A DNA stretch of 64,000 bases from Bacillota bacterium (GTDB lineage: Bacteria > Bacillota > Clostridia > Christensenellales > SZUA-584), in assembly GCA_023460085.1 (NCBI GenBank), contig JAEWRI010000022.1, positions 135,487 through 199,486 on the forward strand. The letters run 5' to 3'. Under the pieces are notes generated by a model that was given only the letters and a program-made list of their open reading frames with translations, was not told the origin of the DNA and ran no database searches. The translations under genes and the position numbers were made by a program. Below, in pieces: positions 1-64,000 of the stretch (position 1 is the first letter of the stretch; each line of letters opens with the position of its first letter).

Positions 1-671
1 CGCTTGGTAATTTTATTGGCAAAAGCCTTGCCAATATGAACCGCCGCGTGCTGTTCACCACCACAACAAAAATCTTTATGCCGGCGAATACGCCTGTGTA
101 TCTCGGCGCAGCGGAAGCCATCCGTCCTCTGGGTGCTTTTATGACTGCCTCCAAAGAGGTGCTGAGCAGCGGAAAACTGACAGGTTACTGTCCTGATGAA
201 ATCGACGCTATCGCAAGTACCGGATTGTTCGAAGATATCATCGTCGAAGCGGATGGAGCAGCGCGCAAGCCGGTGAAAGCCCCGAATGAGACGGAGCCCG
301 TTTATCCTGCGGCTGATTTAATCATCGGCGTCATCGGGCTGGATTGCATTGGACTGCCTGTAAACGATCAGAATGTGCATCGCGCCGCGCTTTTTGCGGG
401 CGTCACGCAGGCCTCTTTTGACGAGCCGGTTACCGCGCAGCATATTCTCAGGCTGATCAGCCATTCGGAAGGATTATTCCGGCATGCCCCCGCTTCCATT
501 CCAAGGGTTGTCTTTTTGAATAAGTGCGATACAATAGATGAAAAGATACAGCTTCAGGTGGACGAAATCGTATGCCGCTCCCCTTACCCCGTTATGATAA
601 CGGGATATGCTGTAAACTGGTTTGAGGCTTTTGCTTTACGATTTTTACAAGGAGACAGCCATGCTCATTGA
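1..671 (+). CDS. yqeC: YqeC-like selenium-dependent hydroxylase accessory protein (5' end outside window)
   Basis: The frame of ORF 36..671 stays open to the window edge (LGNFIGKSLANMNRRVLFTTTTKIF). RVLFTTTTK and IVEADGAARKPVKAP motifs fit the YqeC family. An XdhC-family gene follows immediately. Confidence 0.6.
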   Translation, partial: LGNFIGKSLANMNRRVLFTTTTKIFMPANTPVYLGAAEAIRPLGAFMTASKEVLSSGKLTGYCPDEIDAIASTGLFEDIIVEADGAARKPVKAPNETEPVYPAADLIIGVIGLDCIGLPVNDQNVHRAALFAGVTQASFDEPVTAQHILRLISHSEGLFRHAPASIPRVVFLNKCDTIDEKIQLQVDEIVCRSPYPVMITGYAVNWFEAFALRFLQGDSHAH

Positions 672-1449
672 ACGCATTCCGGAATTGATAGCCCAGAATA
701 GATCGGTGGCGCTGGTTACGGTTACCTCTGCCAGCGGTTCCACGCCCGCGGAGGTGGGAAAAGAAATGCTGGTGGATGCCTCCGGCAACATCGGCGGCAC
801 GGTCGGCGGCGGCAATTTGGAGTTTATATCGATCAAAAAAGCACAGGAATGCATTGAGCGAAACCAAAGTGTCACTGTCCACTTTGATTTGAAGAAAGAC
901 CTTGGAATGGAATGCGGCGGTGAAGCGGACATATTCATCAAGGTTTACAGCCCCGCGATACAACTTGTATTGGTGGGCGCCGGCCATATCGGACAAGCCC
1001 TGTATAAGATTGCGGAAACGCTGGGATATGACGTTGCAGTCATTGACGATCGGGAAGAGGTGGCAACTCGCGAGCATTATCCGAACGCACGGAGCATCCG
1101 GATAGGAGACATTGGCAAGGAGTGCGAAAAGCTTTCAATATCACCCGCCACCACCTACGTCGTTATCGCAACCCGCGGGCACAAATGTGACGAGGTCGCC
1201 CTCTATCACATGGTCCAGAAAGATCCCAGGTATATTGGCGTGATCGGAAGCCGCAACAAGGTAGCCGTAATGATGTCCAGCCTCAGAGAGAAGGGCATTC
1301 CGCAGGAGAAGCTGGACACCGTTTATACCCCGATCGGGATTGCGCTGGGCGGAGGTCAGCCCGCAGAGATTGCGGTTTCCATTATCAGCGAAATACTCCT
1401 TGTTAAGAACGGCGGACGCCTTGCGCACATGAAAACACCGCCGATTTAA
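661..1449 (+). CDS. XdhC/CoxI-family molybdenum-hydroxylase maturation/accessory protein
   Basis: ATG 661 follows a GGAGA SD (caaggagacagccATG). N-terminal XdhC-like segment (VALVTVTSASGSTPAEVGKEML) plus a Rossmann GxGxxG (LVLVGAGHIGQAL). Confidence 0.75.
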   Translation: MLIERIPELIAQNRSVALVTVTSASGSTPAEVGKEMLVDASGNIGGTVGGGNLEFISIKKAQECIERNQSVTVHFDLKKDLGMECGGEADIFIKVYSPAIQLVLVGAGHIGQALYKIAETLGYDVAVIDDREEVATREHYPNARSIRIGDIGKECEKLSISPATTYVVIATRGHKCDEVALYHMVQKDPRYIGVIGSRNKVAVMMSSLREKGIPQEKLDTVYTPIGIALGGGQPAEIAVSIISEILLVKNGGRLAHMKTPPI

Positions 1450-1520
1450 ATAACTGCCTTTATCACAGCGCAAACCGGTTTCGGATCAGCGTTTATCGCA
1501 CTCCTTTCTTTCCTGCAGGC

Positions 1521-1560
1521 AAAAAGACAAGCGCCGCAGCAGCGGCGCCCAAAGTTTTTC
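1521..1560. terminator. Bidirectional intrinsic terminator between convergent genes
   Basis: Perfect 7-bp GC stem gcgccgc(1531-1537)/gcggcgc(1542-1548) with an A-run upstream and a T-run downstream. It sits between the stop at 1449 (+) and the stop at 1605 (-). Confidence 0.5.
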
Positions 1561-1604
1561 CATTCGCGTTTTTGACATCCTCCGCATGAATAAGCACCGG
1601 TACC

Positions 1605-3140
1605 CTAATCCGATATTTCGGTTGTGCCGCTATGTATTGCAGAAGGTGCATTGCCCTCCACGTTCCAGAGTTTATCAGCTTTTTCCCCGGTCAGAAGTTC
1701 AAAATCTTTACACTCCTCTTCAGAGAAGTCCTTTATACACTGTCCTTCTTTCAGGCGATGCACCCCGTTCACCACACAACTGAACCGTCTGCCGTCCAGC
1801 TTGTATCGAAGCGCAAACAGAAATGCCACACCCAGGAATACCACCGGTATGATTACAAACATCCATTTTATCGTACCTCCCACGCTGGATGTCGCCCATT
1901 CCTGCGGGTTGAATGTTGAAATATTGCTGCGCGCCAGATTGTACGCGTTTTGGTCAAAGCCCGCAAACTTGAGCCCAAAGCCGAGCATCAGTACCGCGAT
2001 TCCACTGGAAAACTTCCGTGCAAATGTGGTAAAACCGCTGTAAATTCCCTCCCTGCGTTTCCCTGTTATCAACTCGTCTACATCGCAGGTATCTGACAGC
2101 ATGGACCATGTAGCAAGGTTGCCTGCTGCCGCTCCCATTGCCACCATTACCGCCAGCACGCAGATTACCCATACAGGCGTCACGCTGGTTACAAATATGA
2201 ACCCGACGGAAGCAGCCACCCACACCGGTATTCCGATATACAGCGGATAGACCTTCCCTTTTTTCTGCGCAATCGCGTTATGGAGGAACATAAACGCCAG
2301 CTGAAATACCAGCAGCACGCCCATTATCAATTCATAACTGGCAAATCGCAGCACCACGATATCAATGTAGAACACGAATAATGCCAGCAGCAGGTCTATG
2401 GCAACCTGAACGAAAATGAATACTCCGAGGTAGATGCGATATGTTCTATTGCGAAACACGGTAAACCATTGCCTGATGGAGAATGGCTCCGGTGCCGGAA
2501 GATCCTTCTTCTCCTTCGTTCCAAGGAAAGTAAACAGCCAGCAGAGCGCAAACAGCAACCCGAACACCACCGCCATCATCAGGTATCCTTGTTTTTGCGC
2601 CGGTCCGTTGGTTTCACCGCCAAACCCTTTGATAAGCATCATCGGCACCACCGCTGCCAGTATCGCGGTGCCGGCAGAAAACGCCATACGTGCGGTGGTA
2701 AAGCTCGTGCGCTCGTTATACTCGCTGGTGATGTCCGGCAATATCGCGTTATATGGCACCATCACGATGGTAAAGGCGGTGCCGAAAAACATATACGCGA
2801 ACATATAATAGAAGAACTTGCCCATCTCGCTTTGGATACCGAATGAGTACCACATCATGATAAACGAAGCAAGCACAGGCACGATGCCAATAAGAAAGTA
2901 GATGCGCCGCCTGCCGTAACGGGATCGCGTTTTATCAGACAGATTTCCTACAATTGGGTCTGTAATGGCGTCCCACAGCTTACCCACAAAAATGATGGTG
3001 GTGGCCAGCACAACAGACATGCCTTCCACGATGACGAGGAAGTTCATAAAGAGCATGCTGAATATCAGGAAAGCACCCCCGCCGTAGATGTCGCCGCAAG
3101 CGTATCCCAGCTTTTTTTTCAAACCGTACACCCCTTTCAC
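1605..3140 (-). CDS. GPH-family (MelB/YicJ-like) glycoside-pentoside-hexuronide:cation symporter
   Basis: A multi-TM protein. DAITDPIVGNLSDKTRSRYGRRR is the GPH signature loop. The ORF-track start at 3140 is GTG. TTG at 3122 (LKKKLGYACGD) has a better GGGGTG SD and may be the true start. Confidence 0.8.
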   Translation of the reverse strand: MKGVYGLKKKLGYACGDIYGGGAFLIFSMLFMNFLVIVEGMSVVLATTIIFVGKLWDAITDPIVGNLSDKTRSRYGRRRIYFLIGIVPVLASFIMMWYSFGIQSEMGKFFYYMFAYMFFGTAFTIVMVPYNAILPDITSEYNERTSFTTARMAFSAGTAILAAVVPMMLIKGFGGETNGPAQKQGYLMMAVVFGLLFALCWLFTFLGTKEKKDLPAPEPFSIRQWFTVFRNRTYRIYLGVFIFVQVAIDLLLALFVFYIDIVVLRFASYELIMGVLLVFQLAFMFLHNAIAQKKGKVYPLYIGIPVWVAASVGFIFVTSVTPVWVICVLAVMVAMGAAAGNLATWSMLSDTCDVDELITGKRREGIYSGFTTFARKFSSGIAVLMLGFGLKFAGFDQNAYNLARSNISTFNPQEWATSSVGGTIKWMFVIIPVVFLGVAFLFALRYKLDGRRFSCVVNGVHRLKEGQCIKDFSEEECKDFELLTGEKADKLWNVEGNAPSAIHSGTTEISD

Positions 3141-3147
3141 CTGTTAT

Positions 3148-3918
3148 TTATTGCTCCGGCAGCTGCTCTCTGAAATATCCCAGCTGCTCGGACAGCTTTC
3201 GGGCGGTTTTCGCCACTTCCTTCACGAGCGACGCTACCTTCACGTCTCCCTTGACGCGGCTTTTGGGGCATGATATGCCAACGCTGTACGGCACATTCCC
3301 CGCATTATTGAACACAGGGGCTGCGATGCACATGATATCCTCGCTGACCTCACCGTCGTCAATGGCGAATCCCTGTGAGGCTACCTCTTGCAGCTCGCTG
3401 CGCAGCGCGGCAGCGTCGGTGATGGTTTTCTTTGTAAAAGCTTTAAAGTCCAGCCTTGAAAGTATGCTCTCACGCTTATCTTCCTCGCAGAAAGCCAGCA
3501 GGCATTTGCCTACGGAGGAGCAATGTACAGGCTCTGCGTTGCCTATCTTCGCATGGACCGCGAGGCGCGAATCAGTCATCGCCTGTTCGATGACGACGGC
3601 GCTGTCATTGCTGAGCATGCAAAGGTGTGCCGACTCTCCCGTCGCTTCTACGAGCTTCGCCATAAACGGCTTCGCAACGGACATGACATTCAGGTTCCTG
3701 ACGAGCCTGTCGGACAGGCGCAGTATCCCCGGCCCCAGCTTATACTTCGCCGTCTCTTTGTCCTGCTCCACCATGTTGGTTTCAATCAGGGTTTCGAGTA
3801 TGCGGTATGCCGTACTTTTGTTGACTCCCAGTTCCTCCGCGACCTCGGTGACGCCTGCGGTTCTTCGCTTTGACAGAAACACCAACGCCGCAATACCACG
3901 CTCCAGCGACTGTATCAT
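3148..3918 (-). CDS. IclR-family transcriptional regulator
   Basis: N-terminal wHTH (VTEVAEELGVNKSTAYRILETL) and a C-terminal IclR effector domain. 4-nt overlap with the upstream gene. Confidence 0.85.
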   Translation of the reverse strand: MIQSLERGIAALVFLSKRRTAGVTEVAEELGVNKSTAYRILETLIETNMVEQDKETAKYKLGPGILRLSDRLVRNLNVMSVAKPFMAKLVEATGESAHLCMLSNDSAVVIEQAMTDSRLAVHAKIGNAEPVHCSSVGKCLLAFCEEDKRESILSRLDFKAFTKKTITDAAALRSELQEVASQGFAIDDGEVSEDIMCIAAPVFNNAGNVPYSVGISCPKSRVKGDVKVASLVKEVAKTARKLSEQLGYFREQLPEQ

Positions 3919-4535
3919 TTCCCGGCCTCCATATAGTCCTCAAAGTACAGAAAGCCATGCTGCGACATTGCCTCCCGGAAGGGTGCGTGCGAGAGCACCG
4001 TATTCACGATATCCCGATCAAGCGAACGCACGATATCCCCAAACGGTCTGTGTGTAATCTGGGATATGCGGCGAAGCCGTTCGCGGCTCTGCGCCTGGCT
4101 CTCGCTTCGGTGCGGCGGATACCCGCCGCCCGGCGGACTGAGAAACAGCTTCTCGAATATATACGTCAAGTTGAGATCTCCCGCCCAGCCGTAGCCCTTG
4201 TTGAGCGCCAGCGAGATGCAGTTTCCCGCATTGATTTGAGAGAAAAGAAAAGCGTCCAGCGGGCTCAGCACCAGCCCGCAGAATACCCCCGGATATTGCA
4301 TCACCGAGCATAGGAAACCCTGTCCGGTGCCGCAGCCGCCTATCGCCATGTCCGCCGCGCCCGTATTCAGCATCGCAGCCGCTATCAGCCCGGTATGAAT
4401 ATAGGTCAGCTCAACTCCGCCTTCCGCGGCTGTCATTCCTACGTTCAGTACTGTCTGTTCACACGCCTGCAGCGCACTTACTATATCCTTGTTTTTATCG
4501 CGCGCCGATACCTCATTAACCACCGCGATACGCAT
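3915..4535 (-). CDS. RpiB/LacA/LacB-family sugar-phosphate isomerase-like protein (long form)
   Basis: GGCGTGQGFLCSVMQYPGVFCGLV aligns with the RpiB ICGTGVGISIAANKFAGIRAV core. The start overlaps the transketolase stop (TAATG). Confidence 0.6.
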   Translation of the reverse strand: MRIAVVNEVSARDKNKDIVSALQACEQTVLNVGMTAAEGGVELTYIHTGLIAAAMLNTGAADMAIGGCGTGQGFLCSVMQYPGVFCGLVLSPLDAFLFSQINAGNCISLALNKGYGWAGDLNLTYIFEKLFLSPPGGGYPPHRSESQAQSRERLRRISQITHRPFGDIVRSLDRDIVNTVLSHAPFREAMSQHGFLYFEDYMEAGK

Positions 4536-5497
4536 TATCCTCTCCTCCTTGAGACAGCCCTTTTTACCGCTGCACAGATGTCTGCTGCGGTAAGGCCGAA
4601 TTTCTTCATCAGGTATTCCTGCGAACCCACCTCGCCGAACCTGTCTCTGACTCCAATGCGTTCCAGCGGCGCGGGACAGTATTCCCCCAGCACCTCCGCC
4701 ACCGCGCTGCCCAACCCGCCGATGATGTTATGATTCTCCGCAGTGACAACTGCGCCGCACCGCTGCGCAGCTTCCGCCACAGCCTCACGATCGATGGGTT
4801 TCACGGTATACATATCGAATACGTCGATATCAATGCCTTCCGAAGACAGCGTTTCCGCCGCGCACAGCGCTTCGTATACCATGATACCGCACGCAAATAC
4901 CGCAGCGTCATTTCCTTCCCGAAGCCGCCTGGCTTTCCCAATCTCTAGCGATTCGTCTGCTGCGTAAATTTTTCTCATCTGTTTACGCCCAAATCGCATA
5001 TAGCAGTTCCCATATTTCTTTGCCATACTGTCTACCAGCGAACGCAGTGAAACGCCGTCCGCCGGTTCCAGCACCGTCATGCCGGGAATGTTGCGCATGA
5101 TACCCATATCCTCCAGCGGCATATGCGTGCCGCCGTTAATCGCCGCGGTTACACCCGCGTCCGCCCCTACCAGCTTCACGTTGAGATCCTGATACGCGCA
5201 TGACAGAAAGACCTGATCATAGGCACGCCGGGAAGCAAATACGCCAAACGCCTGCAGAAACGGCACGAAGCCCGTCGCGGAAAGACCTGCCGCCATGCCC
5301 ACAGCGTGCGCCTCCATAATTCCGCAATCGACGGCGCGTCCGGGAAACCGCTTGTAAAACGGCACAGTACCCATTGATACGCTGGTATCCACATCGAGTA
5401 CCATCACGCGCGCGTCTGCTTCCGCCGCCGCTATCAGCGCGTTGCAGTAATGCGCCCGCATTTCGACATCATCCAAAGCGTATGCCGACTCCCTCAT
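4535..5497 (-). CDS. Transketolase, C-terminal (pyrimidine-binding) subunit
   Basis: 320 aa with a typical split-transketolase C-terminal section (GIMEAHAVGMAAGLSATGFVPF). ATGA overlap with the N-terminal subunit gene. Confidence 0.9.
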   Translation of the reverse strand: MRESAYALDDVEMRAHYCNALIAAAEADARVMVLDVDTSVSMGTVPFYKRFPGRAVDCGIMEAHAVGMAAGLSATGFVPFLQAFGVFASRRAYDQVFLSCAYQDLNVKLVGADAGVTAAINGGTHMPLEDMGIMRNIPGMTVLEPADGVSLRSLVDSMAKKYGNCYMRFGRKQMRKIYAADESLEIGKARRLREGNDAAVFACGIMVYEALCAAETLSSEGIDIDVFDMYTVKPIDREAVAEAAQRCGAVVTAENHNIIGGLGSAVAEVLGEYCPAPLERIGVRDRFGEVGSQEYLMKKFGLTAADICAAVKRAVSRRRG

Positions 5498-6324
5498 CGT
5501 CTATCCTCCGCCAGCCGCCTGTCCACTTCGGCGCAGGCTTCATCTGCCATGTCCTCCGTGATGACCATGTAGTGGTTGAACGCGGCTTTCTCCGAAAAAC
5601 TGCATCCCTGCCCTTTTTCTGTATCCAATATGACGGCCGCGGGCTTCCCGCTCCCTTTTGCTTTAACCAGTGCGTCATATATCGCACCGCAGTCCTTGCC
5701 ATCGGCGCATATGGCCTCCCAGCCAAACGCGGCAAAACGCCCCGCTATTTCGGACCCGCCGCAAATGTCCCGCACATAACCGTCCAGCTGACGCTTATTG
5801 GCATCCACAATCAATACGACGTTGTCCATGCGTCGGTGGGCAGCAAACTGCACCCCCTCCCAAACCTGTCCTTCCTGAATTTCGCCGTCTCCGGTGATAA
5901 TAAATACTGTGCTGGCAATGCCCTTCATGCGGTTGCCCAGCGCCGCGCCGATTCCCAGTGAAACGCCCTGCCCCAGCGATCCGGTGCTGAGATCGATGCC
6001 GGGCGTCTTCAGCCTGTCGCAGTGGCTGGGCAGAGATGTACCGCCCTCGTTCAGCGTGTTCAGCAGCGCCTTATCAAAATAGCCTTTGTACGCAAGCGCT
6101 GCGTACAGCGCCGGGCCGCAGTGTCCCTTGCTTAATACCACCCAGTCGCGTTCTTCCCAATCAGGCCTTGACGGATCCACGCGCAGCACGCCCTCGTACA
6201 GAACACCAAGCAGTTCGCAGATGGACATGCTGCCGCCGATGTGCCCGTAGCCCGCTGTTGCCATCGCGCGGATCGTGAGCTTACGAATCTCCGCCGCGGC
6301 GTTTTTCATGCGATCGATATTCAT
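5494..6324 (-). CDS. Transketolase, N-terminal (TPP-binding) subunit
   Basis: GHIGGSMSICELL, LSKGHCGPALYA and GDGEIQEGQVWE motifs. ATG 6324 lies 1 nt after the upstream stop (6326). The ORF-track start at 6393 would overlap the upstream gene by 68 nt. Confidence 0.85.
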   Translation of the reverse strand: MNIDRMKNAAAEIRKLTIRAMATAGYGHIGGSMSICELLGVLYEGVLRVDPSRPDWEERDWVVLSKGHCGPALYAALAYKGYFDKALLNTLNEGGTSLPSHCDRLKTPGIDLSTGSLGQGVSLGIGAALGNRMKGIASTVFIITGDGEIQEGQVWEGVQFAAHRRMDNVVLIVDANKRQLDGYVRDICGGSEIAGRFAAFGWEAICADGKDCGAIYDALVKAKGSGKPAAVILDTEKGQGCSFSEKAAFNHYMVITEDMADEACAEVDRRLAEDRR

Positions 6325-6325
6325 C

Positions 6326-7528
6326 TCAGCTTCGCTTTCCGAATATGCCGAGTATGCTGCGCCGCTTTCGCGGTGCTTTGTCTTCGTAGTCATCGAGATA
6401 GATTTCCTTTTTCAGCTGTGACGAGTCGATGGCTGCCAGCGAGAACTTGAGTACCTCGCGTCCGCGATTCCCATCCAACATCGGCTCCCGATCATTCTTG
6501 ATCGCTTCGATGAAGTCCAGCGTAGAATTTTTGAATGAATCGCCCCAGTCACACGCCATGTCGCAGTACTCGTGCAGCCTGCCGTCGCGATACATGACCA
6601 CCGGCGCTACCATCGGCAGCATGGACGCCGTGCATCGCGTCACCCAGAGGACGCCTCGTGTTCCGGTCAGCTCCATACGTTCATCACATGTGTAATATTT
6701 GCTCTGCACGTACATCTCGGGCGAGTCCACGATATCCATCACGCCATACCGTTTCCCGCCTTTGTGCTTCCACATCACCATTGCCGGGCAGTCCTGATAG
6801 ACGCCGGGAAGCACCGGCGAGCTGTCTATCCACGCCGAAACTTTCTCCACGTCCCCCATCATGTGCATGATGATGGAAAACTTATGGTACCCGTCATCGA
6901 AAACGAGCGGGCCGCCTCCCGCCAAAGTATCGTTCAATCTCCAAAGCCACGACGCGGGGTCCACCTCCCAACCGGTCTGCGTTAAGGCCTCTCCGGTCTG
7001 TTTTACCGCCTGCTTCGTACGCGCCTCCGCGCCCGGGCGATTCGCAGAGCATAACCCTCCGTTGTTCATCTTGTACCGGATGGATACGGGCTCGCCTATC
7101 TCCCCGGAATCCAACATCTTTTTGGCAAGCTGGTAGGGCGGATAGAACACGAAGTTCTCAAAGACCTTAAGTTTCACACCGTTGATGCGCGCCGCTTCTA
7201 TCATCGCGTCGCACTCGGCGATATTCAGTGCCATGGGCTTTTGCACGGAAACGTGTTTTTTTGCATTGCATGCCGCAATAGTCATCTCGCAGTGCAGATG
7301 ATGCGGCACCAGCAGCTCCACGGCATCCACCTCCGAATCCGCAAGCACCTCCTCGTAGCGGGAATAGACCTTTGCGATACCGTGCTCTCGCGCAAATTCT
7401 TCCGCCCGTTTCACATTTTTATCGCAGATGCCATAAAGCCCGGCGTCCGGATGATCCTTGTAGCCCGGCACGTGCAGCGTCGCGATACGGCCACAGCCAA
7501 CAATAACGAATTTCAGCTTCCCCGCCAT
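6326..7528 (-). CDS. Gfo/Idh/MocA-family NAD(P)-dependent oxidoreductase
   Basis: N-terminal Rossmann segment KFVIVGCGRIATLHVPGY and the family EKP-like motif region (VSVQKPMA). 400 aa. Confidence 0.85.
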   Translation of the reverse strand: MAGKLKFVIVGCGRIATLHVPGYKDHPDAGLYGICDKNVKRAEEFAREHGIAKVYSRYEEVLADSEVDAVELLVPHHLHCEMTIAACNAKKHVSVQKPMALNIAECDAMIEAARINGVKLKVFENFVFYPPYQLAKKMLDSGEIGEPVSIRYKMNNGGLCSANRPGAEARTKQAVKQTGEALTQTGWEVDPASWLWRLNDTLAGGGPLVFDDGYHKFSIIMHMMGDVEKVSAWIDSSPVLPGVYQDCPAMVMWKHKGGKRYGVMDIVDSPEMYVQSKYYTCDERMELTGTRGVLWVTRCTASMLPMVAPVVMYRDGRLHEYCDMACDWGDSFKNSTLDFIEAIKNDREPMLDGNRGREVLKFSLAAIDSSQLKKEIYLDDYEDKAPRKRRSILGIFGKRS

Positions 7529-7540
7529 GGCTGAACCTCC

Positions 7541-9328
7541 TTATATCGTCTCTTCGGCGCGCGCCGACTCGTAAGCGGCACGCCGCTTTGTGTCATACTC
7601 TGGTATCGGCACATCCCACCAGCCAAACGCACTGCCGCCGCTATAAGGGTAATCACGGCAAACATCCGCATGGATAAGATATGGCTTTCCGGATGACAGC
7701 GCCCGCTGCAGCGCAGCTGCGCACTCCTCTCGCTTCGATATGCGTTCCGCCGCGATACCGAACGCCTGCGCTGCTTTCACAAAATCGGGGGAGTACGGCG
7801 CTTCACCGCGTACAAAATCGTTGCCGAACACACCTTCCTTACCCAGCACATCCATCTGAAGATCCTTGATGGCCATCCATCCCGAATTGTCCGCCAGCAC
7901 CACCACAACCGGAATATTGTATTGTGCCATAGTGGAAAGCTCCTGTATCACCATCAGGAAATCCCCGTCTCCCAGCAGCGCCACCACCGGCCGATCCGGG
8001 CAGGCCAGCTTTGCACCCAGCGCCGCCGGAAATGCCCAGCCCATTGTAGAGAAGCCGCCTGTTGTAAGGTTACAGCCGCGCTGTGCATAACAGTATTCCT
8101 GAAAGAGCTGCGCCTGCGTATTGCCTGACGAGGTGACGATTATCGTATCCTCCGGCAGATGCGTGTTGAGCTCGCCTATCAACTGCGATATGGTGACCTT
8201 TTCGGTTGCTGCAGCGCGAACATCCGCCAGCCTTTCCGCCCAATCAGCACGGCGCTGTGCAATTTCCGCAAGGTATTCCCGGCGCTCCGATGCTTTTCCG
8301 TATGCCTCGTGCAGTCTCTCCAGCGTGTCGGTCAAATCCGCGGCAATACCTACATCCGCGGCATAATTCTTTCCGATTTCTGCAGCGTCAATATCGATAT
8401 GGATCAGTTTTGTATCCGGGAAATTGAAGCTGACACCTTTGCGGTAAGAACAGGTGGTTTCATCCGCAAAGCGCGTGCCCACTGCGAGGATGACATCTGC
8501 ACAGCGGCACAGCTCAAGGCCTATCGGCGTTCCCTTGGATCCGGTATGAAAACCGTATTGCGGGTGGGTCTCCCTCACCGTACCTTTTGCAGCCAGCGTG
8601 GTGATCACCGCCGCGCCCCACCGTTCGGCAAGCTTCTCAATTTGTTCGCCTGCCCGGGATCGCAGTGCGCCGCCCCCCGCAAGAATGACCGGACGCTTTG
8701 CCTGTTTCATCAAAGCGACTGCCTGCTCTATGGCATGCGAATCGGCACATGGGCGCGCTTCTGCCTGAGCCCCCTGCTGATACGGCTTTTCTTCGATTGC
8801 CGCACATTGCACATCCATCGGCAGCATTACAGCGCAGGGCCCGCTTCTTCCATTCTGCATCTGCCCGAACGCACGACGCAGTATGCGCGGCAGCTGCTCT
8901 GCCGATTCGGCGCGCCACGTCCGCTTCGCAAGCGGCTCCAGTGCCTGGATGATGTTGCCATCCTGATAGCGCTCCACCTCCTGCAGCACGCCCACGCCTT
9001 TCATATGCACGTGTGTATCGCCGCAGAGCAGCAGAAAAGCCGATGAGTCCACGTAGGCCGTCGCCAGACCGATGCATGTGTTGAGCGTTCCCGGTCCAAT
9101 AGACGAAAAACACGCCAGCGGTTCGCCGCGCATTCGAAAATACCCGTCCGCGATGGCGGCAGCCGCCTGTTCGTGTTTCACCTGAATATATCCTATATTA
9201 CCCTTTTGCTTTCGTATGGCATCAAACAGCCCCATCACACCATGTCCCGGTATGCCAAGGATGTAAGGTACACGCTGGGAAATCAAATAATCGACGACGA
9301 TCTCTCCGCCGGTGCGCTTCATATACAC
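7541..9328 (-). CDS. Thiamine-pyrophosphate enzyme of the acetolactate-synthase/IolD-like family
   Basis: 595 aa. N-terminal TPP_enzyme_N (GIPGHGVMGLFDA, SSIGPGTLN) and C-terminal GDGDF..ADNSGW TPP-binding motif. Confidence 0.8.
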   Translation of the reverse strand: MYMKRTGGEIVVDYLISQRVPYILGIPGHGVMGLFDAIRKQKGNIGYIQVKHEQAAAAIADGYFRMRGEPLACFSSIGPGTLNTCIGLATAYVDSSAFLLLCGDTHVHMKGVGVLQEVERYQDGNIIQALEPLAKRTWRAESAEQLPRILRRAFGQMQNGRSGPCAVMLPMDVQCAAIEEKPYQQGAQAEARPCADSHAIEQAVALMKQAKRPVILAGGGALRSRAGEQIEKLAERWGAAVITTLAAKGTVRETHPQYGFHTGSKGTPIGLELCRCADVILAVGTRFADETTCSYRKGVSFNFPDTKLIHIDIDAAEIGKNYAADVGIAADLTDTLERLHEAYGKASERREYLAEIAQRRADWAERLADVRAAATEKVTISQLIGELNTHLPEDTIIVTSSGNTQAQLFQEYCYAQRGCNLTTGGFSTMGWAFPAALGAKLACPDRPVVALLGDGDFLMVIQELSTMAQYNIPVVVVLADNSGWMAIKDLQMDVLGKEGVFGNDFVRGEAPYSPDFVKAAQAFGIAAERISKREECAAALQRALSSGKPYLIHADVCRDYPYSGGSAFGWWDVPIPEYDTKRRAAYESARAEETI

Positions 9329-9458
9329 ACCTCCGTATTTGTTTTTTTAAACTGATTGAATCCCATCGATGATGATAAAATCATCATGATGCTTTTCCAT
9401 CTGAAAGTCAATCGATATCAGAAACTTGGTTTCCTCCTCCGCAACCCCTTTTAATGCA

Positions 9459-9486
9459 CAAAAAAAGCGCCGCACAAGCGACGCTT
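9459..9486 (-). terminator. Intrinsic terminator ending the ten-gene dynamin/HerA operon
   Basis: Minus strand reads aagcgtcgc-ttgt-gcggcgctt followed by TTTTTTTG, starting 12 nt after the stop at 9498. Confidence 0.6.
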
Positions 9487-9497
9487 CCGATTCGATT

Positions 9498-10010
9498 TTA
9501 CGCAGTCTGAGCCTTCATCCACCGGAAGAAATCCGGCGAAAGCGCCTCATAATAGGGCATGAGCCCTGCCGGCACCGTTTGCGCCATCAGCAGGCTGAAC
9601 TCACGGAGTTGCTTCATCTGCGCTTCGTCCAGCGTTTCCGCGAAAGCAAAGGCGCGAACCGCTTCGCAGGCTTCCTCCATGCGCTTTAAAAGCTCGCCCT
9701 GCTCCCTCGCAGATTTCGCGGAGGGCACGCTGTAATCCACCATCTGTTCGAGCGGATACTGCTTCGTGTCCATAAAGTCCCGAACGGCGCAATATTGAAA
9801 CGAAAATACCCTGCCGTGCTCGGAGGAAATGCTGGCCCACGCGTAAGGACGCACTCTCTTCGTGTTGAACGTATTGGGATAAAAGAATACGCGCTCCGTA
9901 CGCAATCCATTCTCCATGCACGGCACCGGCTGCGATACGGAATATCCGCCGCCTTCCAATGCGCGCACGCCCTTTGTCACTGCCGATTTGATATCCTGTA
10001 AACTTTTCAT
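9498..10010 (-). CDS. Hypothetical 171-aa protein, paralog of 15059..15499 (candidate partner/immunity-like protein of the upstream papain-like protein)
   Basis: ATG 10010 follows a GGGAGAA SD, 18 nt after the upstream stop. By-eye homology to the 147-aa ORF: VRPYAWASISSEHGRVFSF vs YRPCGMVGVPFGGTRILAY, and TVPAGLMPYYEALSPD vs MLPPGTRQFYQSIIPE. Confidence 0.6.
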   Translation of the reverse strand: MKSLQDIKSAVTKGVRALEGGGYSVSQPVPCMENGLRTERVFFYPNTFNTKRVRPYAWASISSEHGRVFSFQYCAVRDFMDTKQYPLEQMVDYSVPSAKSAREQGELLKRMEEACEAVRAFAFAETLDEAQMKQLREFSLLMAQTVPAGLMPYYEALSPDFFRWMKAQTA

Positions 10011-10027
10011 CTCATTCTCCCTTCCCG

Positions 10028-10759
10028 TCAAGCCGCGCGCGTGGCTTCGTCGGTTACGACCACGGAAGCCCCTGATATACTTGCATAGCATGCGTCCATC
10101 TCTTCCACGCTGACATAGCGGCAATTATCGCCATCCGCCCAGCGCCCGCTGTCGCAGATGTAGAACCCCGTTATCTCCCCTGTCTCGGCATCCCGAGCCG
10201 CGCTGGTAACCACAATCTGATGGTTTGCGCTGCCGTCATTGATATAATTTGCGTCGTTCCACAAGTAACCGGCGTTAACGCCCATCGTCACGCATTGACC
10301 ATTCTCCAGCGCCGCGGCGATATCCTCATATGTGCCGCCCGCCTCACCCGGATAATACGCCTGCGCGTCAATCCCGTAATGATCCAGCAGCGCGATAAGG
10401 TACTCGTCGTTGACTCCGCCCCTGGCTTCCGGCGGCAGCATGGGATCGTTATTGCACCAGCCATTGTCGATGGCCGTCTGCACAACATCGTCTTCCGTCG
10501 CGTCGATTCCCGAAAGCTGCAGAATATTGGACACGCTGACCAGCCCGCAGTCGCTCTGATACCCGTATGCGTTGTCACCCTGCTGGTAATCGAGCAGCGG
10601 CGCCACCGAGAACGGATCGCTCGTGGCGACCGATTCCCCGTTTTCATCGATAACCGGCTCGTACTGTTCCAGATCATTGGCCAGCTGCTCCGGGTGCTGT
10701 TCTCCAAACGCTTCTTCGATTCCGTCTCTCACAAGTTCAACCAGGCCCGGGATCTCCAT
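10028..10759 (-). CDS. Papain-fold (C39-like) cysteine peptidase-like protein, no signal peptide
   Basis: YQSDCGLVSVSNILQLSG (Cys71, codon 10547-10549), GSANHQIVV (His180) and FYICDSG (Asp203) give the Q..C / H / D order of C39-like peptidases. Acidic 60-aa N-terminus. AAGGAG SD. Confidence 0.6.
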   Translation of the reverse strand: MEIPGLVELVRDGIEEAFGEQHPEQLANDLEQYEPVIDENGESVATSDPFSVAPLLDYQQGDNAYGYQSDCGLVSVSNILQLSGIDATEDDVVQTAIDNGWCNNDPMLPPEARGGVNDEYLIALLDHYGIDAQAYYPGEAGGTYEDIAAALENGQCVTMGVNAGYLWNDANYINDGSANHQIVVTSAARDAETGEITGFYICDSGRWADGDNCRYVSVEEMDACYASISGASVVVTDEATRAA

Positions 10760-10815
10760 ACCGCTTCACTCCTTATGTTTGATATCGCCATTATAGCGCG
10801 TACTGCCGTCCCATT

Positions 10816-13800
10816 TTAAGACTTCTCCTTTTTTGCCGCCAAAGCCGCATTTTTAGCGGTGTATGCGTACCACCGATAATAGAACGCACGGATTTGTTTA
10901 TTGCCCGCTGCATAATACATCAATACCAGGCTTTCCATCGCGCGCACCGCAGCGGCATCCGCCGCGGCATATGCCGCGATGGCGGCATCCGCCGTTTCAT
11001 TCCAGGCGGCGATATTATCCATCGGAGTTTTGATAATCTCTGCGCCTTTGATCACCAGGTTAACGAGCCTGCACTGCGTACCGAAATCGTTCCACTCCTC
11101 AAGCACCGCGCTTTCACCGTATCGTTTGAGTACTGAAGCCAGCGCCGCGTCCTCCGGACTTCCGCTGGCAGAAAGAATATCCTGGCTGGCTTCCCGTATT
11201 TCCGTTGGAATTATCTCCGCCTTGGTGCGGTTGCAGAGCAGCACCTCCAGCGCTGTACCGCGCGCCCGCCGCAGGGTCTCACCGCTCGCCGCAGGCCGGT
11301 CATATACAAAAGGCGCGTATTTTTCCGGGGGATAATACTCTGCCATACAAAGCACCGGCGAAAGCCAATTTCCCTGATGAAACACCGCGACGCCGGTATC
11401 CAAGCGCGCAATCTCCCCAATCTGCTCCACACTCAAGCCCATCGCCTTGCCTACAGCGCGCCGGTCGTCCTCATCCGGCAGCTTGAACACCACTTTCGTA
11501 TTGGTATTGCGGATTACGGAGCGATCCATAACCGACGGAGACTGATCCGCTATGATAAAACTCTCGCCGTAGGTGCGCATCTCCGCGATGGCGTTGGTAA
11601 GTATCTCCACGGACATACCCTGAAGGTTTGCGCTTTCCATGGACTGCGCGCCGCTCACAGCTTTCAGCAGATGGTGCGCTTCCTCCAGAAGCGTAACATG
11701 GCGCAGACGGCTGTTGATCTCCTCGCAGCGTGTCACGCGATGCTCCTGCAGACGGATGATGAGCATGCCCATGATAAGCGACTTGGTCTCGGATGAGCCC
11801 AGACGGCTGATATCGATGATGGCGTTGCTGTCGAACAGCGCTTCATCCGACACCTCAGTGCGGCAGAACAGCTGTCCGCAGATACCGTTCGCCATCGACT
11901 TCACGCGCGTCACCAAAGCGCCGATATAGTTACCCTGAACCTCCGCCGAAAACTCCGTCTGTTTGAGAACACGTGGCAGCGTATCGGCCAGCGTCGCAAA
12001 CGTCGGGAAGCGCTCCGTCGGGTACCGGCAGATGCTCTCGTCCAGATCCCACCCGCATTCGCGGTACGAAAGCTCTATGGCCTCCTTCAGAAATTCCGGC
12101 ATCGCCGCGTACATCGGCCAGCTCGCGTTGAATACGCCCAGCAGCCGGTCGATATGCTCCAGCACGTGAATGCCCTTCGGGAAGGCAAACGGGTTGATGC
12201 CGAGCAGCGGAGATACCGCCTTGTTTGTGCCATACACGCGCACGTCTTCCCGTCCGCCGAATACGCGCGCATATTCGCCCTTAGCCGGTTCAATTACGAG
12301 AAACTTAATCCCGTTTTCCAGCAGGCGATTGAGCAGTACGTAGCACATATTGGATTTGCCTGATCCGGTGGTGCCCGTGATAAACATGTGTTTGCTGAGT
12401 TCATCGAGCGAAAGCTCCACCTCGAAGTCTTCTGTGTTGCCCATGTGCACGATACGGCCCACTTTGACGCCTGTCTGCACTGCGTCGTTCTTCTTGATGA
12501 TGTCCCTCGCAAACTCTGCGTGGGTATCCACCATCATGCCGGGCAGCGCCTTGCGGGGCCATGCCACGTGCACCGACATCTCCTGCGCGGTGGACAACGT
12601 GGCGGGCGTCACCTGCGGCAGCTCAAACCCGCCGCCGGAGAACGAAAACGCGGGATGCAGCATACGCTTTAAATATTCGGTCAGCGTGGAAACCGTCTGC
12701 GGTTCGTTCCATACGTTGATATATGATATGTTGGCGTCCGGTGAATACCCGGTGAGCAGCGATCGGTATATGCTTGCGCACATGCGGGCTGTGGCATTGT
12801 CCGCCGCGAGGATATACGCCGCACATTGGTACGCGCCGCCGCCCTCGCAGAGCTTGATTCTATCCAGCTGTACATCGATGGCCTTGAGGATATTGCCGAT
12901 AGCCTTGTTTTCGTAATGATACTGCACCGTAGAGCCTTTGGTCTGTGCGCTGCCTTCCGTGGTGCTGTTGGAACGTGCCGTGCTGTCGCTGGTGCCTCTG
13001 GAATCGCTCATTCCCTCCGATTCGCTCGTATCGTCGTGCGATGACGTGGTGCGGGATACGTTCGATTTTCCGCCCGCGAGCGTCTGATACGTTTTGGAAA
13101 CATTGTTGCCAAACGTGCTGACCACCAGCGGCCCAAAATTACCGATGCCCGGCAGAAACGCCGAACCCACCATGCCTGCCAGCGTTGCCGCTGTAATGAG
13201 TACTTCCGCCTTTTTGTTCTTGTCGGTATGCTCCTCTTTGGAGGTGGAATCGCTCGAAGAGGTACCGGTGCTGCGGGAACGGTTTGTGGTGGTGCCCGTA
13301 GTCAGCGACACCGACTGGGTTACCGTATCCCCCAGCGTTTTGGAGAAATTCAGCGTATCCGTCTCCGACAGCGACTGCTGAGATTTGTAGAACGGGGTGA
13401 GCTGGGTGTATAGTGTTTCATAGCCGCTCCGCATGCGCGCCAGCGTCTCATGCGCCACGGAGGACGCCAGCACCACCAATGCGAACGGCTGTCCGCGCAT
13501 GCCGTCCACCAGCTTTTCGATGCCCTGCAGATACACACCCCCCGCGTTATCCGCGCGCACGGAGGCCATACTGGAAACTGAAGCTACTGCCACCTCTCCG
13601 CTGTCAAACAGCGTATCCAGCAGCTTCTCGTTGTGCCTTGTAAATAGCTGCTCCGATTTACAGCCCGGAAAATGACCATCCACCGCGTGGCGCATCGTCT
13701 CAAACGCGTTGGTAAGCACCTGTGTATCCGTGCAGGCTGTGCCCATATACACGTCCGTCTTCACGCCATCGTGATGTACAATGAACACAGCGCTGCAGTC

Positions 13801-14097
13801 CACCGCGGAAACCGCACTGAAAACGCCGGACAGCTTGCTCAGCACATCCTCCCGGGAATCATAATTCAACGTAGAGAAATGAAGCAGGCGCACCCGGTCA
13901 CGAGGCTCCGCTGCAGCCAGCTCCTGCCGGGGCAGCGGTACTATCTGCGCATTCTCCAGTTGAGAAAGATACTGCATACGCACAAAGATATCCGCCATCC
14001 CGAGTGATTCCATCATACGCTGCTGAGATGGCGCAATGCGATTGTTGTTCTCCGTCACAGCCCTGCTCTTATACACATCGATTTCGTTGTCTTGCAT
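10816..14097 (-). CDS. HerA/FtsK-superfamily (DUF87-like) P-loop ATPase with a large novel N-terminal region and a hydrophobic segment
   Basis: Walker A GTTGSGKSN (12349-12375, verified on DNA). It is preceded by a HAS-barrel-like VKVGRIVHMGNTEDFEVELSLDEL and followed by LVIEPAKGEY. Walker B-like VTLLEEAHHLL. Hydrophobic AEVLITAATLAGMVGSAFLPGIGNFGPLVVSTFG (~13108-13209) is flanked by Ser/Thr-rich tracts. ATG 14097 follows a GGGAGGG SD (the ORF-track start 14148 overlaps the upstream gene). Confidence 0.75.
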   Translation of the reverse strand: MQDNEIDVYKSRAVTENNNRIAPSQQRMMESLGMADIFVRMQYLSQLENAQIVPLPRQELAAAEPRDRVRLLHFSTLNYDSREDVLSKLSGVFSAVSAVDCSAVFIVHHDGVKTDVYMGTACTDTQVLTNAFETMRHAVDGHFPGCKSEQLFTRHNEKLLDTLFDSGEVAVASVSSMASVRADNAGGVYLQGIEKLVDGMRGQPFALVVLASSVAHETLARMRSGYETLYTQLTPFYKSQQSLSETDTLNFSKTLGDTVTQSVSLTTGTTTNRSRSTGTSSSDSTSKEEHTDKNKKAEVLITAATLAGMVGSAFLPGIGNFGPLVVSTFGNNVSKTYQTLAGGKSNVSRTTSSHDDTSESEGMSDSRGTSDSTARSNSTTEGSAQTKGSTVQYHYENKAIGNILKAIDVQLDRIKLCEGGGAYQCAAYILAADNATARMCASIYRSLLTGYSPDANISYINVWNEPQTVSTLTEYLKRMLHPAFSFSGGGFELPQVTPATLSTAQEMSVHVAWPRKALPGMMVDTHAEFARDIIKKNDAVQTGVKVGRIVHMGNTEDFEVELSLDELSKHMFITGTTGSGKSNMCYVLLNRLLENGIKFLVIEPAKGEYARVFGGREDVRVYGTNKAVSPLLGINPFAFPKGIHVLEHIDRLLGVFNASWPMYAAMPEFLKEAIELSYRECGWDLDESICRYPTERFPTFATLADTLPRVLKQTEFSAEVQGNYIGALVTRVKSMANGICGQLFCRTEVSDEALFDSNAIIDISRLGSSETKSLIMGMLIIRLQEHRVTRCEEINSRLRHVTLLEEAHHLLKAVSGAQSMESANLQGMSVEILTNAIAEMRTYGESFIIADQSPSVMDRSVIRNTNTKVVFKLPDEDDRRAVGKAMGLSVEQIGEIARLDTGVAVFHQGNWLSPVLCMAEYYPPEKYAPFVYDRPAASGETLRRARGTALEVLLCNRTKAEIIPTEIREASQDILSASGSPEDAALASVLKRYGESAVLEEWNDFGTQCRLVNLVIKGAEIIKTPMDNIAAWNETADAAIAAYAAADAAAVRAMESLVLMYYAAGNKQIRAFYYRWYAYTAKNAALAAKKEKS

Positions 14098-14108
14098 GTT
14101 GCCCTCCC

Positions 14109-15062
14109 TTAAAGCAGGCTTTCCTGCAAATCCCAGATTTGATCGCATATCTGAAAGATATACGAGTCTTCATACCGGCTCTTGAGCTGGCCTGCGGCTT
14201 TCGCCATCTCTTCTACAACCCCGACTGCCTGTGACGGAAGATATACTTCGCTGACGTAACGGTCAAACGCCTGCAAAATGCCTTCGGCATCTGCCGCTAT
14301 CGCACAATCGGCGCAGAGCCTGAGCGGAATATCCAGCTGTTCCATGAGCGCCGAACACTTTGTCCGGTTCGCGTCCGTCCCGTCACCCACCAGGCACAAT
14401 AATATGAATAAATCCCCCGCGTCCCGCTCCGTTTCCATGGCCGACTGCAAATCGTCCTGCAAATCGCGTGGCAGCCTGGATGCATCCAATACAACAACGG
14501 ATATTCCCCGCCGATTCAAGGCTGCGCCTCGTTCCTTCAGAGATACGTCAAGGTCCTCAGGCATTCCAGCCATATCATGCAACGCTGTTGGGAATACGCT
14601 CATCCTGTCGCGGAGTTTTTTCAGTCCCTCGTACCCGTCGCCATCCAGGCGCTGTACAACCGTATCGATAAAATCATCCAGCACAGCACGGATATTCTTC
14701 ACCATTCCCCTGGGAGATTCCGGCAGGACATGACTTACCTGTGCGGAGGTCTCCATGCCGCGGCGCGCCAGCGATTCCTGCTGCGCCGCCATCACCTCGC
14801 GCAGCGTCTGAAAATCCCTTTCCCGCCCATGAAATGTAATGACAAAGGTATCGTCGTTCAGTTCGCGCACAAGCTCCGGAAGTATCCCCTGCCATTTCTG
14901 AAAACCCCGGCTGTAAGGATAAAGCCACTCATAGAAGTTTTTTCTGACAACGAAAGCGGTTAATCGGTTTTCGTTGCTCTCTACATTCATGCCGTCGATG
15001 ACGAGGCGCGTCAGCTGTCCTTCTCTCCGGAAGGGGCTTACGGTGATCTCTATCCGCTTCAT
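14109..15062 (-). CDS. Hypothetical 317-aa protein (no recognisable family)
   Basis: A long ORF in the operon frame with host-like codon usage. The start shares ATGA with the upstream stop. No motif recognised. Confidence 0.6.
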   Translation of the reverse strand: MKRIEITVSPFRREGQLTRLVIDGMNVESNENRLTAFVVRKNFYEWLYPYSRGFQKWQGILPELVRELNDDTFVITFHGRERDFQTLREVMAAQQESLARRGMETSAQVSHVLPESPRGMVKNIRAVLDDFIDTVVQRLDGDGYEGLKKLRDRMSVFPTALHDMAGMPEDLDVSLKERGAALNRRGISVVVLDASRLPRDLQDDLQSAMETERDAGDLFILLCLVGDGTDANRTKCSALMEQLDIPLRLCADCAIAADAEGILQAFDRYVSEVYLPSQAVGVVEEMAKAAGQLKSRYEDSYIFQICDQIWDLQESLL

Positions 15063-15499
15063 TTCAGTCCCGCCTTTTCAGGGATTATACTCTGGTAGAA
15101 TTGCCGGGTTCCCGGGGGCAGCATGTCCAGCAGCTGCAGCTGCAGCAATTCGCATTGCGCCGCATCCGCCGAATCCCAGGCCGCCAGACGGGAATAATAG
15201 TTGTCCATTCGCTGCGCATCTCCGGAATACAGCGGCGTATCGCTCCCTGTTTCGCTCTGCAGCCACTGGGCAGCGCTGTATGCCAGAATCCGTGTGCCGC
15301 CAAACGGTACGCCGACCATGCCGCAGGGACGATATCCGCCGTCCGGCAGCGGTTCGAAGAAAGGCAGCAGCAGCGCACGGTCTCCGCTCTTTATTACAGG
15401 GATAGGATATCCCATCACGGCAGCGGAAGGAAGCAGCAGGCATATCATGCGGGAATACCGGAGATCGTGAAGCCAGTTAAAAAACTCTTCGGTTTTCAC
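15059..15499 (-). CDS. Hypothetical 147-aa protein, paralog of 9498..10010
   Basis: GTG 15499 overlaps the upstream stop (GTGA) and follows a GGAGGT SD at 6-nt spacing. Homology to the 171-aa ORF is described there. Confidence 0.55.
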   Translation of the reverse strand: MKTEEFFNWLHDLRYSRMICLLLPSAAVMGYPIPVIKSGDRALLLPFFEPLPDGGYRPCGMVGVPFGGTRILAYSAAQWLQSETGSDTPLYSGDAQRMDNYYSRLAAWDSADAAQCELLQLQLLDMLPPGTRQFYQSIIPEKAGLK

Positions 15500-16116
15500 T
15501 TGTACACCTCCAGTATCCATCCGTTCTGCGAGATCATCGCAACCGCGTCCTTATTGAGCGATATCCATTGCCCGCCCTCCATGGAATGATCCGATACCAC
15601 AACCCCTTCTCTGTCGGCGGCAACCACTTGGACCGTGTGCAGCCCGGGGACCTCATAACCGGAATCATCCGGCTGCGCCGTCACCTGCCGCCAGAGCTGG
15701 TCGGGTACATAAGCCATCACCGATCCGTCGGCTCGCAGGCAGGCGGCGATGTTGGCCTCCGAAAAACGGGAAACCTGCACGTAGCATTCCTTTTCCAGCA
15801 GCTCCACAGCGTCCAGCATACCCGGCGCGGTATTCAAGCCTTCTGCCCACGCAAAGCCCGTCTGCTCAGTCATCACATCGCGCAGTGTCATGGATGCTGC
15901 CTCCGCCTGGCTTTCGGTAAACCGCCATGCCTCCGGCTGAATATCTGCCACGTCCTTCGGATCAAACCCTTCCATGGTCACGCGCAACACTTCCGGTTCT
16001 CCGGTTTCATTAACTCTCAGCACCTCAGAAGCAAACCGCGCTTTTTCTGAAACCTCATTTTGAATTCCGTCACGCGGCTCGAAACCCTTGCCCGGAATTT
16101 CATCAAACGGCGGCAC
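15496..16116 (-). CDS. Papain/C39-like paralog lacking the aligned nucleophile Cys (putative pseudo-peptidase)
   Basis: By eye it aligns with 10028..10759: ANIAACLRADGSVMAYVPDQLW vs EDIAAALENGQCVTMGVNAGYLW, and GLHTVQVV/VVVSDHS vs ANHQIVV/FYICDSG. Phe sits at the position aligned to Cys71, and there is no Cys in the first 112 residues. GTG 16116 follows a GGAGG SD at 8-nt spacing (ORF-track start 16125). Confidence 0.5.
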   Translation of the reverse strand: MPPFDEIPGKGFEPRDGIQNEVSEKARFASEVLRVNETGEPEVLRVTMEGFDPKDVADIQPEAWRFTESQAEAASMTLRDVMTEQTGFAWAEGLNTAPGMLDAVELLEKECYVQVSRFSEANIAACLRADGSVMAYVPDQLWRQVTAQPDDSGYEVPGLHTVQVVAADREGVVVSDHSMEGGQWISLNKDAVAMISQNGWILEVYK

Positions 16117-16825
16117 GGTCGTCACCTCCCGTCAGCATTCGCAACAGCACGGGATAGCCCGCCTTGCTTGCGAAAAGCGTTTTTCCGGATTTCAGTGTGA
16201 TCGCTTTGGTGCTTTTATCCACATGGGCGATATGCGACAGATTGACCAGATAGCTCTTATGGCAGCGGCAGAACACGCCCGATGGCAAGGTATGCTGCAC
16301 GTCGTCCAGCTTTGCGGTAAACGTCTGCGTCTGATTGTCGTTCATATGCACATGCACGATCCGGTAGTCGCTCTCAAAGTAGTCGATGTCCGCATAAGGC
16401 AGACGCAGTATCTCCGCCTTGGATTCATAGCTGAAGCAGGATTGCCCGCCTTCCATCCAAGATAAGGCTTTTCTCAGCGCATCGATGAAATTCTCGGCGC
16501 CGGCATCCCGCAGCACATAAGCAATGGGCAGCGTATAGAATGCCTGCAGCACCGTATCGTCCGATCCGTCGATATACACTATCGTGCAGTCCCGGTTATT
16601 CTCCCTCACCTTTTCTCCGATTGATAGCCCCTCGCCGTCCGCCGGGAGCACGAGCAGGTCGAGATTGTATTCCTCCTGCTCCAGCGCTTCCTCCAGTAGC
16701 CCTCTGCGCAGATAAGCCGTTATGATCGCGCGGTGATCCTGCTGAAACACCGTATCCGCGATGAGCCGCTGCAGGCTCTTGGCGGCTTCCAGCTCACGCA
16801 GGTATATGCAGATCCGTATCCTCAT
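16103..16825 (-). CDS. LytTR-family DNA-binding regulator with degenerate receiver-like N-terminal domain
   Basis: C-terminal LytTR motif (FCRCHKSYLVNLSHIAHVD). The N-terminal ~120 aa is receiver-like, but the expected phospho-acceptor region reads LDLLVLPADGEGLS with no Asp in the LLVLP stretch. No histidine kinase gene is nearby. Confidence 0.8.
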   Translation of the reverse strand: MRIRICIYLRELEAAKSLQRLIADTVFQQDHRAIITAYLRRGLLEEALEQEEYNLDLLVLPADGEGLSIGEKVRENNRDCTIVYIDGSDDTVLQAFYTLPIAYVLRDAGAENFIDALRKALSWMEGGQSCFSYESKAEILRLPYADIDYFESDYRIVHVHMNDNQTQTFTAKLDDVQHTLPSGVFCRCHKSYLVNLSHIAHVDKSTKAITLKSGKTLFASKAGYPVLLRMLTGGDDRAAV

Positions 16826-16859
16826 AATCCCTGTTTCACTTTCCTTTTGCTCTGACGAT

Positions 16860-18878
16860 TTACGCGCGCGCCCCGGACAGTATAATTTGTACCTGCTGCG
16901 GAACGTCTGATATGTTCGCTGCAGCCTTCTCCAGGCTGGCTTTCCTGCGCGTTACTTCCTCTTCACCCTTGCGTTTTTCCTCCAGAATGCTCTGGATATC
17001 CGTCTCAATCTGTTTGATATCGGCAAACGCGCACTCACCCACGGTGTCCCTGAGGTCCTTTATCTTGCCGTTGATCTGGTTGAAGATTTTATCGTTGAGC
17101 TCCATGGTGCGCGCTGAATCGTTCAGCATCGTACGGTATTCCTTCGTCACCTTGTTGGTAATCGAATTCTGCAATTTGGAGAGCGTCCATCCGATTCCCA
17201 CCACAGTGGACAGCAGCGTACCCACCACAATGGCGCCAAGGCCGATGGGTGTAAAGCATGCCGCGATGCCCAGCGCGATTCCCGTTGCCAGCTGAAGCCC
17301 CAATGTGCGGAACATTGCTTCCTTGCCCAGCACACCGCCCACCAGCGCGGTCAGTATATCCCCCGTGAAAAGCGCGTAAACCACAGAGGCAACCTTTGTG
17401 GCATCGGAGGACAGTTTCTCCGTTTCCGCGCTGTGCCGGAAATTCAGGTCCACCTTGATATCCGTGATCACGCTGGAGAGCTCCGCCGCACGCGATTCCA
17501 GTTTTTTCGCCACGCCCTGTATCCCTTCGTTCAATTTTGGCAGCAGCGTTTCCTTCGTCCACTGTATCGAGAAGGTATTGAATTTATTCTGCAGATAGCT
17601 GCTGTATTCATCAGAAATCGCTTTCGCCGTGCGCTTCAAATGCATCAGTTCCGTCGTCACAGAGCATACGTACTCGCTTTGCCACTGATTCAGATTCTTG
17701 GCGGCTTCCGTGGTCAGCGTGCTGATGACAGGCTTAACGCCCTCCAGCGACTTGTCCAGCTCAATGTTAAATTCGCTGGCGAACAGCTCCGCCTTCTTTT
17801 TGGCCAGCTCCATCTTTTCGCTGACGCTGCTGATGCGCGCCTCAAACTCGGCCAGCGGGAGATCCACCGTATTCAAGTGCTCGCGTATGGTCTGCGCGCC
17901 TTCCCTGCTGATAATCTCCATCTGCGCGGCAATGGCGCTCAGTTTCTCATCGCCCTTGCACTTTACCAGAAATTCTTCCAGGTATTTCTCCATCTTCAGG
18001 TATCCGGACTCCAGCAGGAGTTCCTTGTTTTTGTCGCGCTTCGCCTTGATTGCCTGCAGCGAGGATACGAAGAATACGCCGTTTCCGCCCAGCTTCTCCG
18101 TATATTCAGGCTGCATCAGCCGAGTGCTCTTCTTCAGGTTGCGGTTGATGGTATCGATGGCTTCTTCCACATCCGCCGCCGAAGGCGATTCATCCTTGAT
18201 GTTATCGAAGCGGGTAACGACAAATATCGGCGTATTGTACCCACGCAGGTTGATATCGGCGATAGTATCCACATCCAGCTTCGTGTAGGGCTGCACTCCG
18301 TTCAGGCAATATATGATGGCATCCGCGGAGGGCAGGTATTCCAGCGTGATGGTATCGTGGCTGTTGGGGTCGTTGAGTCCCGGGGAATCCACTACCTCTA
18401 CGCCGTCCTTCAGCATTTCCAGCGGCCAGTATACCTCCATCTTTCTGAAAGGGGACTCAATGACGTTGCCTTCCTTGTAGTTCGCCGCGCCCTGCTTGTG
18501 ATCGATGAGGCAATAGTCGCGTATCCTGTCGATGGGCACGTCAAAAGGTTCGTCGCCACCTTCCCACTTGCCCGGCACGGGGTACACCACCACACGCTTG
18601 TCCTGCGCGTATTTGATCTCCGTGATCAGCGCGGTGGCAGGCATCACCTTGGTGGGGAGTATGGGTTCGCCTAAAAACGCATTAATCATAGAGGATTTTC
18701 CGGAGCTGAACTGCCCCATGATCAGTATGCGGAAAGTCTTGTCGGCGATCTTTTCCTTGCTGGTCATGATCATCTGGATCAGATCATCCCGTGTGCCCAC
18801 CGTATCGATAATTTGTTTTTGCATATCCAGCTGCCGGTCGATGGCTTCCGCAGCATTCTGGTAAGACTTGATATTCAT
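16860..18878 (-). CDS. Bacterial dynamin-like protein (DLP-3)
   Basis: G1 GQFSSGKSS (18693-18716), G3 DSPG and G4 TRFD. Long helical stalk. Gly/Ala-rich hydrophobic hairpin near the C-terminus (LGLQLATGIALGIAACFTPIGLGAIVVGTLLSTVVGIGW). Confidence 0.85.
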   Translation of the reverse strand: MNIKSYQNAAEAIDRQLDMQKQIIDTVGTRDDLIQMIMTSKEKIADKTFRILIMGQFSSGKSSMINAFLGEPILPTKVMPATALITEIKYAQDKRVVVYPVPGKWEGGDEPFDVPIDRIRDYCLIDHKQGAANYKEGNVIESPFRKMEVYWPLEMLKDGVEVVDSPGLNDPNSHDTITLEYLPSADAIIYCLNGVQPYTKLDVDTIADINLRGYNTPIFVVTRFDNIKDESPSAADVEEAIDTINRNLKKSTRLMQPEYTEKLGGNGVFFVSSLQAIKAKRDKNKELLLESGYLKMEKYLEEFLVKCKGDEKLSAIAAQMEIISREGAQTIREHLNTVDLPLAEFEARISSVSEKMELAKKKAELFASEFNIELDKSLEGVKPVISTLTTEAAKNLNQWQSEYVCSVTTELMHLKRTAKAISDEYSSYLQNKFNTFSIQWTKETLLPKLNEGIQGVAKKLESRAAELSSVITDIKVDLNFRHSAETEKLSSDATKVASVVYALFTGDILTALVGGVLGKEAMFRTLGLQLATGIALGIAACFTPIGLGAIVVGTLLSTVVGIGWTLSKLQNSITNKVTKEYRTMLNDSARTMELNDKIFNQINGKIKDLRDTVGECAFADIKQIETDIQSILEEKRKGEEEVTRRKASLEKAAANISDVPQQVQIILSGARA

Positions 18879-18918
18879 CTTTTGCTCCTCACCGTATATT
18901 TAAATTTCGATTAAACCC

Positions 18919-20478
18919 TTATTCCTCCGCCATGAACTCGTTCAGTATCGCGTCGCACTCCATTGCCAGCACGGAATAGCGTTTAAATGCTTCTCCCATT
19001 TTTCTTTCCTCTTCGCCCTCACCGCTGCCCTTCTGGACGCTTGCGGCCAGCTGCGCATCCTTAACTGCCAGCAGCAGCGAAGCATAGATATAGTCCACAT
19101 TCTTTGAGAACGCTTCGAAGTTACTGCCCACGCATTTGACAACATACCGGCGGACTTCCGCTTCCAGCTCCTTCATTCTGTCCTTGTTGTTGCCATGCTC
19201 GACAATGGACCAAAAACCGGTGGCGACGGTAGCGCCTCCCGCCAGCATAGTTGCCGAGAAAATCGCGATGCCGTTGATGATGAAAACCGGCGCGAAAAGT
19301 ATGCTGGCTGCCAGCGCGGCAGAGGAGAACACCAACCCGGTGAACGCCATACGCTTCATCTTCTCGGGGTCGCTGCTCTTTGGCTCCGGCGCTCCGGGGC
19401 TGCCGAACGCGGATGCTTCGTAACCCGGCAATGTGTTCAGTTTCACACCAAATGCCTGCTCGACGTCCGATATCAGCGTTTTACGGTCTTCAACGATCCG
19501 TTCGCTGAGGGCACGGTTGACGCTGCCTGAAATCTTCTGCAGCTCCACCGCCATGTCGTGTTCCAGCTGCCGGTTCCACCAGTCCTTTTTCGAAGACGCC
19601 AGCGACATCTTCATTACCAGACTGTCACCTATCTCCGCTACGGCCTTCTCCCGGATCCGGTTGATCTCAGCCAGCGCTTCGTTATTTTTTTTCTTGACGC
19701 GCAGCTCGATTTCCTGCCATTGCGTTTCATTGATTTGCGCGCGCACCTTTCCGCTCTCACGGGTTTTAGCACAATCATTCAGCGCCTGCTTTGCCTGCTG
19801 CTGCAAGGCGGAAATACGGTTCTTTACCGCCGAGGCGAACCCCATGCAAAGCAGCATCTCTTTAACATCTTCCACGCTTTCGTGCGCACAGAGCATGCTG
19901 AGCAGTGCCTTGCCCATGCCCTTGTCGTCCTTGCGAATCAGCGCCAGTTCGTCGGTACCGAAGAGCGCGCTCAGCTGCGTCTTTACGTAATCCTCTGCTT
20001 CCGCCTTATCTTCGTCATTCAGCAGCTCCATTTTATTGAGGGCAATGGTGCAAGGGATACCATAGGTAATGCAAGTGCGTATAGCGGCGACATCTCTCGC
20101 GGAAAGCGGAGCGGCGGCGGACAGCAGGAACAATGCCGCGTCTACCCCCCAAAGCACACAGTCGGCGTCTCCCGGCTGTATGTTTTCATACTCCTCAATG
20201 GCGATCTCCGCGCAGGTAATCTCTGTGCCGGGAACTTCCGCTGAAAGCTTGGAATCATGCGTGGACGATACCATTGATACCGGCATTGTCGCGCTGCCCA
20301 AAATCATATTTGCCACTGTGCTTTTTCCGGAGTTGGTATCGCCCAGCACCGCAAATACTTTGCCATGCTTGCACCGGACTTCGTCGCGTTTTCCGTTGTA
20401 TCGACTCGCAATATCCCCGCTGCCAATCTCCGCGGCAAGCGACGTCAGTTTGCTGAACATATCCTCAGGTATTAACAT
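18919..20478 (-). CDS. Dynamin-like GTPase with divergent G3 motif (DLP-2)
   Basis: G1 GDTNSGKST (20320-20343) and an NKME G4-like motif. The expected DxxG position reads VDAAL. C-terminal hydrophobic hairpin (LVFSSAALAASILFAPVFIINGIAIFSATMLAGGATVATGFW). The start overlaps the DLP-1 stop (ATGTTAA). Confidence 0.7.
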   Translation of the reverse strand: MLIPEDMFSKLTSLAAEIGSGDIASRYNGKRDEVRCKHGKVFAVLGDTNSGKSTVANMILGSATMPVSMVSSTHDSKLSAEVPGTEITCAEIAIEEYENIQPGDADCVLWGVDAALFLLSAAAPLSARDVAAIRTCITYGIPCTIALNKMELLNDEDKAEAEDYVKTQLSALFGTDELALIRKDDKGMGKALLSMLCAHESVEDVKEMLLCMGFASAVKNRISALQQQAKQALNDCAKTRESGKVRAQINETQWQEIELRVKKKNNEALAEINRIREKAVAEIGDSLVMKMSLASSKKDWWNRQLEHDMAVELQKISGSVNRALSERIVEDRKTLISDVEQAFGVKLNTLPGYEASAFGSPGAPEPKSSDPEKMKRMAFTGLVFSSAALAASILFAPVFIINGIAIFSATMLAGGATVATGFWSIVEHGNNKDRMKELEAEVRRYVVKCVGSNFEAFSKNVDYIYASLLLAVKDAQLAASVQKGSGEGEEERKMGEAFKRYSVLAMECDAILNEFMAEE

Positions 20479-22343
20479 GCCAATTCTCTCCTTACTGAAA
20501 ACAGTTTTAAATTCTGTATCTGCTCTTCTATTTCCTTCGTATAACGGCCGTTATCCGCTATTTCGCGGTTCAGCCGCATCTTCTTTTCTTCATACATCTT
20601 CAGCGCGTCATTGTACAGCTGCGAATAGATAGCCATATAGTGTCTTGACATCTCTTCCAGTCGCGTGATGCTCTTATCAATGCATTGCACCGTCATAGGT
20701 ATACACTCGCCGGATATTCTATCCGAGATCGTGGGCAGCTGCAAACGTACTTGCTGTACAAAATCTGCCCGCGCCTTTTTCATAAACAGTTTGTCCTTGC
20801 CGAGGTACCCGACGATTCCCCCCACAACCGCGCCTATCGGCCCTCCCAATATCAGGCCGATGGCCGCTGCGCCCCCGCTTGTCAGCACGGTATTCTGCGT
20901 TTCTACTTTTGCGTAGCTTTCACGCACCTGCGCCAGCGAGCTCCCAATCTTCTCTTGGAGGGGTTGAGTCATCGCCGAGGACGCCGCATTCTGAAGCAGC
21001 GCCGCGTTGCCAATGCGTCCATAGCAGGTTTCCAGTTCCCGCTGCATATGATCCCCTGTCCAGTTTACCAGACCTTGCGCAGAGTCTGCCACCTGCTGGC
21101 TGTATCGATAGTACGCGGGCGTCTGATTGGCAATATCGCCTGCAAGACCGTCCGTCCGCGAGGCGTATACTTTAAAATCGGCATGGCTGCTGAACGCGGA
21201 GACACGGTATTCCACCGCCTGCAGCATATAGCTCTCCATCTCTCTCCGTGTCACTCGTTCATTTTCCTTATATACGCCGCGCATTTCCCACAGCCGGTTG
21301 CTCTCCTGTACCTTAATGTCGGCCAGCTTTTTGGCCAGCTGCGGCGGCGCGTTTTCTTCCAGCACCTTAAGGCTGGACTGAAGCGCCTGCGTCTGCTGCG
21401 CAACGCCATCCTTCATCACACCCAGCATCTGTCTCAGCAGCTCTGCCATACGGCAGCTCAGTATGAACTCCCGCTGCTCCCGCAGATGCGTAAAAAGTGC
21501 CTCCCGCAGTGCGTTCAACCTGCGCGCCCACACTTCGTCCTTGCCCGCAAGATACGCCGAGCAGGAAACCAGCAGCGGATCCCGAATTCCCAGCTTTTCC
21601 TGTATATTTTCTCGAACGTACTGCTCCAGTTCTTCCCGCTCGTCCTCCTCCACCCTGTCCATCATAGTGAGCACAAACACCGCATGGTTCATAAACCTTT
21701 CGGCGTTTTCCTTCAGAAACAGTTCAAAGCTGTATGTATAAGCCTGCGTAGCGGGAAAAAGGATGATTACAGAGTCCGCCGCATGTTCAAGCACCTGCTT
21801 GGTGCGCGTTACATGCAGCTCGGAATTCTCCTGACCGGGATTGACTCCGGGGGTATCGATAATGCACAGATTGCCCAGCGCGCCGCTGTCCGGCAGGAGC
21901 ACATCCACCCGCGCGGTGCGGTGCGCTACGGATTCACGAGTAGTTACTGTATTGAGGTTTTCCTTAAAATCACTGCCAAGTGTGATATTGCACACTTCGC
22001 AAAAGGACTGCGCCTCCTGCGCATCATTCAAGTGATACCGCTTTCCGTCGTTGAGTTCAATATGCAGTTCGGCGGTTTCATAAGGCCCGCCTTGAATGTA
22101 CGTGGGAATTGCCGTGGTTGCCATGATTCCGGTTTTCAGACAGTCATATCCGCAGAGCGCGTTGATCAGCGTGCTTTTTCCCGAGCTGAAGTCGCCAATA
22201 ACCGCCAGCTTCAGCGTGGTATCCGCATGCTTTTCCGCGATATCATTTCTTTGCTTTTTCAGTTCTGCCAGCGTGTCTGCCCGCCATGGAAACTCTGTAA
22301 AAAGGCGGCCGGCATACTGTATACTGCGCTCGATTTGATTCAT
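20472..22343 (-). CDS. Bacterial dynamin-like protein (DLP-1)
   Basis: G1 GDFSSGKST (22173-22196, verified on DNA), G3 DTPG and a G4-like TMMD. Helical stalk. Gly-rich hydrophobic segment GGAAAIGLILGGPIGAVVGGIVGYLG. Confidence 0.85.
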   Translation of the reverse strand: MNQIERSIQYAGRLFTEFPWRADTLAELKKQRNDIAEKHADTTLKLAVIGDFSSGKSTLINALCGYDCLKTGIMATTAIPTYIQGGPYETAELHIELNDGKRYHLNDAQEAQSFCEVCNITLGSDFKENLNTVTTRESVAHRTARVDVLLPDSGALGNLCIIDTPGVNPGQENSELHVTRTKQVLEHAADSVIILFPATQAYTYSFELFLKENAERFMNHAVFVLTMMDRVEEDEREELEQYVRENIQEKLGIRDPLLVSCSAYLAGKDEVWARRLNALREALFTHLREQREFILSCRMAELLRQMLGVMKDGVAQQTQALQSSLKVLEENAPPQLAKKLADIKVQESNRLWEMRGVYKENERVTRREMESYMLQAVEYRVSAFSSHADFKVYASRTDGLAGDIANQTPAYYRYSQQVADSAQGLVNWTGDHMQRELETCYGRIGNAALLQNAASSAMTQPLQEKIGSSLAQVRESYAKVETQNTVLTSGGAAAIGLILGGPIGAVVGGIVGYLGKDKLFMKKARADFVQQVRLQLPTISDRISGECIPMTVQCIDKSITRLEEMSRHYMAIYSQLYNDALKMYEEKKMRLNREIADNGRYTKEIEEQIQNLKLFSVRRELAC

Positions 22344-22401
22344 ATGAGTCTGGTTGCAACCTCTTGGGCGTCTGTTTTCTGCTGCGCTGATAATCTACAT
22401 T

Positions 22402-22430
22402 ATCATATAAAAGTTCTTTAACAATGTAAA
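22402..22430 (-). promoter_or_regulatory. Candidate sigma-70-type promoter of the dynamin/HerA operon
   Basis: Minus strand reads TTTACA (22430-22425), 17 nt, TATGAT (22407-22402), about 60 nt upstream of ATG 22343, inside a 448-bp AT-rich non-coding region. Confidence 0.4.
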
Positions 22431-22730
22431 TATTAAACCCAGCATTTAATCAGAAAATTCCATGTAAACTGCAAACTCTTCCCTCTTGTTTTCTTATACC
22501 CTCAACCGTATCGCCCCCTTGTTTTGTGATGATTGTACCGTACTTTTGGCTCCATTCTAATTGCTTCGCATAATTGACTGTCAAAACCGCCTTTTTATCC
22601 GCCCATTTTACAGAAGGCCACGCTTAGGAAACCACATCTGATTTCCCTTTCGCGCCTGCAGTCGCATCTTTCCGTTCCGCGCATACAATAGTCTCAGTCA
22701 TGTTTTTTTTCAAATTGTGCTCTGGCCGTA

Positions 22731-22759
22731 TTGACAATTACATATGAGCGGTCTATCAT
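22731..22759 (+). promoter_or_regulatory. Sigma-70-type promoter of the ArsR/HMA/ATPase operon
   Basis: TTGACA (22731-22736), 17 nt, TATCAT (22754-22759). About 33 nt upstream of ATG 22792. Confidence 0.6.
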
Positions 22760-22779
22760 ATGATTATATCTTCATATGA
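22756..22779 (+). promoter_or_regulatory. Putative ArsR/SmtB operator (two palindromic TCATATGA boxes)
   Basis: TCATATGA at 22756-22763 and 22772-22779, overlapping the -10 element and the transcription start region. Confidence 0.5.
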
Positions 22780-22791
22780 AAGGACGTTCAT

Positions 22792-23136
22792 ATGTCTGGA
22801 GAAACAAGACATGATCATACCGCAATGGTGAAGGCGGTGTGCGCAGAAATGCCGCCCGAAGAGCTTCTGTGTGACCTGGGCGATCTGTTCAAGGTTTTTG
22901 GGGACACAACGCGGGTGCGTATACTGTATTCATTGTTCGAATCGGAGATGTGCGTCTGCGCCATTGCCGAGGTGTTGGGAATGACGCAGTCCGCCATCTC
23001 CCACCAGCTGAAGGTGCTGAAGGATGCCCGCCTCGTCGATAACCGCCGCGAAGGCAAGACCATCATGTATTTTCTGGCCGACGACCACGTGCGCTCCATC
23101 ATCGGTCAGGGCTACGAGCATTTAAGGGAGGTTTGA
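22792..23136 (+). CDS. ArsR/SmtB-family metal-responsive repressor
   Basis: LFKVFGDTTRVRILYSL...CVCAIAEVLGMTQSAISHQLKVLKDARLV (HTH_5 with a CVC metal site). Confidence 0.9.
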   Translation: MSGETRHDHTAMVKAVCAEMPPEELLCDLGDLFKVFGDTTRVRILYSLFESEMCVCAIAEVLGMTQSAISHQLKVLKDARLVDNRREGKTIMYFLADDHVRSIIGQGYEHLREV

Positions 23137-23140
23137 CAAC

Positions 23141-23374
23141 ATGAAAAAGGTGCTGAGAATTGAGAATCTGGACTGCGCACAGTGCGCGGCAAAAATGGAA
23201 ACCGCTATCGCCAAGCTGGAAGGCGTCTCGTCTGCCAGCGTCAGTTTCATGACCCAGCGTATTACCATTGAAGCGGAGCCGGCCGACTGGGATGCGATGG
23301 CTGCCAAAATTGCCGCGATATGCAAGAAAACAGAACCGGACTGCCGCGTAATCTGGAACGGGAAAGCGTTATGA
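23141..23374 (+). CDS. Stand-alone heavy-metal-associated (HMA)-like domain protein
   Basis: 77 aa. IENLDCAQCAAKMETAIAKLEGV resembles the CadA N-terminal metal-binding domain. The stop overlaps the ATPase start (ATGA). Confidence 0.75.
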   Translation: MKKVLRIENLDCAQCAAKMETAIAKLEGVSSASVSFMTQRITIEAEPADWDAMAAKIAAICKKTEPDCRVIWNGKAL

Positions 23375-25221
23375 GCAGGGCGCAAAAAAAGATGCTGCTG
23401 CGCATCATCCTTTCCGCGGCGCTGCTTGCTTTGGTGTGGGTTCTCCCGTTGGAGGGCATTCCGCGGTTTCTCGCTTTCCTGGTCCCCTATGCGCTGATAG
23501 GATACGACATACTCTTCTCCGCGATACGCGGCATACTGCGCGGACAGGTATTTGACGAGAACTTCCTGATGGCACTGGCGACAGTGGGTGCGCTGGTCAT
23601 CGGCGAATACCCGGAAGCCGTTGCGGTAATGCTGTTCTACCAAATCGGCGAACTGTTTCAGCATATTGCGGTGGGCAGAAGCCGCCGTTCCATATCGGCG
23701 CTCATGGACATCCGTCCCGATAGCGCCACGGTGCTGCGCGACGGTGCAGAGCAGGTAGTACCCCCCGAAGAAGTCGCCGCAGGAGAGGTCGTCGTCATTC
23801 GCCCCGGAGAGCGCATACCACTGGACGGCGTAATACTGGAGGGTACGACCGCCGTCAATACCGCCGCGCTTACAGGGGAATCCCTGCCCGCCGACAAGGG
23901 CATCAGCGACAGCGTCGTGAGCGGTTCCGTCAATATCAGCGGTCTCATCAAGGTGCGCGTTTCCACCGAATACGCGAACAGCACGGCGGCACGCATACTG
24001 GAGCTGGTGGAGAACTCCGCCGCGAAAAAAGCGCGCGCCGAACGATTCATCACACGCTTTGCGCGCTACTACACGCCCTGCGTCGTGATCAGCGCGTTGC
24101 TGCTCGCCGTTCTGCCCCCGCTGATACTCTCGCAGGATTTCAGTGTATGGATCAACCGGGCGCTCATCTTCCTCGTCGTGTCCTGCCCCTGCGCGCTCGT
24201 GATCTCCGTCCCACTGACATTCTTCAGCGGCATCGGCGGGGCGTCCCGCGCGGGCATACTCGTAAAGGGCGCGAACGATATTGAAACACTCTCCGCCGTG
24301 CGCGTCGTCGTATTCGACAAAACCGGTACGCTGACAAAGGGTACGCTAAGCGTCGTCGCCGTTCATCCGCAGCAGGTATCGGAGGCGGAGCTTCTGGATA
24401 TCACCGCCGCCGCGGAAAGCCATTCCAACCACCCCATCGCCGATTCCATCATCCGCGCGCACGGAGGACATATCGACAAATCACGCATCGGTGAGGTAAC
24501 GGAGCTTCCGGGTCTTGGAATACAGGCCGTGATCGATGGCAATACCGTGCACGCGGGAAACGGAAAGCTGATGGCCCGGGTGGGAGCGGACTGGCATGAG
24601 TGCACCACCGCGACGGGTTCGGTGGTACATATCTCGGTAAACAACGTGTACATGGGCCACATCGTTGTGTCGGATGAGATAAAACCCGACGCGGCGCAGG
24701 CCATCGCTTCGCTGAAGCGGCTGGGCGTAGACAAAACGGTCATGCTGAGCGGCGATAACCGTAAGACAGCGGAAGCCGTAGGACAGGAACTGGGCATTGA
24801 TGAAATCCACAGCGAGCTGCTGCCGGATCAGAAGGTATCCGAAGTGGAAGCACTGCTCTCGGAGAAGCCCCCGCGCGCGCGCCTCGCATTCGTAGGCGAC
24901 GGCGTAAACGACGCACCGGTGCTTACGCGCGCCGACGTGGGCATCGCGATGGGTGCGCTGGGCAGCGACGCGGCGCTCGAAGCCGCGGACGTGGTACTGA
25001 TGGACGACAAGCTTTCCAAGCTGGCCGCGGCCATCGGACTCTCCCGCCGTACGATGCGCATCGCCCATCAGAATATCGTTTTCGCGCTGGGCGTTAAGGG
25101 CGTGGTACTTATACTGGGCGCGCTGGGTTTCGCAAACATCTGGCTGGCGGTATTCGCGGACGTAGGCGTCATGGTGCTCGCAATCGCCAATTCGTTTCGC
25201 GCATTGCGCCGCGTCGTATAG
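23371..25221 (+). CDS. cadA: Heavy-metal (Cd/Zn/Co-type) translocating P1B-type ATPase
   Basis: CPC motif (VVSCPCALVISVP), DKTGTLT phosphorylation site and GDGVNDAP hinge. ATG 23371 was chosen, because the ORF-track start 23320 lies inside the HMA gene. Confidence 0.9.
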   Translation: MSRAQKKMLLRIILSAALLALVWVLPLEGIPRFLAFLVPYALIGYDILFSAIRGILRGQVFDENFLMALATVGALVIGEYPEAVAVMLFYQIGELFQHIAVGRSRRSISALMDIRPDSATVLRDGAEQVVPPEEVAAGEVVVIRPGERIPLDGVILEGTTAVNTAALTGESLPADKGISDSVVSGSVNISGLIKVRVSTEYANSTAARILELVENSAAKKARAERFITRFARYYTPCVVISALLLAVLPPLILSQDFSVWINRALIFLVVSCPCALVISVPLTFFSGIGGASRAGILVKGANDIETLSAVRVVVFDKTGTLTKGTLSVVAVHPQQVSEAELLDITAAAESHSNHPIADSIIRAHGGHIDKSRIGEVTELPGLGIQAVIDGNTVHAGNGKLMARVGADWHECTTATGSVVHISVNNVYMGHIVVSDEIKPDAAQAIASLKRLGVDKTVMLSGDNRKTAEAVGQELGIDEIHSELLPDQKVSEVEALLSEKPPRARLAFVGDGVNDAPVLTRADVGIAMGALGSDAALEAADVVLMDDKLSKLAAAIGLSRRTMRIAHQNIVFALGVKGVVLILGALGFANIWLAVFADVGVMVLAIANSFRALRRVV

Positions 25222-25231
25222 AAACCGCCGA

Positions 25232-26077
25232 TTATCCCTCATCAAATTCTTGGAAGCCCTCGGAGCCGTCCATTGGCACGAGGGCTTCGCTGCGCTTTTC
25301 CGTTTGCATAAACTCCGTCATACAGCGCCAATAGCGCTTCGGCATGTGCGTCATGCGGCAGCGCGGATTATAGCGTTCCTTGATGCCGATGGTATCGTAA
25401 AAAAGCCGCCACAGCGCGCGAAACTCCAGTTCCTCCGCACCCGGCACAGGAGGCTCATATCCGTCAGCGCCGCAGATACGCAGCATATCGCCCTGATGCA
25501 GCAGCACCATCCGGTTCGTTCGGTCGTAAATCAGAAACCGCTCGCGCGGATACCGTGCCGCGAAGTGGCGCGCAATCATGGGCAGTATGAGGTTTTTAGG
25601 TTCTATCTGCGCTGTCAGCACGCCGCCCGAATCGGAGAAGCGCACAAACCCGGCGTAATGATCCGTTTCGCGGTTCAGCTGTGTGACCGCCACGGAAAGC
25701 GTATGAACGGTTTCGTCTGTCAGCCTGTCCATTACCGACGGCCCGTACCGGAAACCCATCCGCAGAAACTTCAGTATCAGCAGGCCCTTGTTCGGCAAGC
25801 ATGTCAGAAACGCGCGCCGCACGAAGCGCAGCGTTCTCACTCCCATACTGTCCGGAATGGCGCGCAGCACCCTGCGCGCGCGCTCCTCGTCGCTTTCAAT
25901 CGTTTTAACGCGCAGCAGCAGCGGCAGCGCGCCGTCGTCAGGCAGCACATCCGATGGCATCTCGCGCCGCTCATAGCTTTCATACACACAGCACAACAGC
26001 CCGTCGAAGCTGCCGTCATAGGCGTAGACGACAGGACCGCTTTCAATTGACGGCGCTACATCTCTCCGCTCAGGCAT
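25232..26077 (-). CDS. Probable DNA metabolism protein (TIGR03915-like partner of the DNA-repair radical SAM enzyme)
   Basis: VYAYDGSFDGLLCCVYESY N-terminus and constant pairing with the upstream radical SAM gene. ATG 26077 overlaps the upstream gene by 22 nt. Confidence 0.65.
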   Translation of the reverse strand: MPERRDVAPSIESGPVVYAYDGSFDGLLCCVYESYERREMPSDVLPDDGALPLLLRVKTIESDEERARRVLRAIPDSMGVRTLRFVRRAFLTCLPNKGLLILKFLRMGFRYGPSVMDRLTDETVHTLSVAVTQLNRETDHYAGFVRFSDSGGVLTAQIEPKNLILPMIARHFAARYPRERFLIYDRTNRMVLLHQGDMLRICGADGYEPPVPGAEELEFRALWRLFYDTIGIKERYNPRCRMTHMPKRYWRCMTEFMQTEKRSEALVPMDGSEGFQEFDEG

Positions 26078-27423
26078 TTGGCAAACTCCTCCCTCGCCAA
26101 CGCAGGCTGCTCGAACATCGATATCTGACGCGGCCTGCCCGCGTCCATGCACGACAGTGCGGGTTCCATCCTGCCCCGTGCCTGTTCGGAAACCAGCGCT
26201 GCCAGCAGCGCGTCCTGCGCGGTGTCAAAATAATCCGCGCGCTTGCCGGAGCAAGTTAAAAAGTACTGCGCGCGCTTCAGCACCACGCCCAGCTTTTTCA
26301 GCCCGGCATAGTCGAGGCTGCCAGTACGCCGGGCCGCAACGATGCGCTGTGCACTGCGGACACCCACGCCCGGTATGCGCAGCAGCGTCTCGTAGGGCGC
26401 GCGGTTGACATCCACCGGAAAAAGCTCCGGATGGCGCAACGCCCAGTTGCACTTCGGGTCCAGATACGGGTTGAAGTTGGGATTCTTTTCGTCCAGCAGC
26501 TCTGACGCGGAAAAGCCGTAAAAGCGCAGCAGCCAGTCCGCCTGGTACAGCCGATGCTCCCGAAGCAGGGGCGGCTTGGTATCCAGCGAAGGCAGCAGCG
26601 AGCTCTCCACCGTGGGAACATACGCGGAAAAGAAAACACGTTTAAGCCGATAATTCTGGTACAGCCCCTCCGTCAGGCCCAATATCTTCATATCGCTTTC
26701 ACCCGACGCGCCGACGATCATCTGCGTGCTCTGCCCCGCCGGAGCAAAGCGCGGCGCTTTGCGGCACAGCGCGCGCTCTTGTTTGCTCTGCGAAATACCA
26801 TCGCGAATCTGCCCCATCGGCCCGAGTATGGTCTTGCGCGTTTTCTCCGGTGCAAGCAGCTGCAGGCTGGCTGAGGAGGGCAGCTCAATATTGACGCTGA
26901 GCCGATCGGCCAACAGCCCTAACTGCGCCAGCAGTACCTTGTCCGCGCCGGGAATGGCCTTTGCGTGAATATAGCCGCCAAAACGGTATTCCTCCCGCAG
27001 CAGCCGCAGCGTGGCTATCATGCGCTCCACGGTAAAGTCCGGGCTGACGATGACGGAGGAACTCAGAAACAATCCTTCAATGTAGTTGCGCCGGTAGAAG
27101 GCGATGGTCAGCTCCGCAAGCTCGCGCGGCTCGAATACGGCGCGGGGCATATCGCTCGTTCTCCGGTTCACGCAATAAGCGCAATCGAAAACGCAGACGT
27201 TGGTCATCAGCACCTTCAGCAGCGAAATGCACCGACCGTCGGCGGCAAAGCTGTGACAGATGCCGCAAGCCGCCGCGCTGCCGATACCGCCCGGATCCGA
27301 CTTTCGCCGCACTCCGCTGGACGTGCACGCCACATCGTACTTGGCCGCGTCGGAGAGAATTTTCAGCTTTTCAAACAGATCCAATCCGCTCACACTCCCT
27401 GACTCCATCATACAATAGAACAC
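26056..27423 (-). CDS. Putative DNA modification/repair radical SAM protein
   Basis: LSDAAKYDVACTSSG N-terminus, CxxxCxxC (CVFDCAYCVNR) and a C-terminal HhH-like LLRIPGVGVRSAQRIV. Confidence 0.8.
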   Translation of the reverse strand: MFYCMMESGSVSGLDLFEKLKILSDAAKYDVACTSSGVRRKSDPGGIGSAAACGICHSFAADGRCISLLKVLMTNVCVFDCAYCVNRRTSDMPRAVFEPRELAELTIAFYRRNYIEGLFLSSSVIVSPDFTVERMIATLRLLREEYRFGGYIHAKAIPGADKVLLAQLGLLADRLSVNIELPSSASLQLLAPEKTRKTILGPMGQIRDGISQSKQERALCRKAPRFAPAGQSTQMIVGASGESDMKILGLTEGLYQNYRLKRVFFSAYVPTVESSLLPSLDTKPPLLREHRLYQADWLLRFYGFSASELLDEKNPNFNPYLDPKCNWALRHPELFPVDVNRAPYETLLRIPGVGVRSAQRIVAARRTGSLDYAGLKKLGVVLKRAQYFLTCSGKRADYFDTAQDALLAALVSEQARGRMEPALSCMDAGRPRQISMFEQPALAREEFAKCLSGEM

Positions 27424-27536
27424 GTGTTCTGTAAATAGTATGTTCGGATATCTCCAGTATTATATTCCGCCCGTATAACGAAAAAACGGACAGCAGATTT
27501 CTCCGCCGCCCGTTACCCAAGGCCAGATGCAGCGTG

Positions 27537-28352
27537 CTATCCCTTAATCCAGCGAATCAGCTCCGTATTAAATTTCTCCCGTTCGTCAATAAACAGGAAA
27601 TGGCCGCTGTCCTCGAACGGCACCAGCCGGGCGTTGGGTATACTATCCCGCTGGGCAATGGCAAGCGGGAAAAGGCACACCCGGTCGTGCCTTCCGTGCA
27701 GTATCAGCGTAGGCACCGTAATTTTGCGAAGGTCGCCGAAAAGCCCTTCCTCATCCAGCCACGTGTTGGCAACCGCCGCCGTAGACCATCCCGCAGCCTG
27801 CAAACCCAGCCAGAATATCCAGTCCGACAGCGGTTCCGACACCGGCTTGTAAAATATCATATCTCCGAAACCACGAAGCATCGTCGGGCGGTCTTCGAGC
27901 GTACCCTGAATGATGTCGGTGACCGCCTTGCGCGGGAGGCCATGCGGAAAATACGGGCGCTGAATCAGGCTGGGCGCCGCCGCCGCAAACAACCCCAGCC
28001 TGGTGACGCCGTACCCCGCATGCCTCGCCATGTACCGCACGCAGATTGCGCCGCCCGTGGAATGCCCTCCCAACGCCACGTCGTGAAGCTTCATCACATC
28101 GATCACGGCCCGTAAATCATCTGCCAGCCGGTTGTAATCGTATCCGCTCCAGGGCTTGTCGGATTGCCCGAAGCCGCGATAGTCAATGGCGACGCACCGT
28201 ATCCCCTGCTTTGGCAGCACATCCAGCTGATACTCAAAAAGGTTATGGTTGCCCGGCCAGCCATGCACCAGCAAAACCGTAGGGCTTCCCTCGGGATTCA
28301 GATCCTCCACGTATATTTTGACCTTCGGTTCCACGAACACATAAACACCCAT
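27537..28352 (-). CDS. Alpha/beta-fold hydrolase (non-haem haloperoxidase/esterase-like)
   Basis: LLVHGWPGNH oxyanion region and nucleophile elbow GGHSTGG. ATG 28352 follows an AAGGAGGA SD. Confidence 0.8.
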   Translation of the reverse strand: MGVYVFVEPKVKIYVEDLNPEGSPTVLLVHGWPGNHNLFEYQLDVLPKQGIRCVAIDYRGFGQSDKPWSGYDYNRLADDLRAVIDVMKLHDVALGGHSTGGAICVRYMARHAGYGVTRLGLFAAAAPSLIQRPYFPHGLPRKAVTDIIQGTLEDRPTMLRGFGDMIFYKPVSEPLSDWIFWLGLQAAGWSTAAVANTWLDEEGLFGDLRKITVPTLILHGRHDRVCLFPLAIAQRDSIPNARLVPFEDSGHFLFIDEREKFNTELIRWIKG

Positions 28353-28823
28353 CGGACATCCTCCTTTACCTCTCTGTTTCCAGCGTATTCTGGAATAATG
28401 TCCGCTATGATTTTTTCTGACATTCATACCCCGTTTCGTATGGTTATTTTCAGTACCCATTTTAATCACACTTCGATATAATGCTGCAGCAATGCTGTGC
28501 CTGCCATGTAATCCGCTCTCATCAATTTCCCGAGTTTATATTCATTATCAGCAAAGTATGAATAAGGTTATTGGATTCTACACGAAATTACGGTATACTG
28601 TTGTTGCTGCTTCAAGCGGGCAGCGCGGCATCTGTGGATGCCGTAAAAAAACGTGTGCGTCTACTCCACAACATAGGCGTACATTGTATAAAGAAGGAGG
28701 TTGTGATTTTCCGCTATTGCTTGCGGTGTCGCAGTGTGGAGACCTGCGATGAATGCTTCCGGCATCTTTTTCAGCCGGAAGTGAGAATCGGGAGAGGAGT
28801 CGAACGATTCAAAGCAAAGAGGT

Positions 28824-29948
28824 ATGGCAAAGATTTTGCTCAAAAACATCAGGAAGGTCTACGCGAAGGATGTGGTCGCGGTCGACGATTTCAATCTGGA
28901 AATCGAAGACAAAGAGTTTGTGGTGCTCGTCGGCCCGTCGGGCTGCGGCAAGTCCACCACGCTGCGCATGGTAGCGGGGTTGGAGGAGATTACCGAGGGT
29001 GAGCTCTACATCGGCGACAGACTGGTCAACGAGGTGCCGCCCAAGGATCGCGACATCGCGATGGTATTCCAGAACTACGCCCTGTACCCCCACATGTCGG
29101 TGTTCGACAACATGGCGTTCTCCCTGCAGCTTCGCAAAGTCAAAAAAGAAATCATCAAGCAAAAGGTACATGAGGCTGCGGAGATACTCAGCATTACGGA
29201 TTTGCTGGAGAGAAAGCCCAAGGCCTTGTCCGGCGGCCAGCGCCAGCGCGTCGCCATCGGCCGCGCCATCGTGCGCGAACCGAAGGTATTTCTGATGGAC
29301 GAACCGCTTTCCAACCTCGACGCCAAACTGAGAAACCAGATGCGCGCGGAGATCATCAAGCTTCGTCAGCGCATCGATACCACCTTCATCTATGTCACCC
29401 ACGACCAGACCGAAGCCATGACGCTGGGCGACCGCATTGTCATTATGAAGGATGGATATATTCAGCAGATAGGCACGCCCGAGCAGGTTTTCAACCATCC
29501 CAGCAACCTGTTTGTGGCAGGCTTCATCGGCACCCCGCAGATGAACTTCTTCCCTGCGGAGCTCATTAAAGATGCGGGCAGCTATCATGTCCGTGTTTCC
29601 GGCACGAATGTAGAGCTTCCGGAGGAAATGCAGCAGCAGCTCAAAGCCTCGGGCAAAGACGGCGGAGAAATCACGCTGGGCATCAGGCCGGAGCATATCA
29701 CCGTGGTAAACACCGGCACGCCGAATTCCATCAGTGTCAAGGTAGACGTTTCCGAAATGATGGGCAGCGAGGTTTACATCCACGTGAGCGATCAGGGCAA
29801 CGACGTTATCATCCGGATCCCCACCTCTTCCCTTCCGGAGGAGACGGGTGGCCACATCCGTAATGGCCTGGATTTGTCCATTATGATGCCCGGCAAGCTG
29901 GTTCACCTGTTCGACAAGGAAAGCGGACTCAATCTGCTGAACGATTGA
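28824..29948 (+). CDS. Sugar ABC transporter ATP-binding protein (MsmK/UgpC/MalK-like)
   Basis: Walker A GPSGCGKST, signature LSGGQRQR, Walker B FLMDEP and a C-terminal TOBE-like regulatory domain. Confidence 0.9.
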   Translation: MAKILLKNIRKVYAKDVVAVDDFNLEIEDKEFVVLVGPSGCGKSTTLRMVAGLEEITEGELYIGDRLVNEVPPKDRDIAMVFQNYALYPHMSVFDNMAFSLQLRKVKKEIIKQKVHEAAEILSITDLLERKPKALSGGQRQRVAIGRAIVREPKVFLMDEPLSNLDAKLRNQMRAEIIKLRQRIDTTFIYVTHDQTEAMTLGDRIVIMKDGYIQQIGTPEQVFNHPSNLFVAGFIGTPQMNFFPAELIKDAGSYHVRVSGTNVELPEEMQQQLKASGKDGGEITLGIRPEHITVVNTGTPNSISVKVDVSEMMGSEVYIHVSDQGNDVIIRIPTSSLPEETGGHIRNGLDLSIMMPGKLVHLFDKESGLNLLND

Positions 29949-30112
29949 ACCCCCGTATCCTGAAGCAATTTGCATTGACTTGCCCGCTGCGTGTTGTATG
30001 CGGGCAAGTCTTATGTTACAAGGCCGCCGGAACGCATTCTATTTCGCCGAATCACTGCCGTGTTCCGGAAAGCAGCGGCATCGTTTACAGCGGACAATTA
30101 CGGAGGAACTTC

Positions 30113-31426
30113 ATGAAACATCCCATATTGCAGATGATAGAGACTCGAAAGAACGGCCATCCCGTCGGAATCTATTCCGCATGCACCGCTTCAGAGCAGG
30201 TGCTGGCCGCAGTGATGGCTGCGAGCAAAAACTACGGCATCCCCGCGTTGGTGGAGGCCACGGCGAATCAGTGTAATCAGTTTGGCGGCTACACCGGCAT
30301 GACGCCCGCCGACTATGTTCGTTTCATCCACGGCATCTCGGAAAAGGCGGGATGCGATCCTTCTCTGCTCATCCTTGGCGGCGATCACCTGGGCCCGCTG
30401 ACATGGACAGGCGACGCGGAAGGCGTCGCGATGGACAAGGCCTGCGAGCTGGTACGACAGTACGTTGCGGCAGGCTTTACGAAAATCCACTTGGATACCA
30501 GCATGCGCCTCGCGGACGACGATAAAACCAAGCGTCTTCCGGACAAGGTCATCGCCGCCCGCGCCGCAAAACTGGCGCTGGTTTGCGAGCGCGAAGCTGA
30601 AAAGAACCACAATTATCCTGTCTATGTCATCGGCAGCGAGGTGCCGATTCCTGGCGGCGCACAGGAAGAGGAAGACGGCGTAGCCGTCACCACCCCGGCC
30701 GATTTTGAGGCGACCTTCGACGCGTTCCGTGCGGCCTTCCACACTGCCGGCCTGGATGACGCATTCTCCCGCGTTACGGGCGTCGTCGTGCAGCCCGGCG
30801 TTGAGTTCGGCGACGACGTGGTGCTGGAATATGATCGCCCGGCGGCAAAGGCGCTTACCGGCACGCTGTCCAAACCCCGGTACTCCGGGATCGTCTTCGA
30901 GGGACACTCGACCGACTATCAGCCCCCGCAAAAGCTTCGGGAGATGGTGGAAGACGGTATTGCGATACTCAAGGTCGGCCCGGCGCTGACGTTCTATTTT
31001 CGCGAGGCCGTATTCGCGCTGGCGGATATCGAACAGGAGCTGAACCTCCCGGATTCGTCAAACTTTAAATCGGTGCTTGAAAATCTGATGCTGGCGGAGC
31101 CGAAGGACTGGGCAAAGTACTACCGCGGAAAAGAAGCCGAGCTGAAATTCAAACGGCAGTACAGCCTGTCTGACAGAAGCCGGTATTACTTCCCCCATCC
31201 GGATATAAAGGCGGCGCTCGCAAAGCTGTACCGCAACATCGATTCGGCGCGCGTACCGGTGTCATTGCTTTCGCAGTATCTCCCGTCCGCATACGCCCGT
31301 CTCCGAAACAACGGGCTGAAAGCGCCTTACAGCGCCTCGGACCTCGCCTGCGCCCGCATTACGGACTGCATAGACGACTATCTGTACGCAACCGGATACA
31401 AGGCTCACGCCGAATATACTCTGTAG
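30113..31426 (+). CDS. GatZ/KbaZ-family protein (tagatose-bisphosphate aldolase non-catalytic subunit / sugar-phosphate epimerase-like)
   Basis: MKHPILQMIETRKNGHPVGIYSACTASEQVLAAVM...ALVEATANQCNQFGGYTGMTPADY is typical of the family. ATG 30113 follows a GGAGGA SD. Confidence 0.8.
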   Translation: MKHPILQMIETRKNGHPVGIYSACTASEQVLAAVMAASKNYGIPALVEATANQCNQFGGYTGMTPADYVRFIHGISEKAGCDPSLLILGGDHLGPLTWTGDAEGVAMDKACELVRQYVAAGFTKIHLDTSMRLADDDKTKRLPDKVIAARAAKLALVCEREAEKNHNYPVYVIGSEVPIPGGAQEEEDGVAVTTPADFEATFDAFRAAFHTAGLDDAFSRVTGVVVQPGVEFGDDVVLEYDRPAAKALTGTLSKPRYSGIVFEGHSTDYQPPQKLREMVEDGIAILKVGPALTFYFREAVFALADIEQELNLPDSSNFKSVLENLMLAEPKDWAKYYRGKEAELKFKRQYSLSDRSRYYFPHPDIKAALAKLYRNIDSARVPVSLLSQYLPSAYARLRNNGLKAPYSASDLACARITDCIDDYLYATGYKAHAEYTL

Positions 31427-31720
31427 CTTCATCTGTCTTGCCGGGCCGGGTTTGCCATTGCGCAACACCTGGCCTTTTATTATAGGCCGCAGCTTCCGTC
31501 GGCATTATGTTGAGCTGGTTAATTGAGCTCATATATCATTGATGGCTGCTATTCGGCGTAAGATCATACCGGGCGTAAATTTATGCTTCTCACTCGTTAT
31601 TCATGCTTTGTTCATGTTATCTGTATAGAAAAATCAACACTTTTGTGTATGAATATCGGAAAATGAAGATTGAGCGGGCACCACTTCGGGTATATGCTAA
31701 CGGTAAAAGGAGGTATGACC

Positions 31721-33040
31721 ATGAAGAAAAAATTGTTGGCTATTGTGCTCGCGGGTATTCTTTTGTTGTCGTTCCCAATGATGTTCTCTGCTTGCGGCAG
31801 CAAGGAAGACGCCCAAAGCAGCGGCAGTTCTTCGGTTGAAAAGACCGGAGAGAAGATCACTGTCATTCTGCCCAAGCATGAGATGGATACCGTAGGTTTT
31901 CATGAGGAGATGACACGCAAGTTCGAACAGGAAACCGGCATTGAGGTGGAGCTCATCAACGAGAGCTGGGAAAACGTTGCCGACAGCATCATGACCGACC
32001 TGACATCGGGCGGCGGAACCTATGATGTGATTGAGTTTGACAACGCGTGGGTTCAGAAGTTCTATGAGAACGACTGGCTGGAACCGCTCAACAGCTACGC
32101 CTCGGACGAAATCATGAACGGCATGCTGCCCGGTCTCATCGACAAGTTCTCTGTGGACGGCAACCTTTACGGTATCGCCTGGAACAATGATACGCGTTTC
32201 TTCATGTACAACGCGCAGATGCTTACGGATGCCGGTTACGACGCTCCCCCGGAAACCTGGACCGAACTCGTGGAGATGTCCAAGACGATGCAGGCGAATG
32301 GCTTACCGTATGGCTTCATCGACTCGTACATGAACCAGCAGACCGGAAGCAACGAGATCACATACCTGGTTTACTCCTTCGGCGGACAGCTCTTTGACGA
32401 AGAGGGCAACCCGGTGATGGCAAGCGATCCCAAAACGAAGGCGGCCTTCGAATTCCTCGTGAACGCGATGAATACCGACAAAGTGGCGGATCCGGCTTCT
32501 CTGACAGCGGACTACGAGACGGTTGCCAACGTATTCTGCACCGGCGGTTCGGCATTCATACTTCAGGCCTGGCCGGGCGTTTACTCGCTGGCGAACGACC
32601 CCGAATCCTCCTCCATCGTGGATCAGATTGCGGTCGCAAATTCGGCTATCCACGCGGACGGTGAGGATCAGGTGGTTCTGACGCTGCCCGAAGCTATGGC
32701 AATACCGAAAACCTCTCAGCACAAGGATGCTGCATGGCAGTACATCCAGTACATGTCCAGCAAGGAATTTGACAAGCAGAGAGCCATGACCATCGGCGCG
32801 CTGCCCATCTGGACGGACTTGTTCTCCGATGAGGAACTGCTTGCGAAGTATCCTTACTGGGCTAATTTCGCGGGCCAGATCGCATCCTCTACCGGTCTGC
32901 CGAACCTGACCTGGTACGACGAGTACTCCAACGTATTGATGACAGAGACGCAGAAGATGCTTCTGGGACAAATCTCCGTGGATGAAGGACTCCAGAATAT
33001 TCAGAATCAATGCCTTGAACTGAAGGAAGAGAATTCCTAA
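31721..33040 (+). CDS. Sugar ABC transporter substrate-binding lipoprotein (SBP family 1)
   Basis: Signal peptide with lipobox MKKKLLAIVLAGILLLSFPMMFSAC. ATG 31721 follows an AAAGGAGG SD. Confidence 0.85.
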   Translation: MKKKLLAIVLAGILLLSFPMMFSACGSKEDAQSSGSSSVEKTGEKITVILPKHEMDTVGFHEEMTRKFEQETGIEVELINESWENVADSIMTDLTSGGGTYDVIEFDNAWVQKFYENDWLEPLNSYASDEIMNGMLPGLIDKFSVDGNLYGIAWNNDTRFFMYNAQMLTDAGYDAPPETWTELVEMSKTMQANGLPYGFIDSYMNQQTGSNEITYLVYSFGGQLFDEEGNPVMASDPKTKAAFEFLVNAMNTDKVADPASLTADYETVANVFCTGGSAFILQAWPGVYSLANDPESSSIVDQIAVANSAIHADGEDQVVLTLPEAMAIPKTSQHKDAAWQYIQYMSSKEFDKQRAMTIGALPIWTDLFSDEELLAKYPYWANFAGQIASSTGLPNLTWYDEYSNVLMTETQKMLLGQISVDEGLQNIQNQCLELKEENS

Positions 33041-33056
33041 AAATCATCTTTGCAGA

Positions 33057-33089
33057 ACACAGGCGGGCGGCAATACTGCCCGCCTGTGT
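33057..33089 (+). promoter_or_regulatory. Intercistronic 12-bp perfect stem-loop after the SBP gene
   Basis: acacaggcgggc(33057-33068)/gcccgcctgtgt(33078-33089) with a 9-nt loop and no strong T-run. This is a typical SBP-mRNA stabiliser/partial terminator position. Confidence 0.5.
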
Positions 33090-33112
33090 ATTATCCTCAG
33101 GGGGAGTACACA

Positions 33113-34111
33113 ATGGCAGACAGAAAACGAAGAACGCCTTCAAGGCCCAAGGACATCAAGATTGGCGGGAGCTGGCTGGATCACCACTTTCCGCAGGCGC
33201 TGTCAGCGCCCAGCCTCATCGTCATACTGGGCGTAATGGCCGTCCCGATAATCTATTCTCTGATACTCAGTTTTTCCAAACTCAATCTTTCCGACCAAAG
33301 CATGACCTTTGTCGGTATCGACAACTATGCTGATCTCTTTACAGACAGCCGATTCCTTTCCTCTATGGGGATCACGCTGGCGTTCACCGTCATTACGGTA
33401 TTTCTTGAAATCGCGCTCGGCATCGCCATTGCGCTTGTATTAAACAAGGAATTTAAAGGGCGCGGATTTGTGCGCGGCCTTATGATACTGCCCTGGGCCC
33501 TGCCCGGTGTCGTCAACGCCATCATGTGGAAGTGGATATTCAACGCCAATTACGGACCTCTCAACGCATTCCTGACACAGACCGGCATTACGGACAATTA
33601 CCAGCTCTGGCTGGGGCAGCCGGTATCCGCGTTCTTCTGCGTGGTATTCGCGGATCTCTGGAAGGAGACGCCTTACGTTGTTCTGCTGACGATAGCGGCG
33701 CTAGCGACCATCTCAAAGGATCTGTACGAAGCCTCCTCCATTGACGGCGCGGGCGGCTGGAGATCCTTCTGGAAAATAACGCTTCCTCAAATCAAATCTG
33801 TCGTGATTGTGCTGGTCATTACCAAGGTGATTTGGGCGTTGCAGACCTATGACCTTATCTATATCATGACAGCGGGCGGGCCCGTCAACGCGACGGAATT
33901 CATCACGCTGCTCATCCAGCGAACGGCCATCAAATATAATGATTTCGGTTCCGCGTCATCGATGAGTTATATACTCTCTGTCGTATGCTTTATTCTCACG
34001 TACATCTACATCAAATTCTTTATGGGAGATGATCAAGCCGCCATCGACAGGACGCGCAAGAAAAGAAAACCGTCATTATCCGAGCGCAGAAAGAGGAGGG
34101 CCGTCATATGA
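33113..34111 (+). CDS. Sugar ABC transporter permease (MalF/UgpA-like)
   Basis: Six-TM BPD_transp_1 protein with EAA-like loop (ASSIDGAGGWRSFWKITLPQ). Confidence 0.85.
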   Translation: MADRKRRTPSRPKDIKIGGSWLDHHFPQALSAPSLIVILGVMAVPIIYSLILSFSKLNLSDQSMTFVGIDNYADLFTDSRFLSSMGITLAFTVITVFLEIALGIAIALVLNKEFKGRGFVRGLMILPWALPGVVNAIMWKWIFNANYGPLNAFLTQTGITDNYQLWLGQPVSAFFCVVFADLWKETPYVVLLTIAALATISKDLYEASSIDGAGGWRSFWKITLPQIKSVVIVLVITKVIWALQTYDLIYIMTAGGPVNATEFITLLIQRTAIKYNDFGSASSMSYILSVVCFILTYIYIKFFMGDDQAAIDRTRKKRKPSLSERRKRRAVI

Positions 34112-34974
34112 AAATCCGGACGAAGAAAAAAATCGGAAGGACCATACTGTACGCGCTTGTACTCATTATTGTGGTTTGGACTATAGCGCCATTTGCGTGG
34201 CTGATCATTGCGAGCATTTCCAACAAAAAAGATCTGATTACACGGCCGCTGAAGTGGTTTCCGGATCAGCCAACGCTGGAAAACTACAAAGCGATGCTTT
34301 TCGGGACGTCCGGCAATACCACGGACGCCGCGTCCCAATTTATGCACGCCATGCTGAACAGTCTGATTGTAGCGGCAATCGTCACCGCAGTTTCCCTGAT
34401 TGTCGGTTTGCTGGCCGCATATGCCTATTCGCGTTTCCGTTTCCGCGGGAAAAATACGCTGATGAACCTCACGATGTTTACGAGGATGATCCCCGCGGTT
34501 GCGCTCATCATCCCCATTTACATCATACTCATACGAACTGATTTGATTGATACGCTGACCGGGCTCATCATCGCATACCTCTCCTTTGTTATGCCTTACA
34601 TCGTATGGATTATGAAGGGATATATCGACGGCATACCGGTGGAACTGGAGGAATCGGCGATGATAGACGGCTGCAGCAGACTCAAAGCGTTCGTACGCAT
34701 CATCCTTCCCGTAGCAGCCACGGGACTTGCGGCGACCGTCATCTTCGCGTTCATACTTTCCTGGAACGAATTCTTCTACGCGGTAAACTTTACACAAACG
34801 TTGGATTCCAAAACGCTTCCGGTGCTTCTGACGGAGTTCTCCAGCAAGTTCGGGCCGAACTTTGTGCTGACCAGCACAGCAGGCGTCATCGCCAGCCTGC
34901 CTCCCGTACTGGTTGCGCTCATCTTCCAGAAATACATCATTTCGGGTCTGTCTTCCGGCGCGGTGAAGGGATAG
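34108..34974 (+). CDS. Sugar ABC transporter permease (MalG/UgpE-like)
   Basis: EAA loop ESAMIDGCSRLKAFVRIILP. ATGA overlap with the upstream permease. Confidence 0.9.
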   Translation: MKIRTKKKIGRTILYALVLIIVVWTIAPFAWLIIASISNKKDLITRPLKWFPDQPTLENYKAMLFGTSGNTTDAASQFMHAMLNSLIVAAIVTAVSLIVGLLAAYAYSRFRFRGKNTLMNLTMFTRMIPAVALIIPIYIILIRTDLIDTLTGLIIAYLSFVMPYIVWIMKGYIDGIPVELEESAMIDGCSRLKAFVRIILPVAATGLAATVIFAFILSWNEFFYAVNFTQTLDSKTLPVLLTEFSSKFGPNFVLTSTAGVIASLPPVLVALIFQKYIISGLSSGAVKG

Positions 34975-35070
34975 CCCGAATTAACCACCGCCCCACATCA
35001 TCTTGCCGGCATGGAATCCTTCTGCCGGCAAGACTGCTTGGGTGTAGTCGCCACTGAAAGGAGAACAAGA

Positions 35071-35376
35071 ATGGCTTACAAACTGAAATTTACCCAGATT
35101 TTCAACAAAGCAGATCAGGAAGCCTTTCTGGCAATTGAGAAAAAATTCATTGAACTGGAGCATACCGATCCAACCCTGGTAAAGGGCAAGCGATATGTAC
35201 CGGTATTTGGCAGAGAAGCGACCAATACGCTGATATGGGAAGCCGACTTCCCTGCTCTGGAAGACGCGGTAGCGATGCTGAAAAAGCTTGAACAAAGCGC
35301 TGGACACGACGCGCTGCTGGAGGAACAGATTGGATACATGAAGGATTACTACATGGAAATCCTGAAAGAACTTTGA
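35071..35376 (+). CDS. Hypothetical 101-aa protein immediately upstream of the GRE activase
   Basis: ATG 35071 follows a GAAAGGAGAA SD. No family recognised. Confidence 0.5.
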   Translation: MAYKLKFTQIFNKADQEAFLAIEKKFIELEHTDPTLVKGKRYVPVFGREATNTLIWEADFPALEDAVAMLKKLEQSAGHDALLEEQIGYMKDYYMEILKEL

Positions 35377-35401
35377 GCCGCGCATACCCGCGGATTGGGA
35401 C

Positions 35402-36256
35402 ATGGAAGTTATGGCATCAGGCGTCATATTCGATATCAAGGAGTTTTCGGTCAACGATGGCCCCGGTGTCCGGCAGACCGTTTTTTTCAAGGGCTGTCCG
35501 CTTCGGTGTGCCTGGTGCCACAACCCGGAAGGACTGGAGCAGGCCCCGCAATTGCTGGTTCGATACACCGAGTGCGTGCACTGCGGCATGTGCAAAAGCG
35601 TATGCACGCACGACCCATGCATCGCCTGCGGAGACTGCGTGTCCGTTTGCCCGTTGAGACTGCGCTCCGTTTGCGGCGAGACACTCTCCTCCCTCGAACT
35701 GGCGGCCCGGCTTGCCAAAGACGCTGAAATTTACGCCGGAATGCAGGGCGGTGTCACCTTCTCCGGCGGAGAGCCTTTGATGCAGCCTTTGTTTCTGTTG
35801 GAAACCCTGAAGCTGCTGCGGGGATATCACCGCGCGGTTGAAACGTGCGGTTACGCATCGGAAGAAATTTTTTCTGAAATCATGGAAGAAGCCGATCTCA
35901 TCATGCTGGACATCAAGCTGGCGGATCCGCTGCTTCACAAGCGGTATACCGGCGTCAGCAACCAAATGATACTGAACAATCTGGAACTGCTGAAAGCCGG
36001 CACAAAGGCATTTATCGTCCGCATCCCGCTTATCCCGGGTGTCAATGATGACCCCGGAAATCTGCGGGCTTGCGCGGCGCTGCTGAAAGGCGCTAAGTCG
36101 CTTCAGCGCGCAGAGCTTCTCCCCTACAACCGGCTTGCGGGTGCCAAATATGCCTTGCTGGGCCGGAAATATGCGCCGGCTTTTAATACGGAGCAATCAG
36201 TCAACGCCGACATCAACATATTCCATAAAAACGGTATAGAAATTATTTTATATTGA
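35402..36256 (+). CDS. Glycyl-radical enzyme activating protein (radical SAM)
   Basis: DGPGVRQTVFFKGCPLRCAWCHNPE (CxxxCxxC) plus a ferredoxin-like Cys cluster CVHCGMCKSVC...CIACGDCVSVCP. Confidence 0.85.
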   Translation: MEVMASGVIFDIKEFSVNDGPGVRQTVFFKGCPLRCAWCHNPEGLEQAPQLLVRYTECVHCGMCKSVCTHDPCIACGDCVSVCPLRLRSVCGETLSSLELAARLAKDAEIYAGMQGGVTFSGGEPLMQPLFLLETLKLLRGYHRAVETCGYASEEIFSEIMEEADLIMLDIKLADPLLHKRYTGVSNQMILNNLELLKAGTKAFIVRIPLIPGVNDDPGNLRACAALLKGAKSLQRAELLPYNRLAGAKYALLGRKYAPAFNTEQSVNADINIFHKNGIEIILY

Positions 36257-36352
36257 CAGTAAAATAATGATATGCCATGCTCGACAGCGTCAGTCATATT
36301 GGTATTCGGTTGGTGAAACGTTTTTTTTGCGTTTCCCGGAAAGCAGGCAGCA

Positions 36353-38422
36353 ATGAATGACAGAATTTCCGCAATGCGCGATTTCTTTATTGTGAATAAA
36401 GAGCACCATTCTTACAGACAGGAACGTACAGATCCCTTTTTTCTCGCCGAACAGGCGCAAATGGACAATCTCAGCGATTTGGAAAGAGCCGTTCTCCGTG
36501 TTCAGTATATGCTCCGCAAGGAAAAGCCCGTCGTATTTCCTTTTGAGAAAATTGCCCTGATGCGCACCGTACCCGAAACGCAGCATCTCTTTACGGACCA
36601 AGAAGAACAAACACTGCGTGCCCGGCACTGGCTTCACGAGTCGGGAGATTTAAACAACATCACGCCCGACTATATGCTGTTGATCGGTCTGGGATTCGAA
36701 GGGGCAAAGGCGGAAATCGAAAAATCGCGTCTGCGGTTTTCCGAAGATGCCCAAAAACAGCGGTTTCTCTCGGCGATGGAAGAAATGCTGAGCCTCATGC
36801 AGGAACTGGCAGATAAATATCAGGCGAAGGCGCAGGAAGTTGGAAACATAACCGTCGCAAACACGTTCTCGCGGATTCCCGCCCGCCCTGCGGAAACCCT
36901 GCTGGAAGCCATGCAGTTCTTCCGGCTGCTGCATTACGGCATGTGGTGCGCCAACAACTATCAGGTAACGATAGGCCGTGCAGATCAATACCTCTATCCG
37001 TATTACGTCAGCGATATGGCCAGCGGCAGGTACACAAGAGAAGAAATGCTTGAATTGGTTGAAGAGTTCTTTCTCTCCTTTAACCGCGACAGCGACCTGT
37101 ATGACGGTGTGCAGCAGGGCGATAACGGCCAGACGCTGGTTCTCGGCGGTTTAAATGAAGATGGCTCGGACAGCTTCAACGATCTCTCCGAGCTCATGCT
37201 TACAGCCAGTCTGGAACTGCGGCTGATAGACCCGAAGGTCAACCTGCGCGTCAGTTCCAAAACGCCGCTCAGCCGATTCATAGAAGCCACCAAAATGACA
37301 CGCCAGGGTCTTGGTTTTCCGCAATACATGAACGACGATATCAACATCCCTGCGTTGATTCGCTGGGGGTACGACCGGGCCGACGCCTGTAATTATTCCG
37401 TCGCAGCCTGCTGGGAACTCATCATCCCCGGGAAGGGCGCGGATATTCCGAACGCGGACGCGCTTTCCTTTGCGAAGGTGGTGCGCTCCGCGGCGCTGGA
37501 AAAGTTGGAATCGTGCGACACCTACGAAGAATTCGAAGCCGCCGTTCAAGCGGAACTGCGCGCCGAGACGGAGGATATGATTGAGAAAGCGTCGAAATTA
37601 TATATGATCCCCTCCCCTATGCTTTCGCTTACGATGACAGGCTGTATACAGAGCGCGACAGACGCGGTATACGCATGCCAATACAGAAATATCGGCTTTC
37701 ACGGCCCCGGTCTTTCCACTGCGGCCGACTCCATGGCAGCCATAAAACACTTCGTTTACGATACCCGTACCGTTTCCCCACATACGCTTGTACAAGCGCT
37801 TCTGCGCAATTATGAAGGGGATAAGGCACTAATGATCCGGTTGAGGTATGACGCCCCTAAAATGGGCAGCGACGACAGCAGCGTCGATTCCATCAGTGTC
37901 ATGCTTCTGGATACCTTCGCTGCCGCGTTGCAGGGAAAAACGAACGAGCGCGGCGGCATTTACCGGGCGGGGACGGCATCCGCAATGTATTACATGTGGT
38001 ACGGCAACAAACTGGGCGCCACGCCTGACGGAAGGCGAGAGGGCGAACCGCTCCCGTGCAACTATTCGCCCAGCCTTTTTGCCAAAACTCCCGGCCCTGT
38101 CTCCGTCATCAAATCGTTTACAAAGCAGCACCTGTTACAAGCCGCAAACGGCGGACCCCTCACCCTGGAGCTGCATGATACCGTTTTTCGCGCACCTGAC
38201 AGCCTTGAGAAGGTGGCAATGCTCGTAAAGCTGTTTATCGATCGCGGAGGCCATCAGCTGCAAATCAATGCTGTTAACCGCGAAGCGATGCTGGACGCGC
38301 AGAACAGCCCGGAAAGATATCGGAATATGATCGTGCGCGTGTGGGGCTGGAGCGGCTATTTTGTGGAGCTGGACAAAGAATATCAGGATCAGATCATTCA
38401 GCGAACGGAATACGCGATTTAA
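36353..38422 (+). CDS. Short glycyl radical enzyme (PFL2/glycerol-dehydratase-like eliminase class), substrate unknown
   Basis: C-terminal glycyl radical motif RVWGWSGYF (Gly codon 38345-38347). Cys loop AACWE (Cys353 codon 37409-37411, with Glu at +2). Only 689 aa. Confidence 0.8.
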   Translation: MNDRISAMRDFFIVNKEHHSYRQERTDPFFLAEQAQMDNLSDLERAVLRVQYMLRKEKPVVFPFEKIALMRTVPETQHLFTDQEEQTLRARHWLHESGDLNNITPDYMLLIGLGFEGAKAEIEKSRLRFSEDAQKQRFLSAMEEMLSLMQELADKYQAKAQEVGNITVANTFSRIPARPAETLLEAMQFFRLLHYGMWCANNYQVTIGRADQYLYPYYVSDMASGRYTREEMLELVEEFFLSFNRDSDLYDGVQQGDNGQTLVLGGLNEDGSDSFNDLSELMLTASLELRLIDPKVNLRVSSKTPLSRFIEATKMTRQGLGFPQYMNDDINIPALIRWGYDRADACNYSVAACWELIIPGKGADIPNADALSFAKVVRSAALEKLESCDTYEEFEAAVQAELRAETEDMIEKASKLYMIPSPMLSLTMTGCIQSATDAVYACQYRNIGFHGPGLSTAADSMAAIKHFVYDTRTVSPHTLVQALLRNYEGDKALMIRLRYDAPKMGSDDSSVDSISVMLLDTFAAALQGKTNERGGIYRAGTASAMYYMWYGNKLGATPDGRREGEPLPCNYSPSLFAKTPGPVSVIKSFTKQHLLQAANGGPLTLELHDTVFRAPDSLEKVAMLVKLFIDRGGHQLQINAVNREAMLDAQNSPERYRNMIVRVWGWSGYFVELDKEYQDQIIQRTEYAI

Positions 38423-38459
38423 CTAACGTACAGCTGCTTAACCGGACTGAACGGAGCAA

Positions 38460-40793
38460 ATGATGAATAAACTGTTGAGCCATGGAAAAAGCGTCATTCT
38501 GGCATGGATTTTATCCTATATGCTGATCATTGTACTTGCCGTTTTGGGCAACCTTTTTACCACAAACCGTTTCGCCAACTCTTTCAAGGAACAGATATTT
38601 AAGGATACTGCCGAGGCATTATATCATGCCAGCGCAAACGCGGACGACCGCATGCGCGATATTAAGAAAACCGCCCACCTGATTGGGGCCAACTCAAATC
38701 TGAATCGATTGCTGAGCGACAATAACGGAAGTACTACTGCCATCGATTACAACAGCTTTATAACCGAGTTACGCAGCTATCAGGTGGCCAACAGTTTTAT
38801 CAAGTATATATACGTATTTCCCGACAACACAGATAATGTTATATCTACTACTTTCGTTCGGGATTCCGCTTATCGTGAACAACTGCTTTCGCAATATTCC
38901 CTTGCGGACGGTGAGGATATTTCTGACGTCATTCGCGCGCCCCATTACGGTGATTTTCTGTCCATGATTGAATATGAACGGCCCTCCTCCTCCTCTTCTG
39001 TTGTAACCTATCTGCAGTCTCTGCCCGCGAACACGACCAAGCGCGTAGATGGTACGCTGATGCTGGTGATGGACAGCTCCTCCCTGCTTGCGTCCCTCAG
39101 TGCTGACATCTGGTACGATGGCAGCCATATCATAGTGATGGATAGCGGCAACAACATTATAGCCGCCAATTCCGCAGTCGACCTTGACGGAGTAGTAAGC
39201 TACGATATGCTGGAAGGCAGCCCGGACAGATTCGATATTAAGTTGAATGGGGAAGAACACACTGTGCTTCAAGCGACATCAGAAGTGAACACATGGAAAT
39301 ATATTGTCATTCTCCCTACCGAAGTAATGATACAAGATGTCAGGAACGTTCAGCGGTTTTTCCTTGAAAGCCTCATTATTACACTTGCGCTTGGATTCGT
39401 CGCCTCCATTTTCCTTGCGCGCAGAAATTATCTGCCGCTGAAAATACTGATGAAATCCGTGGAGAGCGACGCGGGTATTGCGTTTGGCGGCGGTGTAAAC
39501 GAGTTTCAATATTTGCAAACCGCCGTTACCTCCGCCCTCGCGGAAAAGGAAGCGCAAAAAAGCGCATATAAAAATCAGCTCATACGGCTGCGCTCCGGAT
39601 ACTTTGCAGGCATTATGAAGAATGAATTGGATGCCGAGCTTACAATGGACGATATGCTGAAAGCTTGCGACATCAATTTCCGTTTTGAAAAATTCGCCCT
39701 GCTGCTTATTAGTATTAAAGGGGTATATGGGAAACCTCCGGGAAGCCGCAGAGATCCCAGAGAGAAGGAGAGCAAATCCATTGTCGCCAGTGTTTTCGAG
39801 GAGTTCATCAACAAGAACCATGATGGGTTTGTAATAAACGTTGATGAAATGCAGGTGGCCGTATGGAACTTTCCCAATAACGCGACTAACCGCGAAATAC
39901 GGGATGATATACTGCATGTCACAGAGGAATGCCTTGAATTCCTGCAGAACACCTGTGATACCACAGTGACGGTAACCGCCAGTTCCCCCTTCCTGTCGCT
40001 CACGGATTTGAGCGGCGCGTACAAGGAAGTCTTCACTGGTATGGAGTACTGTGTGATTATGGGCTTAATCGGTCTGCATTTCAGCGAGGATATCCGCTAC
40101 GGACAGCTTAATACCGAGACCTACCATTACTACTATCCTCTGCAGCTTGAGATACAGATGACGAACTTGATTAAGTGCGGAGATTACGCGGGAGCGAAGC
40201 ACATACTGGACGAATTCTTCCGTGTTAATTTTGAAGAGCTCTCATTGCCGCAGCCCATTATGAAGTGCTTCATGTTCAATTTGACAAGCACGATGTTGAA
40301 GACCGTCTATGAGCTTGATATCATGGAAGAAGAATCGGAAATCTCGAATTCCATCGATCTGATGCTTTCCTGCCATTCTGTAACGGAAATATATGAAGAA
40401 GCGAAGCATGTGATGGCAGCGCTCTGCAATCATAAGGGACAGGGCTGCTCCTCGCACAGCTTCCTTTCGGAGACTCAGATATTTGTACAGAAGCATTATT
40501 CAGACGTCAATCTGAGCATTACAATGATCGCCGGGCATTTTAATCTGACGCCTTCTTACCTGTCCAAGAAATTCAAGAGTCTGACGGGTGGCGGTCTGCC
40601 GGAATATATCAATCAGGTGCGCCTGGATAAAGCCAAGTCCATGCTCATCCATACAAAATGCGGGGTTGGCGCTATCGCCACGGCATGCGGTTTTATCAAC
40701 AGCAATACCTTTATCCGTGTTTTCAAAAAATTCGAGGGGATTACGCCGCGCACCTACCGCGATACCGGAACTGCTGAACATCTGCATGACTGA
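38460..40793 (+). CDS. Membrane-anchored AraC-family regulator (YesS-like architecture)
   Basis: N-terminal TM (VILAWILSYMLIIVLAVLGNLF), a large extracytoplasmic region, a second TM, and a C-terminal AraC HTH (LSITMIAGHFNLTPSYLSKKFK...FINSNTFIRVFKKFEGITP). Confidence 0.8.
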   Translation: MMNKLLSHGKSVILAWILSYMLIIVLAVLGNLFTTNRFANSFKEQIFKDTAEALYHASANADDRMRDIKKTAHLIGANSNLNRLLSDNNGSTTAIDYNSFITELRSYQVANSFIKYIYVFPDNTDNVISTTFVRDSAYREQLLSQYSLADGEDISDVIRAPHYGDFLSMIEYERPSSSSSVVTYLQSLPANTTKRVDGTLMLVMDSSSLLASLSADIWYDGSHIIVMDSGNNIIAANSAVDLDGVVSYDMLEGSPDRFDIKLNGEEHTVLQATSEVNTWKYIVILPTEVMIQDVRNVQRFFLESLIITLALGFVASIFLARRNYLPLKILMKSVESDAGIAFGGGVNEFQYLQTAVTSALAEKEAQKSAYKNQLIRLRSGYFAGIMKNELDAELTMDDMLKACDINFRFEKFALLLISIKGVYGKPPGSRRDPREKESKSIVASVFEEFINKNHDGFVINVDEMQVAVWNFPNNATNREIRDDILHVTEECLEFLQNTCDTTVTVTASSPFLSLTDLSGAYKEVFTGMEYCVIMGLIGLHFSEDIRYGQLNTETYHYYYPLQLEIQMTNLIKCGDYAGAKHILDEFFRVNFEELSLPQPIMKCFMFNLTSTMLKTVYELDIMEEESEISNSIDLMLSCHSVTEIYEEAKHVMAALCNHKGQGCSSHSFLSETQIFVQKHYSDVNLSITMIAGHFNLTPSYLSKKFKSLTGGGLPEYINQVRLDKAKSMLIHTKCGVGAIATACGFINSNTFIRVFKKFEGITPRTYRDTGTAEHLHD

Positions 40794-40866
40794 GACAATG
40801 GCATCTTGAATTGCCGATGATGCCAGCGCAACAGGGATAAATGTATATCCCCCTAAATGTTTGGAG

Positions 40867-40895
40867 TTGGCATTTAAGGTTTTGTGGGGTATAAT
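40867..40895 (+). promoter_or_regulatory. Candidate sigma-70 promoter upstream of the ABC-F gene
   Basis: TTGGCA (40867-40872), 17 nt, TATAAT (40890-40895). Confidence 0.5.
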
Positions 40896-40918
40896 AATAA
40901 AAGTTTTTTATCGTTATG

Positions 40919-40954
40919 AAGGGCTTGAAGATCACTTCAAAAGCCTTTTATTTT
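40919..40954 (+). terminator. Hairpin + T-run in the ABC-F leader (candidate attenuator, or the terminator of the AraC gene)
   Basis: aagggcttgaag / cttcaaaagcctt stem with a 2-nt bulge, followed by ttttatttt. It lies between the candidate promoter and ATG 40976. Confidence 0.4.
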
Positions 40955-40975
40955 GTCAAATTATGCGGAGGATTT

Positions 40976-42529
40976 ATGAGTATATTAAACGTCGAACATG
41001 TAACCCATGGCTTTGGAGCCAGGTGCATTTTAGAAGATGCATCTTTCCGCCTTTTAAAGGGCGAACATGTTGGACTGGTCGGCGCCAATGGCGAAGGAAA
41101 ATCCACATTTTTAAATATCATTACCGGCAGGCTTATGCCAGACCAAGGCACGGTTGAGTGGTGTAATCGTGTGACGACTGGTTACCTTGATCAGTACACG
41201 ACCCTGACCAAGGGAAAGACAATCCGTGAGGTCCTGCGTGAAGCCTTTCAATATATGGTCGACCTTGAAACCGAAATGAATGCGATGTACGACCGTATGG
41301 CATCCTGCAGCGAAGATGAGATGACCTTGCTCTTAGAAGAAGCCGGTGACATACAACACAACCTTGAGCATAATGGTTACTACACCATTGACTTTAAAAT
41401 CGAGGAGATTGCGAACGGGCTTGGTCTTTGTGATATCGGGTTAGATCGCGATGTTACAGACCTTAGCGGAGGTCAACGTGTAAAAGTATTACTTACCAAG
41501 CTGCTGCTTCAAAACCCGATGATACTCATTTTGGACGAGCCGACGAATTTTTTAGATGAAAACCACATTGTATGGTTGAAAAACTATTTGCAGGAGTACG
41601 AAAATGCCTTCATAGTGGTATCGCATGATGTATCTTTTTTAAATGATGTCGTAAATGTTATATATCACGTCGAAAACGCCCAGTTTACACGATATACAGG
41701 AAATTATGAGCAGTTTCAAGAAATGTACAACCTGAAAAAGCTTCAGTTGGAAAAAGCGTATGAACGCCAGCAAAAAGAGATTGGCCAATTGGAAGATTTC
41801 ATAGCACGCAACAAGGCGCGCGTGGCTACTTCCAATATGGCCAAAAGCCGTCAGAAGAAGCTGGACAAGATGGAAATCATCGAGCGCGTAAAAGAAAAAA
41901 TAAAGCCAACCTTCAAGTTTTCCGAAGCGAGAACACCGGGAAAAATGATAGTGAGCGCGCAGGATTTGGTTTTGGGTTATGGTGAGCCTTTGACAAAACC
42001 CATCAACATCATGCTGGAGAGGAGCCAGAAGGTGGCTATCAAAGGCGTTAACGGGCTCGGCAAATCCACATTGTTAAAAACGTTACTGGGCATGATACCT
42101 CCGGTTTCGGGCGAATGTGAGCTTGACCCATATGTACATCCAGGTTATTTCGAACAAGAAGAGGTGTTAAGCGATAGGACTGCGCTCGATGAAATATGGG
42201 CTGAATTCCCGAGTTTGACAAACGCAGAGGTTCGGGCCGCGCTTGCCAGGTGCGGGCTGACCACAAATCATATCACCAGTCAGATGAAAGTACTGTCGGG
42301 GGGAGAAAATGCAAAGGTCCGCATTTGCAAGTTGATGCTTAAGGATGTGAACTTCTTGGTGCTGGACGAACCTACAAATCATCTTGATACTGACGCAAAG
42401 GAAGCGCTTCAAAAAGCCATTATCGAATTTAAAGGAACTGTTTTGCTGGTTTGTCATGAACCAGAGTTTTATGAAAGCTGGGTAACCCATGTCTGGAATG
42501 TGGAGAATTGGACAAATAAGATAGTATAA
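40976..42529 (+). CDS. ABC-F family ATPase (ribosome-associated; translation factor or ARE-type not distinguishable here)
   Basis: Two ABC cassettes (GANGEGKST / LSGGQRVK; GVNGLGKST / LSGGENAK) joined by a basic linker (FIARNKARVATSNMAKSRQKKLDKME). No TM domains. ATG 40976 follows a GGAGGA SD. Lower GC than its neighbours (25/60 in 40981-41040). Confidence 0.85.
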   Translation: MSILNVEHVTHGFGARCILEDASFRLLKGEHVGLVGANGEGKSTFLNIITGRLMPDQGTVEWCNRVTTGYLDQYTTLTKGKTIREVLREAFQYMVDLETEMNAMYDRMASCSEDEMTLLLEEAGDIQHNLEHNGYYTIDFKIEEIANGLGLCDIGLDRDVTDLSGGQRVKVLLTKLLLQNPMILILDEPTNFLDENHIVWLKNYLQEYENAFIVVSHDVSFLNDVVNVIYHVENAQFTRYTGNYEQFQEMYNLKKLQLEKAYERQQKEIGQLEDFIARNKARVATSNMAKSRQKKLDKMEIIERVKEKIKPTFKFSEARTPGKMIVSAQDLVLGYGEPLTKPINIMLERSQKVAIKGVNGLGKSTLLKTLLGMIPPVSGECELDPYVHPGYFEQEEVLSDRTALDEIWAEFPSLTNAEVRAALARCGLTTNHITSQMKVLSGGENAKVRICKLMLKDVNFLVLDEPTNHLDTDAKEALQKAIIEFKGTVLLVCHEPEFYESWVTHVWNVENWTNKIV

Positions 42530-42759
42530 GCTTCAGATGTATGCGCACCATACTTCCTGATATAGAAACCCAGACTTCGCCTGCTTACCTCCGAACATCA
42601 TCCCGATGTGTGAATCTACCGCGGCAATGGTACCCCATGGGCAGGTTTGCCCTGCGCAGTTTACCCAAAGCATGAAAGCCGCTTCGAGGACTATCTATCT
42701 GCAAGATCGAAGCTGAATCTCGAGGCCTATATGATAAATAGATTGGACTTCGTTTGTTA

Positions 42760-42800
42760 ATAAAGAAAAAAGCTTATCATTTCTCAACAATAAGCTTTGT
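42760..42800 (-). terminator. Intrinsic terminator downstream of the tRNA 3' fragment
   Basis: Minus strand reads aaagcttat-loop-ataagcttt (42790-42798 / 42769-42777) followed by TTTTTCTTTATT. Confidence 0.55.
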
Positions 42801-42804
42801 TATT

Positions 42805-42836
42805 TGGTACCTCCTAGGGGAATCGAACCACTAGTT
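42805..42836 (-). other. tRNA 3'-end fragment (T-arm + acceptor 3' strand + CCA); candidate prophage attachment-site core
   Basis: Minus strand reads GGTTCGATTCCCCTAGGAGGTACCA, ending at 42805. The 76 nt upstream contain no complementary 5' acceptor strand, so the gene is incomplete. It sits at the GC-rich/AT-rich junction next to the lysis end of the prophage. Confidence 0.55.
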
Positions 42837-42904
42837 ATGCCTTTAATATTCAACAATACTGGCTTTTTGGCATATTTCGTGGCATATTTTATTCTATTAA
42901 ATTA

Positions 42905-43198
42905 TTATTTATCTGTGTTCTTAGCTATCTGCCCTATTCCTAAAAATAATAGCCCAAACAAATAACTGAATAAACCTAACACCGCAATGCTAAATAATAG
43001 TGCACTAATTGGTAGGTTGTCAATTATATTTTCTGCAAAAGTGCCATCACCCCAACTGCTTGAACTAATAGCAACACTAATTATATCAAGTACAAAAACG
43101 ATAATTGCAATTAGCATTACTCTTAATCCTAACTTGTTAAAAAAGCCGCCTTTCCTTAATAATAAGTCACTATTCTTTTCTGCCGCTTTAGTACCCAT
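42905..43198 (-). CDS. Small membrane protein at prophage end (2 predicted TM)
   Basis: 97 aa. Hydrophobic stretches VMLIAIIVFVLDIISVAI and LLFSIAVLGLFSYLFGLLFLGIG. Prophage-like base composition. Confidence 0.55.
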   Translation of the reverse strand: MGTKAAEKNSDLLLRKGGFFNKLGLRVMLIAIIVFVLDIISVAISSSSWGDGTFAENIIDNLPISALLFSIAVLGLFSYLFGLLFLGIGQIAKNTDK

Positions 43199-43315
43199 TC
43201 TTCTTTCTCCTTTTGAATATAATTAATAGTTACAGACCACTATAAATATTAATATATTTTAGCTTCTACTGTCAATATAGAATAGAAATATTAATAGATA
43301 TTAGGAGTAACTACA

Positions 43316-43495
43316 ATGGACAGTAAAATAAAAATTACGAAAAAAGGCGAAGATGGATATAAAATAGTTTCCCTTCGCATTAAAGAAGATTTACTTAATC
43401 AGGTTGATGTAATAGCCACTGAAACTAAGCGTTCCCGCAATGAAGTTATGAATATCATTATTGAAAAGGCTATCCGCAATATAGAAATTGAGTAA
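43316..43495 (+). CDS. Ribbon-helix-helix (CopG/Arc-like) DNA-binding protein, 59 aa (below ORF-track cutoff)
   Basis: ATG 43316 follows an AGGAG SD. Translated by hand: MDSKIKITKKGEDGYKIVSLRIKEDLLNQVDVIATETKRSRNEVMNIIIEKAIRNIEIE, a beta-strand + 2-helix RHH pattern. About half the residues are identical to 61827..62027. Confidence 0.65.
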   Translation: MDSKIKITKKGEDGYKIVSLRIKEDLLNQVDVIATETKRSRNEVMNIIIEKAIRNIEIE

Positions 43496-43530
43496 TAAAA
43501 AAAAGGAAGGCTTGCGGCCTTCCTTTTAAA
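43496..43530. terminator. Bidirectional intrinsic terminator
   Basis: aaggaaggc-ttgcg-gccttcctt stem flanked by an A-run and a T-run, between convergent genes (43495 + / 43532 -). Confidence 0.6.
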
Positions 43531-43531
43531 T

Positions 43532-43810
43532 TTATGCTTTAATCTTACTAATTACTTCTGATACAGCAGAACTACCAGACATTAATACAAAGCCTGTAGT
43601 AGCCATTCCAAGCGGCGTTACAGCTTGATATAGGCCAATCGCTGATACTAAATCTAATCCAAAGCCAAAAGCCAGCACAAAGGCGAATACAGCCGCTAAA
43701 CCAATAGTGATATACTTACCAAAGCTTAAATCCACCCAAAGCGGCTTAAATCTATCAATAACATACCACATAACCATTGATAACCCAATGATTAAAGTTA
43801 ACATTTCCAT
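43532..43810 (-). CDS. Putative holin
   Basis: Small protein with 3 hydrophobic segments, immediately downstream of the endolysin. ATG 43810 follows a GGGAGGG SD (the ORF-track start 43828 lies within the SD). Confidence 0.7.
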   Translation of the reverse strand: MEMLTLIIGLSMVMWYVIDRFKPLWVDLSFGKYITIGLAAVFAFVLAFGFGLDLVSAIGLYQAVTPLGMATTGFVLMSGSSAVSEVISKIKA

Positions 43811-43815
43811 TCCTT

Positions 43816-44574
43816 TTAACCCTCCCATTTATAACCCATAGTGGTTATAGTTTGCTTTCCTGCTTTGCCATCAACCTTAATCTTCTTAGCTTTCTGAAAA
43901 GCTAAAACTCCTGCTTCTGTCTTACTGCCAAAAATACCATCTTCAGCACCGCAACTATACCCAAGCTTATTTAGGGTTTTTTGAAGCAATCTAATATCTT
44001 CACCTTCCATCTGTGGTGAAAGCTTCTTCAATACTCGATTAAAGATAACTGCGGCAGTAGCTTCAATTTCATCTTTAAAGTAAGTTGGTCTGCCGTAAGT
44101 GTTCCAGCCGCCTTGACTTAAAGGACGTTTTACAACACCATAGGCACTACCCCTAGCTTCAATTACATTTAAAGCATCGTCAACCACATAACCAATATGA
44201 TAGGCTTTACCCTTCTTAGTGCCGGTCTTATAGGTTTTAAATACCCAATCACCTTTCTTTAGTTCTGCCTTAGAAAGAATTGTGCATTTACCTTTAAGGC
44301 CGTTTGCGTTCATATCAACCTTGATAATACCTAGCTTCTGCAAGCTGTAGATACCCAAGCCGCTACAATCAAAGGCTTTTAACATCTCACCAAAACCAGC
44401 TTCAACTTGTTTCTTCCAATAAGCTACAGCACTGTTGCCGGTTGAAGTGGTCTTAGCACATTTCTTAATCCAAGCTTCTGTAATAGTTGGTTTTGTTTGG
44501 CCTTGTGCACCCCAAACATAGATAGAATGGTTTTTTACTTCCAGTTCTAATAGTTCAATAAATTCTTTTAACAT
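43816..44574 (-). CDS. Endolysin: NlpC/P60-type cysteine peptidase + PG_binding_1 domain
   Basis: AFDCSGLGIYSL catalytic Cys motif and a His in GKAYHIGYVV. C-terminal LQKTLNKLGYSCGAEDGIFGSKTEAGVLAFQKA peptidoglycan-binding repeat. Confidence 0.85.
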   Translation of the reverse strand: MLKEFIELLELEVKNHSIYVWGAQGQTKPTITEAWIKKCAKTTSTGNSAVAYWKKQVEAGFGEMLKAFDCSGLGIYSLQKLGIIKVDMNANGLKGKCTILSKAELKKGDWVFKTYKTGTKKGKAYHIGYVVDDALNVIEARGSAYGVVKRPLSQGGWNTYGRPTYFKDEIEATAAVIFNRVLKKLSPQMEGEDIRLLQKTLNKLGYSCGAEDGIFGSKTEAGVLAFQKAKKIKVDGKAGKQTITTMGYKWEG

Positions 44575-44585
44575 CTCCTTCCCTC

Positions 44586-44903
44586 CTATTGTTGTCGCAA
44601 TACTGCGGCACGTTCATCATAAAGCTTCTGTAATTCCTCACATTGCTTTCTATACTCTGTAAAGGCCTGTTTCAACTCTCCATTCATTTGTTCACCATTA
44701 ACCTTGCGGCAAAGTAAATCATCATAAATCAATTCGTATCGTTCGCATGAAGCTTTTTGAACATATATATCTGCATCAATTTTCTTTATTTGTGCATTAT
44801 TCTTTTCTGCCTTGCTTAATCTGCTTTTTAGATAGATAGTTACAATTCCGGTAGAACCAAACAAAGCACCTACAAAAGCTATAATTATTGCTGTCCAATC
44901 CAT
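44586..44903 (-). CDS. N-terminally membrane-anchored coiled-coil protein of the lysis cassette (XhlA-like position)
   Basis: TM segment AIIIAFVGALFGSTGIVTIYL followed by a charged helical region. It lies directly upstream of the endolysin. Confidence 0.5.
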   Translation of the reverse strand: MDWTAIIIAFVGALFGSTGIVTIYLKSRLSKAEKNNAQIKKIDADIYVQKASCERYELIYDDLLCRKVNGEQMNGELKQAFTEYRKQCEELQKLYDERAAVLRQQ

Positions 44904-45021
44904 TTGCTGTACCTCATAGTAAATGGGATAATGCGTTTACATTATCCCATTTATTGCATATAGTAATTTTGTTAGAAAGTTAGTAATTAACTTATCAATC
45001 TTCTTCATCCTTTTACCTCCG

Positions 45022-45708
45022 CTATATTCCTTGCTTCCAAACTCCACCTACATTAGCAAAGGCGGTTGCCTGTTTCCAAACTCCACCCACATTTACATAA
45101 GGCGTTGCTTGCTTCCAAACTCCACCAACATTAAGGTAAAGTGAACTTCTGCTTTCCCATTGGATAGTTAAAACAATATCTGTTGCACTGCCGCACACTA
45201 AACCCATGTAGTTAGTTATATCTGCTGGAACAGTGCTACTTGTTGGCTTTGTCGCATAGCCGATTGTCATATAGTAACCAGCGGCTAAAGCATTAATTAT
45301 TCCTTCAATATTGGATAGAGAATAATTAACCGCACCAGAAGCTACAGGTTGAATAGATAAGCTATTCATATATGATGTATTTACATCACCATCACCATCA
45401 ATAACGCTGGTATTGGTAACGCTAAGAAAGCCTGTTCTTACTGAACCCCAAGAACCATTACCATCTTGTCTGGTTAATGTAATTGTGATTGAAGCAGGAT
45501 AGTAGTTAGTGTTGATTGTGCCGATACTTCCATAAGTGGCATCTGCATCAAACTTCCAATAACTCGTATAATAGCTTGAAGTATATGAACTATAGGCTAA
45601 TTGCTTGAAGGTATCAGAAACATCAGTTTTAATTCCTTTGTTACTTCCATTATACCAATAGTTATATGCTCTACTTGCTAAGTTAAGTTGATGTGTAGTT
45701 GTTATCAT
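45022..45708 (-). CDS. Tail fibre/receptor-binding accessory protein with C-terminal NVGGVWKQ repeats
   Basis: 228 aa, Ser/Thr/Tyr/Asn-rich and beta-rich. It lies between the tail fibre gene and the lysis cassette. Three C-terminal 13-aa repeats. Confidence 0.55.
   Translation of the reverse strand: MITTTHQLNLASRAYNYWYNGSNKGIKTDVSDTFKQLAYSSYTSSYYTSYWKFDADATYGSIGTINTNYYPASITITLTRQDGNGSWGSVRTGFLSVTNTSVIDGDGDVNTSYMNSLSIQPVASGAVNYSLSNIEGIINALAAGYYMTIGYATKPTSSTVPADITNYMGLVCGSATDIVLTIQWESRSSLYLNVGGVWKQATPYVNVGGVWKQATAFANVGGVWKQGI
45025..45141 (-). repeat. 3 x 39-bp in-frame tandem repeat (NVGGVWKQAT-xxx)
   Basis: ttccaaactccacc recurs at 45035, 45074 and 45113 (period 39 bp). Confidence 0.8.
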
Positions 45709-45719
45709 ATCAACTCACC

Positions 45720-46637
45720 TCAACTATACTTCAAATAAATATCACCCGAACTACCGCCTGAAGGTGAAGCTGTACCAGAAGTAATTTGTTTTTGTTTTGC
45801 GTCAAGTGTAGCTTGTAAGTTCGTAACCTCTGAAATAGCGTGTGTGTGGCTAAGTGCCGCATAAATACTATGTGTATGGCTGGTTGCGGCCTTGCCATCC
45901 AATGTAGTTTGTAGGCTGGTTACATTAGCTATACTGTGAGTATGTGAAGCTGCGGCCTTACCATCTAAAGCTGTCTGAAGGCCTGTTACATCACTGATTG
46001 AATGAGTGTGTGAAGAACTTGCTTTGCCATCCAAAGCCGCCTGTAAATCGGTTATATTGGCTATAACGTGAGTGTGAGTAGTCAAAGAATACTGTGCGTG
46101 AGTATGTCCAATATCCGATTTATTAGCCAGTGTGCTAACAATAGTGTTTAGCTGGTTCTGTATCTCTGCGGCTGAATAAGTTAAAGTTCTTTCATCAGTT
46201 AAGGTTACTGTACTACCGTTTGTAATTAAAGCACGATATAGCGGCAGTTGATAAATTAAGTCGTTCTGTGTTAAGTCTGGTGCTGTTGCTGTGCTTGCGG
46301 CAGTACCCTTAACAGTAAGTAATTCCATCTTTCTATTTGCGGTATCAAGCTGAATTATTACTCTATCAATTCTTTGTAGTGAAGCTGTTTCTGCGTCTAA
46401 GGTAATAGTTGAACTATCTTCATTAAAACCGAATCTTCCATTAATAAAGCAGTTACCATTTCCCACTGTCAGTTCTAAGCCATTTGCAGTAATAGCAAAA
46501 CTATCACCAACATTTTGACTAACTCCATTACCGGCTAACCCCTTAACCAGTTCTGCAAATTCAGCACTAGAGTATTGGTATATATCTGAATCGCCTTCAG
46601 CAAAATCAAACATTCCATAAAAATCTAAGTTTGCCAT
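45720..46637 (-). CDS. Tail fibre protein with HxH-containing 22-aa repeats
   Basis: 305 aa. Repeats SHTHSI(S/A)xVTxLQTxLDGKAxx. The position and composition are typical of phage fibres. Confidence 0.7.
   Translation of the reverse strand: MANLDFYGMFDFAEGDSDIYQYSSAEFAELVKGLAGNGVSQNVGDSFAITANGLELTVGNGNCFINGRFGFNEDSSTITLDAETASLQRIDRVIIQLDTANRKMELLTVKGTAASTATAPDLTQNDLIYQLPLYRALITNGSTVTLTDERTLTYSAAEIQNQLNTIVSTLANKSDIGHTHAQYSLTTHTHVIANITDLQAALDGKASSSHTHSISDVTGLQTALDGKAAASHTHSIANVTSLQTTLDGKAATSHTHSIYAALSHTHAISEVTNLQATLDAKQKQITSGTASPSGGSSGDIYLKYS
45786..46109 (-). repeat. 66-bp (22-aa) in-frame tandem repeats, 3 full + partial copies
   Basis: THTHVIANITDLQAALDGKASS / SHTHSISDVTGLQTALDGKAAA / SHTHSIANVTSLQTTLDGKAAT / SHTHSIYAAL / SHTHAISEVTNLQATLDAKQKQ. 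Confidence 0.8.
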
Positions 46638-46652
46638 GTAGTTTACCTCCTA

Positions 46653-48536
46653 TCATGCTGTTCTTTTCCACATATACACTGTGATATATGGCTGTAAATT
46701 ATTGTGTGCTTGTCCTCCACCTGTGTTTTGGTTAGTTGCGGTTGTAGCGTTATTTGTTGCTGTTGTGCTTTGGTTAGTAGCTGTGGTTGAACTACATGAA
46801 GGTGTTGCACTTCCAGAAGAACCAGAATAGGCAGGAATATCAACAGTGTGTGTATGTGCACCATTTTCTTTAGCCATAAAAGATTGGTCATAGATTGTGT
46901 TGCTTGAATAACCTGTTGAATAACCAGATACAGCAGTACCACCACCATTAGAAGTTGATAGTGATACAAACTTACCATTTGATGGATACCAAAGCTGGTG
47001 AGTATGTGCACCATTACTTGCCGCTGTTGCGTCTGAATGGTCATGGTTTATAGTGTGAGAATGTTCACCTATTGAGTGTGAATGGCTATCCTGTGTATGT
47101 GTATGGCTGTTCTGTGAGTGATTGTGGCTATCTTGAATATGGGTATGGGAAGGCATTTCTTCAATACTTAATGTATGTGTTTTTTCACCGCCAGCCTGTT
47201 CAACCGCATCAAAATCTTCATCTTCTTCATCAACACCAATTAAGGTTCTTCCTTTAGCAAAGGTTTCCCAAGTGCCGCCAAATAACGTGGCTGGTGAAGC
47301 TGAATTTACTGAAGTGTAGATAGCACCAATTGGATATATCATTAGTAATATATCTGAAATTGTTTTACTTTCTAAAGTACTGGCATCAATGTTACCACTG
47401 CCACTACCAGTAACGCCTTCCACCTTTAATAGTGATTGCGTGCTACTACTACTGCGGCGTAAGGCATCACCTAAAGTTTGCTTATCATAGCCAAAGACAA
47501 CATCTATTCCATATCCATTACTATCACAAACTTCAGTTATTTCAGTAAGTCTAAAATCAATAGTGCTTTCAATTACACTATCTTCAATAGTTCCAATATC
47601 ACCTAAATCAAAATCTACTCTATATCTTTCAATTAATAGTTGATTAAAGGTAATTTGATAATTTGCGGTATCACCATATTCAGCTAGTGCTTCCTGTCCT
47701 CTTTGTGGTAGTAAGCTATCATCCTCAATATCTCTGGCATCAACGAATAATTCATTTCTTCCTAATCCGCTAGTAGCATCATTAATTTTTACAACACTTC
47801 TATCAACGCCTTCACCCTGTCCAGCAATAATAGCTGTTGTCGGCACACCTTTATTGTTTTCTAATACTGTGCTTGCAAGGCTGTCATTTTCATAAGAAAG
47901 AATAAGGCGGCTGTTGGTTGATTGGTTAATACTTCGGTCTAATCCATTGTAGATATGGAATACAATTTCAGCGTATTGTTCATTACCTTCAATAGGCTGT
48001 ATATCCGCATACCAGCCAATATTATTGGTTGTAGCTATGGTTGTAACATCATCGTAGGCATTGCCGAATCTGCCGCTATAATCAATTGTGCGGCCTTCTA
48101 TCACATAATAATCAGCAATTGTTATATGTGGTATTTGTCGTTGTGCCGCATCACAATTAATCAGTTGCTTATCAATAATATTAGCTATTACTGTTTCTGG
48201 TGCTGTTGATGAATACGATTGGTAAGCCGCATCTGTAGGCGGCATTACAATTCTTTGATTTAATATACCTTTTAGTTCTGTACCAGAATAGGTTATAGTA
48301 TTTTCATTACCAATACTTGTTACCACTTTTTTAACTATTCCGGCTACTCCATCACCATTAGAAATGAATTCAAAGCCGCTAATCAGCTTTGCATTATCAC
48401 TTAAAGCATTTAAAACTAATTGCCAATCACCAACATCACTATATTTTCTGGTAAAAGTAAAGCTGGTGTAGTCATCAACTACACCAACCAACTTTAAACC
48501 ATCTTCAGTTAATTTATAACATTTTACTTCTGCCAT
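46653..48536 (-). CDS. Tail-tip/baseplate receptor-binding protein (Gp37-like N-terminus, tail-collar-like C-terminal region, His-rich tract)
   Basis: 627 aa, downstream of Dit. YPIGAIYTS...FGGTWETFAKGRTLIG and GGEKTHTLSIEEMPSHTH resemble phage tail-collar/MdpB-type motifs. HxH cluster HTHIQDSHNHSQNSHTHTQDSHSHSIGEHSHTINHDHS. Confidence 0.7.
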   Translation of the reverse strand: MAEVKCYKLTEDGLKLVGVVDDYTSFTFTRKYSDVGDWQLVLNALSDNAKLISGFEFISNGDGVAGIVKKVVTSIGNENTITYSGTELKGILNQRIVMPPTDAAYQSYSSTAPETVIANIIDKQLINCDAAQRQIPHITIADYYVIEGRTIDYSGRFGNAYDDVTTIATTNNIGWYADIQPIEGNEQYAEIVFHIYNGLDRSINQSTNSRLILSYENDSLASTVLENNKGVPTTAIIAGQGEGVDRSVVKINDATSGLGRNELFVDARDIEDDSLLPQRGQEALAEYGDTANYQITFNQLLIERYRVDFDLGDIGTIEDSVIESTIDFRLTEITEVCDSNGYGIDVVFGYDKQTLGDALRRSSSSTQSLLKVEGVTGSGSGNIDASTLESKTISDILLMIYPIGAIYTSVNSASPATLFGGTWETFAKGRTLIGVDEEDEDFDAVEQAGGEKTHTLSIEEMPSHTHIQDSHNHSQNSHTHTQDSHSHSIGEHSHTINHDHSDATAASNGAHTHQLWYPSNGKFVSLSTSNGGGTAVSGYSTGYSSNTIYDQSFMAKENGAHTHTVDIPAYSGSSGSATPSCSSTTATNQSTTATNNATTATNQNTGGGQAHNNLQPYITVYMWKRTA

Positions 48537-48539
48537 CCG

Positions 48540-49394
48540 TTACACCCCAACATAGTAATTACGCCAGTAAATAAAAACTTCTGGTGTGCCAGCGTCACCG
48601 CTAAAACTCAATTGATTAGTTCCTTTAGGTAAAGAAAAGAAGGTTGAATTTAGTGAAATAAGGTGAAAAGCACTTTCTATACTGCCATCAAGATTTACTT
48701 TGTTTACTGTCTTTTTACCGTATTCAGTCTTAATGATAAGGCTTTCCCCATCATCAATACTGGTTTCTACTTTTATGAATTCCCCTGTATTAATTAGTTC
48801 TAAATTTGGATTTACAGAAGTGTTTTTGAATTCTGCACGAATTGGTGAAGGAACATCCCCAACTATTTCAATAGTTGCTACATCACCTTTCTGTGCAAAA
48901 TTCACGCCTTCTTCATCAAATTCAAGCGGATAAACTAAACCGCCTGTAAAGTCACCAAGCTTAACCGCACTTTCCGCATTGTCAAACCAAAGAGGATTAT
49001 TAGCAGTAAGTTCAACATTGTAATATTGAATCGTGCCACGTTTTGCGGCTGGTGTTGGTGCGGCAGTTACCACTACCTTAATTGACTTGCTTATAAAATC
49101 ATTAATATAGGTAAGAGTGCCTTCACCCAAAAGAGGATTAAATATACTGGCTAAATTACGTCTTGCAGTATACATATCTAATGCGTTTTCAGTAATGTAG
49201 CCAAAGGATATATTGATAATTCTTATACCCAAGTTTGAAGAAATGAAGGTTGAACCATTCTGCTTATAGCCACTAGTAGTTATTGGTATAATCTCACTAG
49301 CTGTTAAACCGTCATACTTACTTAGAATATAACTACCATCATAATCAATGGTAGTAGTGTTTCCTAAAGCATTTTTAAATATAAATCTCTCCAT
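48540..49394 (-). CDS. Distal tail protein (Dit)
   Basis: 284 aa immediately after the tape measure gene (1-nt overlap). N-terminus typical of the siphovirus tail-component family. Confidence 0.7.
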   Translation of the reverse strand: MERFIFKNALGNTTTIDYDGSYILSKYDGLTASEIIPITTSGYKQNGSTFISSNLGIRIINISFGYITENALDMYTARRNLASIFNPLLGEGTLTYINDFISKSIKVVVTAAPTPAAKRGTIQYYNVELTANNPLWFDNAESAVKLGDFTGGLVYPLEFDEEGVNFAQKGDVATIEIVGDVPSPIRAEFKNTSVNPNLELINTGEFIKVETSIDDGESLIIKTEYGKKTVNKVNLDGSIESAFHLISLNSTFFSLPKGTNQLSFSGDAGTPEVFIYWRNYYVGV

Positions 49395-51322
49395 TATGCG
49401 AAAGCCTCCGCTAACTCTTTACTTAAACGCCTTACTTGAATTTGTTGTTCATATGGTGTTAAGGCTTTTGCGGAAAGAGTGATATTTTGAGTTATTGAAT
49501 TGTTTTGGTTGCCAGAATAAGCAGGATTGCTACTTTGTGTCGCTTTCGCTAATTGAGAACTAGTAGAATTACTTGAACCATATAGTGAAGCATCAATACT
49601 AGGCATATCTAAGCTAGGATTAAAAGCGTTTTCTACTTCTCTAGCTATATCACCCATTGCATCAATAGCTAAATCTGCTGTGTCGGTTAGGCCATTGGCT
49701 AATCCTTGTGTCATGTTTTCGCCAAAAGAAGCAAACACTGTTGAAGGTGAGTGAATTCCAAAGAATTCTTTAATCTTATCAACTAAGTTATTGCACCAGC
49801 CTTTAACCTTGTTCCATAACCAAGTTGCGGCATCACTAATACCCTGCCAGATACCTTTAATTAAGTTCAAGCCTGTTTCAGCCATCTTAGAAAAGAATGA
49901 ACCGAAAGCATTAACAATACCTGTTATAATTTGCGGTATTGCTTTTACTATCTCAATTATGATTGTTGGAAGGTTTTCTACTAAAGCAATAAATAGCTGA
50001 ATACCTGCATCAATCAACATTGGAATTAAAGTATCAATCTTATCAAGAATTGAAGTAATTATTTTTGGTATGGCCTTAACTATTGATGATATAATTGCCG
50101 GCAAATTTTCAACCAATGCGGTTATTAACTGAATTCCAGCATCAATAATTAATGGAATAGCATCAATCAATGTTGTTATAATTGAATCAATGATTTCTGG
50201 TATTGCATCAATAATACTAGGAATTGCTTCCAATAACCCTTTTACCAAAGCTAATATAATCTGAATAGCCGCATCAATAATTAAAGGTAAATTATCAATG
50301 ATTATTTGCACCATTGTTAAAAGAACATTAACTATTGTTGGTATTAGTTCTGGTAAGGCTTCAGCTATACCATTAATGATTGCTAGAAGAATTTGAATAC
50401 CAGCTTCTAATATGGTTGGTAACATATTGATAATTTCATTTACCAACTGCAATATAATGGTTATCGCTGTTTTAATTAAAGTGGGTAAGTTATCAACAAT
50501 CCCTTTAATTAAAGTAGGAATAATTGTTTGTGCTACTTGAAGTATCTTAGGTATTGATTGTAAAAGCATATTTACAAAGTTATTAATACCTGTACTTAGC
50601 TTTTCCTCAGCACCATCAGCACCAGTTATAATGCCTGTTAACCCTTCTAAAATATTACCCATTGAAGGTAATAAGGCACTCATTACTTCATTCTGAAAGC
50701 CAGTAAAAGAAGCTTTCAGCTTTTCTAAGCTATCACCAAAGGATTCAGCACCGGCAACAGCATCATTTGACATAACAGCACCAATATCTACAGCTTCCTG
50801 TTTTAGTGCGTCTATGCCGGTTACACCCTCATTTAATAAAGGTGTTAAGTCATATGCGGCCTTGCCAAACAGTTCTTGTGCGGCGGCGGCACGTTCACTT
50901 TCATCAGTGATACCAGCTATTTGTGTTAAGGCTTGTTCTAAGTTTAAATCTGAACCGCTTTTCTGAAGGTTCTTAGCCGCTTGTTCTAGTGTTTCCATAT
51001 CAACACCAGATTGACTTGCCGCATAACCTAGTTCTTGAACTGATTCAGCACTAATGCCCATTCTTTGTGAAGCATCATATATTTCACCTGCGGCATCTGC
51101 TGTTTGAGTTGCCATTTTCCAAACACCGGCAACTACTGTTGTAGTAAAGCCAACAATGGCAGTAGTAGCTGTTGCTATACCTTTTCCAATACCTTTTACA
51201 GTATCACCAATACCACTTCCAGCCTTCTTAACCTGTTCTTCTGTTTCTCCTATTTGTTTATTTGCTTCTGTATTATCTACTCCAATTGCGATTTTCAAAG
51301 TGCCTAAATCAAGGCTTGCCAT
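49394..51322 (-). CDS. Tape measure protein
   Basis: 642 aa, helical, with internally repeated IPxIIDAGIQLxxALVENLPxII segments. It follows the G/GT chaperone genes. GAGGTG SD. Confidence 0.85.
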   Translation of the reverse strand: MASLDLGTLKIAIGVDNTEANKQIGETEEQVKKAGSGIGDTVKGIGKGIATATTAIVGFTTTVVAGVWKMATQTADAAGEIYDASQRMGISAESVQELGYAASQSGVDMETLEQAAKNLQKSGSDLNLEQALTQIAGITDESERAAAAQELFGKAAYDLTPLLNEGVTGIDALKQEAVDIGAVMSNDAVAGAESFGDSLEKLKASFTGFQNEVMSALLPSMGNILEGLTGIITGADGAEEKLSTGINNFVNMLLQSIPKILQVAQTIIPTLIKGIVDNLPTLIKTAITIILQLVNEIINMLPTILEAGIQILLAIINGIAEALPELIPTIVNVLLTMVQIIIDNLPLIIDAAIQIILALVKGLLEAIPSIIDAIPEIIDSIITTLIDAIPLIIDAGIQLITALVENLPAIISSIVKAIPKIITSILDKIDTLIPMLIDAGIQLFIALVENLPTIIIEIVKAIPQIITGIVNAFGSFFSKMAETGLNLIKGIWQGISDAATWLWNKVKGWCNNLVDKIKEFFGIHSPSTVFASFGENMTQGLANGLTDTADLAIDAMGDIAREVENAFNPSLDMPSIDASLYGSSNSTSSQLAKATQSSNPAYSGNQNNSITQNITLSAKALTPYEQQIQVRRLSKELAEAFA

Positions 51323-51366
51323 ATTAATTCACCTCGCAAATAAACAAGGAAAAATAAAAGGCGTTT

Positions 51367-51950
51367 CTATTTTGTTTTCTTGCGAAACGCCTTTCTATCT
51401 ATACTTGTTGTGTTAAGTCGTTTGCATTTTTCTAAATAATCACGCCCTTCTTGTGTTTCATTCAATTCTTCTATAATTGCGTTTTTATTCATTGATAGAA
51501 AAACATCATAATCAAGTTGTAAAACTTCGTGATAATTTAGGTTGGAATATGCCATTACTCGCCTTAAAGCTGGCATTATTTCTGCTTCACCTTCGCTATC
51601 ATCATCATCAAAGGCAGGTAGTGAAGGCGGTTTTAGTTTGGGTTGTTCTGAAGTTCATTAATGAATTCACCGTAAGATTTAACAATTGCTTGAAGCATAA
51701 ATAAATCCATTTTCTTAACCTGTTCTAATGTGAATTCTATAGTGTTTGTGTTATTGTTGAGAATTTTTAAAACTATAGAAGCTAATCCTTCCATAATCTC
51801 GATAGGATTACCCTTATCTAAATTTTCCATCAACATCATATCAATTACTAACTGTTGTGAAGGCTTTTTAATATTAATTTTTGTGCCATCCTCCATAGTA
51901 ATATCAAAAGTCTTTTTATTAAAAACTGATAAATCCAGTGCATTAGCCAT
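51367..51950 (-). CDS. Tail assembly chaperone frameshift product (gpGT-like, -1 PRF)
   Basis: A -1 slip at C_CCA_AAC joins ...LQNNP to KLKPPSLPAFDDDDSEGEAEIMPALRRVMAYSN..., which is the frame of ORF 51367..51576. Verified by hand translation. Confidence 0.65.
51633..51950 (-). CDS. Tail assembly chaperone (gpG-like)
   Basis: 105 aa between the major tail and tape measure genes. It ends 1 nt after a CCCAAAC slippery heptamer. Confidence 0.75.
   Translation of the reverse strand: MANALDLSVFNKKTFDITMEDGTKINIKKPSQQLVIDMMLMENLDKGNPIEIMEGLASIVLKILNNNTNTIEFTLEQVKKMDLFMLQAIVKSYGEFINELQNNPN
51636..51642 (-). promoter_or_regulatory. -1 programmed ribosomal frameshift slippery heptamer CCCAAAC
   Basis: X_XXY_YYZ in the correct phase (AAC CCA AAC TAA), directly before the gpG stop codon. 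Confidence 0.65.
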
Positions 51951-51964
51951 TATAAAATCCTCCT

Positions 51965-51998
51965 AAAAGTAAGAGGAAGGCTTGCCGCCTTCCTCTAT
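51965..51998 (-). terminator. Intrinsic (probably leaky) terminator after the major tail gene
   Basis: Minus strand reads gaggaaggc-ggcaa-gccttcctc followed by TTACTTTT. Confidence 0.5.
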
Positions 51999-52023
51999 TA
52001 GCTTATTTTTATTGTTGTGTTAA

Positions 52024-52566
52024 TTAAGCAACACTGTATTCTTCAGTAAGAATAACTTGTGTGCCATCTCCATCATGTGCAATAGCCTTGAATTCAGCAT
52101 CAATAACAGTTTCCTTGTCTGGTGCGAAAGCTAGACTAAATCCATTAGAAGCAGTTCCTACTAAGGTAACTCTGAACTTATTACCATCGGCTTCAGTATG
52201 CACAAAATGAATTACAAATTCACTCATTTCACGTGCACCCTTGCCGCCAATTGTAACAGTGCGTTTACCGTTTACAGTATCATCTTCATAAGAACAACTT
52301 GCAATTAGATTAGCAAGTGTTTCTAAGTTCCAAGTAAGTACACCGCTTTTAAAGTTGATTTCCTCACTTATTACAAAGCGTTTTAGCACTTCACCAGTAT
52401 CACTTGATACTTCATATTCATTAGGCTTATATTCTAGTGAAGCACCGCCTTGAATGTGTCCAACTTTATTAGCCGCTAGTTCAATAACATCATCGGCTGG
52501 TAAAGTTCCACTGAAAGCTACAATATATAAATCACCAGAACCTAAAATAACATTTTCTGTTGCCAT
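52024..52566 (-). CDS. Major tail protein
   Basis: 180 aa. MATENVILGSGDLYIV N-terminus typical of siphovirus major tail proteins. Its position is upstream of the chaperones. Confidence 0.8.
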   Translation of the reverse strand: MATENVILGSGDLYIVAFSGTLPADDVIELAANKVGHIQGGASLEYKPNEYEVSSDTGEVLKRFVISEEINFKSGVLTWNLETLANLIASCSYEDDTVNGKRTVTIGGKGAREMSEFVIHFVHTEADGNKFRVTLVGTASNGFSLAFAPDKETVIDAEFKAIAHDGDGTQVILTEEYSVA

Positions 52567-52569
52567 AGT

Positions 52570-52935
52570 TTATTCACTCCTTGATAGTATTTCAAAGTAT
52601 AGTAGTCTGTGGTGTTTCTTTCTTTCACTATCGTAAAGAGTGCCACCACCGTTTTGAACAACCTTTAATACATTGGTTGTTAGTGGAGTATCAGCCAAAG
52701 TTAGAATTAGCTGTTTTACTCGTTTTTCTATATCAATGGCTTTAGCCATCGTATTTGTTATAACGTGAATCTGAATTCTGTTTTTCTGTGTAATCTTATC
52801 ATCTGAAAGCGGCACTATCTCATATATCATGCACTCGCCGGTATAGCTGGTTTCCATAGGGTAAATGTTGGCGGCAGTGCCTATATAGCTGATTAGTTGG
52901 CTGTCATCCTTTAAAATGTTTAATACCTCAACCAT
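52570..52935 (-). CDS. Tail completion/terminator protein (DUF3168-like)
   Basis: 121 aa. Called by synteny between the gp10-like and major tail genes. Confidence 0.55.
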   Translation of the reverse strand: MVEVLNILKDDSQLISYIGTAANIYPMETSYTGECMIYEIVPLSDDKITQKNRIQIHVITNTMAKAIDIEKRVKQLILTLADTPLTTNVLKVVQNGGGTLYDSERKKHHRLLYFEILSRSE

Positions 52936-53368
52936 TACCCAACACCCCCTTAAACATAGCTAAAATAGCATCTCTGTTAGCATCAACCGCATCTTGAACG
53001 AATGGTGTTGGTTCTATGCCTTCTGTAGTATGCCATTCACCTTTAGCATCTTGATAAGACCAGGGAACTTCTTTTCTGCCGTTTCCCTCTATAGCGTAAA
53101 TACCAGTGCCTTGATGAACATAAGGTGCATATTCCAGATTAGAACCTACATAACCATTAACGCCAGTTTCATCAGCTTCAACCATATGGGTTATACTCAT
53201 TCGCAAAGTTCCCTTATCTCCGGCAGGACAGTTCTTTTTGCTGTCTGCTTCTACCTTCAGTGCGGCCTTCTCCATAGCTTCAGCTAAACCTTGCGGTAAT
53301 TGCTGTTCTATGAACTTCTTTAGGTTAGCTTGAACTTCACTGGTATCTACTGATAGAACCTTACTCAT
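52928..53368 (-). CDS. HK97 gp10-family tail-head joining protein
   Basis: TLRMSITHMV...GYVGSNLEYAPYVHQGTG matches the gp10-like signature. Confidence 0.7.
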   Translation of the reverse strand: MSKVLSVDTSEVQANLKKFIEQQLPQGLAEAMEKAALKVEADSKKNCPAGDKGTLRMSITHMVEADETGVNGYVGSNLEYAPYVHQGTGIYAIEGNGRKEVPWSYQDAKGEWHTTEGIEPTPFVQDAVDANRDAILAMFKGVLGNG

Positions 53369-53672
53369 TGGCAGTTACCTTTTTTAAGTAAACAAGAACC
53401 TTGCGGCCTTCACCATTAATGAAGTCAATGGTGTAAATATCACTGCCGTTTCTAAGTTCCTGTGCCTTTTCTAAGGCTTTATAATCTGTGATACCAATAT
53501 GAGTTGAATTAACAGTATTCACGTTATTAGAATTGATTGTGCTTCCTGTTAGAAGGCTTACCGCCATTTCAATAGTGGTTACAAAGGTTGAAGTTGTGGT
53601 TACTGCTTCATTGTATTCATTCAGTGCAGTTGGTAAACTATATACTTCATATAGCTTGATATGGTTCATCAT
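53361..53672 (-). CDS. Head closure / head-tail adaptor protein
   Basis: 103 aa. Called by synteny, with overlapping starts and stops against its neighbours. Confidence 0.6.
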   Translation of the reverse strand: MMNHIKLYEVYSLPTALNEYNEAVTTTSTFVTTIEMAVSLLTGSTINSNNVNTVNSTHIGITDYKALEKAQELRNGSDIYTIDFINGEGRKVLVYLKKVTANE

Positions 53673-53968
53673 AGGAATTGAGCCTTCCTATATCGGTTCA
53701 AAGCCTTAATTAAGTTAGATGGATAACCGTCTATAAAGCTATCACTAATGCCGCTAAAGCTTTGTGCCGCTAATCCTTCAGTACCCAATTTAGAATAGTT
53801 AACCAGCACCATATCATTGATTACACCAGCCGCATTATCCGGCACTTCATCACGATTACAATAATTCAGAAATTCAGATTGTGCTTGTTCGATAAGCACG
53901 TTAATTAAAGTATCTTTAGTATCACTATCTAACTGTAGCAATACCTTGATTGTTTCTAACTGTGTCAT
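53669..53968 (-). CDS. gp6-like head-tail connector protein
   Basis: IKVLLQLDSDTKDTLINVLIEQAQSEFLNYCNR is typical of the DNA-packaging/connector family. Confidence 0.7.
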   Translation of the reverse strand: MTQLETIKVLLQLDSDTKDTLINVLIEQAQSEFLNYCNRDEVPDNAAGVINDMVLVNYSKLGTEGLAAQSFSGISDSFIDGYPSNLIKALNRYRKAQFL

Positions 53969-53981
53969 TTTATCCCCCTAT

Positions 53982-54012
53982 AAAAGGGGAAGGAAGGTTT
54001 TATCCTTCCCCA
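53982..54012 (-). terminator. Intrinsic terminator after the major capsid gene
   Basis: Minus strand reads ggggaagg-loop-ccttcc(ttcccc) followed by TTTTATAGG. Confidence 0.45.
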
Positions 54013-54029
54013 AGTCGTTATTCAGTCAA

Positions 54030-54839
54030 TCAAGCTTCAGCAGCTTCACTAATCTTGCACGCCTTAGTAGCGTCTTTCAAAGCCACAACATAAACAGTGC
54101 GTAAGTATACTTTGTTTGTGCGTTTATTTGCATCACGTTCTTGTTCTACAGCTACATCTTTCTTCATGTAGCAATAAACCGCTTCCTTAGTTGCTAAGAT
54201 AGCATAGGTACTTAAAGCCTTAGTCACGATTACAGGAATACCGGCAATAGTACCAATCATGCCATTGTAGATTACTTCACCCATTTGTGCGGCCTTATAA
54301 TCTGCATCTTTACGAATATCAGCCTTCATAGAAGGTGAAATAAGCAAGAATAGCTGGCTTTCATCCTCAACATTCATTTCTGCAATAGCATCAACAATAG
54401 CTTCATAGCCAATAGTTGTACCATTTTCAAATTCTGAAGTCTTAATTAAAATACTTCCTGCGTTCTCTGTTGCCAAAGCCGCATAGAAATCAGTTGTAAG
54501 CTTGTTAGTCATAACCTGTGTTGCACCCTTCATGCTTACATCAACAATCTGTGGGTCTTTCATAGCATCTTCATCAGTGTAGCTGAATACTTGCTGAATA
54601 GTTCCAACTGTATAGTCAATACCAACACAAGCTGAAGAACCAGTAACAGTATTACCAGCACCTTCAGCTACTTCCTCTGCTGTGCCTGTATAGGTGTAAG
54701 TATTAACTGTTTTAGTCATTCCAGCACTTTGTTCTAAGCTGGTATCAACAGTCATTAAGCTACGTGCATTGACTGAAGTAGTAAGTAAATCAGTAGCTTT
54801 AGATTCTAAAACTACATTTTCATAAACTGTGTTTGCCAT
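54030..54839 (-). CDS. Major capsid protein
   Basis: 269 aa directly after the scaffold gene and followed by a terminator. Composition typical of a capsid protein. Confidence 0.8.
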   Translation of the reverse strand: MANTVYENVVLESKATDLLTTSVNARSLMTVDTSLEQSAGMTKTVNTYTYTGTAEEVAEGAGNTVTGSSACVGIDYTVGTIQQVFSYTDEDAMKDPQIVDVSMKGATQVMTNKLTTDFYAALATENAGSILIKTSEFENGTTIGYEAIVDAIAEMNVEDESQLFLLISPSMKADIRKDADYKAAQMGEVIYNGMIGTIAGIPVIVTKALSTYAILATKEAVYCYMKKDVAVEQERDANKRTNKVYLRTVYVVALKDATKACKISEAAEA

Positions 54840-54853
54840 TATTTATAATCTCC

Positions 54854-55414
54854 TTATCTTTGCGATAATTTTTTGTATAACTCTGGATTACTCTTAAATA
54901 GTTCACTTTGTTGTGCCAGAGTTAGTTTTTTGAATTGGTCTTTGGTTAGTTCCTCTGTAGAAGAACTACCTACTTTAGGTGCACCTGTGTTAAGCTTCTT
55001 CTTTACTTCATCTTGAACCGCTTGCTTAAATAGCTTATCTAGCGTTTCAATCTTGGCCTGTGCTTCTTCAACATCTTCACCAATGGCTATAACATCAGCA
55101 AAAGCAGGATTTAAGTTCCTTGCGGAAAGAACCTTAACAACTTCATTTTTTGTTTGAAGGATATTGAATTCTTTTAGCTGTTCCTGCAACTCTTGAATCT
55201 TCATATCCTTTTCAGCGGTTGTTCGCTGTACTTCATCTAAGCCACTCAAAGAAAGCTGTTTCTCATATTTCTTCTTCTGCTTATCCAAAGCCGCATTAAC
55301 TCTTTTATCAGCTTCAGTTTGAAGCAAGGCCATTACTTCATCTTGTGTATAGGTCTTAACTTCTTCCTGTCCATCAACGTTGATATTTTCTTGATTGGTA
55401 TTTTGATTGTCCAT
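54854..55414 (-). CDS. Scaffolding protein (DUF4355-like)
   Basis: 186 aa, highly charged coiled coil (QDEVMALLQTEADKRVNAALDKQKKKYEKQ). Confidence 0.8.
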   Translation of the reverse strand: MDNQNTNQENINVDGQEEVKTYTQDEVMALLQTEADKRVNAALDKQKKKYEKQLSLSGLDEVQRTTAEKDMKIQELQEQLKEFNILQTKNEVVKVLSARNLNPAFADVIAIGEDVEEAQAKIETLDKLFKQAVQDEVKKKLNTGAPKVGSSSTEELTKDQFKKLTLAQQSELFKSNPELYKKLSQR

Positions 55415-55542
55415 TATTGAACTCCTTAAAGATTATGGCTTGCCGCCATCCCCTTTTTGAAAGTATTTGATTGTTTCTTTTACGCCTAACCCCCATTACA
55501 AAAGGCAAGTTGTTTTACTAAGCTAAAACCCCTTGAAAAGCT

Positions 55543-56358
55543 TTATAGTTCTACCACTGGTGCATAGCAACAGCGGCAGTTAGGATGAACCGGCAGTTGT
55601 GGTTCAGTTCCAAGCAAATAAATACCGCCATTTGCGGCGGCGTTTGCTTCACATTCATCACATAAATCTTCATCATCTTCTGGAATGTATTCTACTTCTT
55701 TCACACCTGCTAGTTTGTAACTGGTTATGCTTGCTGTGTTGTAAGCATAACTGGCTTCAGTTCTTACCAGCCTATCAGCCACACTATAGCCAACGTTCAT
55801 ATCAGCCATTATCTGTGCCTTTATTTGGTCTGGCATCTTACCCAAAGTAATCATATCTTCAATGTGCTTGTTCAGTTGGCTTGCTAGATGGTTAGTGTTA
55901 TCCCACACTCTGTTACTATAATTTTTTCCACTCCAAGCACTATTGAGATATTGTGTAGTTTGGGTATTTCTTAGAAAAGTAAATATTCTATCATCTGGGT
56001 ATAGTTCTTTTAATGTTGTTTCTAGCGTGTTGTTAAATACTTTACTTATTACTTCATCCATTATGGTTAGTTGTCTGTTTCCAACACCAGTTAGTTCTTG
56101 CTGTATAATATCTCGCAGTTGCGTATATTTTGAATACTGCCATAACTGCGTTCTGGTTAAGGTTTCAGCACCGGCACTATTGATTTGTGCGAATAGAGAA
56201 TTAATTTGAGTGTCTATTTTTCGGTAGGTCTGCTGATATAGACGTTCCTGCTTCTTAGAATAGTTGGCGGCTAGGCGTTGTGCTTTTTCCTCACTCTGTC
56301 TAGTGCGTTCACTCCAATACTGGTTCTTCTGTTCCTTGTCCATCTTCTTCACCAGCAA
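55543..56358 (-). CDS. Head morphogenesis / minor capsid protein (SPP1 gp7 / Mu F-like)
   Basis: C-terminal VHPNCRCCYAPV motif. It follows the portal gene with an overlap. Confidence 0.8.
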   Translation of the reverse strand: MLVKKMDKEQKNQYWSERTRQSEEKAQRLAANYSKKQERLYQQTYRKIDTQINSLFAQINSAGAETLTRTQLWQYSKYTQLRDIIQQELTGVGNRQLTIMDEVISKVFNNTLETTLKELYPDDRIFTFLRNTQTTQYLNSAWSGKNYSNRVWDNTNHLASQLNKHIEDMITLGKMPDQIKAQIMADMNVGYSVADRLVRTEASYAYNTASITSYKLAGVKEVEYIPEDDEDLCDECEANAAANGGIYLLGTEPQLPVHPNCRCCYAPVVEL

Positions 56359-57643
56359 AATCTATTGAGTAACCAGCCGCTTCTTCTTCCTCTATTCGTT
56401 TCTTTTCTGCTTCATAATCAACATCAATAGGCAGTAGGCCAACCTGTGTTTCTTTGCTTAATAGGTGTCCAACCTTATTCACTACATCAGCCATTTCAAC
56501 TAAGTTAGCTGGTATGTTACGCTTGAATGTTAGGTTGATTGCACGATAGTCATATTCAGAACCCATAATAGAAAGCATATTGCAGATAAGTTCAATGCGG
56601 CGTTGTAGGCCTTTTTTAAAGCTACGTTCCTTTTTAGAAGTGGTGTTTTCTAACCCCATCAGCTTATACTTCATAGCAACACCAGAAGCATTTGCCGCAA
56701 AGTTTTCATCAGTCATTGGCGGCGTTTTGCTGAACTTGTGAATATCACTATCTATGCGGTTCTTTAGGTTCTCAACATAGGTATCATTAATGGTCTTTAT
56801 TAGCCACTGTGCGGCAGAACCTTCTGGAAGGGTAATTACTCTGTTTTCCTTCATGTTGGCTACATCATCTGCTTCTAAGCCATCAACACCAGTTAAGGCC
56901 AAATAAGCATCTGCAAAGTATTCCATATCATTAACGCTATCACTTTGTATTTTGTCGTAAGCGTCAATAAGGGGAATTACTGTTTCATAATCACCTAATT
57001 CTTCTTCATTATTGCAGTAAACAATAATAGGAACTGCGTTAAACTGGTGTTGCTGTTCATCAAGCAACAGCATACCGGCTATACTCTTTTCCCATTGCTG
57101 AATATAGGTTTTACTGTAGACTTCAACAAAGGTTTTAGTGTTGCCAGTCAGAATATCCTTTTCATCATAGTAGCGGATAAAGAAAAGTAAATCTTCTTCA
57201 ACCGTATTATCATAGACAGGAATACAGCCTTCAGCACTAACCTTCTTAAAGCGAATATCCGCATTATCATCTAAGTAAAGAAGTTCATAGGCTGTACCAT
57301 AGATAGAAGCATCTTTAGCCAGTTCTGAATTCTCTGCGGCTTCATCATTGTAGTTATAGATAGCAGTTAAGGAATTAAGCAACTCTATTTCTTCACTGTT
57401 GTAGCTTACAGGTTCACCCATGAAATAGCCAACCATAATGTCAGTTATGTAGTTGGCATAAGGGTTAACTACCTTGTTGTTTGGCTTAGTAGCGTCTACC
57501 ATAGTGCGGCTTAGAATAGCTTGATTTCCTATGTAGTAATCAGCTAACTTCTTTCTATTTGCGGCTTCACCAGCGTTATCTTCTATATACTTCAGAATTA
57601 GTTCTGGTGTAAGCACGCTATCTTTCTTTAATCTGTATTTCAT
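56309..57643 (-). CDS. Portal protein (SPP1 gp6-like)
   Basis: 444 aa, immediately after the large terminase. Conserved portal core and an acidic C-terminus. Confidence 0.9.
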   Translation of the reverse strand: MKYRLKKDSVLTPELILKYIEDNAGEAANRKKLADYYIGNQAILSRTMVDATKPNNKVVNPYANYITDIMVGYFMGEPVSYNSEEIELLNSLTAIYNYNDEAAENSELAKDASIYGTAYELLYLDDNADIRFKKVSAEGCIPVYDNTVEEDLLFFIRYYDEKDILTGNTKTFVEVYSKTYIQQWEKSIAGMLLLDEQQHQFNAVPIIVYCNNEEELGDYETVIPLIDAYDKIQSDSVNDMEYFADAYLALTGVDGLEADDVANMKENRVITLPEGSAAQWLIKTINDTYVENLKNRIDSDIHKFSKTPPMTDENFAANASGVAMKYKLMGLENTTSKKERSFKKGLQRRIELICNMLSIMGSEYDYRAINLTFKRNIPANLVEMADVVNKVGHLLSKETQVGLLPIDVDYEAEKKRIEEEEAAGYSIDFAGEEDGQGTEEPVLE

Positions 57644-57653
57644 TTAGTCACCT

Positions 57654-58886
57654 CTATAAACCAAGTGCCGCCTTATTCAGCGTGCCTACCTTTCTAATGT
57701 TTTCAACGCACTGTAACGAGTAACGCAAAGCATCAATGCAGTGGTTAAAATCATCGTTAGGTTCGTTAATGTATTCATTTGTGGCTTTGTCTTTTTTCCA
57801 AGAATAATTCTGGAATTCAGTTATAAGGTTCTGGCACTTTTGATTAACCAGTATTTCATATTGCTGTAGCTTCTGAATACCTTGAAGCACTGAACCTTTG
57901 CCTTTAGTTGCGGCCTTTATGCGTGTTACGCCTTGTCGCTTGATTTCTTCAATAGATTTCTGTTCAGCACTATCAGCAATGATTAGTTCTTTGCCATAGC
58001 CTTTATACTTGATAGTGTTGGCTATAGCGTCATTCAACATAGCGTGTTGATAGTGTTCATCAGTTATATATATCTTCTTATCTTCTTCATCCAGATAGGC
58101 GGCTATAAAGGCTGTAGCATCATTCACATAGCCAAAGTCAAGGCCGCACATTAACTTAGCGGTTGAAGGCGGCTGTATGTCTGAAATTGTCCAGTTGTAA
58201 AAAACCAGCTTATCTAAGCTGGCAAACTCACCTAAAGCATAAACCTTATAGTATGAAGGGTTAATCTTCTTCATATGTTCCAGATAGTCAATGAAGTTTT
58301 GTTTAAGGTGCGTTATATTATCCAAGTAAGTTGTTTTAATTATTATGGTGTTTATAGGCGGCGTGCCTGTGTTAAAGCCAAAATACTTGTAAACCCAATT
58401 TACTTTAGATATAGGGTTAAAAGAAACAATAACCTGTAAGTTCTGCTTCTTAACTCTTAAACGTAAGTTTAATTGCGTAAATTCTTCTTCATTTATTTCA
58501 GTAGCTTCTTCAACCCATATATCAGTAATATCAGTTATTGACTTTATCTTTTCGCTATCATCAAGGCCTTTAAAAAGAATGATACTGCCATTAGGCAATT
58601 CAATTGAAAATATAGATAGGTTAATCTTACAATCTTGTTTAATTTGAAAAAGAGAAAGCATATCTAAGAAAAGCTGAAACACACTATCTTTTATAGTGCG
58701 GCCTACCTTTCTAATAACCAATATCTTTCTCTTATCGTTTAATGCCTTGATAAGTAGCTTCTGTGCTATGAAGTATGACTTACCAGAACCGGCAGAACCA
58801 TAATAGACTTCTGTATTATGCGAATAGTCAAAAACATAAGGAAAGTAAGCATCATTAAAGAAGCGGCGTTTAATTCCAATTTTCAT
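57654..58886 (-). CDS. Terminase large subunit (PBSX/Terminase_3-like)
   Basis: Walker A YYGSAGSGKSY, a Walker B-like WVEEATE and a C-terminal RNaseH-like nuclease region. Confidence 0.9.
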   Translation of the reverse strand: MKIGIKRRFFNDAYFPYVFDYSHNTEVYYGSAGSGKSYFIAQKLLIKALNDKRKILVIRKVGRTIKDSVFQLFLDMLSLFQIKQDCKINLSIFSIELPNGSIILFKGLDDSEKIKSITDITDIWVEEATEINEEEFTQLNLRLRVKKQNLQVIVSFNPISKVNWVYKYFGFNTGTPPINTIIIKTTYLDNITHLKQNFIDYLEHMKKINPSYYKVYALGEFASLDKLVFYNWTISDIQPPSTAKLMCGLDFGYVNDATAFIAAYLDEEDKKIYITDEHYQHAMLNDAIANTIKYKGYGKELIIADSAEQKSIEEIKRQGVTRIKAATKGKGSVLQGIQKLQQYEILVNQKCQNLITEFQNYSWKKDKATNEYINEPNDDFNHCIDALRYSLQCVENIRKVGTLNKAALGL

Positions 58887-58900
58887 AGTATCACCGCTTA

Positions 58901-59251
58901 TTAATCTTCGATAATATCTACTACAATGGTTCTTTCACCTATTTGTTCAATCTTTTCAGTTGCCTTAAAGCCAGAGTAATCAAGAATGTACTTTGCCGCA
59001 TTTAAGGCGGCAGAAAGGCTATCATCATTATCTAATACATTTTCCATTCTGCTGATTGCTTTAGAAACTAAAGAACTAAACTTGTTTTCAATTTCTTCTT
59101 GAAATTTCTTAGCATATATTTCATCATGCTTCCATCGTGAAACTGTAGTTTCATGCACTCCAAGTATATCAGCTACTTCTTTTTGCTTCTTATTCTCATA
59201 GACTAAAAGGCGAATAGCTTCTTCTTGTTTTTCACTCAACATAGCCTTCAC
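58901..59251 (-). CDS. Terminase small subunit (HTH type)
   Basis: LSEKQEEAIRLLVYENKKQKEVADILGVHETTVSRWK HTH, immediately upstream of TerL. Confidence 0.75.
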   Translation of the reverse strand: MKAMLSEKQEEAIRLLVYENKKQKEVADILGVHETTVSRWKHDEIYAKKFQEEIENKFSSLVSKAISRMENVLDNDDSLSAALNAAKYILDYSGFKATEKIEQIGERTIVVDIIED

Positions 59252-59489
59252 CTCTCTTATCTCTAATTAGGCTTCTTATATCTCTGTAAGAAGCAAGAAA
59301 TTTGTGTAGTTCAACTACAGTATTGGTTTTTCTAAACTGCTTAATAGCGATTGATACACCATGACAAATAGGAAAAACCGCATAATACACTTGTCCATCT
59401 TCAGTATCTATAGTTGGCAGTAAATCGGTAGCCATGTAGATATAGGTGATAAGGTTAAGGCTGTAAATTCTCTTATCCATCACTATCAC
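59232..59489 (-). CDS. Hypothetical phage protein
   Basis: 85-aa ORF co-oriented and overlapping with its neighbours. No motif recognised. Confidence 0.45.
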   Translation of the reverse strand: MIVMDKRIYSLNLITYIYMATDLLPTIDTEDGQVYYAVFPICHGVSIAIKQFRKTNTVVELHKFLASYRDIRSLIRDKRGEGYVE

Positions 59490-59664
59490 CTTCAGCTATA
59501 ATTGCTTCATACAGTTCTTTAGCTTCGTTAAACTGCTTTTCAGCTATCAACATGCGGCTATACAGAATTCTTAGTTCAGTATCTTTATAGCCTGTTAGTG
59601 GGTATTTCTCTAAGTTCTCATAATAAGTAACTGTTTGCTTTTCCTCCATTTGCTGTTCCTCCAA
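59473..59664 (-). CDS. Hypothetical phage protein
   Basis: 63-aa ORF in tight packing with its neighbours. Confidence 0.45.
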   Translation of the reverse strand: MEEQQMEEKQTVTYYENLEKYPLTGYKDTELRILYSRMLIAEKQFNEAKELYEAIIAEGDSDG

Positions 59665-59913
59665 TTAAAGAATAAATATCGTTGCATATACAACATAAAT
59701 ATTGTCAGCAACTTGTTGTAAATCAGCTTCAATAATGCCTGTTTTATTCAATACTCCTTGTAGTTGAATGGCTTCTTCCTTATCGAAAGCACCCCATCTT
59801 ATTTGGCGTTGTGTTCCAAAGTCGTGAATAGTGCAATCACCTTTTTCTTTACAAACAAGAAATTTAGCACCGGCATTATTTATTTCATGCCACTTTTTTG
59901 TAGTAATAATCAT
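59665..59913 (-). CDS. Hypothetical phage protein
   Basis: 82-aa ORF abutting the downstream gene (its stop at 59665 is next to the start at 59664). Confidence 0.45.
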   Translation of the reverse strand: MIITTKKWHEINNAGAKFLVCKEKGDCTIHDFGTQRQIRWGAFDKEEAIQLQGVLNKTGIIEADLQQVADNIYVVYATIFIL

Positions 59914-59948
59914 AATCGTATTTCCTCCAATTGTTTGTATCAGTGCTG

Positions 59949-60440
59949 TTAAGCACTAATATTTTTGTAGTGCGGCAGTTTCTCAATTTTATTTAATGGG
60001 ATTAATGCAATTTCCCCAAGCTTTAGGTACTCGCCGCACTCAAATTGTTTTGTTTCTATATGCTTAAAAGAATTATTGTTATATAACTCTCTAAGTTCAT
60101 TTGTTCTTACGCAATGGATAACTTCTTGCTGAATATCAACAAAGAAGATAAATAATGCTTTAGTATAAAAAAACCAGCCTTTCTTCTTAGCTGATTTATT
60201 GGTTATTGTTTCAACGCATATGTTGCCAGTGTCGGCTATACGGCTATCTGCTTTGACTTCTATAGTTAAGGCCAATCTATCTTCCTGCTGTGCTATAAGG
60301 TCAATATCTTGTAGTTGGTATTGTTTGCTGTCTGAAACATCTTCTATAATGTAACCTTGCTGTTCTAAGAAGGTTGCGGCTAAAGCTTCGCCTTTTCTTC
60401 CTGCCGCAAGTGCCGCACTAAAATTATTGTAGTTTCCCAT
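59949..60440 (-). CDS. PD-(D/E)xK nuclease-fold protein (YraN/Hjc-like motif pattern)
   Basis: GRKGEALAATFLEQQGYII...QDIDLIAQQ...LTIEVKAD matches the G.GE..A...L...G / (E/D)IDLI / EVK pattern. Confidence 0.6.
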   Translation of the reverse strand: MGNYNNFSAALAAGRKGEALAATFLEQQGYIIEDVSDSKQYQLQDIDLIAQQEDRLALTIEVKADSRIADTGNICVETITNKSAKKKGWFFYTKALFIFFVDIQQEVIHCVRTNELRELYNNNSFKHIETKQFECGEYLKLGEIALIPLNKIEKLPHYKNISA

Positions 60441-60551
60441 AGTTTTTAGTTACTCCTATTAAGTGATAGGGTTTTTGTTTTCTCCCTTCACTGGGTTAGT
60501 GGCAACTATGGGTAGGTAATATAGATTTTTCTGCGGAATTTTTACTTTTTG

Positions 60552-60560
60552 TGTTATAAT
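60552..60560 (+). promoter_or_regulatory. Extended -10 promoter element (TGtTATAAT) for the plus-strand moron genes
   Basis: TG at 60552-60553 and TATAAT at 60555-60560, about 33 nt upstream of ATG 60594 (AAGGAG SD). Confidence 0.4.
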
Positions 60561-60593
60561 AATCTATATTAATATAAATATAAGGAGTTTCTT

Positions 60594-60863
60594 ATGTTTG
60601 GATTAACAGAAGTTCAGCGAATAAAAAATGGTGGTCAAGCTAAACTCTCAAAACGTCAAATAGTTTTTCTTATTATTAGTTTAAATGCCGCTAAAGCAAA
60701 CTTATCACCAAAACAATATTATCAACTTGAATGTCTTTTTGGTATGTATCGTAGAGATAAACAAAAGGTGGTTATGGACTGTGCAAAATACTTAGCGGTC
60801 TGTGATGAAATGATTGCAGACTTTGAAGAAATTGCACCCTTTGAATTAATTAATGGTCAGTAA
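60594..60863 (+). CDS. Hypothetical protein (moron, opposite orientation to the phage modules)
   Basis: 89-aa ORF with an AAGGAG SD. No motif recognised. Confidence 0.5.
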   Translation: MFGLTEVQRIKNGGQAKLSKRQIVFLIISLNAAKANLSPKQYYQLECLFGMYRRDKQKVVMDCAKYLAVCDEMIADFEEIAPFELINGQ

Positions 60864-60875
60864 GGAGTAATCATA

Positions 60876-61379
60876 ATGGAACTTGCAAACATTATTGTAT
60901 CTGGTATTCTTGGTTTAGCAGTAATAGCTTTAACGTTCATCAGTTTAAATCAAAATAAAAAGTCAATTGAGCATGAAAAGAAAATGCGTGCCTTAGAAAT
61001 AAAAGTTTCTACTTTTGAATTAATTCAAGAAGTATATTTTTTCTTTACTTGCGATTTAGCCAATCCGGATTTTTTTAATTTCGAAGAACTATTTATTAAT
61101 TTTAATAATAGTTTTACAAGATTAACTAAACTAGGATTTTTAATAGATTTCTTATTCGATAATGATTTAAAGTATAAACTTAAATGTAAAATTAGTTCTA
61201 TACAACAAGTTCTCCTAAATAAAGAGTTCCCAAGTTTCGATATAAATCAAATTGATGAAGGAATAAAGAATTTGCTTATTTCGCCAATAGAAAGTCATCA
61301 AAGACAAGCAGTTTTTCTTTATGAAATAAATAAAGATATCGTTGAATTATTTAATCCCTATAAACTAAATCTCAAATAA
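60876..61379 (+). CDS. Hypothetical N-terminally membrane-anchored protein (moron)
   Basis: 167 aa. TM segment IIVSGILGLAVIALTFISL. Extremely AT-rich. AAGGAG SD. Confidence 0.5.
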   Translation: MELANIIVSGILGLAVIALTFISLNQNKKSIEHEKKMRALEIKVSTFELIQEVYFFFTCDLANPDFFNFEELFINFNNSFTRLTKLGFLIDFLFDNDLKYKLKCKISSIQQVLLNKEFPSFDINQIDEGIKNLLISPIESHQRQAVFLYEINKDIVELFNPYKLNLK

Positions 61380-61552
61380 ATTTTCTAAAATCAGCGGCAA
61401 TTCAACCATAGGAATTTAGCCTTCAGTATAAATAATAGAGAAGGCTAAAAACTATACCTTATTTGCTTCTAAAAGGTAGGAAAATTAGTATAGATTATAT
61501 ACTAATAAAGAATTAAGCGGCAGCCTTTACGATTGCCGCCTTACCTTTACTT

Positions 61553-61705
61553 TCAAGGTATACTTTCTACTTGTCCACTATTACTATTATAATAGTGACT
61601 TTTGCCATAGTTTAAACTACTCAATCCACCGCTATTATCACCATTAGCCATAGCGATTAAAACAATGATTACAATGATTATTACCACAATCCAACCCTTT
61701 TTCAT
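61553..61705 (-). CDS. Small membrane peptide, 50 aa (below ORF-track cutoff)
   Basis: GGAGGGCGTGAA-ATG at 61705. Hand translation: MKKGWIVVIIIVIIVLIAMANGDNSGGLSSLNYGKSHYYNSNSGQVESIP. Confidence 0.4.
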   Translation of the reverse strand: MKKGWIVVIIIVIIVLIAMANGDNSGGLSSLNYGKSHYYNSNSGQVESIP

Positions 61706-61826
61706 TTCACGCCCTCCATTTAATTTGATATTATAATTAATATCATCTTTGCTATCACATTGTAATATATTTTACTATCTTGTGTCAAACTACAATAATA
61801 GTAATAGTGAAATGAGGTGTGATATT

Positions 61827-62027
61827 GTGAGTGAGTTAAAAGATAAAGACCAGCCGCTTATTATAAAGAAGCGTGGTGAAGATGGTAATAAGGTTATTAC
61901 CGTTCGTATTAAAGAAGGCATCTTAGAGAGTCTTGATAGAATAGCCAAAGAAAACAACTATTCACGCAATGAGATTATCAACATCATCTTAGAACATGGT
62001 ATTAAAACCATGGTTATTGAGAAGTGA
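61827..62027 (+). CDS. Ribbon-helix-helix (CopG/Arc-like) protein, paralog of 43316..43495
   Basis: GTG 61827 follows an AGGTG SD (ATG 61812 is the alternative). KRGEDGNKVITVRIKEGILESLDRIAKENNYSRNEIINIILEHGI. Confidence 0.6.
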   Translation: MSELKDKDQPLIIKKRGEDGNKVITVRIKEGILESLDRIAKENNYSRNEIINIILEHGIKTMVIEK

Positions 62028-62819
62028 TTATGCTTCAGCAATATCATCATATAATTCTGTTAAATCCATTAGCTGTTTCTTAGGTTTATTCTTATTAGGA
62101 TTGATAGTCACTGCCATTACTTTCTGATTTTGAATAGAAGCAAATTGTTGAGCAATTCTATCTTTATTGGCCTTTAGCTTGTTTAGGCTTTCAGTAATCT
62201 CTTTTTGGTAATCAGCATTAAAAAGTAGGCCATAACCATATCTATCCCAAGTTGTTTGCGGTTTGCCGTTAAGTGCGGCATCAATCCATTCTTCAGCAAA
62301 GCCTTTTGCCGCAAGCTGTTCTATTGCCTTCTGTTTTTCTCCCTTCTCATTTGAGGAAGGACTATCTATCTTATATGTTATTATATGTTTATCTATTTCT
62401 CTATCACTTTTGGGAACTACTTTGTTCACTTTTAGGAACCCTGTATATCCTTTTTGGGAACAACTTTGTTCGTTTTTGGGAACAAGGTCACTTTTATTTA
62501 GTTCGCTTTTGGGAACTGGATTAGTAAAAAAATTATAAATATTGCCTTGTTTTAATTGTAGATAGCCTTCATCAACTAATAGTGCTACAGCTTTATGGTA
62601 TGTAGTTTTTTTAATTCCTGTTGCATCTTCAAAAGCCTTTTGGCTAAGTGCTAAATCGAAGCCATCTGCATTACTCGATAAGTATAAATACAGAACAAAG
62701 GCTGAAGGCGTTAAAATTGCCTGAGCTTCTAACCACTCATTATTTTTAATTTGAAGAAAGTCTTTTACACACTTGCTTTTGCAAATATGTATAACTTTCT
62801 GGTTTGCTACTGTTGTCAT
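62028..62819 (-). CDS. Putative replisome organiser / replication initiator (wHTH N-terminus, iteron-containing gene)
   Basis: N-terminal wHTH-like LSQKAFEDATGIKKTTYHKAVALLVDEGYL. The central region is encoded by phased TTTTGGGAAC repeats. First gene after a strong promoter. Confidence 0.55.
   Translation of the reverse strand: MTTVANQKVIHICKSKCVKDFLQIKNNEWLEAQAILTPSAFVLYLYLSSNADGFDLALSQKAFEDATGIKKTTYHKAVALLVDEGYLQLKQGNIYNFFTNPVPKSELNKSDLVPKNEQSCSQKGYTGFLKVNKVVPKSDREIDKHIITYKIDSPSSNEKGEKQKAIEQLAAKGFAEEWIDAALNGKPQTTWDRYGYGLLFNADYQKEITESLNKLKANKDRIAQQFASIQNQKVMAVTINPNKNKPKKQLMDLTELYDDIAEA
62408..62516. repeat. Five TTTT(G/A)GGAAC iterons (candidate phage origin) inside the replication gene
   Basis: Copies start at 62408, 62430, 62452 and 62474 (exact 22-bp phasing) and at 62507 (+33 bp). 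Confidence 0.65.
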
Positions 62820-62860
62820 AATAATTACCACCCTAATATTATTTACCACCTAAATAAAAT

Positions 62861-62926
62861 AAGTAAGACTGCGGCTGGTGGTATAGCCGCATAAGATAGA
62901 GTAGCTACTCTCTATCCGTCTTACTT
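62861..62926 (-). promoter_or_regulatory. 66-nt nested inverted-repeat element (three-way-junction-like) in the early-gene leader, followed by a T-run
   Basis: Outer 9-bp stem aagtaagac(62861-69)/gtcttactt(62918-26) encloses hairpins gcggct/agccgc (62871-90) and gatagag/ctctatc (62895-916). On the minus strand ATTTTATTT follows. Confidence 0.4.
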
Positions 62927-62960
62927 TCCAGTAAACTTAATTATTTTTTACTTCTCTCTT

Positions 62961-62989
62961 ATTATACCACAAATTACCATCTTAGTCAA
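62961..62989 (-). promoter_or_regulatory. Strong sigma-70-type early promoter
   Basis: Minus strand reads TTGACT (62989-62984), 17 nt, TATAAT (62966-62961). Confidence 0.6.
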
Positions 62990-63331
62990 CTTGTCAGCCT
63001 ATAAGAAGAAGGAAGGAAAGGCTATGGCTACAAAAGCCTTTCCATTACCTATAAGGATTACTCCCTACATAGATATAGTGCTAAGAAGGGTTATTTCCTA
63101 TAGGTTTTTCAGCAGAAATTTTAAATACTTTTGAGTCGGACTTTAGTTAATCCAATCACCTTAAAACCCCTGTTTAAAGCCATTTTAGCTACTCTAAACA
63201 CTAGTTTTGGCATCTAAGAAGTGCTATTGAATCTATTATTTGGGTATGATAAACTAAGATTGTAGTTAAGAGTTGCAACAATTAACACCAATAAAAATTA
63301 ACAGCCGCAAGGCAGAAAGCGAGTAAATATA

Positions 63332-63691
63332 ATGACTAATAATAATAACAATGAAGGTGTAACTAATATGAGTGAACAGAAGGAAATGTTAATTCCCATT
63401 AAGTCATTAGCACCTACAAAGGTAGTAGCAATTAGCAGAAAGTTTGTTGAGGATTTCCATGCTACAGCCGGTAGAGAAGAACAGCTTTGGATTGAATCCC
63501 ACATTGAAGCGGCTTTGGAAAAAGCCATTAAGGAAAAAGGCGTTGTAAAAGGCAATAAAGAATACTTTGCGGCGTTCCGCACTGAATTCGTTAGAAAGTT
63601 CTTCCCTTCGCTGGTTTCCGAAAAGAAGTATAAGCCTAAAGAATCTTTGCTTGAAACACTGCGGAAGAACAGAGAAAAAGGCGGCAATTAA
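63332..63691 (+). CDS. Hypothetical phage protein (lysogeny-side orientation)
   Basis: 119-aa ORF. The alternative start ATG 63368 has a better GAAGGTG SD. Confidence 0.5.
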   Translation: MTNNNNNEGVTNMSEQKEMLIPIKSLAPTKVVAISRKFVEDFHATAGREEQLWIESHIEAALEKAIKEKGVVKGNKEYFAAFRTEFVRKFFPSLVSEKKYKPKESLLETLRKNREKGGN

Positions 63692-63734
63692 ACAGCGGCC
63701 TACTATGAAATTTAAGTAGAAAGGGGAAGGCGGT

Positions 63735-63953
63735 ATGCCTAACAAGGCTAAGTATGATAAATTGAATAAACTGATAGCCATTAACTTAATCAAGTGCGGC
63801 TACAGGAAAGAAGAATTAGCTAAGTTGTTAGGCATATCGCTTTCAACTCTCTATAAGAAGCTAAACAAGCCAAACACCTTTACTTATTCAGAAATTCAAA
63901 TACTGTTCTACAAGCTAAAGTTTACCCAAGAAGAAATACTGGCTGTAGTATAA
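63735..63953 (+). CDS. Small HTH DNA-binding protein
   Basis: 72 aa. RKEELAKLLGISLSTLYKKLN helix-turn-helix. GGGGAAGG SD. Confidence 0.6.
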   Translation: MPNKAKYDKLNKLIAINLIKCGYRKEELAKLLGISLSTLYKKLNKPNTFTYSEIQILFYKLKFTQEEILAVV

Positions 63954-63985
63954 AAAGAAGGCTTAAACGTCTTCTTTCTTTTTAC
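63954..63985 (+). terminator. Intrinsic terminator
   Basis: aaagaaggc-ttaaac-gtcttcttt stem followed by cttttt. Confidence 0.55.
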
Positions 63986-64000
63986 TTATTAAAGAATTCC

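Follow-up and report, generated by a model that had tools for sequence, protein, structure and literature searches.

A minus-strand operon joining dynamin-like GTPases, a HerA-type ATPase and a predicted cysteine peptidase belongs to a conserved, so far unnamed gene system

The ten minus-strand genes at positions 9498-22343 of the window, the 64,000-nucleotide stretch of Bacillota DNA analysed here, belong to a large and conserved gene system that has no name as yet, a conclusion that we hold with high confidence. With the same confidence we define the core of this system as two to three dynamin-like GTPases, a membrane-anchored HerA/FtsK ATPase with a single P-loop domain, and, immediately 3' of the ATPase, a small leaderless polymorphic toxin followed by its immunity gene, and we place the window in a rarer subtype that has three dynamin-like proteins, a split-off P7, a LytTR regulator in place of the usual WYL regulator and a conserved extra P5-P6 pair, and whose toxin is P9, a C39-like cysteine peptidase of papain fold, with P10 as the presumed immunity protein. 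Our best reading, to which we give a probability of roughly 0.55, is that the system mediates an undescribed form of ATPase-driven, dynamin-assisted toxin delivery, here with a C39-like cysteine peptidase. A toxin-delivery system would give bacterial dynamins a concrete, testable job. We found neither a description of the system in the literature nor a PADLOC model for it; PADLOC returned weak LeoA/LeoBC and HerA/mad8 matches, in agreement with the initial annotation, which had matched the gene set to no named system.

That annotation had also described a single coupled ten-gene cluster, with a single terminator behind its last gene and, ahead of the first, a 448-bp AT-rich leader containing a promoter candidate. 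All of this was borne out: the coordinates are exact, genes called independently on the same public contig have identical starts, neighbouring genes are spaced -14 to +56 nt, and both the terminator and the leader with its promoter-like site were found. The features are as follows.

22344..22791, minus strand: upstream leader, 448 bp, 40% GC, AT-rich
22481-22530, minus strand: 17-nt direct repeat in the leader with 33-nt spacing, candidate LytTR operator (consensus level)
22430..22402, minus strand: promoter-like TTTACA-17-TATGAT in the leader (consensus level)
20472..22343, minus strand: P1, dynamin-like GTPase 1, 623 aa (Pfam Dynamin_N 4e-21, 76 bits)
P1/P2 junction, minus strand: -7 nt, overlap ATGTTAA with the P1 stop and the P2 start
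18919..20478, minus strand: P2, divergent P-loop GTPase, 519 aa, degenerate dynamin-like protein
P2/P3 junction, minus strand: +40 nt
16860..18878, minus strand: P3, dynamin-like GTPase 3, BDLP/mitofusin type, 672 aa (Dynamin_N 2.7e-26, 93 bits)
P3/P4 junction, minus strand: +34 nt
16103..16825, minus strand: P4, orphan LytTR-type transcription regulator, 240 aa (Pfam LytTR 2.6e-19, 70 bits)
P4/P5 junction, minus strand: -14 nt
15496..16116, minus strand: P5, 206-aa soluble protein specific to the window's subtype
P5/P6 junction, minus strand: -4 nt, GTGA overlap
15059..15499, minus strand: P6, 146-aa partner of P5, kept together with it in related loci L006-L008
P6/P7 junction, minus strand: -4 nt, ATGA overlap
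14109..15062, minus strand: P7, 317 aa, stand-alone dynamin N-terminal domain
P7/P8 junction, minus strand: +11 nt, TAA-GGGAGGGCAAC-ATG
10816..14097, minus strand: P8, membrane-anchored HerA/FtsK-superfamily ATPase, 1093 aa (DUF87 5.7e-14, 53 bits)
P8/P9 junction, minus strand: +56 nt
10790..10819, minus strand: promoter-like TTAAAA-18-TATAAT in the 56-nt ATPase/toxin gap
10028..10759, minus strand: P9, leaderless papain-fold (C39-like) cysteine peptidase by predicted structure, 243 aa
P9/P10 junction, minus strand: +17 nt
9498..10010, minus strand: P10, presumed immunity protein for P9 by its immunity-slot position, 170 aa
9455..9488, minus strand: intrinsic terminator 3' of the last gene, 11-bp GC-rich stem plus U7

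The domain calls made initially stand for P1 and P3 (dynamins), P4 (LytTR, 70 bits), P8 (DUF87/HerA, 53 bits) and P9 (papain-like), and are not supported for P5. Of the three dynamins that had been proposed, P2 is degenerate; its Dynamin_N match covers only 31 residues, is a match to the P-loop alone, and at 23.8 bits lies below the cutoff of 27. Genes equivalent to P2, encoding 507-528 aa, stand between the two dynamins of L006-L009 and L087. Hydrophobic hairpins are found in P1 (C-terminal, of glycine-zipper type, residues ~485-515), P2 (residues ~376-422) and P3, which has two hydrophobic segments (residues 495-567). The specific affiliation with LeoABC/Eleos was overstated: the solved structure nearest to P3 is that of Nostoc BDLP (2j68, E = 8.5e-29, residues 36-479), whereas the LeoA structure matches at only E = 2e-4; P3 also matches IniA in the PDB, and the PADLOC LeoA profile matches P1 at 54 bits and P3 at 77 bits. 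Nor is the 317-aa protein P7 the orphan it had been taken for, as it has a homologue in the N-terminal domain of a ~760-aa dynamin. In particular, a P7-family HMM finds residues ~1-190 of the DLP-b dynamins in related loci (E = 1e-13 to 1e-7), in most of which the P7-type domain is fused to the ~760-aa dynamin adjoining the ATPase, and P7 always lies directly upstream of the ATPase.

P8 consists, in order, of an N-domain, a Ser/Thr-rich linker, a hydrophobic hairpin (residues ~297-330), another Ser/Thr-rich linker, a DUF87 P-loop domain and a hypervariable C-terminal tail. It is matched by the PADLOC HerA/mad8 profiles at 60-66 bits and by HerA entries of the PDB at E = 1e-8 to 1e-6, and its FtsK_SpoIIIE score (20.5 bits) is below cutoff. 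The Walker A (G575-S582) and Walker B (E805/E806) motifs are invariant among 19 ATPase homologues, and mean pairwise identity among the ATPases is 58% in the core versus 17% in the tail.

In P4 no receiver domain was detected, alignments with AgrA/BtsR being partial and far below cutoff; a LytTR regulator is kept at the same position in L006-L008. P5 has no Pfam, NCBIfam, PADLOC or PDB match, and its family comprises 13 true representative clusters among 1.84 billion proteins. Only P9 remains of the two papain-like modules that had been proposed, since the comparisons made with P5 are non-significant (BLAST E = 0.11; hhalign E = 0.13, 0.07 and, against the P9 family, 0.36). The supposed paralogy of the small partners is only hinted at when the P6 and P10 families are compared (hhalign E = 0.0014, probability 18%), and P6 is possibly a distant paralogue of P10.

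An AF2 model of P9 (pLDDT 88, with a disordered N-terminal leader of 32 residues) is matched in Foldseek by C39 peptidases (6mpz, 1.2e-5; PCAT1) and also by CdiA-CT (8ssm, 5e-4) and staphopain. The residues Q60, C71, H180 and D203 are invariant in 50 P9 homologues, and the Pfam Peptidase_C39_2 score is 17.6 bits, under the cutoff of 24. We found no Sec-type hydrophobic N-terminal segment in P9. Given its model, and its place in the toxin slot after the ATPase, P9 is most likely the toxin cargo, a predicted cysteine peptidase. P10 matched no family in Pfam or immunity-family searches; it accompanies P9 in L008, L009 and, twice, in L007, where two tandem P9-P10 pairs form the only tandem toxin-immunity array seen.

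Relatives of the ATPase occur in at least 588 stretches among species-representative genomes, from which we took the best 80, a best-scoring rather than random sample of the family, together with six other loci. Among these, 57 of the 63 loci with at least 5 kb upstream have same-strand dynamin-like genes within 9 kb of the ATPase (two dynamin genes in 45 loci, three in 4), so that the dynamin and ATPase genes are linked elsewhere as well. This linkage spans Bacillota, Fusobacteria, Brachyspira, Synergistota and Proteobacteria, and independent gene calls give the same gene order in Anoxybacillus, a Lachnospiraceae relative, Murimonas, an L. cremoris plasmid and an ETEC plasmid. Among the best 80 of the at least 588 relatives, the toxin slot holds a recognised polymorphic-toxin domain in about 60 of 79 loci (41 WHH/Colicin-DNase, 11 LHH, 6 Endonuclea_NS_2, 2 GH-E, 1 HNH) and about 50 of the 73 genes that come next belong to recognised immunity families (34 SUKH/SMI1_KNR4, 13 DUF6985, and one each PoNi, ankyrin and SUFU). 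About three quarters of the cargoes are DNases; a protease is the cargo in the window and in L006. The toxins are small (170-330 aa) and without receptor-binding or translocation domains.

Toxins with different toxin domains can have a common N-terminal region, as in L003 and L004 (140 aa, 53% identity, E = 9e-40) and in L002 and L010 (E = 4e-9). Brachyspira ATPases whose cores are 95-97% identical are followed by either REase-like or EndoNS2 toxins, with different immunity genes, and their tails are only 51-69% identical. With the core controlled for, ATPase tail identity covaries with toxin N-terminus similarity (partial Mantel r = 0.14, reached in 0 of 1000 permutations), whereas the ATPase N-domain does not covary with the toxin N-terminus (r = 0.001, partial Mantel). 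This tail-toxin covariation is weak and may also have arisen by joint transfer of neighbouring DNA, with no physical recognition involved.

Linkage of the genes, the identities of the domains, the polymorphism of toxin and immunity genes and the tail-toxin covariation are shown by the data; that the toxin is exported, which way transport runs and what the dynamins do we infer along the following lines. The ATPase would assemble as a ring on the cytoplasmic side of the membrane, anchored by its hydrophobic hairpin as a re-entrant element, and its hypervariable C-terminal tail would recognise the toxin's short N-terminal leader; ATP hydrolysis would then strip off the immunity protein and drive the toxin out of the cell. 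The BDLP/mitofusin-type dynamins, with hairpin anchors of their own, may create a passage through the membrane or reseal it, through local remodelling, formation of vesicles or fusion; the operon encodes no fixed channel. Released P9 would act as a protease on neighbours that do not have P10, P10 would shield the producer and its kin, and P4 would turn the operon on. There are precedents for several of these steps: FtsK/HerA-type ATPases power substrate export in T4SS and T7SS (Zhang et al. 2012, PMC3482391), in M. tuberculosis the dynamin-like proteins IniA and IniC have been implicated in the release of vesicles (PMC11832169), and papain-like protease toxins are reportedly used in interbacterial antagonism (PMC12136450).

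The system resembles type VIIb secretion (EssC, LXG toxins with immunity proteins) in that a variable ATPase 3' end travels with the downstream effector set. In S. aureus, for example, essC variants differ in the 3' end of the ATPase gene, which tracks the downstream effector set. Unlike type VIIb systems, however, P8 has one P-loop domain rather than three or four, no FHA domain, WXG100/LXG protein or EssA/EssB/EsaA was detected in the window's cluster, dynamin-like GTPases, an integral part here, are not known from T7SS, and the system also occurs in diderm phyla. Eleos and ETEC leoABC, linked respectively to phage defence and to toxin and vesicle release, share the arrangement of two to three adjacent dynamin-like GTPase genes in one operon; yet Eleos is a self-sufficient two-gene system, whereas here an ATPase and a toxin-immunity pair nearly always follow the dynamins, the LeoA/LeoBC matches are weak (24-77 bits), and the closest solved structure is not LeoA. 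As in Sir2-HerA, DUF4297-HerA and archaeal HerA-NurA, a nuclease or another effector is encoded together with a HerA-type P-loop ATPase, but P8 is about twice as long, membrane-anchored and equipped with a unique N-domain and Ser/Thr-rich linkers, the effectors are polymorphic-toxin domains with dedicated immunity genes, and the window's cluster has no Sir2, DUF4297 or NurA. The fold of P9, its Gln/Cys/His/Asp set and the small cognate gene next to it recall C39 double-glycine peptidases and papain-fold toxins such as Citrobacter rodentium CdiA-CT, although P9 stands alone, fused neither to an ABC transporter nor to a CdiA, Rhs or LXG carrier. IniA/IniC and Bacillus DynA (implicated in phage tolerance) are likewise dynamin-like proteins of bacteria, with a remodelling or resealing role at the cytoplasmic membrane, but their genes are not known to accompany a HerA-type ATPase or a toxin-immunity cassette.

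The initial annotation had offered both export of a papain-like toxin with cognate immunity and anti-phage membrane surveillance. Export is the better supported, by the toxin and immunity families described above and by the CDI toxin CdiA-CT among the structural neighbours of P9. The main rival, possible in our view though somewhat unlikely, is an intracellular anti-phage system (abortive infection or membrane surveillance) whose toxin stays in the cell: dynamins and membrane ATPase would sense or act on membrane damage caused by phage or on incoming DNA, and the ATPase would release a docked nuclease or protease from the 'immunity' protein that inhibits it, or feed DNA to that effector, with cell death or destruction of phage DNA as the outcome. 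A two-gene dynamin operon (Eleos/'Dynamins') does guard B. subtilis against jumbo phages, and HerA ATPases pair with effectors in known defence, as the HerA/mad8 matches of P8 recall. WYL regulators, typical of defence loci, lie upstream of ~28 related operons (best 80 of at least 588 plus six), one copy sits beside an Abi gene on a conjugative dairy Lactococcus plasmid, and AbiLi (three times), Septu PtuA (twice), DRT reverse transcriptase (twice) and a Shedu-like gene (L003) occur in flanks, a raw count without a matched control. Also against delivery, the toxins lack entry domains, and the DNases that make up most of them would also fit an intracellular defence machine of HerA-nuclease type; the genes include no channel-forming or outer-membrane component, though the system occurs in diderms (E. 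coli, Brachyspira, Fusobacterium, Colwellia); tandem arrays, common at interbacterial loci, are confined to L007; and P10 belongs to no recognised immunity family. Yet the effector families (WHH, LHH, GH-E, EndoNS2) and the inhibitor families (SUKH, PoNi, ankyrin, SUFU) are those known from secreted polymorphic toxins, and the toxin-then-immunity order, like the exchange of C-terminal domains between systems that are 95-97% identical, is a hallmark of interbacterial antagonism. Furthermore, the LeoA/LeoBC models match the dynamins weakly (24-29 bits at canonical loci, 54-77 bits here), and LytTR regulators, the class found in the window, are best known for controlling bacteriocins and quorum-regulated genes.

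It is improbable that the system is instead a machine for plasmid or mobile-element maintenance or DNA handling, in which the ATPase moves DNA and the nuclease-immunity pair is an addiction module. The P-loop domain of P8 has weak TrwB/TraD/VirB4-type and CedD matches, copies occur on conjugative plasmids, and recombinases, IS elements or SSB are present in the flanks of some loci; but matches to conjugation families are far below cutoffs, housekeeping genes flank the window copy and no relaxase, integrase or replication gene lies close to it, the protease cargo fits no DNA role, and the immunity families are not classical antitoxins. Chance juxtaposition of an Eleos-like dynamin defence operon, an independent HerA-type ATPase and a toxin-antitoxin-like pair or two is effectively refuted because the linkage is conserved: the order dynamin(s)-ATPase-toxin-immunity recurs in the 57 of 63 loci, in several phyla and on plasmids, the genes overlap or lie at most 56 nt apart before a single terminator, P7 corresponds to part of the neighbouring dynamin family, and the ATPase tail covaries with the toxin. 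Each module type does exist alone elsewhere, as in two-gene dynamin systems, and in L089 a P9-like gene adjoins a different DUF87 ATPase, with dynamins absent. The closing terminator (dG -17.4 kcal/mol, z = -2.5) was missed by a simple consensus scan, which gave no convincing internal terminator and a total of 13 against a shuffle expectation of 13.4. The promoter-like site between the ATPase and P9, which would suit independent modules, is a possible but weak candidate for a separate promoter of the toxin-immunity pair, given that the 16 promoter-like sites in total are within two standard deviations of the shuffle mean (10.3, sd 3.2).

On the minus strand of the window, ten co-directional ORFs span 9498–22343 and encode, in gene order, proteins P1–P10 of 623, 519, 672, 240, 206, 146, 317, 1093, 243 and 170 aa. 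All ten genes, with their starts, were recovered by an independent gene call on a public metagenome contig of identical sequence (ENA ERZ28599896, scaffold_28, 200 kb), and the recomputed gaps between neighboring genes (−14 to +56 nt) match the junctions described in the initial annotation:

P1/P2: −7 nt, ATGTTAA
P2/P3: +40 nt
P3/P4: +34 nt
P4/P5: −14 nt
P5/P6: −4 nt, GTGA
P6/P7: −4 nt, ATGA
P7/P8: +11 nt, GGGAGGG Shine-Dalgarno
P8/P9: +56 nt
P9/P10: +17 nt

A terminator lies 3' of the P10 gene (an 11-bp GC-rich hairpin followed by a U-run, dG −17.4 kcal/mol, z = −2.5), and the 448-bp region 5' of the operon (40% GC) holds a promoter-like site; within the cluster, a consensus scan detected no excess of internal promoter-like or terminator-like sites over shuffled sequence, and a weak candidate for an internal promoter lies at 10790–10819. 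The genes on either side are ordinary, comprising TPP enzyme, oxidoreductase and transketolase genes downstream and ArsR/HMA genes and a P-type ATPase gene upstream.

The largest protein of the cluster, P8, belongs to the HerA/FtsK superfamily: its DUF87/HerA domain reaches 53.2 bits (cutoff 23.2), and its Walker A and Walker B motifs are intact, with G575, G578, G580, K581, S582 and E805/E806 invariant across 19 homologues. P8 begins with an N-domain of ~250 aa, continues with Ser/Thr-rich linkers flanking a hydrophobic hairpin and then one P-loop domain, and ends in a variable tail. Its match to FtsK_SpoIIIE (20.5 bits, cutoff 24) fell under threshold; across the ten proteins, so did a match to the NCBIfam model 'ser_rich_anae_1' (97 bits, cutoff 650), and those to the CedD and HerA equivalogs of NCBIfam were far below it.

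Among the dynamin-like proteins P1–P3, each of which contains hydrophobic hairpins, Dynamin_N was detected above the Pfam cutoff of 27 in P1 (76.2 bits) and P3 (93 bits); P2 alone falls short, because its match, confined to the P-loop, reaches 23.8 bits over only 31 residues. The closest solved structure to P3 is the Nostoc BDLP (2j68, E = 8.5e-29, residues 36–479), followed by Campylobacter DLP, IniA and mitofusin. Through the domain in P1 and P3, the similarity to BDLP and the hydrophobic paddle, the cluster belongs to the dynamin superfamily (bacterial BDLP type). The resemblance to LeoABC/Eleos proposed in the initial annotation is a loose one: matches to the PADLOC LeoA and LeoBC models are modest (18–77 bits) and the LeoA structure (PDB 4aur) matches P3 over the P-loop alone (E = 2e-4). 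The LeoA scores themselves are 77 bits for P3, 54 for P1 and 18 for P2, in a resource that gives no system cutoffs, and LeoA/LeoBC scores in the canonical relatives of the cluster are 24–29 bits. Nor did the 317-aa P7 prove to be the orphan it had been called: an HMM of its family matches the first 80–190 residues of a ~760-aa dynamin (E = 1e-13 to 1e-7) that adjoins the ATPase in most related loci. In the subtype represented by the window, P7 is, by this profile similarity, a dynamin N-terminal domain encoded by a separate gene; a word-index search found only five close relatives of it, and iterated HMMs for P1, P2, P3 and P7 collapse into one dynamin profile.

Relatives of the ATPase are widespread. 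More than 120 full-length ones (about 940–1230 aa) occur in Clostridia and Bacilli, and when one genome per species was scanned with a pattern, at least 588 stretches coding for a relative came up, in hosts that include Bacillota, Fusobacteriota, Brachyspira, Synergistota, Colwellia, Wolinella and others. A phage origin of the system was rejected, since 50,697 phage records contain essentially no copy of the ATPase. In 86 fetched loci we called ORFs, by a simple longest-ORF procedure that over-extends some toxin starts, and screened these ORFs with HMMs iterated from the proteins of the window; the 80 loci analyzed are the best-scoring relatives of the at least 588 rather than a random sample. 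Same-strand dynamin-like genes were present within 9 kb in 57 of the 63 loci having at least 5 kb upstream (two in 45 loci, one in 8 and three in 4). The linkage between dynamin and ATPase genes on which the initial annotation had staked its reading is thus kept in other genomes and, because it is conserved, chance juxtaposition of the modules is effectively excluded.

The usual order at these loci is a WYL regulator (~28 loci), a ~440-aa dynamin, a ~760-aa dynamin, a small protein with a Gly-zipper tail at its C-terminus (60 loci), the ATPase, a gene of 170–330 aa and a gene of 100–160 aa; the small Gly-zipper protein of the canonical loci (U1) is absent among the proteins of the window. Database gene calls and RefSeq give the same order in Anoxybacillus flavithermus, a Lachnospiraceae relative and Murimonas intestini, as well as on two plasmids, the conjugative pF27B of L. 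cremoris and one of IncI type in ETEC TW10590. The subtype of the window, with three dynamin-like genes, LytTR, P5, P6 and P7, recurs in three fetched loci (L006, L007 and L008) and is partly present in three others (L009, L024 and L087). The two plasmid-borne canonical systems are located as follows:

2746–11145, E. coli TW10590 plasmid pTW10590_133: canonical system (L091)
2690–13195, L. cremoris pF27B: canonical system (L090)

Both are carried by conjugative plasmids in genetically tractable hosts, and both have the order dynamin, dynamin, small protein(s), ATPase, HNH/WHH nuclease and small gene, the last being SMI1/KNR4 in E. coli and an unannotated hypothetical gene in L. cremoris. Among complete E. 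coli genomes, 1 of 5,426 contains the system.

The two slots downstream of the ATPase are occupied by families known from the toxins and immunity proteins of polymorphic toxin systems (Zhang et al. 2012, PMC3482391). According to Pfam, the 79 genes of the toxin slot include 41 WHH/Colicin-DNase, 11 LHH, 6 Endonuclea_NS_2, 2 GH-E, 1 HNH and 1 putative metallopeptidase, with REase-like and 'HHxPAD' domains and the papain family among the additional motif classes; the 73 genes of the immunity slot include 34 SUKH/SMI1_KNR4, 13 DUF6985 and one each of PoNi, ankyrin and SUFU. Toxins with different C-terminal domains have N-terminal regions in common, as in the WHH toxin of L003 and the HHxPAD toxin of L004 (140 aa, 53% identity, E = 9e-40) and in the WHH toxin of L002 and the REase-like toxin of L010 (E = 4e-9). 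Brachyspira ATPases whose cores are 95–97% identical carry either a REase-like or an EndoNS2 toxin, with unrelated immunity genes, and the C-terminal tails of these ATPases are down to 51–69% identity. The related loci thus display the variable C-terminal toxin domains and shared N-terminal region of polymorphic toxins. In Brachyspira (L033, L034 and L077), short peptides are repeated in tandem within the leaders of the toxins (for example 'DLTPNFGNKNE..GGNNR' and 'DKGLGPNAEYDRRSSE'), and the number of copies varies between species.

Across 74 loci, the mean pairwise identity of the ATPase is 58% in the core, 35% in the N-domain and 17% in the tail. With core identity controlled, tail identity covaries with the similarity of the first 70 residues of the toxin (partial Mantel r = 0.14, a value reached by 0 of 1000 permutations), a weak covariation that co-transfer of adjacent DNA could also cause; the ATPase N-domain and the toxin N-terminus do not covary (r = 0.001).

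In the window, the toxin slot holds P9, which is confidently predicted to adopt a papain fold (AF2 pLDDT 88, first 32 residues disordered). Foldseek matches were 6mpz (1.2e-5), PCAT1, ComA and staphopain, and the structural neighbors comprise C39 double-glycine peptidases and the CdiA-CT toxin of Citrobacter rodentium (PDB 8ssm). Across 50 homologues, Gln60, Cys71, His180 and Asp203 do not vary; the match to Pfam Peptidase_C39_2 scores 17.6, below the cutoff of 24. Homologues of P9 are all small, stand-alone proteins. The modeled fold and the conserved Cys, His, Asp and Gln residues identify P9 as a predicted papain-like (C39-like) cysteine peptidase, and papain-fold proteases are already known as interbacterial toxins (PMC12136450; PDB 8ssm). 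A hydrophobic N-terminal segment is lacking in P9, and Pfam detected no recognized domain for trafficking and no signal for secretion (of the Sec, LXG, PAAR, TPS, MuF or similar kinds) in P9 or in the 79 related toxins. Immunity-family genes downstream of the toxin are recognized across the family, whereas P10 itself matches no recognized immunity family; we presume that P10 is the immunity protein for P9 because of its position in the slot and its co-occurrence with P9. In Murimonas, a P9-like gene overlaps the stop of a 1123-aa ATPase gene that itself follows three dynamin-like genes and a P7-like gene. Two tandem P9–P10 pairs are present in L007, the only one of the related loci checked with true tandem toxin duplicates; apparent second pairs in L014 and L063 were rejected as unrelated genes (a vWA-like protein and IS200/TnpB-like genes). 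At 10001–17126 of L089, a locus that encodes no dynamins, genes for a P9-like papain-fold protein of 325 aa and for a partner of 184 aa precede those for an HSP70–WD40 fusion of 770 aa and for a DUF87 ATPase that, at 895 aa, is shorter than P8; this arrangement may be a different ATPase-linked context for the P9 peptidase family. In Murimonas intestini (L087, 11947–14814), a 955-aa NACHT/protein-kinase protein is encoded directly after the toxin cassette of the three-dynamin subtype.

The initial annotation had held that the cluster matches no named system, and this still stands: PADLOC, PHROGs and NCBIfam gave no system-level assignment for the ten proteins, and we found no open-access paper or bioRxiv preprint that ties dynamins to DUF87/HerA or to polymorphic toxins, although a description elsewhere is possible. 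A defence screen of the lactococcal plasmidome makes no mention of the system. The closest parallel in logic is T7SSb, with EssC and LXG toxins; unlike an EssC-type ATPase, however, P8 has no FHA domain and does not have several FtsK/SpoIIIE domains, and none of the ten proteins matched FHA, WXG100, LXG or Ess families. Eleos and LeoABC, which the cluster dynamins resemble only loosely, consist of dynamin genes alone, whereas the cluster and 57 of 63 related loci add a HerA-type ATPase and a toxin–immunity pair. P8 is a distant HerA relative (partial HerA profile matches of at most 60 bits), and PADLOC and Pfam detected no Sir2, DUF4297 or NurA partner in the cluster, unlike in Sir2-HerA and DUF4297-HerA defence systems. 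A name and profile models are warranted for the family, since current tools label its genes only generically (in RefSeq, 'dynamin family protein', 'ATP-binding protein' and 'HNH endonuclease'). The locus is one example of a widespread and apparently undescribed system joining dynamins, a HerA-type ATPase and polymorphic toxins. It would be a polymorphic toxin system with trafficking machinery of a new sort; the mode of trafficking would be new because the toxins carry no recognized trafficking domain or signal.

The function we favor, with a probability of roughly 0.55, is ATPase-driven, dynamin-assisted toxin delivery, in which we infer the export step, the role of the dynamins and the immunity function of P10 from the tightly coupled operon, the conserved order of dynamin, HerA-type ATPase, toxin and immunity genes, the polymorphic cargo with its short shared leader and no hydrophobic signal, the tail of the ATPase, which varies with the cargo, and the hairpin anchors on ATPase and dynamins. 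By analogy with FtsK/HerA-type ATPases, which serve type IV and type VII secretion (PMC3482391), P8 would be a cargo-selecting motor at the membrane. Dynamins of the BDLP/mitofusin type would supply or reseal the membrane passage; dynamin-like proteins have been implicated in mycobacterial vesicle release (PMC11832169) and in membrane sealing in Bacillus. The cargo in the window would be the cysteine peptidase P9, with P10 as its immunity protein. We put forward more tentatively, at somewhat less than even odds, that the cluster represents an unrecognized 'dynamin-HerA secretion system', a new protein-toxin delivery machine present in hundreds of species of monoderm and diderm phyla. In such a system, the single-domain HerA/FtsK-type ATPase would pick toxins by means of its variable tail, and dynamins rather than a fixed channel would open, bud or fuse membranes so that folded toxins leave the producer, possibly passing straight into a neighboring cell.

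Secreted toxins share their toxin families, immunity families and gene order with the cluster and its relatives; this, and the cassette swaps between near-identical systems in Brachyspira, argue against the main rival reading, that the cluster is an intracellular anti-phage system, which we consider less likely despite the precedents of Eleos and of HerA–effector defence complexes. That reading would nonetheless account for the predominance of DNases among the toxins, for their small size, and for the occurrence of the system in diderms without any outer-membrane component. The WYL regulators at ~28 related loci and the dairy-plasmid setting of L. cremoris pF27B also fit it, as do the Shedu-like and methylase genes in the L003 flank and the defence genes counted over 130 ORFs that flank 43 loci (AbiLi three times, PtuA twice, DRT twice and GajB-like three times), a tally that has no matched control. 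Of the two hypotheses in the initial annotation, it is the export route for a papain-like toxin with cognate immunity that the toxin and immunity slots and the cassette swaps substantially support.

What purpose bacterial dynamin-like proteins serve has been asked for about two decades. Since the system links dynamins genetically to a motor ATPase and to cargo that can be scored by killing and immunity, that question becomes one of simple genetics. A 'dynamin-HerA secretion system' would, if real, give bacterial dynamins their first defined function linked to a cargo, and toxin export, if it occurs, would add a new route to those by which polymorphic toxins are delivered. This route is common among Clostridia of the gut and occurs also on Lactococcus starter-culture plasmids and an ETEC plasmid, such that export would matter for competition in microbiomes, for the stability of dairy strains and for the ecology of pathogens. 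Were the function defence, it would show Eleos-like dynamins working together with a caged toxin and a HerA motor, with implications for the mechanism of Eleos.

P4 contains a LytTR DNA-binding domain (69.7 bits, cutoff 22.6) and can be regarded as an orphan regulator, because no Response_reg receiver domain was detected in it at E ≤ 0.1 and neither Pfam nor the flanking genes revealed a cognate histidine kinase in the cluster or its flanks. P4 has a candidate operator in a 17-nt direct repeat at 22481–22530 (CCCTCTTGTTTTCTTAT / CCCCCTTGTTTTGTGAT, 33-nt spacing), which lies ~50 nt 5' of the operon's promoter-like site and is of a two-copy kind that often arises by chance. The 448-bp intergenic region also contains, at 22740–22795, 24-nt inverted repeats rich in CATATG; these lie just 5' of the start of an ArsR-like ORF (22815–23102) and are probably the operator of the adjoining metal-resistance genes, outside the dynamin operon.

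The proteins P5, P6, P7 and P10 matched nothing in the Pfam, PADLOC, NCBIfam and PHROGs libraries. The initial annotation had taken P5 for a second papain-like module, an assignment that we do not retain: BLAST gave E = 0.11, hhalign against the P9 family gave E = 0.13, 0.07 and 0.36 (13 remote homologues being included in the last comparison), there was no PDB sequence match, and the Cys/His pair is not conserved, the candidate His column being mostly Arg in homologues. The P5 family comprises 16 proteins at E ≤ 0.001 among 1.84 billion representatives, of which 13 are true homologues (~200 aa) and 3 are longer proteins matching through short stretches only. A weak hint that P6 and P10 may be distant paralogues comes from hhalign (E = 0.0014 over 117 columns, probability 18%).

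Elsewhere in the window, a malK-I cis-regulatory RNA (Rfam RF03069, 113.5 bits, gathering score 60.3) lies at 28646–28829 on the plus strand, upstream of a sugar-transport region. Between 43000 and 64000, the GC content falls from ~55% to ~35% and the minus strand carries siphovirus-type prophage genes:

57654–58886, minus strand: terminase
56309–57643, minus strand: SPP1-type portal
48540–49394, minus strand: Dit
46653–48536, minus strand: Gp37-like tail protein
45720–46637, minus strand: tail-repeat protein
43816–44574, minus strand: NlpC/P60 and PG-binding lysin

The 20-point GC gap to the host suggests that this prophage region was acquired very recently or that the assembly is chimeric.

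Follow-up and report, generated by a model that had tools for sequence, protein, structure and literature searches.

Several described systems combine a papain-like protease with a small protein encoded beside it. Staphopains are secreted papain-like cysteine proteases made as zymogens with propeptides, and each is co-transcribed with a downstream partner, as in ScpA/ScpB and SspB/SspC. This partner, a staphostatin, is a beta-barrel of approximately 110 amino acids and a dedicated, specific protein inhibitor of staphopain that protects the producer. The C39-like domain of HlyB has lost the Cys residue and kept a binding role; the inactive domain reportedly binds its substrate without cutting it. 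Cpe1-Cpi1 of E. coli (PDB 9L5U; PMC12136450) and StbD-CT/StbI of Citrobacter rodentium (PDB 8SSK/8SSM; bioRxiv 10.64898/2026.05.07.723447) are C39 protease toxins with immunity proteins. Both toxins are domains of approximately 140 amino acids that end T6SS or CDI delivery proteins. They have a papain/C39-like fold with Cys-His-Asp, act in the bacterial cytoplasm, and have a small cognate protein encoded immediately downstream. In polymorphic toxin systems, Tox-PLC39 and the papain-like toxin domains related to it are described at the C-termini of RHS, T6SS, or PVC toxins, with no mention of an NTPase operon around them (Zhang et al. 2012, PMC3482391). As for dead copies, CspC and CspA of Clostridioides difficile are pseudoproteases that serve as sensors or regulators of the pathway of the active enzyme (PMC6636752, PMC7200643).

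Two protease-partner modules in a dynamin/ATPase operon

In the window, which is the whole 64,000-nucleotide stretch of Bacillota DNA analyzed here, I found two diverged pairs of a protease-type gene and a small-partner gene in one operon. Module A has an intact active site, while the active site of module B is dead. The first-pass annotation had placed the two modules on either side of a 317-aa ORF and an ATPase gene, as the gene coordinates bear out, and its lengths of 147 and 171 aa for the small genes fit proteins of 146 and 170 aa with the stop codon counted. Both modules lie within a conserved operon of three dynamin-like GTPases, the 317-aa protein, and a HerA/FtsK-type ATPase. The dynamin/HerA-type ATPase system with these modules is spread over several phyla among the related loci, and no published description of a dynamin/ATPase/protease operon was found. 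This gene system is uncharacterized, and the first-pass annotation had missed that the modules belong to such a multi-phylum unit.

The operon starts with the three dynamin-like GTPase genes (16860..22343, minus strand; 672, 519, and 623 aa), preceded by a promoter-like site at 22430-22402 (minus strand). They match Pfam Dynamin_N (E = 2.7e-26 and 4e-21) and the PADLOC models LeoA (E = 4.5e-22) and LeoBC (E = 1.9e-15), and each GTPase has a hydrophobic or glycine-zipper segment. By these model matches they resemble the Eleos (LeoA/LeoBC) anti-phage system, which, unlike the present operon, has dynamin-like genes only. The P-loop ATPase (10816..14148, minus strand; approximately 1,100 aa) matches Pfam DUF87 above the cut-off (E = 5.7e-14) and, like HerA-containing defence systems, the PADLOC HerA and mad8 models (E = 1e-17 to 1e-18), while its NCBIfam matches are all far under their cut-offs. 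Its long N-terminal region includes a hydrophobic segment as well as a stretch rich in Ser/Thr. In 21 independent related loci, the ATPase is accompanied by the protease module. PADLOC did not call the locus a defence system, its matches being restricted to the generic HerA, LeoA, and LeoBC models. No HerA system is known to include dynamins along with a papain-like protease and its partner.

The 317-aa protein (14109..15062, minus strand) has no Pfam match and no assigned function; an iterative HMM search placed its gene before the ATPase gene in 12 loci, and the position directly upstream of the ATPase gene is conserved in loci of Firmicutes. It is among the fastest-evolving components, with 57% identity to its L005 counterpart versus 85% for the ATPase. 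Compared with the nearest relative, identity is 85% for the NTPases but drops to 56-79% for the modules and the 317-aa protein. The genes flanking the operon within the window are metabolic. Neighboring genes in the relatives include NACHT-kinase, radical SAM, ADP-ribosylglycohydrolase, and SNF2 genes.

An intact protease and its fast-evolving partner in module A

The large gene of module A (10028..10759, minus strand) encodes protease A, a papain/C39-like cysteine protease of 243 aa. Its product contains exactly the QSDCG, NHQIVV, and ICDSG motifs from which Cys71, His180, and Asp203 had been proposed, and Gln60, Cys71, His180, and Asp203 are invariant in an alignment of 40 homologues. An AlphaFold2 model (pLDDT 87.6, pTM 0.82) was compared with the PDB by Foldseek. 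Matches were found to 6mpz (E = 4e-5), to the C39 toxins 9l5u and 8ssk/8ssm with their immunity proteins (StbD-CT/CdiI for the latter; E = 5e-4 to 1e-3), and to the staphopain-staphostatin complexes, including 1PXV and 1Y4H. The best structural matches are the C39 bacteriocin-processing domains of ABC transporters (PCAT1, ComA, and LahT150) and HlyB (3zua). The match to Pfam Peptidase_C39_2 (17.6 bits) is under the 24-bit cut-off. As modelled, and with the conserved Gln-Cys-His-Asp, protease A has the papain-like fold that the first-pass annotation expected, complete with the catalytic residue set.

Protease A shares the features listed above with Cpe1 and StbD-CT, cytoplasmic action being counted among the likenesses. 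Unlike them, it is a standalone protein with an acidic, disordered N-terminus (approximately 35 aa), extra helices, and no delivery domain, and its gene pair is embedded in the dynamin/ATPase operon. Unlike the ABC-transporter C39 domains, it has no ABC transporter fusion and no nearby double-glycine leader substrate. The 243-aa protein and its relatives lack a signal peptide as well as any LXG, WXG, PAAR, RHS, or CDI delivery domain, which makes an exported toxin-immunity cassette of the classical kind less likely here. The same protease domain also occurs inside RTX-repeat giant secreted proteins; Tox-PLC39, as a C39-like toxin module with neighboring immunity genes and a domain reused in large secreted proteins, may be a further candidate likeness.

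Partner A (9498..10010, minus strand; 170 aa), which starts with MKSLQ behind the ribosome-binding site gggaagggag (GGGAG), belongs to an unannotated family. In the 40 related loci, its homologue lies directly downstream of 24 of the 27 standalone protease genes. Searches found no Pfam or PDB relative of partner A and no similarity to known immunity proteins or inhibitors; unlike the Cpe1 and StbD-CT immunity proteins, its family has no sequence relation to any PDB chain, and none to staphostatins was found. Module A further differs from the staphopain-staphostatin pairs in the lack of a signal peptide and in a 170-aa partner whose C-terminal half is predicted to be helical. The mean pairwise identity is 26% for partner A versus 39% for the protease, indicating that the partner evolves faster; it is the faster-diverging member in 98% of locus pairs, and its divergence correlates with that of the protease (r = 0.88). 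L005 has a tandem duplication of the whole pair, L001 has two copies of the partner domain, and in two loci (L013 and L014) the pair occurs but the NTPases do not. No partner was found beside the protease domains embedded in the RTX-repeat giants, and thus the partner is not required for catalysis. I propose from these sequence patterns that partner A is the cognate neutralizer of protease A, while adjacency and co-evolution would fit an adaptor or a substrate equally well.

A dead copy tied to a LytTR regulator in module B

Partner B (15059..15499, minus strand; 146 aa) has a GTG start codon overlapping the upstream stop codon as GTGA, through which the gene is translationally coupled to the pseudo-protease gene. 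By BLASTP alone, partner A and partner B are not significantly similar (E = 0.22). When their families were compared by hhalign, the probability was 90-95% (E = 1.4e-6 to 3.2e-8) over approximately 120 columns, the best comparison reaching 95.1% with E = 3.2e-8. The partner A-partner B score was 51.3 versus 16.9 +/- 3.5 for shuffled sequences and was reached by none of 200 block shuffles. Moreover, the top ten non-family matches of the partner B family HMM were all partner A or partner S2 proteins. The paralogy of the small proteins, which had been read from shared RP...G.R(I/V) and P.G..(F/Y)Y motifs that the hhalign alignment covers, is beyond chance; by these profiles the two partners are true paralogues.

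The large gene (15496..16116, minus strand) has a GTG start with a GGGAGGTG Shine-Dalgarno sequence, and its 206-aa product agrees with the database protein P0060. It contains the strings ANIAACLRADGSVMAYVPDQLW, LHTVQVV, and VVVSDHS quoted previously, and family alignment, hhalign, and Foldseek make a degenerate papain-like fold probable. The 206-aa family (alignment A4; 23 members) lacks the nucleophile Cys, and most members also lack the His, with Arg instead. Some details of the first reading had to be corrected. The Cys-equivalent residue is Thr77 (206-aa numbering) in the profile alignment, instead of Phe; the first Cys is residue 111, although none had been expected before residue 113; and the His is kept in the 206-aa protein (His160) but not in its family. 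The family has gained conserved features of its own, namely Cys126, Asp176, and the C-terminal LEVYK, of which Asp176 and LEVYK are invariant. Might another Cys serve as the nucleophile, as the first-pass annotation considered for its "Cys113"? That residue, Cys111, is present in only about 14 of the 23 members, and the well-conserved Cys126 is aligned to a non-catalytic helix; thus, neither is a substitute nucleophile. Module B has lost the catalytic residues.

The gene of a LytTR-type DNA-binding regulator (16103..16825, minus strand; 240 aa; Pfam LytTR, E = 2.6e-19) overlaps the start of the pseudo-protease gene. The regulator has no Pfam Response_reg match for a receiver domain, and the operon has no histidine kinase. 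In relatives, the LytTR and pseudo-protease genes overlap or abut, and the LytTR gene is directly upstream in all nine independent contigs with that side present. The pseudo-protease family is invariably found between a receiver-less LytTR gene and a partner B gene. L003, L007, and L039 likewise have a LytTR gene next to their second protease module, and relatives have an active-type protease at this second, LytTR-linked position. The first-pass annotation had noticed neither this nor the tie of module B to the LytTR gene. Like module B, CspC and CspA are dead paralogues of an active protease in a Clostridia lineage, but they are subtilisin-like, act in spore germination, and have no partner protein or LytTR regulator. 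In contrast to the HlyB domain, the dead copy is encoded separately, with a partner of its own and a LytTR gene beside it.

Alternative explanations

Are the two large proteins related at all? The 206-aa protein could be an unrelated fold upstream of partner B, with only the small proteins paralogous and the resemblance due to chance. BLASTP of the 206-aa protein against protease A gave E-values of 0.1-1.9, and direct hhalign of the two families was not significant (0.7-1.8% probability; P = 0.027-0.046), its score being reached by 4 of 60 column shuffles; P for the direct comparison is about 0.03-0.07 overall. None of the 23 family members matched a peptidase family in Pfam, a PDB sequence search with the 206-aa protein gave no peptidase, and its AlphaFold2 model, built from only five close sequences, has low confidence (pLDDT 49). 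However, an intermediate family of active paralogues, C39b, connects the 206-aa family (E = 2.1e-4, 46%) with the protease A family (E = 1.1e-10 to 2.4e-11) by hhalign. The probability of the former link rose from 2% through 20% to 46% as sequences were added, and an earlier score was reached by 1 of 240 block shuffles. When 3,554 ORFs were ranked by the pseudo-protease HMM, the three C39b proteins took places 1, 2, and 4, and the register is identical in every independent alignment. All eight C-terminal secondary-structure elements of the 206-aa and 243-aa models match in order. The top Foldseek matches of the 206-aa model, although weak (best E = 0.026), are almost all papain-like, and several PDB entries are common to both models. 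A true protease also occupies the same LytTR-linked position in relatives. An unrelated fold is thus unlikely, and the homology, credible only via C39b, is moderate and indirect. The alignment made by eye holds in its register, which the best alignment reproduced over 114 columns, but not as significant direct similarity. With strong paralogy of the partners and moderate, indirect homology of the large proteins, the most fitting reading of module B is a duplicate that has become catalytically dead. The earlier suggestion of an active-enzyme/pseudo-enzyme pair is partly supported.

Another explanation is interbacterial toxin-immunity, in which the HerA/FtsK-type ATPase would deliver the protease to competing cells, possibly with the dynamin-like proteins driving membrane or vesicle remodelling, and partner A would shield the producing cell and its kin. 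Genuine C39 toxins that have immunity proteins (8ssm and 9l5u; PMC12136450) are among the closest structural matches, and the domain also occurs in the secreted RTX giants. WXG100 genes in some relatives, two of them upstream of the ATPase gene in Type II relatives, hint at secretion; the tandem duplication in L005 resembles toxin-immunity arrays, and L013 and L014 carry the pair alone. On the other hand, the window has no WXG100 gene, no EssC-type ATPase or other secretion component was found, the signal peptide and delivery domains are missing, and it is left unexplained why a dead duplicate should be linked to a transcription factor. I consider this explanation quite improbable. No relatives were found on viral contigs, which is neutral in this respect. 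Alternatively, the small partners may not inhibit but, as adaptors, chaperones, or substrates, attach the protease or pseudo-protease to the ATPase/dynamin machine, and the protease would mature or recycle system components instead of acting as a toxin. Adjacency, translational coupling, and correlated divergence suit any obligate complex, a dead protease that keeps its own partner argues for a role beyond blocking catalysis, and the HlyB domain (3zua) is a binding-only precedent. However, the partnerless RTX-embedded domains indicate that the partner is no general cofactor, L013 and L014 retain the pair without the machine, and a partner evolving faster than its protease is typical of neutralizers in conflict systems. 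This explanation as a whole seems rather unlikely.

Proposed function

A protease effector with a cognate neutralizer, plus a dead duplicate reused for regulation, is the reading that I favor, and as a whole it has about an even chance of being right. One ancestral protease and small-partner unit would have been duplicated into two diverged modules. Protease A would be the probable effector arm of a membrane-associated dynamin/317-aa/ATPase system. Partner A may bind it one-to-one and hold it harmless in the producer, in parallel with the immunity proteins of C39 toxins or with staphostatin on staphopain, until the NTPase machinery is triggered. The module B copy has lost the nucleophile Cys, and in most relatives the His, and has gained Cys126, Asp176, and LEVYK. 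Translationally coupled to the LytTR regulator, module B may have a non-catalytic role, as a sensor, a decoy, or an anti-regulator, and so control LytTR and thereby the operon; the CspC pseudoprotease sensor is a precedent for such a signalling role of a dead copy (PMC6636752). The fold and catalytic residues of protease A, the loss of catalytic residues in module B, the paralogy of the partners, and the gene linkage are observed. The fast-evolving modules and 317-aa protein, together with the neighboring genes of the relatives, have the flavor of a conflict system; the lack of a PADLOC call, the metabolic genes around the operon, and the WXG100 genes of some relatives speak against the favored reading. 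Taken together, I infer that the partners inhibit, that module B is regulatory, and that the system may serve biological conflict.

Organization of the operon

The ten genes of interest form a single tightly packed operon, which lies entirely on the minus strand of the window. In the order of transcription, three genes for dynamin-like GTPases (DLPs) come first (20472 to 22343, 623 aa; 18919 to 20478, 519 aa; 16860 to 18878, 672 aa), followed by a gene for a LytTR regulator (16103 to 16825, 240 aa). The pseudo-protease, which is the second large protein (15496 to 16116, 206 aa), and its partner B (15059 to 15499, 146 aa) constitute module B. After a 317-aa protein without an assigned function (14109 to 15062) and a HerA/FtsK-type ATPase of about 1,100 aa (10816 to 14148), the operon ends with module A, that is, the protease (10028 to 10759, 243 aa) and its partner A (9498 to 10010, 170 aa). 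The gene limits drawn by eye in the first-pass annotation are backed by start codons and ribosome-binding sites; the partner B gene starts with a GTG codon overlapping the upstream stop codon as GTGA. A promoter-like site was found upstream of the first DLP gene (22430 to 22402). Another one, TTAAAA-18-TATAAT (10819 to 10790, minus strand), which is a consensus match only, lies at the 56-nt gap between the ATPase stop codon and the protease start codon. Thus, module A might also have its own transcription.

Among the operon proteins, the Dynamin_N, LytTR, and DUF87 domains exceed the Pfam cut-offs. The P-loop domain of the ATPase (1,110 aa) scores 53.2 bits with DUF87 against a cut-off of 23.2, as expected for the HerA/FtsK superfamily, and the protein scores far below the cut-off of each of the named NCBIfam equivalogs HerA, CedD, and TraD. 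Indeed, every match in the NCBIfam scan of the operon proteins is far below the cut-off, and the PADLOC matches within the operon are limited to the generic LeoA, LeoBC, and HerA models. Neither the pseudo-protease nor partner A, partner B, or the 317-aa protein matches any model of Pfam, NCBIfam, or PADLOC. The ATPase has a long Ser/Thr-rich low-complexity stretch (residues ~260 to 420) broken by a hydrophobic Gly-rich segment, AEVLITAATLAGMVGSAFLPGIGNFGPLVVSTFG, and part of the protein matches the NCBIfam model NF033849 ('serine-rich protein') below the threshold.

Two known systems were considered for the locus and rejected. The anti-phage system Eleos (LeoA/LeoBC) consists of dynamin-like genes only. 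Its PADLOC HMMs match here, but the NCBIfam model DLP_LeoA_gen gives 29 bits against a cut-off of 325, and the window operon holds seven further conserved genes. A type VII secretion system was rejected since no WXG100 or EssC gene was found in the window with Pfam.

The protease of module A

A database search returned 59 homologues of the protease, of which 40 were aligned, down to 30% identity. Gln60, Cys71, His180, and Asp203 are invariant in the 40 aligned sequences, so that the oxyanion Gln and the catalytic set are conserved, and the motif positions read by eye proved to be exact. The AlphaFold2 model made with this alignment has a pLDDT of 87.6 and a pTM of 0.82. In the model, Cys71 opens a helix (71 to 82) and His180 opens a strand (180 to 190), as in the two-lobed alpha+beta papain fold. 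Foldseek matched the model to PDB entries with a probability of 1.00: LahT150, a double-glycine peptidase (E 4e-5), as well as PCAT1 and ComA; Alr0975, which resembles phytochelatin synthase; cathepsins; staphopains with staphostatins; the Citrobacter rodentium C39 toxin StbD-CT, both alone and bound to its immunity protein; and 9L5U, titled 'papain-like cysteine protease toxin/immunity pair'. The possibility that the 243-aa protein lacks a papain-like fold can be put aside, because the AlphaFold2 model and its Foldseek matches are papain/C39-like. The 243-aa protein is thus a predicted papain/C39-like cysteine protease of clan CA with an intact fold and catalytic site.

The protease does not reach the gathering cut-off of Peptidase_C39_2 (PF13529; 17.6 bits against 24, E 0.0061), and 14 of the 59 homologues carry a precomputed PF13529 match. 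A PDB sequence search with the protease profile found no relative, the sole hint being an alignment with cathepsin S (E 0.93). A strict bacteriocin-processing C39 peptidase was rejected as an identity for the protease; the gene stands alone, and neither an ABC transporter gene nor a leader-peptide gene belongs to the operon.

The N-terminus of the protease is acidic and disordered. In a homologue in the related locus L028 (9563 to 10615), a long (Y/H)EGT repeat array precedes the catalytic domain, and the N-termini of other homologues, which are acidic or of low complexity, vary in length and are unrelated. The same protease domain, again with its Cys, His, and Asp in place, was also found within RTX-repeat giants of 1,250 to 2,024 aa in eight loci (L011, L017, L020, L023 to L026, and L029; near locus position 10001 to 10540), whose hosts are Pseudomonas, Variovorax, Sulfuricella, and a gammaproteobacterial MAG. 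The L011 RTX protein has an N-terminal GHSLGG lipase motif.

Partner A accompanies the protease

Related loci were collected with the protease alignment (26 loci) and through individual proteins (14 loci). Among the 27 standalone protease genes in these loci, 24 are directly followed by a partner A homologue according to an HMM search. The three proteases lacking a partner are at a contig end (L016), on a 3.3-kb contig (L030), and a second copy in L012. In L005, the closest relative, the protease-partner pair occurs twice in tandem, and the copies are 71% (protease) and 81% (partner) identical. Murimonas intestini (L001) has a fusion of two partner domains. L013 and L014 have the protease-partner pair alone. 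The partner A HMM found no partner gene near any of the RTX-embedded protease domains; the protease inside the exported RTX proteins does not need a partner.

Across 20 loci, the mean pairwise identity is 26% for partner A versus 39% for the protease, and the partner value is the lower one in 98% of the locus pairs. The divergences of protease and partner are correlated with r = 0.88; the value for the protease-ATPase pair is 0.79. Partner A is an obligate, co-duplicating, and faster-evolving companion of the protease. As a small downstream gene co-inherited with the protease gene, it has the arrangement, as read from the gene sequences, of a toxin/immunity or protease/inhibitor pair. A profile of 20 partner A sequences matched no Pfam family and no meaningful PDB relative (only designed helical proteins). 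The partner family appears to be undescribed.

Probable paralogy of the two modules

The first-pass annotation claimed that the two modules are duplicates. For the small proteins, BLASTP between partner A and partner B was not significant. The profile-profile comparison of the two families gave 90.4% (E 1.4e-6), and the match grew to 94.2% and then to 95.1% (E 3.2e-8) as partner B sequences were added. The alignment extends over about 120 columns and covers both of the motifs named before. Its score of 51.3 compares with 16.9 +/- 3.5 in block-shuffled controls, none of 200 of which reached 51.3. When the partner HMMs were run against the 3,554 ORFs of all the loci, the best matches outside each family were members of the other partner families. 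The claimed paralogy of the small proteins is therefore borne out beyond chance; as far as their profiles tell, partner A and partner B are paralogues.

For the large proteins, the case is less direct. BLASTP between the protease and the pseudo-protease gave E values of 0.1 to 1.9. A word-indexed search returned five close relatives for the 206-aa protein and five for the 146-aa protein, and an exhaustive profile search raised the number to 19 and enlarged the 206-aa family to 23 sequences. With only the five close 206-aa homologues, hhalign gave 0.7% for the large families; with the 23-member family, it gave 1-2% (P 0.027 to 0.046). This direct alignment spans 114 columns and reproduces exactly the register proposed by eye, with ANIAACL on EDIAAAL, His on His, and Asp on Asp. 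Its score was reached by 4 of 60 column shuffles and is not significant alone.

A bridge between the two families was found in L003, L007, and L039, which have a second, divergent protease (C39b, 247 to 259 aa) followed by its own partner S2 (154 to 156 aa) and then a LytTR gene. C39b keeps the Gln, Cys (T/A-C-Q), His (NH), and Asp (ND) residues. Its homology to the protease family is clear (97%, E 2.4e-11 to 1.1e-10), and the L039 protein has a weak Peptidase_C39_2 match on its Pfam record. The 206-aa family aligns with C39b over 127 columns, and the probability rose from 2% to 20% and then to 46% (E 2.1e-4) as sequences were added; an earlier score of this comparison was reached by none of 60 column shuffles and by 1 of 240 block shuffles. 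When the HMM of the 206-aa family was run against the 3,554 ORFs, ranks 1, 2, and 4 of the non-family matches went to the three C39b proteins. Since the C39b proteins are related to one another, the three ranks amount to roughly one event, with a P value of about 1e-3. The homology claimed for the large proteins is thus not significant in the direct comparison (1.8%, P 0.027); it is probably real, and it can be demonstrated through C39b only.

The AlphaFold2 model of the pseudo-protease is poor (pLDDT 49; 64 to 77 in the C-terminal half), because it was made with five close sequences only. The last eight secondary-structure elements of the model (H, E, H, E, E, E, H, E) agree with those of the 243-aa model in type, order, and register. 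The Foldseek matches are weak (best E 0.026) and nearly all papain-like: AziU2-U3, a Bacillus anthracis C39-like peptidase, ComA, LahT150, Alr0975, GtgE, CtaG, cathepsins, and papain. The list overlaps with that of the 243-aa model. PDB sequence searches with the pseudo-protease profile found no relative with either the shallow or the deep alignment. Taken together, there are good grounds to regard the 206-aa protein as a degenerate papain-like paralogue.

The pseudo-protease and the LytTR gene

The residues of the pseudo-protease are numbered here as in the 206-aa protein; the numbers in the family alignment (209-aa) are three higher. Thr77 stands opposite the Cys of C39b in the alignment, and Cys never occurs in that column of the 23-member family. 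In the His160 column, the closest relatives alone have His and most other members have Arg; Asp176 is invariant in the 23 sequences. Two Cys residues were considered as alternative nucleophiles. Cys111 was rejected since it is not conserved, being present in about 14 of the 23 members, and Cys126, which is present in at least 90% of the family, was rejected since it is aligned with a non-catalytic helix of the protease. Judging from the alignment, the large protein of module B has lost its catalytic residues and is best read as a dead duplicate. Its C-terminus (15496 to 15510) reads (L/V/A)E(V/I)(Y/F)(K/V) in all 23 members, almost always LEVYK, which is a new, strongly conserved C-terminal feature.

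Nine independent contigs extend to the upstream side, and each of them shows the order LytTR, pseudo-protease, and partner B (counted over L005, L031/32, L033/34, L036, L037/38, L040, and the window). These genes abut or overlap, and the 317-aa family and the ATPase come next wherever the contig continues. The C39b-S2 module also abuts a LytTR gene in L003, L007, and L039. Thus, the LytTR-linked second module exists in an active-type version and a dead version. No receiver domain was detected on the LytTR protein with Pfam, and a histidine kinase gene is absent from the operon. The LytTR-coupled dead module appears to be undescribed.

Distribution and variants of the operon

The full ten-gene layout with both modules (three DLPs, LytTR, pseudo-protease, partner B, the 317-aa protein, ATPase, protease, and partner A) was found in the window, L005, L033, and L040. 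L001, L006, and L012 have this layout minus module B and LytTR, and in L004, L008, L009, and L028 the layout is the same minus the dynamins. In L010, L015, L019, L021, L022, and L027, which come from Planctomycetota, Acidobacteriota, Actinomycetota, and others, the order is protease, partner A, one further gene, two DLPs, one further gene, and ATPase. In L003, L007, and L039, the order is ATPase, protease, partner A, C39b, S2, and LytTR, with WXG100 and Hsp70-like genes upstream.

In these dynamin-less relatives, named type II, two WXG100 genes, a TPR protein gene, and a gene for a 1,023-aa Hsp70/actin-like protein lie upstream of the DUF87 ATPase gene (L039 1884 to 6262, and the upstream regions of L003 and L007). 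A protein of ~205 to 215 aa with an N-terminal hydrophobic segment is encoded between the ATPase and the protease. The WXG100 genes were found only in the type II relatives (L039), and the gene content suggests that this variant may be secretion-like.

Between the window and L005, the identity is 85% for dynamin, 85% for the ATPase, and 74% for LytTR, versus 70 to 79% for the protease, about 71% for partner A, 65% for the pseudo-protease, 57% for the 317-aa protein, and 56% for partner B. Such a conserved engine with fast-evolving peripheral parts is typical of conflict systems. A scan of viral contigs found no relatives on them. The accessory neighbours of the relatives include NACHT and protein kinase proteins in L001 (11947 to 14814) and L004 (11617 to 15806), radical SAM enzymes in L004 (11617 to 15806) and L009 (11650 to 12774), ADP-ribosylglycohydrolases in L003 (11855 to 12751) and L028 (11200 to 12069), and an SNF2 helicase.

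Elsewhere in the window, the GC content falls from about 0.52-0.60 to 0.31-0.38 in the region from 43000 to 64000, which encodes a siphovirus-type prophage on the minus strand. Its genes are those for a large terminase (57654 to 58886), an SPP1-type portal (56309 to 57643), and an NlpC/P60 and PG_binding endolysin (43816 to 44574), as well as Dit and tail proteins, a Gp37-like baseplate protein, and a tail-repeat protein. No tRNA gene was found in the window.

Possible mechanism and alternatives

By analogy, partner A would neutralise the protease inside the producing cell, and the NTPase machinery, on a trigger, would free or position the protease. Module B, being non-catalytic, might act as a sensor, a decoy, or an anti-regulator of LytTR. 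The C39-like domain of HlyB is Cys-less (3ZUA) and is a precedent for a non-catalytic module B. Another is the pseudoprotease CspC of C. difficile (PMC6636752). For a neutralising partner A, there are precedents in Cpi1 acting on Cpe1 (PMC12136450), StbI acting on StbD-CT (bioRxiv 10.64898/2026.05.07.723447), and the staphostatins acting on staphopains. The kinds to which the pair belongs are already known: C39-like proteases that have a cognate neutraliser, and pseudo-protease paralogues. Literature searches found no published description of an operon of dynamin, HerA/DUF87, and protease genes, and the dynamin/HerA operon hosting both modules appears to be undescribed.

The protease and partner A may instead be an exported toxin-immunity pair. 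The match to 9L5U and the RTX-embedded copies of the domain fit such a pair; on the protease itself, no T6SS, CDI, or T7SS delivery domain or signal peptide was found with Pfam. Alternatively, the small partners may be adaptors and not inhibitors. No kinship of partner A to any known immunity or inhibitor family was found in Pfam or PDB. Its divergence in step with the protease would fit any obligate complex, and its faster rate suits a neutraliser. A further explanation is that the likeness of the two large proteins is due to chance, as the shuffles of the direct comparison would allow; the C39b comparison points to common descent. The picture of a neutralised protease effector with a dead duplicate reused for regulation, taken as a whole, stands at about an even chance. 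Its evolutionary and structural part is likely, and the regulatory role of module B is rather doubtful.

A broader and still more speculative reading, which I consider improbable as a whole, is that the operon is an undescribed cross-phyla conflict system, probably anti-phage or abortive-infection in nature. Its membrane-associated sensor and motor would consist of the DLPs and the HerA/FtsK-type ATPase, and the cytoplasmic C39-like protease would be the effector, curbed by a dedicated inhibitor from a new family. Within a single clostridial lineage, the dead second pair and a phosphorylation-independent LytTR would have been rewired into a decoy or sensor switch for expression.

These results define a widespread, unannotated family of standalone C39-like proteases and a new family of obligate partners without known relatives. 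The active copy, the intermediate active paralogue, and the dead paralogue occupy equivalent positions in the operons, so that the path by which an enzyme became a pseudo-enzyme can be tested directly. The function of bacterial dynamins is a long-standing question, and the linkage of a putative protease effector and its proposed inhibitor to three DLPs and a HerA-type ATPase offers an experimental entry. Receiver-less LytTR regulators are poorly understood, and a control module based on protein-protein interaction would provide a useful precedent for them.
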